Notes under the pieces: generated by a model
Told to the model about the DNA's origin: nothing
Database searches by the model: none
The model's input: the letters and a program-made list of their open reading frames with translations, nothing else
In this document: one piece after another, positions 1-32,000 of the stretch
Layout: each line of letters begins with the position of its first letter
Position numbering within the stretch: position 1 is the stretch's first letter
Source: Vicinamibacterales bacterium
GTDB taxonomy: Bacteria; Acidobacteriota; Vicinamibacteria; Vicinamibacterales; UBA8438
DNA length: 32,000 nucleotides
Direction of reading: 5' to 3'
NCBI GenBank assembly: GCA_965214845.1
Contig: CBDCCO010000007.1
Coordinates: forward strand, 5,748,549 to 5,780,548
Translations under genes and position numbers: made by a program

Positions 1-35
1 GTGTCGCCGGCCTGAGCGTCCGGAGTCGACCGACC

Positions 36-1232
36 ATGCCCGTGCGCCAGGTGCTCGACCGGGGCGGCGTCCCGGTCAAGATCTTCACCGACGACGTCGA
101 CGAGGCGTCGATCCGGCAGCTTGCCGCCGTCTCGCGGCTGCCGATCGTGGTCGGCCACGTGGCGGCGATGCCGGACGTCCACCTCGGCATCGGCGCGACG
201 GTCGGGTCGGTGATCGCCACGCGGCGCGCCCTGATCCCGGCCGCGGTCGGCGTCGACATCGGGTGCGGCATGAGCGCCGCGCGGCTCACGCTCGACGCCG
301 CGCGGCTGCCCGATTCGCTGCGCCCGGTGCGCGAGGCGATCGAGGCGGCCGTCCCGGTCGGCTTCGCGGCCCACGAGGAACCCGTTGCCGAGCGCAGCGT
401 GCTGGCCGCCCTGCGGCCCGGGCTCGCCCGCATCCTGGCCCGCCACGAGCGGATCGCGACGATGGTCCGCGACGTGCACGCGAAGTGGCCGCGCCAGCTC
501 GGCACGCTCGGCGGCGGCAACCACTTCATCGAGGTCTGCCTCGACGAAGCGGAGCGGGTGTGGGTGATGCTGCACTCCGGGAGCCGCGGCGTGGGCAACG
601 TGCTGGGCCGCTACTTCACGCAGCTCGCCAGGCGGGACATGGAACGCCGGGGTGTCCGACTGCCGGCCAAGGATCTCGCCTGGCTGGACGACGGGTCGGC
701 GCACTTCGCCGACTACGTCGACGCCCTGACCTGGGCGCAGCGCTACGCGCTGGAGAACCGCCGGCTCATGATGACGCGCGTCCTTGCGGCGCTGCGCGGA
801 CTGCTGCCGCCGTTCCGGGTGACGGCCGCCGCCGTCGAATGCCACCACAACTACGTGGCGGAGGAGGAACACTTCGGCGAGCCCGTCTACGTGACCCGCA
901 AGGGGGCGATCCGCGCCGGGCGCGGCGAGCTGGGCATCATTCCCGGCAGCATGGGCTCGCGGTCGTACATCGTGCGCGGACGCGGGTCGCGGGAAGCGCT
1001 GGAGTCGTGCGCCCACGGGGCCGGGCGGCGCATGAGCCGGTCGCAGGCGAAGGCCGCCTACACGGCCGCGGACCTGGCGCGGCAGACGGCCGGCGTCGAA
1101 TGCCGCAAGGACGCCGGCGTCATCGACGAGATTCCCGACGCCTACAAGGACATCGATACGGTCATGGCCCATTCCTCCGACCTGGTGGACGTCGTCCACA
1201 CGCTGAAGCAGGTCGTCTGCGTCAAGGGGTAG
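36..1232 (+). CDS. rtcB: RNA 3'-phosphate ligase RtcB
   Basis: 398-aa ORF carrying RtcB hallmark motifs: 'MPDVHLGIGATVGSV', 'GGGNHFIEV', 'LHSGSRGVGN', 'CHHNY' and 'CAHGAGRRMSR'. Confidence 0.93.
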   Translation: MPVRQVLDRGGVPVKIFTDDVDEASIRQLAAVSRLPIVVGHVAAMPDVHLGIGATVGSVIATRRALIPAAVGVDIGCGMSAARLTLDAARLPDSLRPVREAIEAAVPVGFAAHEEPVAERSVLAALRPGLARILARHERIATMVRDVHAKWPRQLGTLGGGNHFIEVCLDEAERVWVMLHSGSRGVGNVLGRYFTQLARRDMERRGVRLPAKDLAWLDDGSAHFADYVDALTWAQRYALENRRLMMTRVLAALRGLLPPFRVTAAAVECHHNYVAEEEHFGEPVYVTRKGAIRAGRGELGIIPGSMGSRSYIVRGRGSREALESCAHGAGRRMSRSQAKAAYTAADLARQTAGVECRKDAGVIDEIPDAYKDIDTVMAHSSDLVDVVHTLKQVVCVKG

Positions 1233-1332
1233 GTTGGCAGGAATTACGACGTGCAACGGGGAACTACATGGAAGTAGCTGCCAGCCTGTCACCAATCGGG
1301 GTCGGAGGAAGCTCGCCGGGAGTTGATCGCCA

Positions 1333-1734
1333 GTGACGCGCAAGTACTTCGAGAGGCTCGTCGCCCAGGCTCTCCGCGACATCCCGGAGAGCTTTCGCGA
1401 AGCGATGGAGAACGTCGCGCTCGTGGTCGAGGACTACCCGCAGCCCGAGCTGCTGGAAGAGATGGGAATAGAGCCGCCCGACACGTTGTACGGTCTCTAC
1501 CAGGGCACCCCGCTACCGGAGCGGGACTGGTCTCACGGCAACGTGCTGCCCGACACGGTGACGATCTACCAGCAGCCGATCGTCGAAGACTGCTGCGACG
1601 ACGACGAGATTGTCCGCGCCATCCACGAAACCGTGATTCACGAGTTCGGCCACTACTTCGGTCTCAGCGAGGCGGAAATCGAGGAGATCGAGTCGCGCTA
1701 CTGGCGCGGCGAAACCGACGGAGACGACCGCTGA
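1333..1734 (+). CDS. Small zinc metallopeptidase-like protein (zinicin-like, HExxH)
   Basis: 133-aa ORF with a GTG start. It has the motif 'IHETVIHEFGHYFGLSE' (HExxH) and an acidic C-terminus, typical of the small 'metallopeptidase family protein' group. Confidence 0.75.
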   Translation: MTRKYFERLVAQALRDIPESFREAMENVALVVEDYPQPELLEEMGIEPPDTLYGLYQGTPLPERDWSHGNVLPDTVTIYQQPIVEDCCDDDEIVRAIHETVIHEFGHYFGLSEAEIEEIESRYWRGETDGDDR

Positions 1735-1749
1735 CCGGCGCCGGTGCGC

Positions 1750-2010
1750 CTACTCCTTGCCTTCGTCTTCCGGGGTCTCGGCCGCCTGCCTCCTGCGCTC
1801 CGCCCAGTAGTTCTTCATCCGTTCCGACACGGCCTTCTTGGCGTCCGCGGACATCTTGCGCCGCTTGCGCGGAGCCCTCTCGGCAGTTCCGGAGGCGGCG
1901 GCACGGCCCGGCTTGACGCCGCCCAACGCGGCAATTGCGGCATCGATCCGCGCCACGTTGTTCAGTAGCTCGGCCCGCTGTTCCTTCAAGACCGCTATGA
2001 CGTCTTTCAT
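1750..2010 (-). CDS. Hypothetical small basic protein
   Basis: 86-aa ORF with an ATG start, non-random composition and a Lys/Arg-rich C-terminal half ('KRRKMSADAKKAVSERMKNYWAERRR'). No function is recognised. Confidence 0.5.
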   Translation of the reverse strand: MKDVIAVLKEQRAELLNNVARIDAAIAALGGVKPGRAAASGTAERAPRKRRKMSADAKKAVSERMKNYWAERRRQAAETPEDEGKE

Positions 2011-2284
2011 CGTCTTCCCTTGTCTCCTTTATGTCACGGACGGCGACAGACTGGAAAGTATACCGCGAGTCGATCGCCATCCAAAACGGGAGGCCGAGTT
2101 ACCCGCGAACTGTGCGAATCCCCGACCATTAGGAAACGCCGCCAACTTGCCGCCCGCTCGTGCGCAGGGCCTCCGGCTGCCCCCGGCGGCGCACCTTGCG
2201 CCGACCGGGCGCGGCTGGTAGGCTCGACAGCACTTGCATGCGGCGCGCCCGCCGCCGGGCGCGCCCACCGGGAGACCGATTGCC

Positions 2285-3706
2285 ATGCTGAAGACCGTCC
2301 GTGGATCGAGGGTGTCCGTCGCCTGTCCGGCGGCCGGGTTCGTGTTCATCGGCATGGCGCTGGCGCCGCTGCCGGCCGCCGGCGCGGAGCAGGAAGCCGG
2401 GGTGACGTTCAACAGGGACATCGCGCCGATTCTCCAGCGGTCGTGCGAGAACTGCCACCGCCCGCAGGGCGGGGCGCCGATGGCCCTCACCACCTACGAG
2501 GAAGTCCGTCCCTGGGCGCGCTCCATCCGGAATCGCACCCAGTCGCGCGAGATGCCGCCCTGGTTCATCGACAGGAACATCGGCATCCAGGACTACAAGG
2601 ACGACCCGTCGCTCAGCGACCTGGAGATTGCCCTCATCGCCGACTGGGTCGCTGCCGGCGCGCCGCGGGGCAACCCGGCCGACCTCCCGCCGCCGATCGA
2701 CTGGCCGGCCGACGGCTGGAACTACGGCACCCCGGACCTGGTCGTGCCGTCGCCGGAAGGCACCATCGAGGCCGAGGCGGCCGACTGGTTCGGCGAGTGG
2801 GGCGGGACGCCCACCGGCCTGAGCGCGGACCGCTACATCAAGGCGATCGAGGTGAAGGAAGTCCGCACCTGGGAGGATACGAGCGCGGCGGTGGACGCCG
2901 ACGGGCGGGCGGCGCTGGGCCTGTTCGTCGTGCACCACGCGGTCATCGGCGCCGACAGGCTCGAGAACACGCTGACGCCGCTCGACTGCGGCAACGAGAC
3001 CACCTGCGCCAACGACGACCGGCAGTTCTGGCTGGTCCACGAGCTGGGGCAGAACGCGACGATCTATCCCGACGAGGTGGGCGTCACGCTGCCGGCCGAC
3101 TCGGTCGTCACGTTCAACTCGATGCATCTCCACTCCATCGGGCGCGAGGTGCGGGCGCGGCTCGACGTCGGCTTCACGTTCCACCCGGCGGGATACGAGC
3201 CCGAGCATCACCTCGGCGCCACCAGCTTCGGCAGCGTGACGCAGTACGACTACGAGTTCGACATCCCGTCGAACGAGGACAACGTCATGCGCGACGGGTT
3301 CCACCGGCTGACCCGACCGACGAAGCTGCTGACCTTCGAGCCCCACCTCCATTCGAGCGGCAAGCGGATGTGCTTCGAGGCGCTGTATCCGAACAATGCG
3401 CGGGAGGTGCTCAGTTGCGCCGACTACGACCACAACTGGGCGAAGGTGTACGTCTACGCGGATGACGCGGCGCCGCTGCTGCCGGCCGGCACCGTCGTGC
3501 ACGTGATGGCCTGGTACGACAACTCGGTCACGAACAAGAACGTGGTCGACCCGCGCAACTGGAAGGGCTGGGGCAACCGCTCGATCGACGACATGTTCTC
3601 CGCCATCTCGCGGATGGTGTACCTGACCGAGGAGCAGTTCGAGGCGGAGCTCGCCGCGCGCGGCGGCACGCCGGTGTTCGCCGCGTCGCAGGACGACCAG
3701 CAGTAG
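2285..3706 (+). CDS. Secreted CxxCH (heme c motif) protein with a PHM/DBH-like (copper type II monooxygenase-like) C-terminal region
   Basis: I place the start at ATG 2285 ('MLKTVRGS...' followed by a hydrophobic signal) rather than the track start 2234. It has 'FNRDIAPILQRSCENCHRPQG' (CxxCH), 'EMPPWFIDRNIG', and two His-x-His segments ('MHLHSIG', 'EPHLHSSGKRM') that resemble CuM-site motifs. Confidence 0.7.
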   Translation: MLKTVRGSRVSVACPAAGFVFIGMALAPLPAAGAEQEAGVTFNRDIAPILQRSCENCHRPQGGAPMALTTYEEVRPWARSIRNRTQSREMPPWFIDRNIGIQDYKDDPSLSDLEIALIADWVAAGAPRGNPADLPPPIDWPADGWNYGTPDLVVPSPEGTIEAEAADWFGEWGGTPTGLSADRYIKAIEVKEVRTWEDTSAAVDADGRAALGLFVVHHAVIGADRLENTLTPLDCGNETTCANDDRQFWLVHELGQNATIYPDEVGVTLPADSVVTFNSMHLHSIGREVRARLDVGFTFHPAGYEPEHHLGATSFGSVTQYDYEFDIPSNEDNVMRDGFHRLTRPTKLLTFEPHLHSSGKRMCFEALYPNNAREVLSCADYDHNWAKVYVYADDAAPLLPAGTVVHVMAWYDNSVTNKNVVDPRNWKGWGNRSIDDMFSAISRMVYLTEEQFEAELAARGGTPVFAASQDDQQ

Positions 3707-3797
3707 CTCCGCCGGGAGCGGGGCATGGCGGCCCGCGGCCAGGGCCCCGCCGCATGCCGCGCGGGGTCGCCACGGACTGCCGGAGGAGGGCCGCAGG

Positions 3798-4322
3798 ATG
3801 CCTGGATGGACGTGGGGGCCAGCGTTGGCGGTGGTCATGGCGCTCGGCGGCGGCGTGTCGGGCGCGGGTGTGCGGGTCCAGGCGCAGCCGACCGAGGCCA
3901 GCATCCGCTCGGGCATGCGGCTCTACCGCCAGAAGGCGGACTGCCAGGCGTGCCACGGCTGGGCGGGCGACGGCCGCAAGATGGACTACCAGATGCCCGA
4001 CGGGGCCAATCTGCGGGAGAGCCGGCTCAACCGCGAGCAGCTCGTCTTCGTGATCAAGTGCGGCCTGCCGGGCCGCAGCATGCCCGCCTTCGACCGCTTC
4101 GCCTACCGCGACGACCGCTGCCTGGGGCGGACGCAGGCCGACCTGCGGCGGCAGGGCCTCAAGCTGCCCGACCCGGCCGCCACGCTGCAGCCGCGCGAGA
4201 TCGAAAGGCTCGCCGACTTCCTGTTCGCCAAGGTCATGGGGCGCGGCCCGCTGGACCGCGCCGCCTGCATCGACTACTGGGGCGAGGACGTCGAGATCTG
4301 CCGCACGGAGTTCCCCGAGTAA
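3798..4322 (+). CDS. c-type cytochrome (class I-like)
   Basis: GGAGGAGG Shine-Dalgarno sequence upstream, a signal peptide, the heme motif 'CQACH' and a candidate distal Met in 'GRSMPAF'. It is adjacent to PQQ dehydrogenases. Confidence 0.8.
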   Translation: MPGWTWGPALAVVMALGGGVSGAGVRVQAQPTEASIRSGMRLYRQKADCQACHGWAGDGRKMDYQMPDGANLRESRLNREQLVFVIKCGLPGRSMPAFDRFAYRDDRCLGRTQADLRRQGLKLPDPAATLQPREIERLADFLFAKVMGRGPLDRAACIDYWGEDVEICRTEFPE

Positions 4323-4348
4323 GGAGTCTGCGCCGCGGCGCAGACTCC
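4323..4348. terminator. GC-rich palindromic hairpin between convergent genes (possible bidirectional terminator)
   Basis: ggagtctgcgcc/ggcgcagactcc form perfectly complementary arms. The hairpin lies between the cytochrome c stop (4322) and the PQQ-DH stop (4367). There is no clear U-tract. Confidence 0.4.
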
Positions 4349-4366
4349 GGGGCGCTCCCGTCCCCG

Positions 4367-6124
4367 CTACTCCAGCGCGAAGACGAACAGGTAGCTCGAG
4401 TTCTCCAGGTTGTCGTACCGCACCGGATGCAGGTGCCGCCCGCTCGCCTGCACCGCGATGTACTGCCGCGGGCCGACGGCGTAGGTGACGGGCGCCCCCT
4501 TGAGCGGCGTGCCGACGTTGAAGCGCCACAGCTCCTGCAGCGTCTCGTCGTGGTAGCCCACGACCCAGCCGTCCTGCAGCGCCGTGAACACCAGCCCGCC
4601 CGCCGTGGCGAGCATGCCCGAGCGGACCTCGATCTCCGTTATCGCCTTGGCGATGATCTGGTGCGTGTCGGCATCCAACGCCGTGACCGAGCCGTAGTAC
4701 AGGTCGCTCGTGTACTCGCGGCGCTCGCTCGCCGCGCGGTCCACTCCGCCCTCCGGAGACAGCGGCACCACGGCGGCGCCGCTCTGCGAGAAGCAGCCCT
4801 CGGTGCCCGCGCCGTAGGCAATCCCCTTCTCCGGGTTGAACGCCGTCGGCTGGTGCGCGATGCCGCCGTGCCACGTCGGGCAGGCCCGCTTCATCGTGTC
4901 GCGATCGGCGCGCAGCGCGCGCGCCTCGGGGTTGTAGATCTGGACGTCGAGATTCGGGTCGTAGTCCAGCGGCCGGCCGGTGACCGGATCGAGGCCGGCG
5001 GTCCAGTTGAGGTCGTTCACGTACTGCTCGCCCCTGATGAAGGCGCCGCTGGTGCGGTCGAGCGAATAGAAGAACCCGTTGCGCGCGTAGTGGGAGACGA
5101 CCTTGCGCAGCCGGCCGTCGATCATGGTGTCGTAGAGCATGTGGATGCCGACTTCGTCGTAGTCCCACGAGTCGTTCGGCGTGTACTGGAAGTGCCAGGC
5201 GCGCTCGCCGGTGGCGACGTCGACGGCGACGACCGAGTTGGTGTAGAGGTTGTCGCCCGGACGATACTCCGGATCGTAGATGGGATACGGGTTGCCGGTG
5301 CCGAAGATGTACAGGTTGCTCTCCGCATCGTAGGAGCCGGTCTGCCAGACCCCGCCGCCGCCCGTCTTCCAGGCGTTGTGGTCGTCCTTCCAGGTCTCGC
5401 TGCCGGGCTCGCCGGGCTCGGGCACCACGTACCAGCGCCACTTCTCCTCGCCGGTCTCGACGTCGAGCCCGGCGACCCAGCCGCGCGTCCCGGCGTCGCC
5501 GGTGCCGTTCTGGATGATGACCGTGCCGTCCGCCACGAGCGGCGCCGCGCGGAACGCCTCGCGCCCGCCGAACTCGTTGGTCGCGGCGACCTCGTGGTCC
5601 CAGATGATCTCCCCCGTGTCGCGGTCGAGCGCGATGACCCGGCCGTCCGGCAGGTTCGCCAGGACGCGCTCCTCCCACAACGCGATGCCGCGCGTCCGCG
5701 AGCGGTTGCCCTCGTGCTCCACGCCCGGATCGGTGATCCACACGAACTGGCCGTAGTCGGCTTGCCGCGCGTCGATCTTGTAGATGGTGCCCCAGCCGTC
5801 GCTGGTGTACATGAAGCCGTTGTCGATGAGCGGATTGAGCTCGTTCTCGGGACCGTTCTGGCCGGTGTCCTGCATGCCGCCGAGCGCCAGCGCCCACACC
5901 ATCCGCAGATCATTTACGTTGTCGCGATTGATCTGCGTGAGCTTAGAATAGCGCTGGGAGCCGTAGTCCCCGTTCATCAGGAGCCAGTTCTGCGGCTCGT
6001 TCTGGGCGTTGATCAAGCGGTCCCGGTTGACGGTGATCGTGTACTGGCCGCCCAGCGTCACGGCCCAGGCGGAAACGACGAGCGCGCACGCGGCAGCCGT
6101 TCGTAGCAGCAAGTGGCGATGCAT
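4367..6124 (-). CDS. PQQ-dependent dehydrogenase, methanol/ethanol (quinoprotein ADH) family
   Basis: I place the start at ATG 6124 (M13 of the track ORF), which has a GGAGGAG Shine-Dalgarno sequence and a signal peptide ('MHRHLLLRTAAACALVVSAWA'). Repeated beta-propeller 'A(L/V)D..TG...W' motifs are present, along with 'RPGDNLYTNSVVAVD' and 'TPNDSWDYDEVG'. Confidence 0.9.
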   Translation of the reverse strand: MHRHLLLRTAAACALVVSAWAVTLGGQYTITVNRDRLINAQNEPQNWLLMNGDYGSQRYSKLTQINRDNVNDLRMVWALALGGMQDTGQNGPENELNPLIDNGFMYTSDGWGTIYKIDARQADYGQFVWITDPGVEHEGNRSRTRGIALWEERVLANLPDGRVIALDRDTGEIIWDHEVAATNEFGGREAFRAAPLVADGTVIIQNGTGDAGTRGWVAGLDVETGEEKWRWYVVPEPGEPGSETWKDDHNAWKTGGGGVWQTGSYDAESNLYIFGTGNPYPIYDPEYRPGDNLYTNSVVAVDVATGERAWHFQYTPNDSWDYDEVGIHMLYDTMIDGRLRKVVSHYARNGFFYSLDRTSGAFIRGEQYVNDLNWTAGLDPVTGRPLDYDPNLDVQIYNPEARALRADRDTMKRACPTWHGGIAHQPTAFNPEKGIAYGAGTEGCFSQSGAAVVPLSPEGGVDRAASERREYTSDLYYGSVTALDADTHQIIAKAITEIEVRSGMLATAGGLVFTALQDGWVVGYHDETLQELWRFNVGTPLKGAPVTYAVGPRQYIAVQASGRHLHPVRYDNLENSSYLFVFALE

Positions 6125-6186
6125 TGGCGTATCTCCTCCGGGTTGTCGAGGCCGGTACATCTTACAGAGATCGCGCGGGAGGCACG

Positions 6187-7209
6187 ATGAGAAACTGGCT
6201 TGCGCCCGTGGCGTTGACGGTCGCCCTCGGCGTCTGGCCGGGAGCCGGACCGGCGGGCGCCCAGTCGGACGCCGCGTGGACCGCGACCCGCACCGCCTGG
6301 GACGATCCGGACCTGCAGGGCATCTGGGACTTTCGCACGCTGACGCCGCTGGAGCGTCCCGCCGAGCACGCCGGCAAGACGGTGCTCACCCCCGAGGAGG
6401 CGGCGCTCTACGTGCAGGAGCTGCCGTTCAGCAACTGGGACGACCGGGACCGCTGGGACCGCACGCAGGGGTTCAGCTTCGACAGCGACATCGAGCACGG
6501 CTACAACCGGTTCTGGCTGGACTTCGGCACGAGCGTCAACGCCGACCGGCGCACGTCGCTCATCGTCGATCCGCCCAACGGACGCATCCCCTGGGCGCCC
6601 GGCACGGCGTTCCTGCCCGACGGCCGGCTCGCCTGGGTGGAGGGCGAGGAACGGCCGGGCGGCTACGGCGACGCCTTCCTCGGACTCAACGCCGCCGGCC
6701 CCGAGGACCGGCCCCTGGGCGAGCGCTGCATCCTGGGCATGAACTCCGGACCGCCGATGAACCCTGGCGCGTACAACAACAACGTCCAACTGCTGCAGAC
6801 CCCCGACACGGTGGTCGTCTTCAACGAGATGGTCCACGACGCCCGCATCGTGCCCCTGGACGGACGTCCGCCTCTGCCGGCCGGGCTGCGCCAGTGGATG
6901 GGCGACTCGCGCGGGCGCTGGGACGGCGACACGCTGGTGGTCGAGACCGCCAACTTTCTTCGCGAGACGAACTTCGAGGGCTCGAGCGCGCGCCTGCACG
7001 TCGTCGAGCGGTTCACGCGCACGGGCCCCGAGGCGCTCGTCTACGAGTTCACGGTCGAGGACCCGCGCATGTGGACGCAGCCCTGGACGGCGCGGATTCC
7101 CATGCGGAGGACGGCGGGGCCCATCTTCGAGTACGCCTGTCACGAAGGAAACTACGGGCTGTTCAACATCCTGACCGGGGCCCGCGCCAGGGAGCGCGCG
7201 GAGCGCTAG
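6187..7209 (+). CDS. Secreted hypothetical protein, paralog family copy 1
   Basis: Start at ATG 6187 with a GGGAGG Shine-Dalgarno sequence, followed by a signal peptide. Family motifs are present: 'WDDPDLQGIW', 'SLIVDPPNGRIP', 'GPEDRPLGERC', 'DARIVPLDGRP', 'RQWMGDSRGRWDGDTLVVET', 'LHVVERFTR' and 'EYACHEGNY'. Confidence 0.8.
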   Translation: MRNWLAPVALTVALGVWPGAGPAGAQSDAAWTATRTAWDDPDLQGIWDFRTLTPLERPAEHAGKTVLTPEEAALYVQELPFSNWDDRDRWDRTQGFSFDSDIEHGYNRFWLDFGTSVNADRRTSLIVDPPNGRIPWAPGTAFLPDGRLAWVEGEERPGGYGDAFLGLNAAGPEDRPLGERCILGMNSGPPMNPGAYNNNVQLLQTPDTVVVFNEMVHDARIVPLDGRPPLPAGLRQWMGDSRGRWDGDTLVVETANFLRETNFEGSSARLHVVERFTRTGPEALVYEFTVEDPRMWTQPWTARIPMRRTAGPIFEYACHEGNYGLFNILTGARARERAER

Positions 7210-7227
7210 AGACGATCGGAGCCTGTC

Positions 7228-8928
7228 ATGAAACGAGCACGAGCAACGCTGGCCCGCACTCTGCCGGCCATCGTCCTGGCCGCGGCCGCGGCGGGCGGCC
7301 TGTCGGCCCAGGTGCCGTTCGAGCGCCTGCTGGTGGCGGAGGCCGAGCCGCACAACTGGCTCACCTACTCGGGCACCTACTTCAGCCAGCGCTATAGCGA
7401 GCTCGACCAGGTGACGGCGGACAACGTCGGCGACCTGGAGCTGGAGTGGGTCTACCAGAGCGACGTCTTCGGCCCGTGGCAGTCGACGCCGCTGGTGGTC
7501 GACGGCGTCATGTACGTGACGCAGCGGCCCAACGACATCGTCGCGCTCGACGCGCGGACGGGCCGCGTCTTCTGGATCTACCGCTACAACCCCGCGCCCA
7601 ACCACCGCGCCTGCTGCGGGGCGAACAACCGCGGCGTGGCCGTGCTCGGCGACCGGCTCTTCATGGCGACGCTCGACGCCCACGTCGTGGCCATCGACGC
7701 CACCACCGGCGCCGAGCTCTGGGACGTCGTGCTGGCGGACATGGACCTGGCCTACGCCTTCACCCTGGCGCCGCTGGCCGTCGACGGCAAGGTGATCGTC
7801 GGGACGACCGGCGCCGACTCGGGCATTCGCGGCTTCATCTCCGCGCTCGACGCGGCCACCGGCGAGGAGGTCTGGCGCTTCTACACCATCCCGGGACCGG
7901 GCGAGCCGGGACACGAGACATGGGAGCCGTCCCCGCCGGACCCGGAGGCCTACTGCGACCCCGAGGCCTGGAAGCACGGCGGCGCGTCCGCCTGGCTGAC
8001 CGGATCGTACGACCCGGAGCTGAATCTCGTGTACTGGGGCATCGGCAACCCCGGGCCGGACTTCAACCGCGAGCAGCGCCCGGGCGACAACCTGTACTCG
8101 GACTCGGTGGTGGCGCTCGACGCCGACACGGGGCAGATCCGCTGGCACTTCCAGTTCACGCCGGCCGACCCCTACGACTACGACTCGGTGCAGATCCCGG
8201 TGCTGGCCGACATCGTGCGCAACGACACCGAGTTCAAGGTGATGCTGTTCGCCAACCGCAACGGCTTCTACTACGTGCTGGACCGGGCTACCGGGCGCTT
8301 CCTGAGGGGTCTGCCGTTCGTGCGGGTGAACTGGGCGGAGGGGCTCGACGACAGCGGGCGGCCGGTGGAGACGCCGCAGCCGCCCGGCTCGCCGACCTAT
8401 CCCGGCGTGCAGGGCGGCACCAACTGGTTCTCGCCCTCGTTCAGCCCGCGGACGGGCCTGTTCTACATCCCGGCCTGGGAGGACTACGCCACCGTCTTCC
8501 TGGGGGAGCCGCAGGAGTACGCGGCGGGAGAGTCGTTCCTGGGGGGCCGCCTGACCGAGTTCGAGGATTCGCCGGAGGGCGGCCGGCAGGGACCGGGCCT
8601 GACGCGCGGGCCGATCAACGACTGGACGAGCGTGGTGGGGCGCGGGGCGGTCATCGCGCTCGACGGGCTGACCGGCGAGCCGCGCTGGAAGTTCGAGATG
8701 ACGGACGTCATTCGCAGCGGCATCCTGACGACGGCCGGGGACGTGCTGTTCAGCGGCGCGCGGTCGGGCTACTTCCAGGCGCTGCACGCGGAGACCGGCG
8801 AGCTGCTGTGGAAGGTGAACCTCGGCGCGCAGATCCTCAACGGCCCGATGACCTACGAGGTGGACGGCCGGCAGTACGTGGCCATCATCTCCGGACACGC
8901 CCTGACGACCTTTGCGCTCCGTGACTGA
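7228..8928 (+). CDS. PQQ-dependent dehydrogenase, methanol/ethanol family
   Basis: It starts 19 nt after the upstream gene and has a signal peptide. It carries the vicinal Cys pair 'ACCGANNRGV', 'RPGDNLYSDSVVALD', 'TPADPYDYDSV' and propeller 'LD..TG...W' repeats. Confidence 0.9.
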   Translation: MKRARATLARTLPAIVLAAAAAGGLSAQVPFERLLVAEAEPHNWLTYSGTYFSQRYSELDQVTADNVGDLELEWVYQSDVFGPWQSTPLVVDGVMYVTQRPNDIVALDARTGRVFWIYRYNPAPNHRACCGANNRGVAVLGDRLFMATLDAHVVAIDATTGAELWDVVLADMDLAYAFTLAPLAVDGKVIVGTTGADSGIRGFISALDAATGEEVWRFYTIPGPGEPGHETWEPSPPDPEAYCDPEAWKHGGASAWLTGSYDPELNLVYWGIGNPGPDFNREQRPGDNLYSDSVVALDADTGQIRWHFQFTPADPYDYDSVQIPVLADIVRNDTEFKVMLFANRNGFYYVLDRATGRFLRGLPFVRVNWAEGLDDSGRPVETPQPPGSPTYPGVQGGTNWFSPSFSPRTGLFYIPAWEDYATVFLGEPQEYAAGESFLGGRLTEFEDSPEGGRQGPGLTRGPINDWTSVVGRGAVIALDGLTGEPRWKFEMTDVIRSGILTTAGDVLFSGARSGYFQALHAETGELLWKVNLGAQILNGPMTYEVDGRQYVAIISGHALTTFALRD

Positions 8929-8996
8929 AGCGGCGTCGGGCATGCCGTCGAAGCGAACCGCCGCCGTCGGCGATGCTGCACGCGATTCTTCGCCCC

Positions 8997-9320
8997 TCAC
9001 GCATGGAGGGCGAAACGCAGCGCGGCCGCGACCTGCGCCATGCGCTCGCGGGACAGCGTGGTAATGAGCGAGCCGACTCTTGCGCGCGACACGGTCTGGA
9101 TGTGATCGAGGTTGGCGGCGCAGTTTGCGGGCATGCCGTCGTCCGGCGTCAGGACAACCTCGGTGGGGATGTCGCGGATCGTGCGCGTCACCGGTGCGAC
9201 CGTCACCTCGGCGAGAAACTCCAGCGCCGCGGAGCGGGTCAGGATGACCACCGGCCGCTGCTTGTCCGGCCGCTCGAACCGATACCAGCGCACGTCGCCC
9301 CGCTGGATCAGTCTGGCCAC
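8997..9320 (-). CDS. mazF: MazF/PemK-family type II toxin (mRNA interferase)
   Basis: The C-terminal 107 aa of track ORF 8997..9623, with the start placed at GTG 9320, overlapping the antitoxin stop by 13 nt. Motifs: 'RGDVRWYRFERPDKQRPVVILT' and 'ANCAANLDHIQTVS'. Confidence 0.8.
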   Translation of the reverse strand: MARLIQRGDVRWYRFERPDKQRPVVILTRSAALEFLAEVTVAPVTRTIRDIPTEVVLTPDDGMPANCAANLDHIQTVSRARVGSLITTLSRERMAQVAAALRFALHA

Positions 9321-9547
9321 GCCTGCTCCGACTCCCAGGCGTCGAACTCGCCGCGGCGGACGGGATGACGTTCGTAGCCGCGGCGCTGCTGCCGCTCGCA
9401 GGCGTCTGCCTCCAGTTGCGCCAGCGCCGCGGTCAATGCCTCGCGCGTGAAGGCCGACCGGGTTGTCCCGAGGCCCTTCACTGCCGTGTCCACGGCTTCG
9501 ACGAGTTTCCAGTCCAACGTCATCTGGACGGTTCGCATACGCGGCAT
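9308..9547 (-). CDS. Ribbon-helix-helix (CopG/MazE-like) antitoxin
   Basis: 79-aa ORF directly upstream of and overlapping the MazF-like gene. 'MTLDWKLVEAVDTAVKGLGTTRSAFTREAL' fits an RHH strand-helix-helix pattern. The true start may be an internal Met (9538 or 9523). Confidence 0.7.
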   Translation of the reverse strand: MPRMRTVQMTLDWKLVEAVDTAVKGLGTTRSAFTREALTAALAQLEADACERQQRRGYERHPVRRGEFDAWESEQAWPD

Positions 9548-9554
9548 GACGACA

Positions 9555-9560
9555 ATTATA
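9555..9560 (-). promoter_or_regulatory. Candidate -10 box (TATAAT on the minus strand) for the RHH/MazF operon
   Basis: A perfect TATAAT lies in the only AT-rich patch of this intergenic region, 7 nt upstream of ATG 9547, next to the palindrome tagcta. Confidence 0.3.
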
Positions 9561-9622
9561 GCTAGTAGAATAAGCAGCAGAGTAGCTACGATGAACGCCG
9601 ACGGTCAGGCACGCCCGACGCA

Positions 9623-12472
9623 ATGATCGATCCGATCGCGAACGCCGCCACGCGGGCGGGTTGCTGCTGCGTCCTGGCCATGGTGCTGGCGGCGGGCGGC
9701 GTCCGTGCCGGCCAACCCCCCGCCCCGGCGTCCCCGGCGCCGCGCGCCGCGGTCGGCATCGTGCCGTTCACGAACCTGAGCCGCGCGGCGGCGGACCGCT
9801 GGATCGGCCGCGGCATCGCGGTCGCGCTCGCCGCCGACCTGCGGCGCGAGCACGGGCTCGAGGTCCTCGACGGCGTCCTGGGCGGCGAGTCGGCGGTCGC
9901 CGGCGACGAGGACGCCGCGCTGCGTTTCGCCCGCGAGCTCGGTGCGCGGTGGCTCGTGGCCGGAGACTACCAGCGGATCGGCGACGGGCTGCGCATCACC
10001 GCGCGCCTGATCGACGTTGCGACCGGCGTCGCCGCGCACGCCGAGCGCGTCGACGGCACGGTCGGCGAGCTGTTCGCGCTGCAAGATCGTCTCGCGGCCG
10101 CGCTCGGCCCCCGCCTGCGGGGCGCGAGCACGGCGGGCCGGCCCGCCGTGCCCCGGCCTGTTGCGGCCCCGCCGGCCGCGGCCCTGCCAGCGGCCGACCC
10201 GCCGAGCCCGGCGGGTCCGGTCCGCGCGCCGGCCAGCGGCCTGGCCGCGCCGACCCTGGCCATCTACGGCCCGCCGCCGCCGGTGGCGCCCGAAGTCGTC
10301 GCCCGGGACGCCGCCGGCCGCCTCACCATTCGCGCCGTCCGGCTCGCGGCGCCCATCGCGTTCGACGGTCGGCTCGACGACGAGATCTACACGACCGTGC
10401 CGCCGCTGTCCGACTTCATCCAGCAGGAGCCGCAGGAGGGGGCGCCGGCCACGGAGCGGACCGACGCGTGGGTGTTCTTCGACGACGAGCGCGTCTACTT
10501 CTCGTTCCGCGTCTGGGAGACCGCGCCGGAGCGCGTCATCGCCAACGAGATGCGGCGCGACAACTCCAACGTGTACCAGAACGACCACATCGCCTTCGTC
10601 ATCGACACGTTCTACGACCGCCGCAACGCGCTGGAGTTCCTCGTCAACCCGATGGGCGGCCGCATGGACGGCCAGATCACCAACGAGCGCTTCTACAACG
10701 GCGACTGGAACCCCATCTGGGACGTCGAGGTCGGCGAGTTCGACGGCGGCTGGACGCTCGAGACCGCCATCCCGTTCAAGTCGATCCGCTATCGGCGCGG
10801 GGCGGCCCAGATCTGGGGCTTCAACGTGCGCCGGGTGAGCATCTGGAAGAACGAGCACTCGTTCCTCACCCGCGTGCCCAGCTCCATGGGCGGCTCGGGG
10901 ATCTTCCTGATGTCGCGGGCGGCGACCCTGGTCGGGATCGAGGCGCCGGTGCAGTCGACGAATCTCGACATCAAGCCGTTCGCCATCATGGACCTGAGCA
11001 GCGACCACCTCGTGCGTCCGGCCATCTCCAACGCGCTCGGCGGCGATGCGGGCCTCGACGTGAAGTACGGCGTCACGCAGAACCTGGTGGCCGACCTGAC
11101 GGTCAACACGGACTTCGCCCAGGTCGAGGCGGACGAGCAGCAGGTGAACCTGACACGGTTCAGCCTGTTCTTTCCCGAGAAGCGCGAGTTCTTCCTCGAG
11201 AACCAGGGTCTGTTCGCGTTCGGCGGCGCCGGCTCCGGCGCGTTCGGAGGCAGCGGCAGCACGCCGATACTCTTCTACAGCCGCCGCATCGGCCTGCACG
11301 AGGGGCGCGAGGTCCCGATCCGGGCCGGCGGGCGGCTGAGCGGCCGCATGGGCCGGTTCAGCGTCGGGGCGCTGAACATCCAGACGGGCGACACGCAGCT
11401 CGGCGGCGCGCCGGCCGACCGGGTGCAGGCCGCGAACTTCACCGTGCTGCGGGTCAAGCGGGACGTGCTGCGGCGCAGCAGCGTCGGCGGCATCTTCACC
11501 CGGCGCGCCGGCTCGCACGGCGGACCCGCGTGGAACGAGGCCTACGGCCTCGACGGCACGTTCTCCTTCTTCGACGACCTCACCATCAACACGTACTGGG
11601 CCCAGACCCGCGCCGCCGAGCGCCTGCAGGACGACGTCAGCTACCGCGGACAGCTCGACTACGCCGGCGACCGCTACGGCGTGCAGCTCGAGCACCTCGT
11701 GGTCGGCGACAACTTCAACCCGGAGGTGGGATTCCTGCAGCGCGACGACTTCGAGCGCAGCTACGGCGCCTTCCGGTTCAGTCCTCGCCCGCACGCCATC
11801 GCGGCCATCCGCAAGCTGTACTTCGAGGGCCGGCTCGACTACTTCACCGACCGGACGGGCGTCGTCGAGACGCGGATCGGCCAGGGGCTCTTCTCCATCG
11901 AGTTCGAGAGCAGCGACCGCTTCGACGCCACCTACACGCGCAGCTACGAGTTTCTCGACCAGCCGTTCCGGATCGCGTCCGACGTGACGATCCCGGTCGG
12001 CGGCTACCGCTTCCAGGACGTGGATCTGCTCTACAGCTTCGGCCTGCAGCGGCGGCTGAGCGGCGGACTGGGCATCCAGCACGGCAGCTTCTTCGGCGGG
12101 GAGAAGACGACCGCGCGGCTCGGACTGGGCGGATTCCGCCGCAGCGGCCGGCTGGAAGTGTCGCCGCAGGTCTCCGTGGAGCCGGGCTTCGAGTACAACC
12201 GCATCACGCTGCCCCAGGGGCAGTTCACCACGCGGCTCGTGACCACGCGGACCACCTACACGGTCACGCCGCTCATGTTCGTCAGCGCGCTGCTGCAGTA
12301 CAACTCCACCAACAACTCGCTGGGCGCCAACGTCCGGCTGCGCTGGGAGTACCAGCCGGGCAGCGAGCTGTTCGTGGTATACAACGAGCAGCGCAACACG
12401 CTGACGCCGCGCATGCCCGTACTGCAGAACCGGGCCCTGATCGTCAAGTTCAACCGCCTGTTCCGGTTCTGA
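9623..12472 (+). CDS. DUF5916 / carbohydrate-binding-family-9-like outer-membrane protein with an N-terminal TolB-N/FlgO-like domain
   Basis: 949-aa ORF with a signal peptide. The CBM9-like region reads 'FDGRLDDEIY...DFIQQEPQEG...NDHIAFVIDTFYDRRNALEF...W..A IPFKSIRY'. A long beta-barrel-like C-terminal region ends in 'KFNRLFRF' (terminal Phe). Confidence 0.75.
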   Translation: MIDPIANAATRAGCCCVLAMVLAAGGVRAGQPPAPASPAPRAAVGIVPFTNLSRAAADRWIGRGIAVALAADLRREHGLEVLDGVLGGESAVAGDEDAALRFARELGARWLVAGDYQRIGDGLRITARLIDVATGVAAHAERVDGTVGELFALQDRLAAALGPRLRGASTAGRPAVPRPVAAPPAAALPAADPPSPAGPVRAPASGLAAPTLAIYGPPPPVAPEVVARDAAGRLTIRAVRLAAPIAFDGRLDDEIYTTVPPLSDFIQQEPQEGAPATERTDAWVFFDDERVYFSFRVWETAPERVIANEMRRDNSNVYQNDHIAFVIDTFYDRRNALEFLVNPMGGRMDGQITNERFYNGDWNPIWDVEVGEFDGGWTLETAIPFKSIRYRRGAAQIWGFNVRRVSIWKNEHSFLTRVPSSMGGSGIFLMSRAATLVGIEAPVQSTNLDIKPFAIMDLSSDHLVRPAISNALGGDAGLDVKYGVTQNLVADLTVNTDFAQVEADEQQVNLTRFSLFFPEKREFFLENQGLFAFGGAGSGAFGGSGSTPILFYSRRIGLHEGREVPIRAGGRLSGRMGRFSVGALNIQTGDTQLGGAPADRVQAANFTVLRVKRDVLRRSSVGGIFTRRAGSHGGPAWNEAYGLDGTFSFFDDLTINTYWAQTRAAERLQDDVSYRGQLDYAGDRYGVQLEHLVVGDNFNPEVGFLQRDDFERSYGAFRFSPRPHAIAAIRKLYFEGRLDYFTDRTGVVETRIGQGLFSIEFESSDRFDATYTRSYEFLDQPFRIASDVTIPVGGYRFQDVDLLYSFGLQRRLSGGLGIQHGSFFGGEKTTARLGLGGFRRSGRLEVSPQVSVEPGFEYNRITLPQGQFTTRLVTTRTTYTVTPLMFVSALLQYNSTNNSLGANVRLRWEYQPGSELFVVYNEQRNTLTPRMPVLQNRALIVKFNRLFRF
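12362..12386. repeat. 25-bp direct repeat, copy 1 (agcgagctgttcgtggtatacaacg)
   Basis: Perfect match to 13971..13995. This copy lies inside the 3' end of the DUF5916 CDS (codons for SELFVVYN). Confidence 0.9.
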
Positions 12473-12544
12473 GCGGACGGCAGGCGTCCCCCGTTTCCGG
12501 CTACGTGCCCGTTGCAGTCCGGCCGAGCGCCGCCCGGTTCTGGC

Positions 12545-12572
12545 TTGGCGATCAGAACAGGATAGGTATAAT
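12545..12572 (+). promoter_or_regulatory. Candidate sigma70-type promoter (TTGGCG-N16-TATAAT) with an overlapping inverted repeat
   Basis: ttggcg lies at 12545-12550 and tataat at 12567-12572. The inverted repeat ataggt...acctat (12562-12583) spans the -10 box. A caggag Shine-Dalgarno sequence at 12591-12596 precedes GTG 12603. Confidence 0.4.
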
Positions 12573-12602
12573 AGGACACCTATTCACCGACAGGAGACAC
12601 CT

Positions 12603-13517
12603 GTGACCGGGACACCAACCACCTTCTGGGAACACGTCGAGGACCTGCGCCGGCGGAGGCTGATTGCCCGCGTCTGGAAAATTGGCCACCTCATCGAGCA
12701 CCTCGAGGGGTCGTTCAAGGCGAATGCCATCAACGTCATTCCGTACAATTCCAGCGTTTCGAGAGAAGGCGCAGGGCTTGGAGACTACGTGAAGAGGGGG
12801 GTCGCTCCCAGGGCATGGCGGGTAGGACGAGGCCAGTTCCAACTGATCGCCGATCCTGAGGACGATGCGTCCACCCGGGCATCCCAGAAGAGCTGGGCGA
12901 TGAAACGAGCGGAGCAGCTCAGAGCGCTGAAGAGGCGGCCGGGTGTTCGGCGGGACACGACTCCGGCGTCGCAGCCTGATCGTTTCGGCCCGGAAAACGA
13001 GTCGGTACCGGGTTCCTCGGAATTGTACTCATCGATACCCGTCACCCTCACCGACTCGGACCGCGAAGCCATCGAGCACCTCACGACCGAGCAGAGAGCC
13101 TTGCACATCGTGAAGAAGCACCTCATCGAGAAGCACGGAGGCCAAGTGACGATCGAAGAGGACGAGGCCGGCGCCGATCTCAGGGTCTCCGTCAGCGGGG
13201 ACAGCGAGAGAATCGAGGTCAAGGGCACCGAGTCGCCGAGCATCGCCTGGCAGCAGCTGAAGGTGTCCAGCCAGAGATCCCACGACGCCCTGGAGAGCCG
13301 CGAGGCGTCGATCTACCGCGTCGTCGATGTCGGCGGCGCGCATCCTCGGATCTACGTTCTGAAGCACGGGCAGCACTTCACGCTGGAGCCTGAGCTCAGA
13401 TGGGCGGTGAAGCGGCTCCCGCCGACAGACGGCCGCTATCCGTTGAGAGGGGAACCTTATCAGTACGATCGTCCATACGATTCAGTTGCGGCGCATGAAT
13501 GGGAGTTCCAGGGGTGA
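12603..13517 (+). CDS. Hypothetical protein with a C-terminal DUF3883-like (PD-(D/E)xK nuclease-like) domain; upstream partner of the PIN toxin
   Basis: 304-aa ORF with a GTG start. The C-terminal region 'GADLRVSVSGDSERIEVKGTESPSIAWQQLKVSSQRSHDALESREASIYRVVDV' matches the D...EVK...hYhV pattern of DUF3883. Its stop overlaps the PIN start (GTGA). Confidence 0.65.
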   Translation: MTGTPTTFWEHVEDLRRRRLIARVWKIGHLIEHLEGSFKANAINVIPYNSSVSREGAGLGDYVKRGVAPRAWRVGRGQFQLIADPEDDASTRASQKSWAMKRAEQLRALKRRPGVRRDTTPASQPDRFGPENESVPGSSELYSSIPVTLTDSDREAIEHLTTEQRALHIVKKHLIEKHGGQVTIEEDEAGADLRVSVSGDSERIEVKGTESPSIAWQQLKVSSQRSHDALESREASIYRVVDVGGAHPRIYVLKHGQHFTLEPELRWAVKRLPPTDGRYPLRGEPYQYDRPYDSVAAHEWEFQG

Positions 13518-13903
13518 TCGTGCTGGATACCCATGCCTGGGTATGGTGGACGATCGATCCTTCGCGACTGGGCGAGACTCAGCGGCAGGCGATAGCCGAC
13601 AGTGAGGGCGACCGGATTGGCGTCAGCGCGATCTCCTGCTGGGAAGTGGCGAAGCTGTGCGAGTACGGACGCCTTGCGTTGCCCGTCGGGCTGTCCGAGT
13701 GGTTCCGAGCCGCGCTCGGCTACCCGGGCGTCACACTCCTCGATCTCACGCCGGAAATTGCCATCGAGTCGACGTCCTTGCCAGGCGTCTTCCATCGCGA
13801 CCCGTCCGACCGGATCATCGTCGCGACCGCCCGAGTACACCGAAGCCCGCTTGTGACCTCCGACGACAAGATCGTCAGCTACCCGCACGTGCAAACGCTG
13901 TAG
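13514..13903 (+). CDS. vapC: PIN-domain (VapC-like) type II toxin ribonuclease
   Basis: I place the start at GTG 13514 (GTGA overlap with the upstream stop). Motifs 'IVLDTHAWVWW', 'DPSDRIIVATA' and 'LVTSDDKI' provide the conserved acidic PIN residues. Confidence 0.85.
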   Translation: MIVLDTHAWVWWTIDPSRLGETQRQAIADSEGDRIGVSAISCWEVAKLCEYGRLALPVGLSEWFRAALGYPGVTLLDLTPEIAIESTSLPGVFHRDPSDRIIVATARVHRSPLVTSDDKIVSYPHVQTL

Positions 13904-13914
13904 CCCGTGGAGGA

Positions 13915-13939
13915 GGGGATCCAGGGGGGGGATCCAGGG
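13915..13939. repeat. Tandem GGGGATCCAGGG x2 (13-bp period) with a G8 run
   Basis: ggggatccaggg occurs at 13915-13926 and again at 13928-13939, and a third 'gggggat' lies at 13944-13950. The repeat sits between the PIN stop and direct-repeat copy 2. Confidence 0.85.
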
Positions 13940-13970
13940 TGCCGGGGGATGCGTTGCCGACGATGGGGAG

Positions 13971-13995
13971 AGCGAGCTGTTCGTGGTATACAACG
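13971..13995. repeat. 25-bp direct repeat, copy 2
   Basis: Perfect match to 12362..12386. It is intergenic, 28 nt upstream of ATG 14024. Confidence 0.9.
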
Positions 13996-14023
13996 TGGTC
14001 CGCAGCGAATCGGGAGGTCCTGT

Positions 14024-15035
14024 ATGAGAAACCGCGCCAACCGTCGCCAACGCCTCGCAGCAGCGTCGTGCTCGATCGCCGCGGCTCTCGTGCTCTCGGC
14101 CGCGCCGGCCGCCGGTCAGGGCGAGAGTGCGTCGCCGGCGGCTCGCACGCCGTGGGGCGACCCCGATCTGCAGGGAATCTGGTACTTCGCCACCGTCACG
14201 CCCATGGAGCCCCGCAGAGCTGGCCGGCCGGGCGGTGCTGACGGAGGAAGAGGCGGCCGCCGTCGAGCAACGGTATGCCACCGCCCGGGACCGGCCGAAT
14301 CCGCGCATCGGGGAGGAGTGTCCCGCGGAGTTCTTCGCCTGCGAGGGGTCGGGGCTCGCGTACGAGTGGCGCATCTGGCTGGACCTCGGCACCACGGTCG
14401 TCAGCACGCGGCGCACGTCGCTGGTGGTGGACCCGCCGGACGGGCGCATCCCCGCGCTGACGCCCGCGGGCGAGGCGCGGCGGCAGGCGGAGCTGGCCGC
14501 GTACGCGCGCGCCGCCGGTCCCGAGGATTTCTTCCTGCACGACCGCTGCGTGGTGGGCTACAACTCCGGACCGCCCTTGACGCCGGGGCCGTCCCTGAAT
14601 CTCGTGCAGGTGTTCCAGAGCCCGGGATTCGTCGCGATCCGGCCGGAGATCGGCGATGCCCGGGTGATCCCGACGGACGGTCGCCCGCGCAGCACGTTCC
14701 GGCAGTGGCAGGGCCAGCCGCGCGGCCGCTGGGAGGGCGACACGCTGGTCGTGGAGACCCGCCACGCGCGCGTCTTCATGAACGCGACGCAGGCGACCCC
14801 GTGGCTGCGCCTCGTCGAACGCTTCACGCGCACGGAGGCTGATACGCTTCTCTACGAGGTGCAGGTCGAGGATCCGACCACCTGGACGCGGCCGTGGGCG
14901 TTCGAGCTGCCGATGACGCGCAGCGCCGGCCCGCTCTACGAGTACGGCTGTCACGAAGGCAACTACTCGCTGCCGGTCATGCTCGGCGGCGCCCGGCTGG
15001 CCGAGCGAAACGCCGCGACGGCGCCCGCGCGCTGA
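14024..15035 (+). pseudogene. Paralog family copy 2, frameshifted near 14210
   Basis: The N-terminus ('MRNRANRR...signal...TPWGDPDLQGIWYFATVTPME') is in the frame of ATG 14024, with a GGGAGG Shine-Dalgarno sequence. The rest ('PAELAGRAVLTEEE...EYGCHEGNY') is in the frame of track ORF 14127..15035. Compared with the four other copies, the conserved Arg codon of '(E/Q)RPAE' is reduced to a single c at 14210. Confidence 0.75.
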
Positions 15036-15063
15036 GCGGCCCCGACCGCTCAGGAGGTGTTCG

Positions 15064-16074
15064 ATGCCGAATCTCGACCGTCGTCTTCCAGCCGGCCTGG
15101 CGTCGTGTTCGATCGTTACCGCCGTGCTGCTGCTGGCGCCCGTGCCGGCCGCCGGCCAGGCCGGCCCGCCGCCCTCGCCGACGCCGTGGGGGGCGCCCGA
15201 TCTGCAGGGCATCTGGAGCTTCGCCACCCTGACGCCGATGCAGCGGCCCGCGGAGCTGGCGGGCCGGGCGGTGCTGACGGCGGAAGAGGCGGCCGCCTAC
15301 GAGCAGCGCGACGCCGAGATTCGCAGCCGGCCGAATCCGGCCACCTTCGACGAAGCGTGTCCCGAGGACTTTCCGTTCTGCAGCCAGGCGCCGCTGGCGT
15401 ACGAGTTCCGCATCTGGCTCGATCGCGGCACCACGGTCGTGAGCACGCGGCGCTCGTCGCTGGTGGTGGACCCGCCGGACGGACGCATCCCCGCGCTGAC
15501 CCCCGCGGCGCAGGCGCAACGGGAAGCGGCGCGCGCCGCCAGCCTGCGGGCCCGCGGCCCGGAGGACCGCAGCACGGTCGACCGCTGCATCGTGGGCTTC
15601 AACGCCGGGCCGCCGGTCACGCCCGGACCGTACCTGAATCACCTGCAGGTGTTCCAGAGCCCGGGCTACGTGGCGCTCCTCCCGGAGATGGGCGATGCCC
15701 GGGTGATCCCAACGGACGGACGCCCGCGGGGCGCCTTCCGGCAGTGGCAGGGCCAGCCGCGCGGCCGCTGGGAGGGCAGCACGCTGGTCGTGGAGACCCG
15801 CCACGCGCGCACGTTCATGCGCGACCCGGCCGGCCCGGCGCTGCGCCTCGAGGAACGCTTCACGCGCGCCGACGACGGCACGCTGCTCTACGAGGTGCGG
15901 GTGGACGACCCGACCACCTGGATCCGGCCGTGGGCGTTCGAGGTGCCGATGACGCGCAGCGCGGGCCCGCTCTACGAGTACGCCTGCCACGAGGGCAACT
16001 ACGCGATGCCCAACATCCTCAGCGCCGCGCGCGCCGAGGAGCGCGCCAGCGCCCCATCACCGCCCACGCGCTGA
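15064..16074 (+). CDS. Secreted hypothetical protein, paralog family copy 3
   Basis: AGGAGG Shine-Dalgarno sequence and a signal peptide. Motifs: 'WGAPDLQGIW', 'SLVVDPPDGRIP', 'GPEDRSTVDRC', 'DARVIPTDGRP', 'RQWQGQPRGRWEGSTLVVET' and 'EYACHEGNY'. It is very similar to copy 2, suggesting tandem duplication. Confidence 0.85.
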   Translation: MPNLDRRLPAGLASCSIVTAVLLLAPVPAAGQAGPPPSPTPWGAPDLQGIWSFATLTPMQRPAELAGRAVLTAEEAAAYEQRDAEIRSRPNPATFDEACPEDFPFCSQAPLAYEFRIWLDRGTTVVSTRRSSLVVDPPDGRIPALTPAAQAQREAARAASLRARGPEDRSTVDRCIVGFNAGPPVTPGPYLNHLQVFQSPGYVALLPEMGDARVIPTDGRPRGAFRQWQGQPRGRWEGSTLVVETRHARTFMRDPAGPALRLEERFTRADDGTLLYEVRVDDPTTWIRPWAFEVPMTRSAGPLYEYACHEGNYAMPNILSAARAEERASAPSPPTR

Positions 16075-16082
16075 CGAGCGCT

Positions 16083-16169
16083 CCGAGGCGCGCACAGCGC
16101 GCCTCGGCGGGAGCGGCGCGGGGCGAAGGGCCCCCGCAAGCGGACGCCGGGGGCTCGGGGCGCAGCCCC
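16083..16169. repeat. Structured GC-rich intergenic repeat element, copy A
   Basis: An 11-bp perfect hairpin (ccgaggcgcgc-aca-gcgcgcctcgg, 16083-16107) is followed by a 62-bp segment (16108-16169) that is near-identical to 21792-21854, with one indel and one substitution. It lies between convergent genes. Confidence 0.8.
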
Positions 16170-16175
16170 GTCCAA

Positions 16176-17387
16176 TCAACGCTGCAGCGGGTCGGCCTCG
16201 TCACCCGACTCGGCGAAGCCGCCGCCGAATCCGCCGCAGGCGGTGGTGCCGCCGGCGATGCACAGGCTCGCCGGATCCGGGCCGCGCCCCTCCTCGAAGG
16301 CACGCTCGCCGGCCCGCGCGCCGGCGAGCAGCCCCGGCAGGCCGTAGTTGCCCTCGTGGCAGCGGGGCTCCCTGTAGATGCGGTTCGCCCGGTTGTCCTG
16401 CAGGCTCAGCTCGAGGGTGACCGTCCACGGCCGCACCCACGTGGTCGGATCCTCCATCGTGGCGACGTACTCGATCGTCTCGGCGTCGATCCGCCGCCAG
16501 CGCTCGACCACGTGCAGGTTCTCGCGCGCGCCGTAGAAGTCGGTCTTGGCGCTGAAGTTGGTCACGTCGACCACCAGCGTGTCGCCCTCCCAGCGGCCGC
16601 GCGAGTCCCCCCACCACTGGCGCACGTCGGGCGGCAGGTGCGGCCGGTCGGTCACCGGGATGACGCGCTGCCAGCCCTGCCCCTGGCCGGTGTCGTAGAA
16701 GATCGAGACCGTGCCGGGCGCCTGCACCACCTGCAGGAAGAACCCGGTGGAGCCGCCGAAGTCGGGCAGGCGCGCGCCGATGCAGCGCTCCGACAGGCTG
16801 CGGTCCTCGGGCCCGTAGGCGCGGTTCGAGTTGCGGGTCAGGTAGTGCGGCGCCGGCTCCTCCCAGCGCGGCGACCGCGGTCCGTACGGCGGACAGCCCG
16901 GCCGGCTCTCCCGGCAGGCGTCGGTGGACCGCAGGAGGGCCTGGTGGTACTCGTTCATCTCGTCCCGCCGCGCCTGCACCTCCGGCGTGACGGCCGGCAA
17001 CTGCCCGTCCGGCGGGTCGATGATGAGCGAGGTCCGCTCGCCGAGATGCTTGTGGGTGAGGAAGATGGACGCGTCGTAGGCGCCGCCGACGTCCTGCTCG
17101 CTGCCCGGCTCCGAACGCCGCGTGCCCAGCAGCCGCGCGCGCTCGCTGTCGATGGCGGCCCGTTCCTCCTCCGTGAAGAACTCGCGGTCGGCGTAGCGCG
17201 CCGGCCGCTCGAGCGGCGTGTCGTAGTTCGTCGTCCAGATCCCCTGCAGGTCCGGATCGCCCCACGCGGTGCGGAGCCCGGCGCCGGGCGCCTGTCCCTC
17301 GATCGTGGCCGAAGCCAGTTGCAGCAGCACGATCACGGCCGCAAGGACCGTCAGCACGCCGGTCAGCTCGATGACTCGTCTCTTCAT
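16176..17387 (-). CDS. Secreted hypothetical protein, paralog family copy 4 (longer, with a Gly/Cys-rich C-terminal tail)
   Basis: Start at ATG 17387 with a GGAGG Shine-Dalgarno sequence. Motifs: 'WGDPDLQGIW', 'SLIIDPPDGQLP', 'GPEDRSLSERC', 'RQWWGDSRGRWEGDTLVVDVTNF', 'LHVVERWRR' and 'RCHEGNY'. Confidence 0.85.
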   Translation of the reverse strand: MKRRVIELTGVLTVLAAVIVLLQLASATIEGQAPGAGLRTAWGDPDLQGIWTTNYDTPLERPARYADREFFTEEERAAIDSERARLLGTRRSEPGSEQDVGGAYDASIFLTHKHLGERTSLIIDPPDGQLPAVTPEVQARRDEMNEYHQALLRSTDACRESRPGCPPYGPRSPRWEEPAPHYLTRNSNRAYGPEDRSLSERCIGARLPDFGGSTGFFLQVVQAPGTVSIFYDTGQGQGWQRVIPVTDRPHLPPDVRQWWGDSRGRWEGDTLVVDVTNFSAKTDFYGARENLHVVERWRRIDAETIEYVATMEDPTTWVRPWTVTLELSLQDNRANRIYREPRCHEGNYGLPGLLAGARAGERAFEEGRGPDPASLCIAGGTTACGGFGGGFAESGDEADPLQR

Positions 17388-17430
17388 CTCGAACCTCCAC
17401 ACCCAACCAACTCCGCTGATCTCCTCGCCG

Positions 17431-18351
17431 TCACTGGCCCAGCTCGTCGTAGATGGCCTGCACGGCGCGGTCCACGCCGGCCAGATCGTAGTCGGGGTAG
17501 CGCGGCTGCAGCTCCAGGCCGGCGACTGCCTCGTCCACGCTGCGGCCGGCCTCGAAGGCCGCCCGCGCGGCGCCGAGCAGGTCGCGCGTGAACCCCGCGT
17601 ACTCCCGGAAGTCGTCCCAGGTCGTCCAGCCGCGCACGGGGCTGCCCGTCGGCGGCGGCGCGTGTCCGGGCATCACGCGCTCCACGTCCGCGATCCCCGC
17701 CAGGGCGCTCGCCAGGGTCTCCGGGTAGGCCACGCCGCTGCCCCCGTTCGCCCGATCGATGAACGGCGGCGCCTTGCGCGGGAACAGGTCGCCGACGTGC
17801 GCCGTGGCGAGCCCCGGAAAGACCACGATCGTGTCGCCGTTCGTGTGCGCCGGACCGAAGTGGTAGAGGTCGATCCGGTCCCGGCCCTCGAAGAGCGACA
17901 GGCTGTCGCGATACGTCTCGTTCGGCAGGAAGCGGGCGTTGTCGCCGGCGAACACCTCGGAGCCGGCCATCGCCGTCCCGGCGTTCTCGTGCGCGGCGAT
18001 GCGGACCACGTCCGAAAAATGGGGATTGCTGCCGGTATGGTCGCCGTGCGCGTGCGTGTTGATGAGGGTGGTGATCGGCTCGTCGGTCACCGCGCGCACC
18101 GCGTCGAGAATGGCCGGTCCCCAGCCCGGGTTCTTCGTGTCGACGAGCACGACGCCGTGGTCGTCGGTCACGAGCATCGCCGTGTGGCCGCCGCCGCCGC
18201 TGACGAGGTACAGGTTCTCCGCGACGCCCATCGACTGGACGGTCACCGAGCGCCGTTCCTGCGCCGCCTGGCTGCCGGCGACGGCCGCCGTGAGCAGGCC
18301 GGCCAGCAGCAGGCCGGGCGCCGCCGCCCGTCTCAGGTGCATTCGTCTCAT
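17431..18351 (-). CDS. MBL-fold metallo-hydrolase (secreted)
   Basis: The C-terminal 306 aa of track ORF 17431..19608, with the start placed at ATG 18351, followed by a signal peptide. Motifs: 'INTHAHGDHTGSN' (HxHxDH) and 'GPAHTNGD'. Confidence 0.85.
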   Translation of the reverse strand: MRRMHLRRAAAPGLLLAGLLTAAVAGSQAAQERRSVTVQSMGVAENLYLVSGGGGHTAMLVTDDHGVVLVDTKNPGWGPAILDAVRAVTDEPITTLINTHAHGDHTGSNPHFSDVVRIAAHENAGTAMAGSEVFAGDNARFLPNETYRDSLSLFEGRDRIDLYHFGPAHTNGDTIVVFPGLATAHVGDLFPRKAPPFIDRANGGSGVAYPETLASALAGIADVERVMPGHAPPPTGSPVRGWTTWDDFREYAGFTRDLLGAARAAFEAGRSVDEAVAGLELQPRYPDYDLAGVDRAVQAIYDELGQ

Positions 18352-18356
18352 GCCGC

Positions 18357-19496
18357 CTAGTTTGCCACGGATCCGGACGGGGCTCCCAGGCCGCGGTAGA
18401 CGAACTTCTGCACGCGGCTGCCCGGATTCGATTCCGCCACGTAGAGATTCCCGCTCGAATCCGCCGCCAGGTGGTGGATGCCCCGGAACTGGCCGGGGCC
18501 GTCGCCCTCGCTGCCGAACGCATCGAGGATCGCGAGCGCCCGGCGCTCGACCACCACGACGCGCGAGTTGAAGTCGGCGACGTACAGGAAGCGCTGCTCC
18601 GCGTCGGGCGAGAACGCCACGCGCGACGCCGACCGCCGCGACGGCGCGGCGCGATTGATGAACAGCTGGGTCCGGTACGTGCCGTCGAGCGCGAACACCT
18701 GGATCCGCCGGTTGTCCCGATCGCAGACGTAGACCAGCCCGTCGTCCGCGACCGTGACGCAGTGGACCGCCGTGACCTGCAGCGGCGGATTGGTGAACTG
18801 GTCCGGCCCCCGACCCGTCGCGTCCAGCGGCTCGTCCTCCGCCGCGGCCGGCGCTGCGTCCGGCGGAATTCCGAACCCGCCCCACATCCGCTTGAAGGCG
18901 CCGGTGTCCGCGTCGAAGACGATGACGCGCCGGTTGCCGTAGCCGTCGGCCACCAGCAGCTCGTTGGTCGCACCGTGCACGAACTGGTCGGCCGGCTGGT
19001 GGAGGTTGCCGGTGTCCGCGTTGCCGGCGCTCGCCCCGCGGCGTCCGATCTGCAGCAGCAGGGTGCCGTTGGCGGTGAACTTGAGCAGCATGTCGTCGGC
19101 CGGCGGCTCTCCCGACCGGCCGCCGACCCACACGTTGTCCTTGTAGTCGACGAAGATGCCGTGCGCGATCGCCGGCCACTCGTAGCCGTCGCTGGGTCCG
19201 CCCCAGCCCTGCAGGTAGCGGCCCGCCGCGTCGAACTCGAGCACCGCCGGGCCGCTCTCGGGCCGGTGCAGGATCCAGACGTGATCCTGGCGGTCGACCG
19301 CGACCGAGGTGACCTCGCCCATGCTCACCGTGTCGGGAATGGCCGGCCACCCGGGATCCACCTCGAACCGCGGCACCTGCCCGGCGGGCTGGTTCCGGGC
19401 GGCCGCCGCCCGTTCGAGCGCGGCCTGACCCAAGGCCAGCGCGGCGAGAAGGGCCAGCAGCACCCCGGCGGCGACGACGTGACGGTTGGCGCCCAT
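18357..19496 (-). CDS. NHL-repeat / six-bladed beta-propeller protein (PAL-like)
   Basis: The C-terminal 379 aa of track ORF 18357..20690, with the start placed at ATG 19496, followed by a signal anchor. Repeated blades include 'LLVADGYGNRRVIVFD', 'VYVCDRDNRRIQVF' and 'LYVAESNPGSRVQKF'. The gene ends 5 nt before the MBL start. Confidence 0.8.
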   Translation of the reverse strand: MGANRHVVAAGVLLALLAALALGQAALERAAAARNQPAGQVPRFEVDPGWPAIPDTVSMGEVTSVAVDRQDHVWILHRPESGPAVLEFDAAGRYLQGWGGPSDGYEWPAIAHGIFVDYKDNVWVGGRSGEPPADDMLLKFTANGTLLLQIGRRGASAGNADTGNLHQPADQFVHGATNELLVADGYGNRRVIVFDADTGAFKRMWGGFGIPPDAAPAAAEDEPLDATGRGPDQFTNPPLQVTAVHCVTVADDGLVYVCDRDNRRIQVFALDGTYRTQLFINRAAPSRRSASRVAFSPDAEQRFLYVADFNSRVVVVERRALAILDAFGSEGDGPGQFRGIHHLAADSSGNLYVAESNPGSRVQKFVYRGLGAPSGSVAN

Positions 19497-19694
19497 ACGC
19501 TCCCTCCCCGGGACGACTGCCAGTGTAGCAGTCCGTGCCCGACGCCTCACGATATTCCCGGCGTACGGGAACCCGCGGGCTGGGAGTACAATGCCACGCG
19601 GCCCGCAACTCGGCGGGCCGGAGCGATGATCCGACGAGGTTCGCGCGCCCTTCGCCGCCGCGATCCCCATGCGCAAGACCGGAGGAGGCGAGAC

Positions 19695-21719
19695 ATGACC
19701 CGGCGCTCCCCGACGCACGGCCGCGCCCTGCTGCCCTGCCTGGTCCTCGCCGCGATCGTCGCGGCCGGCTCGGCTCCGGCGCGCGCCCAGGGCGGCTCCG
19801 ACGCGGGCGAGTGGCACTCCTGGGGCGGCAACGCGCAGTTCACGCGCTACTCGCCGCTGGACCGGATCGCGCCGCACAACGTGGCGGATCTGCGGGTGGC
19901 CTGGCGCTGGCAGACGGCCGACCGCGAGCTGCAGCAAGCGAACCCCCTGTGGCGCGCCGGCCGCAACGAGGACACGCCGCTCATGGCGAACGGCGTGTTG
20001 TACACCGTCACGGGGCTGGGCCTGATTGCCGCGCTCGATCCGGCGACGGGCGAGACGCGCTGGGTGCACGACCCGCGGAGCTACGAGCAGGGCCGCTGGG
20101 GCGCCGTGGGATTCATCCAGCGCGGGCTGGCGTACTGGACCGACGGCACCGAGGAGCGCGTGCTGGTCGGCACCATCGACGCCCATCTCGTCTCGCTGGA
20201 CGCGCGCACCGGGCAGCCCGACGAGGCGTTCGGCGACGGAGGGCGGGTCGACCTGCTGGTCGGCGTGCCGCGCACGAGCCGCGACGCGCGGCACGTGGCC
20301 GCCCGGCGGCCGCTGGTGGCCGGCGACGTGGTGGTCATCGGCAGCTCGATCTCGGACCGGCCGGCCAACCGCGAGATGCCGCCGGGCTCGGTGCACGCCT
20401 ACGACGTGCGCAGCGGCCGCCGGCTGTGGACGTTCTACACGGTACCGCGCGAGTTCGAGGCGGGCTACGAGACGTGGCTCAACGGCTCGGCGGAATACTC
20501 CGGCAACGCCAACGTGTGGGCCGGCATGGCCTACGACCCCGAGCTCGACTACGTCTACCTGCCCACGTCGACGCCGACGAACGACTACTACGGCGGCCAG
20601 CGGCCCGGCGACAACCTCTTCGCCGAGAGCCTCGTCTGCCTGGAGGCGCGGACCGGCCGTCGGGTCTGGCACTTCCAGGCCGTGCACCACGGCCTGTGGG
20701 ACTACGACTTCGCGTCGACCCCCGTGCTGGCCGACATCACCGTCGACGGCCGGCCGATCAAGGCGGTCATCCAGGCCAGCAAGCAGGCGTTCGCCTACGT
20801 GTTCGACCGCGCGACCGGCGAGCCCGTGTGGCCGATCGAGGAGCGTCCGGTGCCGGAATCGACGGTGCCCGGCGAGTGGACGGCGCCGACCCAGCCCTTC
20901 CCCACCCGGCCGCCGCCGTTCGATCTGCAGGGCGCCACCGAGGAGAACCTGATCGACTTCACGCCGGAGCTAAGACAGCGGGCGCTGGCGCAGCTGAGGC
21001 AGTTCGACCACGGGCCGCTCTTCACGCCGCCGTCGCTGCGCGGCACGCTGATACTGCCCGGCATCGTCGGGGGCGCGAACTGGCCCGGCGGGGCGTTCGA
21101 CACCGAGACGGGCCTCTTCTACGTGGCGTCGCGCATGAACCCGTCGCTCGTCGTGGTGTCGCCGGTCGATGCCGCGCGCTCCAACCTGCAGTACCGCGGG
21201 CAGGCGGGCGGGCCCGGCCAGGGCGGCGTGGGCGGCGTGGCCGACGCGGCGAGCCGCATGACGGTCGACGGCCTGCCGCTGTTCAAGCCGCCGTACTTCC
21301 GGGTCACCGCCATCGACATGAGCACGGGGGAGCAGCGCTGGACGGCGCCGCTCGGCAACGGGCCGCTCGACCACCCGCTGCTGCGGGACCTGGACCTCGG
21401 GCCGCTCGGCGGCGACTATCACCGGGGCAGTGTGCTCGTCACGAAGGGCCTGCTGTTCGTCAGCATGTCGGCGGTGCACTCGCAGGGCGTCCCGCAGCGC
21501 GCGGCCTGGTCGGACTGGGCCGATCCGGACGACGAGCTGAACCTGCTCTACGCGTTCGACAAGCTGTCGGGCGAGCTGCTGCACACCATCCAGCTCGACG
21601 GCTTCTCGGCCGCCGCGCCGCTGACGTACGCGCACGAGGGCCGGCAGTACGTCGTCGTGGCGACAGGCTCCGGCCCCGACTCGGCAGTCGTCGCCCTTAG
21701 CCTGCCCGAGGAGGAGTAG
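19695..21719 (+). CDS. PQQ-dependent dehydrogenase (glucose/quinate/shikimate-like family)
   Basis: I place the start at ATG 19695 (GGAGGAGG Shine-Dalgarno sequence and a signal peptide) within the 1082-aa track ORF. Motifs: 'RPGDNLFAESLVCLEARTGRRVWHFQAVHHGLWDYD' and 'ALDPATGETRW'. The C-terminal propeller blade reads 'GRQYVVVATG'. Confidence 0.85.
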   Translation: MTRRSPTHGRALLPCLVLAAIVAAGSAPARAQGGSDAGEWHSWGGNAQFTRYSPLDRIAPHNVADLRVAWRWQTADRELQQANPLWRAGRNEDTPLMANGVLYTVTGLGLIAALDPATGETRWVHDPRSYEQGRWGAVGFIQRGLAYWTDGTEERVLVGTIDAHLVSLDARTGQPDEAFGDGGRVDLLVGVPRTSRDARHVAARRPLVAGDVVVIGSSISDRPANREMPPGSVHAYDVRSGRRLWTFYTVPREFEAGYETWLNGSAEYSGNANVWAGMAYDPELDYVYLPTSTPTNDYYGGQRPGDNLFAESLVCLEARTGRRVWHFQAVHHGLWDYDFASTPVLADITVDGRPIKAVIQASKQAFAYVFDRATGEPVWPIEERPVPESTVPGEWTAPTQPFPTRPPPFDLQGATEENLIDFTPELRQRALAQLRQFDHGPLFTPPSLRGTLILPGIVGGANWPGGAFDTETGLFYVASRMNPSLVVVSPVDAARSNLQYRGQAGGPGQGGVGGVADAASRMTVDGLPLFKPPYFRVTAIDMSTGEQRWTAPLGNGPLDHPLLRDLDLGPLGGDYHRGSVLVTKGLLFVSMSAVHSQGVPQRAAWSDWADPDDELNLLYAFDKLSGELLHTIQLDGFSAAAPLTYAHEGRQYVVVATGSGPDSAVVALSLPEEE

Positions 21720-21766
21720 CCCCCGTGTGGTACCGGAGGGGCCACCAGCGCCCTCGTCCCGGTGGC

Positions 21767-21854
21767 CCAAGCCGCGCACGGCGCGGCTCGGCGGGAGCGG
21801 CGCGGGGCGAAGGGGCCCCCGCAAGCGGACGCCGGGGGCTTGGGGCGCAGCCCC
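21767..21854. repeat. Structured GC-rich intergenic repeat element, copy B
   Basis: Hairpin ccaagccgcgc-acg-gcgcggctcgg (one A-C mismatch, plus one compensatory G:C to C:G swap relative to copy A). It is followed by a 63-bp segment (21792-21854) near-identical to 16108-16169. Confidence 0.8.
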
Positions 21855-21900
21855 ATCTGGAGGAGGCCGACGCCGGGGGCTTGGGGCGCAGCCCCATCTG
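21828..21900. repeat. Tandem duplication of a 32-bp unit (gacgccgggggcttggggcgcagccccatctg), 41-bp period
   Basis: Perfect copies lie at 21828-21859 and 21869-21900. Each contains the ggggc-gca-gcccc mini-hairpin. The repeat lies just upstream of the Shine-Dalgarno sequence and start of the cyclase-family gene. Confidence 0.85.
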
Positions 21901-21916
21901 AATCTGGAGGAGTGAG

Positions 21917-22887
21917 ATGAGAACCGGAGTCGCTTGTCTGACGGCGGTGCTCCTGGCGGGTCTGGCGCTCCACACCGGCCGCGCGCAGTCCGACCACGAG
22001 GTGACGCGCGCCGAGTACGACCGCTGGAAGACCGAGCTGTCGAACTGGGGGCGCTGGGGCGCGGACGACGAGATCGGCACGCTGAACCTGATCACGCCCG
22101 CCAAGCGCCGCGAGGCCGCCGCGCTGGTGCGCGACGGCGTGTCCGTGTCGCTGTCGCTCGACCTCGACACCGAACCGGCGGTCGACAACGGCAGCCCGTT
22201 CGTCCAGGAGATCTACGGCCTCGGCGGCGACGGGTGGCACATCCGCTACCACGGCTACGGCATGACGCACATCGACGCGCTGGCCCACGTCTTCGACGAC
22301 GGGGCGACTACAACGGCTACGTCCCGGACGAGGCGGAGGTGCTGGCGAACGGGCATCCGCGCAGCTCGATCCACAACCTCAAGCACGGCATCGTCACGCG
22401 CGGCGTGCTGATGGACATCCCGCGGCTCAAGGGCGTGGACTATCTCGAGCCGGGCACGGCCATCTACCCCGAGGACCTCGAGGCCTGGGAGCGGCAGGCC
22501 GGGTTCAGGGTGTCCGCCGGCGACGCGATGTTCGTGCGCACGGGACGCTGGGTCCGCCGCGCGCGGATGGGCCCCTGGCCCATCGCCGAGCAGGCGGCCG
22601 GACTTCACGTCTCCTGCCTGCCGTGGCTGCGGGAGCGCGACGTGGCGCTGCTCGGCGGCGAGTCGCCGCAGGACGTCGAGCCGATGGTCGGGGGTCCGGG
22701 CGTCCAGTACGCGCTGCACAACTTCCTGATCATCCGCCTGGGGATGCACCTGTTCGACAATGTCGACCTGACCGCGCTGAGCGAGACGGCGGCGGAGCTC
22801 GACCGCTGGGAGTTCATGCTCACCGTCGCGCCGCTGGCGGTGCGCGGCGGGACCGGTTCCGCCGTCAACCCGATCGCGACGTTCTGA
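21917..22887 (+). pseudogene. Cyclase-family (kynurenine-formamidase-like) protein, frameshifted near 22301-22306
   Basis: The N-terminal part, with a signal peptide and 'HGYGMTHIDALAHVFDDG', is in the frame of ATG 21917. The remainder ('DYNGYVPDE...VLMDIPR...GDAMFVRTG...') is in the frame of track ORF 21934..22887. The junction lies at the G-run gacggggcgac, consistent with loss of 1 nt. Confidence 0.7.
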
Positions 22888-22905
22888 CGTCCGGAGGAGG
22901 GTTGC

Positions 22906-23841
22906 TTGCGCAGAGCCAGCGTCGGACTGACGTTGATCGGCGTCCTCCTGCTGCCGGCCGCGGCGGCCGCGCAGACGGGCGCGGACGCCGCCGGCGTCCC
23001 GCGCACCCCCTGGGGCGCGCCGGATCTCATGGGGTACTGGACGTACGACACCACGACGCCCCTGCAGCGCCCCGCGGAGCTGGCGGGCAGGGAGGTGCTC
23101 ACCCCGGCCGAGGCGGCCGCGTTCCTCGACGCGCGCTACGCCAGCATCGGCCGCGAGCGCGCCCTGCAGCTCAACGCGGACTGGTGGGTGCCCGGGGATC
23201 TGACGGGCGGCCGCACGGCGTTGATCGTCGATCCGCCGGACGGCCGGATCCCCCCGCGGACGGCCGCCGGGCGGGCGCGGCTCGCGGCGCTCGCGCCGCC
23301 GCTGAGAAGCCGCTCGGCGGACGGACCCGAGGACCGCGAGCGGTACGAGCGCTGCATCATGGGCCGCTCGATCCCGATGGAGGCCCGGCCCGCGCCGCGC
23401 CTGTTCCAGGTCTTCCAGACGGCGGACCACGTGGTCCTGCTCAACGAGCAGAACTTCGAGATCCGCATCATTCCGCTGACCGGCGCCCCGCCGCTTCCCG
23501 CTTCGATCCGCCAGTGGCGCGGCGAGGGACGCGGGCGCTGGGACGGCGACACCCTGGTCATCGAGACCACCAACTTCAACGGCAAGTGGACGCTGCACGG
23601 CGCCGGTCCGGAGCTGCGGCTCGTCGAGCGGCTCTCGTTCGCGGACCCGGACACGCTGCAGTACGAGTTCACCGTGCACGATCCGGCGTCGTTCACCCGC
23701 CCCTGGACCGTGCAGTTTCCGATCGCGCGCGCGGCCGGGCCGCTCTACGAGTTCGCCTGCCACGAGGGCAACTACAGCCTGCCGCTCATCCTGAGCGGCG
23801 CGCGGGCGGAGGAAGCGGCGGCCGCCGGGGCAGTGCCGTAA
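22906..23841 (+). CDS. Secreted hypothetical protein, paralog family copy 5
   Basis: TTG start 5 nt after a GGAGGAGG Shine-Dalgarno sequence, followed by a signal peptide. Motifs: 'WGAPDLMGYW', 'ALIVDPPDGRIP', 'GPEDRERYERC', 'IRQWRGEGRGRWDGDTLVIETTNF', 'LRLVERLSF' and 'EFACHEGNY'. Confidence 0.8.
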   Translation: MRRASVGLTLIGVLLLPAAAAAQTGADAAGVPRTPWGAPDLMGYWTYDTTTPLQRPAELAGREVLTPAEAAAFLDARYASIGRERALQLNADWWVPGDLTGGRTALIVDPPDGRIPPRTAAGRARLAALAPPLRSRSADGPEDRERYERCIMGRSIPMEARPAPRLFQVFQTADHVVLLNEQNFEIRIIPLTGAPPLPASIRQWRGEGRGRWDGDTLVIETTNFNGKWTLHGAGPELRLVERLSFADPDTLQYEFTVHDPASFTRPWTVQFPIARAAGPLYEFACHEGNYSLPLILSGARAEEAAAAGAVP

Positions 23842-23885
23842 ACGACCGGGCAGCGCAACGGCCGGAAGGATGGATGCGAAGAACC

Positions 23886-23975
23886 CGACCGGCCCTGTGG
23901 ATCGCCTTGGCGATCGCGCGCGCCCGGATGCCGCCATGGTTCATCGACGAGAACATCGGCGTGCAGGGCTTCTGA
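23886..23975 (+). pseudogene. Internal fragment of a paralog of the CxxCH/PHM-like gene (2285..3706)
   Basis: It translates to 'RPALWIALAIARARMPPWFIDENIGVQGF*', compared with 'RPWARSIRNRTQSREMPPWFIDRNIGIQDY' in the intact gene. By hand count, 38 of 45 nt are identical between 23928-23972 and 2552-2596. There is no start codon, signal peptide or CxxCH upstream, and the similarity stops where GC content drops. Confidence 0.7.
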
Positions 23976-24208
23976 TTGGATCGGCTCTCAAAACCGTCAA
24001 AAGAAGGACGCTATTGAGCATCTATCCGTTCGTTTCCCTCGCTGCATTCCTCGTTCAGAAGCGGGCTGCGATAGACCGAGAGCGCCATCGCCGGACGGAC
24101 TGGTCCAGGCCGGCTCGCGTCATCGCCCCCCCCAGGCGCAGCCCGACGAGCCCGCACGGCACCGTGGTAGCATGATTTGGGGCTTGGCGCCCAAGGGATC
24201 ACATAGCA

Positions 24209-26206
24209 GTGGCCGTGAGTCCAGACCTGATTCACGCCGGGAAAGGCGCTGCGTCAGCGGGAGCCCCCGACGCTGAATCAGAGACAACCGTTCCGCGGGT
24301 TTGGGTCGTGCGCGCCGACGGCGGCAAGTGCACAGACCATTTCCTCTCCGGCGGCTACGCCGCGGTCGGATGGTTCGATTTGTCGTCCGTCGATACCCGC
24401 GACCAACTTCGGAAGGTCTACGAACTAGAGTACCCAGAGGCCGCTGCCGGCCGGCTCGCCAACGAGATCGGCCAGCTCGCGGCATTTCGTCTAGAGATGA
24501 ACGAAGGCGACTACGTAGTCACGCCGGCCGCAGACCACGAATCGCTGCGATACGGCCGTATCGTCGGTCCCTGTGTCGCCTTCCGGGGTGACGACGGCTG
24601 CCGTTATCGGAATCGCCGAGCCGTCAACTGGGTCGAGACCCCACTCCGTCGGTCGAGCTTCGGCGAGTCGTTCCAGCGTACGCTCGGCTCGCCACGCACA
24701 GTATTCCGCATCGGTCAGCCCGAGGAGTTCATCGCCGCGATAGCACGTCCTCCAGATGTGTCGCGGGACGACACCATCAGTCCCCCCCCCACTGCACGGC
24801 GCGGGACCTCACCAGCCGAGGACGACGCCGTCCCGAGTATCCGACCCGAGGCGATGTCGGATGCTGCGCGACCGTTGCCGGGGACCATGACCGGCCGGGT
24901 CTGGGACATCGCCGAGGAGATTACGCGTGAGAAGGGTCGTTGTGCCGAGCGCAGTGAGGTCATCGAGCGTTTCACGGCCCAGGGTGGGAACAGGGGTACG
25001 GCTAGTACAACGTACTACAGGTGGAAGCAGCACTATGACGCTCGACCGCCGTCCGAGTGCGTTGAGGTCGAACCCAGCCATGCGGTTGAAGATCACCTGC
25101 CGGCCCGTGAAGAAGACGATGTCGAACCGGACAGCGGTGTCGAGGAAGAACGGGACGATCCGGACGCGGTCATCAGCGAGCCTTTTGACCCGTCGAAGAT
25201 CAAGGTTCGCACGATCCCAGTTCTCGTTGATCAACTTGTGGAGCGCATCAGATACGCCGAAATCGATCTGGCCCCTGATTTTCAGCGGATGCGGGGCATC
25301 TGGAAGCCGGTCAACAAGAGTCGGTTGATCGAGTCCCTCTTGCTACGGATCCCGATTCCTGTCTTCTACGTCGCAGCGGATGTAGATGACAACTGGGAGG
25401 TGGTCGACGGCGTCCAGCGATTGTCCACCTTGTACGACTACGTCACCGACCAGTTCGCGTTGAACGGACTGGAGTACCGGGTGGAGTTCAACGGCAGGCG
25501 TTTCGAGCAACTGCCGCGCGTGATGCAGCGCCGGATCCGCGAGACACAACTCGTCGTGAACGTCATCGAGCCGGGGACACCACCCGAGGTGATGTTCAAC
25601 ATCTTCAGCCGCATCAATACCGGCGGAATGAAGCTCAACGCACAGGAAATCCGCCATGCCTTGCATCCCGGGCCGGTGCGGGATTTCTTGAAGACATTGG
25701 CGGATTCCGACGCCTTCGCCGCCGCGACGAATCGATCGATCAAGTCGGATCGGATGATCGACCGCGAGTGCGTACTGCGGCTTCTCGCTTTCCACATCGA
25801 ACAGTGGGAGCAGTACAGAAGTCGCTCTCTTGACGGATATCTCGCTGGGATCATGAAGCGGATCAACGCCATGACTCCCGGCGAGCGAGACATGCTCCGC
25901 ACCGACTTTGAGAAGGCGATGCTGGCCGCGAAGCGCATATTCGGGGGCAAAGCGTTCCGAAACATCTCCAATGAACGTGCTCGGATCAACAAGTCGCTCT
26001 TCGAAGCGTGGGGTGTTCAGTTGGCGCGTTGTTCTCCGAACGATATCGAGCAGCTTGTCGGCTACCGCAAAGAGATCGTCACGAGGTTTCGGACGGTGCT
26101 GAAGGATCCGGAGTTCGACAAGGCGATCTCCCAAGCGACCGCCATGCCCCAGCGGATACGGAAGCGGTTTACCACGATCCGCGACTTGGTGCAGGAGTTC
26201 GTCTGA
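24209..26206 (+). CDS. DUF262 (ParB/GmrSD-N-like) domain protein with a roughly 320-aa N-terminal extension
   Basis: 665-aa ORF with a GTG start (24209 or 24215). The C-terminal half carries DUF262 motifs: 'DLAPDFQR...W....SRLIESLLLRIPIPVFYV', 'WEVVDGVQRLSTL' and 'FSRINTGGMKLNAQEIRHAL'. The N-terminal domain begins 'VWVVRADGG...GYAAVGW' and is followed by an HTH-like segment ending 'GTASTTYYRWKQHY'. Confidence 0.85.
   Translation: MAVSPDLIHAGKGAASAGAPDAESETTVPRVWVVRADGGKCTDHFLSGGYAAVGWFDLSSVDTRDQLRKVYELEYPEAAAGRLANEIGQLAAFRLEMNEGDYVVTPAADHESLRYGRIVGPCVAFRGDDGCRYRNRRAVNWVETPLRRSSFGESFQRTLGSPRTVFRIGQPEEFIAAIARPPDVSRDDTISPPPTARRGTSPAEDDAVPSIRPEAMSDAARPLPGTMTGRVWDIAEEITREKGRCAERSEVIERFTAQGGNRGTASTTYYRWKQHYDARPPSECVEVEPSHAVEDHLPAREEDDVEPDSGVEEERDDPDAVISEPFDPSKIKVRTIPVLVDQLVERIRYAEIDLAPDFQRMRGIWKPVNKSRLIESLLLRIPIPVFYVAADVDDNWEVVDGVQRLSTLYDYVTDQFALNGLEYRVEFNGRRFEQLPRVMQRRIRETQLVVNVIEPGTPPEVMFNIFSRINTGGMKLNAQEIRHALHPGPVRDFLKTLADSDAFAAATNRSIKSDRMIDRECVLRLLAFHIEQWEQYRSRSLDGYLAGIMKRINAMTPGERDMLRTDFEKAMLAAKRIFGGKAFRNISNERARINKSLFEAWGVQLARCSPNDIEQLVGYRKEIVTRFRTVLKDPEFDKAISQATAMPQRIRKRFTTIRDLVQEFV
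24782..24790 (+). repeat. C9 homopolymer inside the DUF262 CDS (encodes PPP)
   Basis: Nine consecutive C residues follow t24781, in frame as ccc ccc ccc, in the linker between the N-terminal domain and the HTH-like segment. Confidence 0.9.
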
Positions 26207-27606
26207 TGCTGCGGCGGATAGGGCTGACCAACTTCAAGTGCTTCGAGAATCTCGACTTGCCGTGCGCCCCGCTCAACCTGCTCTGCGGCCTGAACGGGAT
26301 GGGCAAGAGCAGCGTGATCCAGGCTTTGCTGGTGCTGCGGCAATCGTTTGAGACGGGGGATTTACAGGAGGGCCGACTCGTACTGGGTGGCACGCTGACG
26401 GATTTGGGGGCCGGTTCGGACGTACTGTTTGAGGATGCTGGCGACGAGGTCGTCGGATTCACCCTCCACGGCGACCACGCGCAGCCGCCTTGGACCCAGT
26501 ACTTTGGATACTCGCGCGGCAGTGATCAACTGGTGGCGATCAGGACACCGCCGACGGGTGCGGATCTGCACAACGCCGCAGATGTGAAGTCATGCCCCGT
26601 AACGGGGCAGCCGACCAGGGGTGGAAATGTCTTTTCGGGAGCGGGATCAGATGCCAAGGCCAAGTCGGTCATTAACGCATTGCTGCGGGATGATCCGCGG
26701 GCAGACGCGCGATTGGCTGATCTTGCCGACCCGCAACGGATCCAGACCGCTGCCGCCAAGGCGAAGGCCGCAGGGCTGTCGCACGTCGACCGAGTCAGTA
26801 GCTGGCTGCGTACGGAGTCCGAGGCTGCTAATGCCGGTGTTGGCGTAGCGCCAACTTGGCAGGCAAGCAGCCCGTTCGGTGGGCGTCTTGTCTACGTGCA
26901 GGCAGACCGGACTGGACCTCGCAAGTCCTACCCACTGTCAGAAGTGCTGGCACGCCGGGGCGATTTCGGCCGCCGCGGCGAGTACGCCTGGAACTACCTC
27001 AACGACCACCAGAACGACGCTCTGCCCGCAGTCGATCCGCGCTGCGGGGACGGCGCGACACGGCGACTGCGGGGTGCTGTCGATCACTGGTTGCAGGATG
27101 TCAGTCCCGGCGCACATCTGCAGCTTGAATCGATCCTTGCCGCCGACGCGGTCCTTGCGGGCTTCACATTCGATCGGCCGGGCGACGTCATGTCACGACG
27201 GCACCGCGCGACCAATGTCGGCTTCGGGCTGTCCTACGTGTTCCCGGTTGTGCTGGCCCTGCTGTCCGAGCCCGGTACACTTTGCCTCATCGAGAACCCG
27301 GAAGCGCACCTTCATCCGCGCGGGCAAACGAAGCTGGCGGAACTTACCGCGCGTGCTGCGGCGGCGGGCGTGCAGGTTTTCGTCGAGACTCACAGCGACC
27401 ACTTCCTGGACGGAGTGCGGCTTGCAATCCACGACGGCCTGATTCCGCCCGCTGACGCTGCGATTCACTACTTCGAGCGCGAAGGGGGACAGGCGATCGT
27501 GTCCTCACCGACCGTCGACGCCGACGGGCGCCTGTCCGGTTGGCCCGTTGGCTTCTTCGATCAGCACGAAGAGAATCTCGCGAGGTTGCTCGCGCCGCGG
27601 AACTGA
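26206..27606 (+). CDS. AAA_15/AAA_21-type ATPase with a DUF3696-like C-terminus
   Basis: ATG 26206 overlaps the upstream TGA (tgatg). It has Walker A 'GLNGMGKSS', 'LCLIENPEAHLHP' and 'VFVETHSDHFLDGVRLAI...IHYFERE'. A low-complexity insertion of roughly 120 aa lies between the N- and C-terminal ATPase halves. Confidence 0.85.
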   Translation: MLRRIGLTNFKCFENLDLPCAPLNLLCGLNGMGKSSVIQALLVLRQSFETGDLQEGRLVLGGTLTDLGAGSDVLFEDAGDEVVGFTLHGDHAQPPWTQYFGYSRGSDQLVAIRTPPTGADLHNAADVKSCPVTGQPTRGGNVFSGAGSDAKAKSVINALLRDDPRADARLADLADPQRIQTAAAKAKAAGLSHVDRVSSWLRTESEAANAGVGVAPTWQASSPFGGRLVYVQADRTGPRKSYPLSEVLARRGDFGRRGEYAWNYLNDHQNDALPAVDPRCGDGATRRLRGAVDHWLQDVSPGAHLQLESILAADAVLAGFTFDRPGDVMSRRHRATNVGFGLSYVFPVVLALLSEPGTLCLIENPEAHLHPRGQTKLAELTARAAAAGVQVFVETHSDHFLDGVRLAIHDGLIPPADAAIHYFEREGGQAIVSSPTVDADGRLSGWPVGFFDQHEENLARLLAPRN

Positions 27607-27607
27607 C

Positions 27608-28552
27608 GTGCGCGAGATGATCCTGAACCACGCGAGCTTGGCGCCGACCGCGTGGCGTGATGCGCTGAGCTTTCTGCCGGACTTGGCGGACGGCATGGCA
27701 GTGCTCGTCCGATCTGGGGCAGCTCAATCCACGTTGCGAATGTCCCGATCGTTGCACGAAACATACTGGCCGGCCGAACGGTCGCTGTTCGATGCCCTCC
27801 GGGAAGTGATGCGGCAAGGGGCGCGGGATCAGTCCCTGTTTCTCATGAAGCTGAGCGAGAAGGCACCGCTTCTGAGCGACCTCGCGCCGGAAGTCACCGG
27901 TCGGTTTCGGATGTGCGAGACGAAGATGTTGCCGCCGGGCGACGGAGCGCCGCTCGTGCTGTGTGCCGTCACAGACGCGATCTGTGTTGGCATGCCATCG
28001 GAGCCCGTCTGGGATCGCGATCGACTTCCAGTTGACTTCGTGGAGCTATTGCCCGACGGCAGGTTTGCGGATGCGCACGAAGAGATCGACAACCTGACGC
28101 GGTCGGTGCATGCTGGTCCAATCGTCGACCGCCACCGCACGCGGCTTCGACACGAATGTTCGAACGCAGGCGACCTGTGGCACCGACGAGAGCAGGTATT
28201 CCCACACTTGACATTCGGCCCGGACGTTGAAGATCATCTCACGGCGTTGAACGCCGGGTGGCTCTCGACACTCGTCAACAGACTGGCGGACCTCGACGCG
28301 GCGGCGAAGGAATGGCTTATCATCGGTGGGCCTGCCCCGCCTTGGAAGACGAGCGTGACACCGGAGAGCGAACGGGTGATGCAGAATCCAGCCCTGCGTG
28401 AGGCCCGCCGCTTCCGATCCGACCGCAGCGGTACCACAGTCCTGTTCGAATGGCATGCCCGGGTCGGCAGCGGAGCCCGGATACACCTGCGGTTTGATGC
28501 GCGGACACGGGAGATCGAGATCGGCTACATCGGCGTTCATCTCCCGACATGA
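27608..28552 (+). CDS. Hypothetical protein (orphan third gene of the operon)
   Basis: It starts at GTG 27608 (1 nt after the ATPase stop) or ATG 27617. It is about 312 aa with protein-like composition and no motif I recognise. The C-terminus reads 'LFEWHARVGSGARIHLRFDARTREIEIGYIGVHLPT'. Confidence 0.7.
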   Translation: MREMILNHASLAPTAWRDALSFLPDLADGMAVLVRSGAAQSTLRMSRSLHETYWPAERSLFDALREVMRQGARDQSLFLMKLSEKAPLLSDLAPEVTGRFRMCETKMLPPGDGAPLVLCAVTDAICVGMPSEPVWDRDRLPVDFVELLPDGRFADAHEEIDNLTRSVHAGPIVDRHRTRLRHECSNAGDLWHRREQVFPHLTFGPDVEDHLTALNAGWLSTLVNRLADLDAAAKEWLIIGGPAPPWKTSVTPESERVMQNPALREARRFRSDRSGTTVLFEWHARVGSGARIHLRFDARTREIEIGYIGVHLPT

Positions 28553-28822
28553 GCCGACTGCACACCGACTACGCGTCACAGGATGACTTGCGGTGCTGGC
28601 CGACGGTTCGTTCGACATGTGGTTCGGGTACCTGACTGAGGCGATAGGCGAGCACCGGAACCGTGGCGTTCGACCCGTGGGTGCCGGAGATCGTGGGCGG
28701 CGGGCGCTCACCACGGTTGGCTTCAGCGCCCCGAGCATCTACGCGCTGCAGCCTTGCGGTGACGACATGGTCCTGACCGTCGCGGCCAACGTGACCTCAA
28801 CGGTGCGCCCGCCCCCCCGCAC

Positions 28823-29254
28823 GTGATGGCCGCAACCATCGTTGCCGCCACCCTGCTCTCCCTGCTCGCCGTCGGCCTGCACTACGAGGCGCTGGTGCTC
28901 GCCTCGGCGGTCGTTCGCGGCCTGCCGGCCGGCTCGGCGCGCTTCGGCGTCGCGCTGGCGGTCGTCCTCGCGCTCGTGGCGCACATCGTCGAGGTCGTCG
29001 TCTTCGGCGTCGGGTGGTACGGGCTGATCCAGGCCGGGGCGGTCGCGCTGTCGGTCGAGTCGCCGACGATGCTCGACGCCGTCTACTTCTCCGGCGCGGT
29101 CTACACGTCGCTCGGCTTCGGCGACATCGTGCCGGTCGCCAACGGCGAGATCCTGGCGGTGTCCGAGGCGGTCACCGGGCTCGTGCTGATCGGCTGGACC
29201 GCATCCTTCACCTTCTTCCAGATGCGGGAGCGCTGGGAACCGCGCCGCGGGTGA
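28823..29254 (+). CDS. Two-TM ion-channel family protein (K+-channel pore-like)
   Basis: 143-aa hydrophobic ORF (GTG 28823 or ATG 28826). The selectivity-filter-like pore motif 'YFSGAVYTSLGFGDIVP' is flanked by transmembrane helices. Confidence 0.8.
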   Translation: MMAATIVAATLLSLLAVGLHYEALVLASAVVRGLPAGSARFGVALAVVLALVAHIVEVVVFGVGWYGLIQAGAVALSVESPTMLDAVYFSGAVYTSLGFGDIVPVANGEILAVSEAVTGLVLIGWTASFTFFQMRERWEPRRG

Positions 29255-29265
29255 GAGGCGGGCGC

Positions 29266-30786
29266 CTACTGGCCGGAGCTGCCCGCGAGCTCTCGCCGCC
29301 CGCGCTCGAACAGCCGGCGCACGCGGCCGCTGTCCCGGAACTCCGCGAGGATGGCGGCCCGGCGGCTGGCGGTGAGGCTGTCGAGAATGAAGCCCAGCGT
29401 CGCCGCCATCACCGTGCCCTCCTCGGTGGCGGTGTCGGCGAAACGCCGCCGGAACGACCGCAGCTTCGCCTCGAAACCCGCCTCGTGCCATTCCTGCACG
29501 CTGGCATCGAGCCCGACGAACTCGTCGAGGACGGCCGCGTACTCCGGGCTCGGCGGCCGGTGCCAGAACGACACGTCGGAACCGAGCTCCGCGATGTACT
29601 CCGGCAGATAGACGTTGGCCCGCGCCGGCACGCGCCTGACCAGCGCCGGGTTGTAGCGCTTGACCTCGTCGCGCGACAGCCCGCTCACCCTCGCCACGGT
29701 CGACAGCGACGTGTTGCGCGGCACGCGCATGGCGTAGATCCGCTCCTGCGGCATCTCGTCGATCAGCCGCTCGACGGTGTGGACGTTGCCGAAGATCATC
29801 TCCGCGTACAGCGCCGAGCGCGGGCCGTAGGTGCGGAAGAGGTCCCGGTAGCGGCGGATGGAGATCTCGCGCAGCGAGCGCGCGAAGTCGGAGCCCAGCA
29901 GGTACTGCTCGCGCGTGTCCCGCCCCCCGAGCCGCTCGCCGTTGATGACCGTGCGGCCCACGTTCACCCCGCCGGCGTGATGCTCCGACAGCGCGGGAAT
30001 GAAGCTGCCGTACATCGTGGCCAGGATGCTGAGGTGGGCGGCGCAGAACGGCGCCTGCGTGGTCTGGTTGTAGCCCTCGATGACGTGCGGCGAGAGGCGC
30101 TTGAGGAAGTTCCAGTTGCGCGGCAGCCACTGGCAGAGGCCGAGCGCGCGGGCCGACGAGCGTGCCCGGCCGTTCAGGCCCGACTCGACGACGGCCTGCG
30201 CCAGGCCGATCTCGGCCGGCACGCCGAACCGCTCGTAGATGAGGCCCCACTCGCGCAGGAAGTTGCCGTAGCGTCGGGCGTGCGGCGCCAGAAACCGGCC
30301 GCGCGCCGGGTTGTGCACGACCGGCCCGATCCGCGGCGCGAGCAGCTCCTCGAGCCGCTCCCGGCGATCGCTCAGTCGCCGCGGCAGCCGTCGCCCGGCC
30401 AGCGTGTCGGCCAGCTCGGCGTCGGTCCACTCGCCGTCGCGGGCCCAGTTGCCCCGCGTCGGGAACGTGGCGAGCAGCCGCCCGTCCGTGCCGCTGCCGA
30501 AGACGATGTGCCCGTCCGGAATGGAGAAGATGTGCTGCCAGAACGAGTAGTGCGGCCGCGCCTCGCCCAGCACCGCCGAGTCGGCATCGTAGCGCCCGCG
30601 TGCGAGGGCTGCGTAGGCGGGAACCGGCGGTGCGGGCGCGGCAGCCGGCTCGGCGGCCGCGGGAGCCAGTTGCCCGGCCGGCGGCGGCTCCTCGTCCGTC
30701 TGCGCGCGCAACGGGGCGCCTTCCCACCCCGCGCCCGCGACGAGCACGCCGAGCGCCGCCAGGAACGCCGCCGCCCGCCGGGACAT
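29266..30786 (-). CDS. Lytic transglycosylase (SLT domain) with a LysM domain
   Basis: I place the start at ATG 30786 (M36 of the track ORF), followed by a signal peptide. The SLT catalytic region reads 'AQAVVESGLNGRARSSARALGLCQW'. The LysM-like segment reads 'LSTVARVSGLSRDEVKRYNPAL...NVYLP'. Confidence 0.8.
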   Translation of the reverse strand: MSRRAAAFLAALGVLVAGAGWEGAPLRAQTDEEPPPAGQLAPAAAEPAAAPAPPVPAYAALARGRYDADSAVLGEARPHYSFWQHIFSIPDGHIVFGSGTDGRLLATFPTRGNWARDGEWTDAELADTLAGRRLPRRLSDRRERLEELLAPRIGPVVHNPARGRFLAPHARRYGNFLREWGLIYERFGVPAEIGLAQAVVESGLNGRARSSARALGLCQWLPRNWNFLKRLSPHVIEGYNQTTQAPFCAAHLSILATMYGSFIPALSEHHAGGVNVGRTVINGERLGGRDTREQYLLGSDFARSLREISIRRYRDLFRTYGPRSALYAEMIFGNVHTVERLIDEMPQERIYAMRVPRNTSLSTVARVSGLSRDEVKRYNPALVRRVPARANVYLPEYIAELGSDVSFWHRPPSPEYAAVLDEFVGLDASVQEWHEAGFEAKLRSFRRRFADTATEEGTVMAATLGFILDSLTASRRAAILAEFRDSGRVRRLFERGRRELAGSSGQ

Positions 30787-30897
30787 GACCCGACGACCGG
30801 TCACCCAATCCCCCGAGGGGCAGGCAGGCTCACCGCCATCAAGGTGATTATACGGATTTTTTCGGGATTGCACAGCTTCACGCGATTGCACGGATTT

Positions 30898-31647
30898 TCA
30901 CGCCGCACCGAAGCGCTTCGCGTCGGCCGACGCGTAGCTCGCCATCGCGCGGTCGAGCCCGACCGTGGCCTCCAGCGTCTCGACCGCCTCCGCGAGCCGC
31001 CGCCCCGGAATGACGCACGTCATCTCCTCGGAGCGCATCCCGGTGCGCGAGCGGCTGAGCGCGCAGCCCACGCTGGCCGCCACGAGGTTGCGCTCGCGCG
31101 CCATGGCCACGATGTGGCACTGCGGCTTGCCCTCGATCGGCATGTCCGGGAAGGCGTCCTTCAACGTCATCAGCCCGAGTCCGTTGATGCGCAGCAGCAC
31201 GACGTCGGGAGCCGTCCGGCGCGCGGCGAGCGGGCCGTAGACCACCGCGTCGGGCTTCTCCGCCACGTGCGGCAGGCTCATGACCGCCGCCTGATCGACC
31301 CAGCCGGCTTCGAGGACCGCCCCCACGTCGTCCTTCGTGGCCGCCTCCTCGAGCGTCAGGAACCCGTGGGTGTAGCTGCCCACGCTGCAGTTGGCGTGAT
31401 CCGCCGCCGCCGTGGCGAACGTGCGCTCCGCGCCGTGCACCCAGAAGACGCAGCCCGCGGGCACCTGGCCGGTGCGCCCGTGCTCGTTGGGCTCGGGATA
31501 ACGGGGTTCCACGCGGGAAGCGGGCAGCGCTTCGCCGGGGGCGTGGAAGGAAATCGCCACCGGCGCCGTGAACGGCTTCAGCGTCGCGACGAGACGATCG
31601 TTCAGCGCTTGCCAGTCCGCCGTCGGAATGTCGTCTGAGTCTGCCAT
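30898..31647 (-). CDS. DUF169 domain protein
   Basis: I place the start at ATG 31647 ('MADSDDIPTADW...'). The overall pattern ('PVAISF', 'GCVFW', 'NCSVGSYTHGF', 'KPQCHIVA', 'SVGCALSRSRTGM') is typical of the DUF169 family. Upstream track residues overlap the divergent gene. Confidence 0.7.
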   Translation of the reverse strand: MADSDDIPTADWQALNDRLVATLKPFTAPVAISFHAPGEALPASRVEPRYPEPNEHGRTGQVPAGCVFWVHGAERTFATAAADHANCSVGSYTHGFLTLEEAATKDDVGAVLEAGWVDQAAVMSLPHVAEKPDAVVYGPLAARRTAPDVVLLRINGLGLMTLKDAFPDMPIEGKPQCHIVAMARERNLVAASVGCALSRSRTGMRSEEMTCVIPGRRLAEAVETLEATVGLDRAMASYASADAKRFGAA

Positions 31648-31665
31648 GCGATGATTATAGGGACG

Positions 31666-32000
31666 ATGTTGAACGAGCGACAGGAACGCCTCTGCACCGA
31701 GAGCCGCTGGAACTTTTCCGACCTGTCGGCCCTCTTTCTCAACTGCACGCTGAAGCGCAGTCCCGAGCTGTCGCATACCGAAGGACTGATCCGCATCTCG
31801 CGCGCCATCATGGAGCGGAACGGCGTCGACGTCGAGCTGCTGCGGCCCGTCGACTTCACCATCGCCGCCGGCGTGTATCCGGACATGCGCGAGCACGGGT
31901 GGGAGCGGGACGACTGGCCCCGGATTCTCGAGAAGGTGCTCGCGGCCGACATCCTCGTGATCGGCACGAGCATCTGGCTCGGCGAGAAGACCTCGGTCGC
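31666..32000 (+). CDS. NADPH-dependent FMN reductase / flavodoxin-like protein (3' partial, runs off the window)
   Basis: Hand translation from ATG 31666 gives 'MLNERQERLCTESRWNFSDLSALFLNCTLKRSPELSHTEGLIRISRAIMERNGVDVELLRPVDF...DWPRILEKVLAADILVIGTSIWLGEKTSV'. It is absent from the ORF track because no stop codon falls within the window. An alternative start is ATG 31651. Confidence 0.7.
   Translation, partial: MLNERQERLCTESRWNFSDLSALFLNCTLKRSPELSHTEGLIRISRAIMERNGVDVELLRPVDFTIAAGVYPDMREHGWERDDWPRILEKVLAADILVIGTSIWLGEKTSV

Follow-up and report, generated by a model that had tools for sequence, protein, structure and literature searches.

The locus and its genes

The window, that is, the whole 32,000-nucleotide stretch analyzed here, comes from the genome under study (G000) and contains a two-gene cassette that lies between a DUF5916 gene, called X below, and a downstream gene called Z (Z1). 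It also contains two copies of a 25-mer, R1 and R2. The features are collected in Table 1.

Table 1. Features of the locus, with positions in the window
Feature	Position	Strand	Basis
X, DUF5916 outer-membrane protein gene (949 aa, ending ...NRLFRF and stop)	9623-12472	+	ORF; Pfam DUF5916, E=2.7e-18
R1, 25-mer in X encoding SELFVVYN; presumed template copy, under coding constraint	12362-12386	+	Motif in paralogs
Y segment, final 86 nt of X with its stop codon; host sequence, outside the insert	12387-12472	+	Orthology
Left cassette spacer with promoter and inverted repeat	12473-12602	+	Promoter scan
Gene 1, 304 aa, putative antitoxin or partner of the PIN protein	12603-13517	+	Pfam NOV_C, E=2.9e-4, under the curated cut-off
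PIN-domain (VapC-like) putative toxin gene, 129 aa from GTG	13514-13903	+	Pfam PIN, E=7e-16
Post-PIN spacer, common only to R2-bearing alleles	13904-13970	+	Alignment with L025, L059, L061 and L064
R2, orphan non-coding copy of R1 at the junction of post-PIN spacer and Z leader	13971-13995	+	Exact match
Z 5′ leader, RBS GGGAGG at 14012-14017	13996-14023	+	Homology to empty-site genomes
Z1, secreted-protein paralog, frameshift near 14210	14024-15035	+	ORF

Orthologs of X in eight congeners have 90–97% nucleotide identity. As the sequence-only reading had described, R1 lies in the codons for SELFVVYN at the 3′ end of X with 86 nt of the CDS remaining, and this motif is kept (with no more than three mismatches) at the 3′ ends of about 21 DUF5916 paralogs of the genome. 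R1 is invariant in every R2-bearing allele in which it is assembled (the 501-nt contig of allele L062 stops short of it). The Y segment has orthologous counterparts in G004 and G002, the empty-site genomes (see below), and in all other relatives; we looked in it for the elevated divergence expected had it been imported with the cassette, and it is ordinary orthologous sequence. Nor does the GTA codon in R1 correlate with the R2 or leader type across alleles.

The inserted DNA was described in the earlier reading as of lower GC, and it is: 63.7%, compared to 71.1% in the DUF5916 gene, 73.9% in the downstream genes and 70.7% in the genome overall. Its left spacer contains a sigma70-like promoter that spans 12545-12572 (TTGGCG from 12545, 16 nt, TATAAT to 12572), and an inverted repeat, ATAGGT/ACCTAT (12562-12567 and 12578-12583), flanks the -10 box and is possibly an operator. 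Spacer and promoter are conserved in L025, L048-L052, G007 and G010.

Gene 1 has about 126 full-length homologs and, in Pfam, only a weak NOV_C/DUF3883 match. Its AlphaFold model (pLDDT 78.6) has a folded N-domain (residues 1-111), a disordered linker, a PD-(D/E)xK-like NOV_C domain (about 140-272) and, at the C-terminus, a tail that is conserved but predicted with low confidence. A fold search of the PDB with this model gave weak matches only, to MGME1 and Hjc nucleases and all with E above 0.001, and a PDB sequence search gave no match. No copy of gene 1 was found in 200 genomes of the order, and the metagenome contigs that we scanned contained only distant relatives that match its C-terminal domain, none with an adjoining PIN gene.

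The GTG start of the PIN gene overlaps the gene 1 stop codon (GTGA), and its product matches PF01850 over positions 1-116 of 120 (E=7e-16). At E≤1e-40 there are 1806 homologs, and NCBI names one a VapC family toxin. The PIN gene is always paired with gene 1, also in the unrelated contexts L026 and L053, and neither protein is matched by NCBIfam or PADLOC models. The two genes form an uncharacterised, fairly widespread pair (304-aa NOV_C-like plus PIN) and, judged from sequence, a putative VapBC-like toxin-antitoxin cassette in which toxicity and neutralisation are likewise putative. They are the only genes between the repeats, where Pfam finds no integrase or transposase; in this the earlier reading was right, and the islet is a fossil or non-autonomous.

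To the right of the PIN gene, the post-PIN spacer is unique within the genome. We considered the small membrane ORF of R2-less alleles as its source, but the similarity is not significant (p ~0.2), and the spacer of those alleles is not significantly similar to it either. The 12-mer GGGGATCCAGGG, singled out in the earlier reading for a genome search, occurs in this spacer at 13915-13926 and 13928-13939; the pair is a 13-nt tandem duplication private to G000, and the one other copy in 7.36 Mb is about what chance gives (an estimated 1-3 for a 12-mer on both strands). The Z leader is homologous to the sequence directly 3′ of the X stop codon in empty-site genomes, and this homology begins no more than 3 nt from the right end of R2; the junctions read TGA-AC-GTCCGCAGCGAAACGGGAGG in G004 and R2-TG-GTCCGCAGCGAATCGGGAGG in G000.

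The 25-bp repeat in the genome

The repeat, AGCGAGCTGTTCGTGGTATACAACG, is perfect, as had been claimed: R1 and R2 are exact matches on the same strand and are the only two in the window. A scan of the window that allowed up to three mismatches found no third match, and 100 shuffles gave an expectation of 0, in agreement with the claim that the repeat is unlikely to be due to chance. Genome-wide the result of the suggested search for the 25-mer is mixed. The exact sequence, with its rare GTA codon, occurs at R1 and R2 only, but near-matches are widespread as a paralog motif: 23 occurrences with up to three mismatches, almost always at the 3′ ends of DUF5916 paralogs, so that the 25-mer is not rare in this genome once mismatches are allowed. 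R2 is the sole orphan in 7.36 Mb, every other copy being inside a DUF5916-type gene. R1 and R2 are identical at 25 of 25 positions, and the remaining paralog copies differ by at least 1 nt.

One could suppose that a shared k-mer led to a false join or duplication, given that the assembly is MAG-like with 6.2% contamination and that a probable 2-nt error or frameshift lies 215 nt downstream of R2 (the Z1 frameshift, which is private to G000; L025, G007, G013 and G005 read through). However, five other independent assemblies, which come from different samples and assemblers (L025/L060, L061, L059, L064 and, in part, L062), have this two-copy layout too; the repeat is no assembly artefact, and we regard such an origin as practically impossible.

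It is more conceivable, though still unlikely, that the SELFVVYN-coding motif is recombination-prone or a preferred target, with R2 as one of several breakage or insertion products. A fragment of a 1450-nt IS256-like element is inserted at CTACAACG in a paralog motif (G000:C7, ~2196064), its junction (after ..ACAACG) coincides with the right edge of R2, and about 15 IS copies inserting uniformly would rarely strike any of about 21 such 25-nt motifs in 7.3 Mb. Yet these are two events only, noticed post hoc, and the other target-site duplications of the IS are unlike the motif. No IS-like sequence lies near R2, and the element has no similarity to the window. Moreover, its copies are 100% identical and the insertions therefore recent, whereas R2 is older than ~8% divergence.

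The same locus in relatives

The suggested comparison with related genomes did find empty sites: the congeners G004 and G002 have a single 25-mer, and the X stop codon abuts the Z leader, so that the region is indeed extra DNA relative to some congeners. This also fixes the boundary, since the extra DNA must then start after the stop codon, at 12473, and not at R1. The left edge of the insert is thus 86 nt beyond R1, and the repeats do not bracket the insert as had been proposed; only R2 is at an edge. Three other congeners hold deleted remnants of the cassette with microhomology-type deletion junctions.

At least seven independent assemblies (L049, L054, L050, L055/56/57, L051, L052 and L063) have intact gene 1 and PIN at this locus but lack R2, and no flanking direct repeat of any kind was found around these cassettes. 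R2 itself is found in only five or six related alleles (G000, L025/L061, L059, L064 and L062), and a search of 104 family genomes for the R2 junction found it in G000 only. In a tree of the cassettes, rooted with those from other contexts, the R2 alleles group in a single derived clade (89/93 support) inside the R2-less ones, so that R2 is younger than the presence of the cassette at the locus. R2 has a singleton substitution, each different, in L059, L064 and L062, and R1 has none.

These observations bear on the most obvious explanation of the repeat, namely that a non-autonomous cassette integrated site-specifically and that the 25-mers are its attL/attR cores or its target-site duplication. 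In favor of it, the 25-mers are perfect direct repeats spaced by 1.6 kb, many integrase islands likewise have one repeat copy in the 3′ end of a gene, the insert is of lower GC, and one-copy empty sites exist. But the left edge is displaced into ordinary host sequence (the Y segment), the insert has no recombinase, R2 is phylogenetically derived and decaying, and at least seven alleles have the cassette in the same place with no R2; the sequence-only reading had itself named relatives with the same two genes but no repeat as evidence against an integration mark. In addition, 0 of the ~21 other motif copies in the genome have a cassette or an orphan partner, and the cassette homologs L026 and L053 are not adjacent to DUF5916 genes. 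Site-specific integration is thus very improbable.

When and how R2 arose

R2-less cassettes, a single derived R2 clade and the decay of R2 together indicate that R2 is a junction scar. Our preferred reading, to which we give a probability of roughly 0.7, is that it is a late scar of illegitimate recombination at the edge of an old, vertically inherited PIN cassette. Of the earlier proposal of site-specific or microhomology-mediated integration, it is therefore the microhomology-type event that probably stands, as the maker of the second copy; site-specific integration is not supported, given the R2-less cassettes and the derived state of R2.

The history that we envisage is as follows. The cassette would have entered directly after the X stop codon, with no flanking repeats, in an ancestor of a group of probably acidobacterial species; afterwards some lineages would have retained it, microhomology-type deletions would have eroded it in others, and two would have lost it cleanly. 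R2 would have been made later, once, in one sub-lineage, when the region from PIN to the Z leader was rearranged by illegitimate recombination and a short piece of X's most conserved motif was left at the rearranged junction.

We infer two molecular routes, which are about equally likely. In one, the patch would have been copied from R1 by template switching or end-joining (filler DNA), and the junction reads ..TTCGTGGTATACAACGTGGTCC.. with CGTGGT used twice; end-joining is available to this organism because its genome has a Ku homolog. In the other, the 111-nt 3′ end of X (25-mer, Y segment and stop) would have been duplicated before Z, for example when cassette-bearing DNA entered an empty allele by homology-facilitated illegitimate recombination (a term found in PMC6382021 and PMC8504540), and an 89-nt deletion between two AACG microhomologies would then have left only the 25-mer. 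The intermediate of this second route would have the post-PIN spacer, the 25-mer and then AGCAGCGC..., a second full X 3′ end; no allele with the full duplication was found. Compared with G004 and G002, both routes need a further 3-nt change to give the junction. Candidate microhomologies at R2 are AACG or CG at its right edge and the CGTGGT repeat across it, and placing the breakpoints requires the ancestral sequence.

G000 and L025, whose spacers are otherwise ~80% identical, do not differ at all in a 57-nt block around R2 (13946-14002). Such identity could hint at constraint; L059 and L064 vary inside the block. It is also a point in favor of an alternative that we consider improbable, in which R2 and its flanks are a selected functional element, such as a promoter for Z that restored expression after the cassette had parted Z from X. 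R2 is 28 nt upstream of the Z start codon, just before the RBS, its TGGTATACA is similar to an extended -10 box and lies ~30 nt ahead of the ATG, and the organism does use sigma70-like promoters. The promoter scan, however, calls no sigma70-type promoter at R2, and TATACA, the hexamer that resembles a -10 box, does not end in T. In L064 the TG of this extended motif has a substitution, the mutations of L059 and L062 fall at other places in R2, and R2-less alleles express Z from other upstream sequence; moreover, the GTA codon responsible for TATAC also occurs in R1 of R2-less alleles such as L050 and L055. An Rfam search of the R2 region gave no match and RNA folding no stable structure (z=+0.77), so that an RNA structure signal is lacking. 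That either the ~21-copy motif is a hotspot, with R2 and the IS256-like insertion as its products, or the 57-nt block regulates Z has, in our estimate, only a small chance of being correct. Under the junction-scar reading, R2 is functionless and drifting, and its perfect identity in G000 means only that it has not yet mutated.

R2 is thus a product of ordinary genome decay around a toxin-antitoxin islet and is neither an att site nor a target-site duplication. A perfect direct repeat around low-GC cargo can mimic an att pair, and caution is in order: here about 20 related loci reveal a late, drifting by-product. The locus is a compact and well-sampled record of how a toxin-antitoxin islet ages, with intact, toxin-deleted, remnant and cleanly lost states and a junction scar, all between the same two host genes.

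Comparison with known systems

The R1/R2 pair differs from the target-site duplication of a transposon or IS in that it is not beside the left edge of the insert and terminal inverted repeats are lacking (none for the insert among the repeats listed for 9000-17500). Like integrase islets with tRNA/tmRNA-type att duplications, the locus has a direct repeat with one copy (R1) within a gene's 3′ part and a second copy where the lower-GC cargo ends, and it has one-copy empty sites in relatives. Unlike them, it has no recombinase, R1 is set apart from the cargo's left edge, most alleles have the cargo without the repeat, and the displaced gene end is missing after R2.

In bacteria, illegitimate recombination can leave filler (templated) DNA where ends were joined or templates switched, and its homology-facilitated form produces duplications or deletions, as reportedly described by de Vries and Wackernagel in 2002. 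R2 resembles the scars of illegitimate recombination in being identical to a nearby template, in lying at a junction of segments of different ancestry with only a few bases of possible microhomology at its edges, in having a single origin followed by drift, and in occurring in a genome with a Ku homolog. It differs from seen scars in that it is known from the end state alone, with no intermediate or donor found, and its patch (22-25 nt) exceeds typical bacterial end-joining fill-ins in length and in distance from the template (1.6 kb).

The cassette itself is best compared with the VapBC type II toxin-antitoxin systems. Its 304-aa partner, with a PD-(D/E)xK-like NOV_C domain, is unlike the ~80-aa VapBC antitoxin and has no recognised AbrB, RHH, Phd or HTH domain, only the weak NOV_C match. 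On the other hand, as in VapBC systems, the PIN gene is translationally coupled (GTGA) to its upstream partner, a sigma70-like promoter with an inverted repeat precedes the cassette, the two genes move as a unit between phyla (the Chloroflexota contexts L026 and L053), and the toxin gene is the first to be lost in decayed cassettes.

The 25-mer repeat and layout of the locus

The window has exactly two copies of the 25-mer AGCGAGCTGTTCGTGGTATACAACG (see table), one (R1) in gene X for a DUF5916 outer-membrane protein and one (R2) beyond a cassette of gene 1 and a gene for a VapC-like PIN toxin. Shuffling of the window gives an expected count of zero, and the repeat is real and non-random, as the sequence-only reading had judged. 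That reading also described the repeat, the host gene and the low-GC insert correctly; GC content is 63.7% for the insert and 70.7% for the genome.

Features of the locus (window positions)
Feature	Position	Strand	Remarks
X, DUF5916 outer-membrane gene, 949 aa	9623-12472		
R1	12362-12386	+	inside X; codes for SELFVVYN; 86 nt of CDS (Y) after R1
Sigma70-like promoter, TTGGCG-16-TATAAT	12545-12572		between R1 and R2, 3' of Y
Gene 1, 304 aa	12603-13517		sub-threshold NOV_C/DUF3883 match
PIN gene	13514-13903		start at GTGA overlap
R2	13971-13995	+	

Directly upstream of X, on the minus strand at 9000-9547, lies an RHH (CopG-like) and MazF/PemK toxin-antitoxin pair, so X has toxin-antitoxin modules on either side. 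Downstream of the cassette, two secreted-protein paralogs stand in tandem. The first (14024-15035) is 2 nt short at a C-run (~14205-14215) compared with its paralog and all relatives, owing either to a frameshift private to this genome or to an error in sequencing. Only one named relative of the paralog at Z, the downstream secreted-protein gene, was found, from an Acidobacteria MAG, and assignment to that phylum is tentative.

The 25-mer as a DUF5916 family motif

A search of the 7.36-Mb source genome (G000, in which the window is C7:5748549-5780548), one of the checks proposed from the sequence alone, finds 23 sites with up to three mismatches to the 25-mer. When each is translated, these reveal ~21 DUF5916 paralogs, all with the ending ...SELFVVY(N/T)...RLFRF and stop. 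The two exceptions are an IS-interrupted paralog near C7:2196064 and R2 itself, an orphan with only 38 open codons before it and VVRSESGGPV and a stop after it. The exact sequence, including a rare GTA codon, is common to R1 and R2 only, and so R2 was copied from the neighbouring gene.

In the interrupted paralog (G000:C7:2195789-2196064; ~6790-7065 of locus L030, minus strand) the SELFVVYN motif is split by a 276-nt fragment, the 3' part of an IS256-like element, and the gene picks up again at CTACAACGAGCAG..RLFRF and stop; the insertion junction, after ..ACAACG, is at the same position as the right edge of R2. The element is 1450 nt long, with a ~425-aa Mutator-type transposase, inverted repeats GGGGATGTCCCG.../...CGGGACAATCCC and 8-bp target duplications. 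It is found at C7 7138228-7138503 and in 14 other places (loci L032-L036), and at least 12 full copies in the genome are 100% identical, indicating a very recent expansion.

Orthologous loci in congeners

The X-Z neighbourhood is kept in eight congeners. G004 and G002 have empty sites, with the Z leader directly after the X stop codon (TTCTGA-AC-GTCCGCAGCGAAACGGGAGG..ATG in G004), and G008, G007 and G010 have deleted cassette remnants, in which the promoter, the last ~35 codons of gene 1 or both are retained along with the first codons of PIN. All of these genomes have a single 25-mer at the locus; the empty site with one copy that the sequence-only reading proposed to look for thus exists in G004 and G002. 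In the more distant congeners G009, G003 and G001, X is followed by a convergent gene in place of Z. Compared with the empty sites, the source genome has additional DNA from 12473 to ~13995, and R1 and Y belong to the host. Of the two copies R2 alone stands at an insert edge, so the repeats do not bracket the insert as had been claimed.

Intact cassettes in other assemblies

Searches with the gene 1 and PIN proteins as queries, followed by contig look-ups, found many assemblies with the order X-gene 1-PIN-Z. R2 is present in alleles L025/L060, L061, L059, L064 and L062 (where the contig ends within R2) and lacking from L049, L054, L050, L055/56/57, L051, L052 and L063, which have a different spacer after PIN and then a different Z leader; L048, whose contig ends inside PIN, is uninformative on this point. 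In the R2-less alleles the cassette has no direct repeats at its flanks. The same two genes are thus held at the same locus with no flanking repeat, an outcome named beforehand as contradicting integration at the repeat, and that reading falls.

The L025/L060 allele is a 2.2-kb contig collinear with 12296-14479 at 91.5% identity. L025 (DAOUKL010000043.1, GCA_034421335.1) was deposited in a Dehalococcoidia MAG and is probably mis-binned, because of this identity and collinearity with a probably acidobacterial locus that includes an outer-membrane protein gene.

In L049, L051 and L052 the post-PIN spacer codes for a small membrane ORF (~75-91 aa) that also lies 3' of the G010 cassette remnant. 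This conserved ORF (MSPEFWAILGVGVPVMAVAVSGLVML..., one predicted membrane helix and a coiled coil) lies between PIN and the next gene (L049 ~4500-4760, L051 2002-2277, L063 1711-1938; also L052 and, in G010, L014). It is absent from the source genome and truncated in L050, L055, G007 and G005.

Origin and drift of R2

In an IQ-TREE tree of the 1.28-kb cassette, with the root set by copies of the gene pair that lie in unrelated contexts (Chloroflexota-type loci L026 and L053), all R2 alleles form one clade (89/93 support) nested inside the R2-less alleles, with L048 and L063 as sister. R2 therefore has a single origin, later than the arrival of the cassette. It is drifting within its clade (C7T in L059, G15A in L064, G6T in L062), and all alleles whose sequence extends to R1 have an exact copy there (that of L062 stops short of it); gene conversion is thus not ongoing and identity is not required. 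The GGGGATCCAGGG pair at 13915-13940 is a 13-nt tandem duplication in the source genome only, other R2-bearing alleles having a single GGCATCCAGG. The repeat is not an integration signature; R2 is a junction scar, specific to its lineage, next to an old toxin-antitoxin islet for which many relatives show decay.

That the R2 region is functional, for example as a promoter for Z, seems improbable to us. The 57-nt block 13946-14002 is identical in the source genome and L025, the rest of the spacers being ~80% identical, and TGGTATACA resembles an extended -10 box ~30 nt ahead of the Z start codon, but a promoter scan makes no call at R2, there is no Rfam match or RNA structure signal there, L059, L064 and L062 vary within the block (including the TG of the -10-like motif), and an upstream ORF through R2 is stopped by TAG in L025.

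On one side of the scar is a lineage-specific post-PIN spacer of 52-67 nt, unique in the genome, and on the other the Z leader, whose homology with the empty-site genomes starts at most 3 nt from the right end of R2. Two routes to it would fit. In the first, a templated patch, end-joining or template switching would have copied in a piece of R1, with CGTGGT reused at the junction ..TTCGTGGTATACAACGTGGTCC... In the second, a trimmed duplication, cassette-bearing DNA would have recombined with an empty allele, by homology in X and illegitimately at its R1, doubling the 111-nt R-Y-stop segment ahead of Z; 89 nt between AACG microhomologies would then have been deleted. The second could also account for the clean empty sites, by recombination between long duplicates; these could equally come from a single deletion using the stop-codon TGA and a cTTGAc that, in R2-less alleles, is equally far from the ATG. 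Both routes need one extra 3-nt change to give the junction, and among the alleles compared no intermediate was found. Microhomology deletions are evident elsewhere at the locus (e.g., the G008 PIN-leader junction, at AT), and the genome has a Ku gene.

Cassette proteins and their decay

The PIN protein is 97.7% identical to that of L025 and 81% to the Chloroflexota copy L026, and for gene 1 the corresponding values are 88% and 57%, as would fit a conserved toxin whose partner evolves faster. Full-length homologs of gene 1 number ~126, most of them from Chloroflexota MAGs. In its model (pLDDT 78.6) two domains are folded, the linker is disordered and the C-terminal tail is conserved but of low confidence; a fold search with the model gave PD-(D/E)xK nuclease matches, none significant. 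The tail is in frame in both independent remnant types (that of G008 and that shared by G007 and G010), as would be expected if it is the part that neutralises the toxin, and if the gene for the toxin is the first to be lost.

In these decayed cassettes (L010 in G008, L012 in G007, L014 in G010), which follow the DUF5916 stop, the PIN gene is gone and the last ~35 gene 1 codons are open, behind the original promoter in G007 and G010 and spanning an in-frame internal deletion in G008; these tails may be orphan mini-antitoxins.

Follow-up and report, generated by a model that had tools for sequence, protein, structure and literature searches.

Known systems related to the locus

[quoted passage not shown] According to the account given in PMC12065111, its anti-phage activity was first shown in Solibacillus silvestris (Millman et al. 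2022), where the operon protects against T2, T4, T6 and Fado. A sensor-transducer-effector model for Menshen has been published (Li et al. 2025 NAR; PMC12065111). None of its steps has yet been demonstrated by experiment in any Menshen system, and reports of phage protection are confined to the S. silvestris operon. In the published AlphaFold analysis, NsnC was predicted to be sequestered on NsnB, no contact was predicted between NsnA and NsnB, and the predicted assemblies were similar to those of Septu, PARIS and Gabija (PMC12065111). Systems in which NsnA carries N-terminal sensor add-ons, PUA-like and wHTH domains included, are designated Type II, and make up 23% of the 1997 Menshen systems catalogued (PMC12065111).

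Three other groups of systems share parts with the locus. GmrSD, BrxU and SspE are DUF262-DUF1524 type IV restriction enzymes that sense modified DNA. In Septu (PtuAB), PARIS (AriAB) and Gabija (GajAB), a toxic nuclease is held or controlled by an ABC ATPase of the AAA_15/21 type. The PADLOC candidate PDC-S02 and the Mrr- and McrB-type enzymes share an N-terminal domain of about 155 residues, DUF8426 (PF28530), which sits where type IV enzymes have EVE, SRA or YTH-like readers.

Identity of the locus

The window (the whole stretch of 32,000 nucleotides analysed here) contains three ORFs on the plus strand, at 24209/24215-26206, 26206-27606 and 27608-28552. The stop codon of the first (TGA, 26204-26206) overlaps the start of the second (ATG, 26206-26208) in the sequence TGATG, and the stop codon of the second (TGA, 27604-27606) is separated by a 1-nt gap from the GTG of the third (27608). 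An earlier note on this DNA had described the genes as one tightly coupled operon; the ORF coordinates, the overlap and the gap are all borne out, and every peptide motif that it quoted was found in the ORF translations.

The PADLOC profiles match gene for gene, with E-values of 3.3e-136 for NsnA, 4.9e-99 for NsnB and 1.5e-54 for NsnC, and Pfam finds GmrSD_N/DUF262 in gene 1 and AAA_15, AAA_21 and DUF3696 in gene 2, as the earlier note had expected. Its pointer to Menshen (NsnABC) was correct. Menshen has already been described, and the locus is a real copy of it and not a new system. As the three proteins match a known system gene for gene, an outcome for which the earlier note had itself allowed, what was found is genuine, though without novelty. 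The suggestion of a novel or variant system is thus set aside by profiles that match from end to end, and the suggestion of an undescribed architecture by the fact that Type II Menshen, as published, already has additional sensor domains at the N-terminus of NsnA (PMC12065111).

We consider that the locus is very probably an intact Type II Menshen, carried on a horizontally acquired insert of about 4.95 kb in an acidobacterial chromosome, with a mechanism that we infer after Li et al. (2025). Points against it are the missing NsnA-NsnB contact in the published predictions, the very weak PIN-type matches of the NsnC N-terminus, the decay of sister cassettes and the absence of a defence island around the locus. 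It would be a genuinely new system, merely resembling Menshen, if the N-terminal extension of gene 1 and gene 3 together formed a different machine. Such a reading could draw on the lack of any match for the roughly 300-residue NsnA extension in the Pfam copy searched, and for gene 3 in Pfam, NCBIfam or PHROG. However, the curated NsnA, NsnB and NsnC profiles are matched over their full lengths, NsnA proteins with added N-terminal sensors have been explicitly described as a class, and close sister cassettes that lack one add-on have kept the same core, which makes this reading extremely improbable.

The Menshen assignment is also consistent with the domain content. NsnA is nuclease-free, with ParB-DUF262 and a helical C-terminal domain; NsnB combines an ABC ATPase of the AAA_15 type, its Walker B of the EN form, with a tail of DUF3696; and NsnC has an apparently non-catalytic N-terminal α/β domain and a predicted BECR-type RNase domain. 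The locus differs from the S. silvestris system, which is Type I and has no NsnA-N domain, in its tandem of DUF8426 and a small helical domain. Further differences from the described Menshen are that NsnB extends about 120 residues beyond the PADLOC profile, the host is acidobacterial, and the locus is solitary and not beside BREX or R-M genes.

The insert and its surroundings

The insert occupies 23860-28808, as judged from empty sites and GC3; its edges are approximate, to about ±15 nt. On either side of it, window positions 21866-23851 and 28809/28823-31999 are collinear with the genomes of five close relatives (L088-L092) at 87-93% nucleotide identity, and in these relatives the site is empty, with only 0-30 nt between the flanking genes. 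The left flank is the stop codon of an intact gene of 311 aa (22906-23841), and the right flank is the start of an intact ion-channel gene of 143 aa (28823-29254). GC content falls to 0.58-0.65 at the operon, compared to about 0.72, and GC3 is 0.73-0.74 in the three genes, compared to 0.95-0.96 in the flanking genes. The operon had been placed in a lower-GC islet inside a destroyed host gene. The GC dip is confirmed, but the empty sites indicate an intergenic insertion between two intact genes, and the destroyed host gene is therefore wrong. A chimeric query for such a gene, made from a 33-codon ORF (23874-23975) and a 77-codon ORF (28593-28826), had no Pfam match and retrieved as homologue nothing but the 77-aa protein encoded in the window's own genome. 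The broader claim, that acquired DNA here carries an immune operon directed at nucleic acids, is supported.

The insert contains no tRNA, no integrase and no Rfam family, and no convincing repeats, direct or inverted, flank it. PADLOC gave no match for any of ten proteins encoded nearby; the locus does not lie in a defence island, and the genes around it are metabolic. A metagenome scan with the upstream 311-aa protein gave only relatives that were no more than 66% identical and whose synteny was uninformative. Elsewhere in the window there is a second small low-GC islet, which carries a PIN toxin, and a nearby host gene has a 1-nt frameshift.

A region upstream of nsnA (24026-24214, plus strand) travels with the cassette and is presumed to hold the promoter or leader. 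It forms a conserved alignment block, and nucleotide homology to the cassettes L004, L005 and L003 begins at 24026, 24153 and 24162 respectively. It includes the palindrome CTTGGCGCCCAAG at 24183-24195. Promoter and terminator signals were none above shuffled expectation, and there is no consensus sigma-70 site. At the right end of the insert, the 77-codon ORF (28593-28826, plus strand; GC3 0.81) has a stop codon that overlaps the start of the channel gene (GTGATG). It has no Pfam or PADLOC match, and the databases yield a single match, the identical protein encoded on the window's own contig. Homology to other Menshen cassettes stops at 28558, before this ORF, which is probably not part of Menshen.

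The sensor subunit NsnA

The nsnA gene (24209-26206, plus strand) encodes 665 aa if it starts at GTG 24209 and 663 aa if it starts at GTG 24215. The latter is more probably the start, as judged by its alignment with the ATG of relatives. Positions 21-382 of the 385 in the PADLOC NsnA profile match residues 302-664. The N-terminal extension that had been noticed on gene 1 is real, and is about 300 aa long, the profile match beginning only at residue 302.

The core of NsnA (25112-26200, plus strand) consists of the ParB-DUF262 domain (residues 345-486; Pfam GmrSD_N/DUF262, E=6.9e-20) and a putative C-terminal helical region of the ParBDB type. The translation contains FQRMRGIW, DGVQR and FSRIN, corresponding to the motifs QR..W, DGxQR and FxxxN; these definitions, and that of the 'EN' Walker B of NsnB, are from PMC12065111. 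A ParB-like DUF262 NTPase with these motifs, followed by a helical DNA-binding region, is also what is found in GmrSD, BrxU and SspE. Unlike these enzymes, the locus has no DUF1524/HNH on the same polypeptide (there is no Pfam match to either in NsnA), and there is instead a separate RNase-like effector under an ABC ATPase. The helical ParBDB region appears to stand in place of DUF1524, since the NsnA profile is matched almost to its end (position 382 of 385, at residue 664). The best PADLOC match of gene 1 is to NsnA and not to a GmrSD-type model.

N-terminal domains of NsnA

Two additional domains precede the core. The first (residues ~30-185; 24296-24763, plus strand) matches the PADLOC profile PDC-S02 at positions 3-164 of 324 (E=5e-46), and PF28530 (DUF8426) is recorded on its homologues. 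Its AF2 model has pLDDT values of 70-90, and the top Foldseek matches of the model are YTH domains and 1zce, with E-values of about 1e-3 and TMt of about 0.5. DUF8426 is therefore predicted to have a PUA-like reader fold of the YTH/EVE type. Two PUA-like families of NsnA-N domains, PS-PUA1 and PS-PUA2, are published for Type II systems; the likeness seen for DUF8426 is at the level of the fold only, to PUA-like YTH and 1zce structures.

Elsewhere, DUF8426 is fused to Mrr_cat, to McrB-like AAA_5, to EVE plus AAA_5, and to GmrSD_N/DUF262, and it adjoins BREX genes in Salmonella; 1482 clusters of the domain exist. As a domain of the sort found on modification-dependent restriction enzymes (Mrr- and McrB-type), it is probably a reader of a modified base. 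In PDC-S02 and the Mrr- and McrB-type enzymes the domain is joined either to a PD-(D/E)xK nuclease (Mrr_cat) or to an AAA_5 GTPase of the McrB kind, whereas here it is carried on NsnA. PDC-S02 itself is a single protein of about 320 aa with DUF8426 followed by Mrr_cat. Mrr_cat is present in two members of the DUF8426 family (P0150 and P0014), and gene 1 has none.

The second domain (residues ~219-278; 24863-25042, plus strand) is small and has three helices. It matches PHROG families 18634, 7864 and 11298 (E-values of 1e-9 to 1e-6) and has no Pfam match. The AF2 model has helices at 234-277 with pLDDT of 50-66, and the segment is present or absent as one unit among the sister cassettes. It is probably a DNA-binding domain (HTH-like), which is a weak assignment.

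DUF8426 and the helical domain are extra globular domains N-terminal to ParB-DUF262, the feature by which Type II systems are recognized. We suggest, as a tentative proposal that we hold to be somewhat less probable than its opposite, that the tandem is a sensor combination outside the 33 NsnA-N families catalogued so far, in which case DUF8426 would be an uncharacterised PUA-like reader of modified bases common to Mrr-, McrB- and DUF262-based immune enzymes.

A different identity was considered for NsnA residues 16-133, which gave a weak single-sequence match to Shiga toxin A-like ribosome-inactivating proteins (RIP; E=4e-4). It was rejected: Stx E167 lies opposite an alanine, the aligned arginine is not conserved in the family, the match is gone when a 29-sequence family profile is used, and no RIP occurs among the Foldseek matches.

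The ATPase NsnB and the effector NsnC

The nsnB gene (26206-27606, plus strand) encodes an ABC-type ATPase of 466 aa, residues 1-462 of which match positions 1-343 of the 345 in the PADLOC NsnB profile. Pfam identifies AAA_15 (E=1.4e-19), AAA_21 and, at residues 413-461, DUF3696 (E=2.2e-14; nt 27442-27588), which forms the tail. The Walker A motif is GLNGMGKS (nt 26287-26313), and the Walker B motif is of the 'EN' type (LCLIENPE), as described for NsnB. The surplus of about 120 aa over the profile lies in a variable region at residues ~85-222, and nucleotide homology to the cassette L002 is interrupted at 26460-26872, which corresponds to the variable segment. PADLOC also gives weak matches of NsnB to the AriA, GajA and PtuA profiles. 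Septu, PARIS and Gabija resemble the locus in their ATPase, but the locus has no PtuB HNH, AriB Toprim or GajB helicase, and Menshen adds a dedicated DUF262 DNA sensor.

The nsnC gene (27608-28552, plus strand) encodes a protein of 314 aa, which over residues 1-314 matches positions 1-312 of the 316 in the PADLOC NsnC profile and has 927 homologues. It is thus a common type of NsnC, and not the orphan for which it had been taken. The AF2 model has a mean pLDDT of 85.6. A Foldseek search with the C-terminal domain (residues ~245-314; nt 28340-28549) finds YoeB (7v6w; probability 0.95, TMt 0.65) and RelE1 (9g12), and the C-terminus is predicted to be a BECR (YoeB/RelE-like) RNase domain. In the family alignment H283, R285, R291, H293 and H311 are invariant. 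Menshen NsnC proteins are described as having an inactive PIN-like domain at the N-terminus and an effector, commonly a BECR RNase, at the C-terminus. The modelled N-terminal α/β domain does not have the catalytic acids of PIN domains, with Asn7 at the position of the first catalytic Asp, and its PIN-type structural matches (FEN1 and VapC 4xgr) are very weak, with probabilities of 0.08-0.18.

The YoeB/RelE-like fold of NsnC, its published predicted sequestration on NsnB and the PIN toxin on the other low-GC islet would all suit an addiction-type module, in which a toxin, NsnC, is held in check by NsnB and the operon serves to stabilize acquired DNA, phage defence being secondary or absent. We regard this as very unlikely: the homologous S. 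silvestris system does protect against phage, the insert has no mobility or replication genes to stabilize, and in the cassettes L003 and L005 nsnB has been lost together with part of nsnC, which is unexpected if loss of restraint is lethal.

Sister cassettes

Sister cassettes in other Acidobacteria have roughly 70-88% nucleotide identity to the locus. Intact A-B-C triads with the same junctions occur in L001 and L002, which are two Acidobacteria MAGs, and a Methylobacterium plasmid has DUF262, DUF3696 and a hypothetical protein in that order; the three-gene set is thus co-conserved, a point on which the earlier note had wished to see evidence. Both N-terminal modules are present in the window, L001 and L002, while L004 has only DUF8426 and L003 only the helical domain. 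As cassettes without one or the other keep the same core, the add-ons are accessories.

Of the five close sister cassettes, three carry deletions or frameshifts, which implies that such loci decay quickly. The locus could likewise be a decaying, non-functional relic, a view to which the lack of a recognizable promoter and the 1-nt frameshift in the neighbouring host gene might be added. Against this, none of the three ORFs is interrupted, each follows its profile as far as the final residues, no damage is seen in the motifs for catalysis and nucleotide binding, and the start/stop coupling is preserved. There is in our view very little chance that it is a relic.

Proposed mechanism

By analogy with the published model, the Type II Menshen described here would act as a chain from DNA sensor to ABC ATPase to RNase. 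NsnA would be the sensor, with its ParB-DUF262 NTPase and its helical C-terminal domain binding the DNA of the invader. DUF8426 (PUA/YTH-like) and the small helical domain would refine recognition, with DUF8426 probably reading a modified base. Engagement of NsnA may then alter the nucleotide state of the NsnB ABC ATPase, a predicted tetramer whose DUF3696 tails would hold NsnC. NsnC, once released or activated, would cleave RNA with its YoeB/RelE-like BECR domain, and as a result either phage transcripts would be destroyed or the infected cell would be shut down.

Significance

The mechanism of Menshen is not established experimentally, and the locus offers a clean and intact example of Type II, in which the insert is precisely defined and empty sites are available for comparison. 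For DUF8426, an uncharacterised domain, the predicted PUA/YTH-like fold and the company that it keeps, exclusively type IV restriction modules, make a testable case for the reading of modified DNA. The sister cassettes differ by whole sensor modules, and are in effect natural constructs on how NsnA-N domains set the target range. If the proposal for the tandem is true, the specificity of Menshen would be re-tooled by in-frame gain and loss of modules on short evolutionary time-scales, and nature would already have supplied, in the sister cassettes, an experiment on what the individual modules sense.

Identification of the operon as Menshen

The three forward-strand ORFs reported in the earlier note are present, and are referred to here as nsnA (24209-26206, 665 codons from GTG), nsnB (26206-27606, 466 codons from ATG) and nsnC (27608-28552, 314 codons from GTG). 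The A of the nsnA stop codon (TGA, 26204-26206) doubles as the A of the nsnB ATG, and a gap of 1 nt lies between the nsnB stop and the GTG of nsnC. The true start of nsnA is probably the second of its GTG codons, at 24215, because relatives show ATG at that position. For nsnC, a start at 27608 fits the consensus MREMILNH in the alignment of its homologues.

Pfam searches confirmed the domains expected of gene 1 (GmrSD_N/DUF262) and gene 2 (AAA_15, AAA_21 and DUF3696), and gave no match for gene 3. With PADLOC, residues 302-664 of gene 1 match positions 21-382 of the 385 in the NsnA profile (E=3.3e-136), gene 2 matches NsnB over its entire length (E=4.9e-99), and gene 3 has end-to-end matches to two NsnC profiles (E=1.5e-54 and 1.5e-53). 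An NCBIfam search of the three proteins added nothing specific. The motifs defined as diagnostic for Menshen (Li et al., 2025; PMC12065111) are found in NsnA (FQRMRGIW, DGVQR and FSRIN) and in NsnB (GLNGMGKS, and an unusual Glu-Asn Walker B, LCLIENPE). Judged by its profile matches for all three genes, the operon is a Menshen system, as the earlier note had tentatively suggested. The same note proposed a possibly novel system and listed a gene-for-gene match with a described one as grounds for dropping that proposal; such a match is what was found. The locus is real and clearly bounded, but is a further instance of a catalogued system.

The N-terminal extension of NsnA

An undescribed architecture had been suggested in part from the extension that precedes the ParB-DUF262 core of NsnA. 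Extra N-terminal domains are however the published definition of Type II Menshen, which makes up 23% of the 1997 systems surveyed by Li et al. and has at least 33 domain families, winged-helix families and the PUA-like PS-PUA1 and PS-PUA2 among them; the authors read these domains as added sensors, some of them for modified bases (PMC12065111). The operon falls squarely within Type II, an assignment made at the level of the class, and its predicted PUA-like domain, described below, may belong to PS-PUA1, PS-PUA2 or a further family.

The extension has two parts. The first (residues ~30-185) matches PDC-S02, a PADLOC candidate, over the N-terminal half of the latter (E=5e-46), and precomputed Pfam families on its homologues identify it as DUF8426 (PF28530). 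An exhaustive search clustered at 50% identity gave 1482 DUF8426 clusters. In a sample of these, the fusion partners are Mrr_cat nucleases, McrB-like AAA_5 modules (sometimes with two copies, and once with an EVE domain) and DUF262, with one fusion to NERD plus a kinase. The AlphaFold model (pLDDT 70-90) has as its top PDB matches YTH m6A-reader domains and the PUA-like 1zce (E~1e-3, probability ~1.0, TM ~0.5), and a phage protein in BFVD is also matched (E=1e-10). From the fold matches and the fusion partners, DUF8426 is read as a putative PUA-like reader of the type IV restriction enzymes' kind for modified bases, with moderate support from the modelled fold and strong support from domain association. 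The second part (residues ~219-278) is predicted with low confidence to form three helices and matches three PHROG families without known function; it is probably a small DNA-binding module.

A weak match of NsnA residues 16-133 (24254-24607) to residues 105-221 of the Shiga toxin 2 A subunit was seen in PDB sequences (E=4e-4) and also in NCBIfam, and contains L-x-Y/W-G-R-I. It was judged to be a chance match.

DUF8426 also occurs outside this operon. In Salmonella Infantis SARB27 (locus L094, 2932-4023), a DUF8426-Mrr protein annotated as an Mrr-like restriction endonuclease adjoins BREX-region genes. On one side it has a HipBA toxin-antitoxin pair and on the other homologues of STM4491 and STM4492, which belong to the Salmonella BREX locus. 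This is an independent defence-island context for DUF8426. At a second locus (L007, 8001-8948), a stand-alone 315-aa protein consists of DUF8426 and the helical domain alone and shares 66% identity with the extension in the window. Genes for IS1595 transposase flank it on one side and a homologue of DruA (Druantia) on the other. It is found again in six assemblies, and is either NsnA in truncated form or a sensor protein in its own right.

NsnC, the predicted effector

The description of gene 3 as an orphan does not hold, as a search at E≤1e-3 gave 927 homologues, of which many are about 310 aa in length and 55-90% identical. An AlphaFold model built on a 38-sequence alignment has a mean pLDDT of 85.6. 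In a structure search, its C-terminal ~70 residues resemble YoeB/RelE toxins (7v6w, prob 0.95, TMt 0.65; and 9g12), a likeness that corresponds to the BECR RNase fold of the majority of surveyed NsnC effectors (PMC12065111). His283, Arg285, Arg291, His293 and His311 are invariant in the alignment, and are compatible with the His-Arg-His site of PB-BECR1 when compared by the description of that site only (PMC12065111). In the N-terminal half, an alpha/beta domain, Asn replaces the first catalytic Asp of a PIN nuclease, which is consistent with an inactive PIN domain; the structural matches to PIN-type proteins are too weak to count.

Insertion site and neighbourhood

Syntenic loci were located through the cluster (38 members at ≥90% identity) of the upstream 311-aa protein, the contigs of three members giving five loci. 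The flanks are 87-93% identical in nucleotide sequence to these relatives, none of which (0/5) has Menshen. Their gene order is a cyclase, a 310-aa gene and a 142-aa Ion_trans_2 channel gene, followed on the opposite strand by SLT and DUF169. The distance from the stop of the 310-aa gene to the start of the channel gene is 0-30 nt in the relatives and about 4.95 kb in the window (~23860-28808), where both flanking genes are intact. The empty sites therefore bear out the acquired islet of the earlier note, while its destroyed host gene is ruled out, the insert being intergenic. The dip in GC was also as described, at 0.58-0.65 in the operon against about 0.72. The contrast is stronger at third positions, with 0.73-0.74 in the three genes and 0.95-0.96 in the genes on both sides.

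An integrase, a tRNA and terminal repeats are all absent from the insert. At its right end is a 77-codon ORF (28593-28826; GC3 0.81), whose stop codon and the start codon of the host channel gene overlap (GTGATG). The sole database match of this ORF is the identical protein of its own genome; it could be left over from the donor context or be an ORF by chance. The surrounding genes are metabolic (PQQ dehydrogenases, RtcB, cytochromes and the cyclase), and PADLOC found no further match among them. The channel gene is itself variable, being present in the window and four relatives (L089-L092) and missing from L088 (10934-10970), which suggests that genes have been gained and lost repeatedly at this intergenic spot.

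Other features of the window

The putative cyclase gene (21917-22887) is split into two frames at ~22308 by a single-base deletion (GGGGCGA-CTAC, compared with GGGGCGACCTAC). It is intact, at 323 aa, in all five close relatives, and the frameshift points either to a recent pseudogene or to an error in the assembly.

A second small islet of low GC (12476-13997, GC 0.62-0.65) is absent from L088. It encodes a 304-aa protein (12603-13517) with a weak NOV_C/DUF3883-type PD-(D/E)xK match (E=3e-4, just under the Pfam cutoff) and, overlapping it, a 134-aa VapC-like PIN-domain protein (13499-13903, E=7e-16). Neither has a PADLOC match. Together they may form a toxin-antitoxin pair or a minimal defence pair.

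Each of the two islets adjoins one member of a multi-copy family whose proteins are ~300-340 aa long and look secreted (14127-15035, 15064-16074 and 22906-23841, with a more distant copy at 6037-7209). They carry the motifs TPWGxPDLxGxW and CHEGNY, and their genes lie scattered among PQQ-dehydrogenase genes. No match to the family was found in Pfam, PADLOC or NCBIfam, and soil and marine metagenomes contain >560 relatives.

Sister cassettes

A scan of species-representative genomes gave five close cassettes, all (5/5) in Acidobacteriota MAGs. In two of them (L001 and L002) the triad is intact, and its full architecture and gene junctions are those of the window. L003 (Vicinamibacterales, 10001-12339) lacks exactly DUF8426 (window 24252-24862), and in L004 (Bryobacterales, 9995-13766) the missing part is precisely the helical domain (24826-25114 in the window), these module losses being in frame. 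There are also large internal deletions: in L003 one joins nsnB codon ~116 to nsnC codon ~97, and L005 (10001-11269) has extensive deletions. In L004, nsnA is frameshifted and nsnC truncated. These losses indicate, at the level of sequence, that the sensor modules are gained and lost as units and that the system often decays. The window copy is among the intact cassettes. A second, distant NsnB-like ATPase fragment was seen in L004 (18927-19322).

Nucleotide homology between cassettes extends over 24026-28558, with unrelated flanks. Some 60 nt ahead of nsnA is a conserved leader, with the palindrome CTTGGCGCCCAAG (24183-24195) and a TAGCAT box. It travels with the cassette and is kept in the closer ones (window, L003, L004 and, in part, L005); L001 and L002 do not share it. 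It may be an operator or promoter. On a Methylobacterium plasmid, transposase genes adjoin a Type I triad with the annotation DUF262, DUF3696 and hypothetical.

Proposed mechanism and significance

Phage protection by the operon of S. silvestris, against T2, T4, T6 and Fado, is the one activity shown for any Menshen system (PMC12065111). The published model of sensor, transducer and effector (PMC12065111) is the best supported. Invading DNA would be sensed by NsnA, and the signal transduced by NsnB, a GajA-like ABC ATPase tetramer whose DUF3696 tails are predicted to clamp the N-terminal part of NsnC, which would then cleave RNA. The published modelling predicted no interface between NsnA and NsnB (PMC12065111). 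At this locus we would add that DUF8426 may tilt recognition towards modified phage DNA, because of its fusion partners elsewhere. The value of the locus lies in its uncharacterised putative DUF8426 reader, and in the natural series of module swaps among the sister cassettes.
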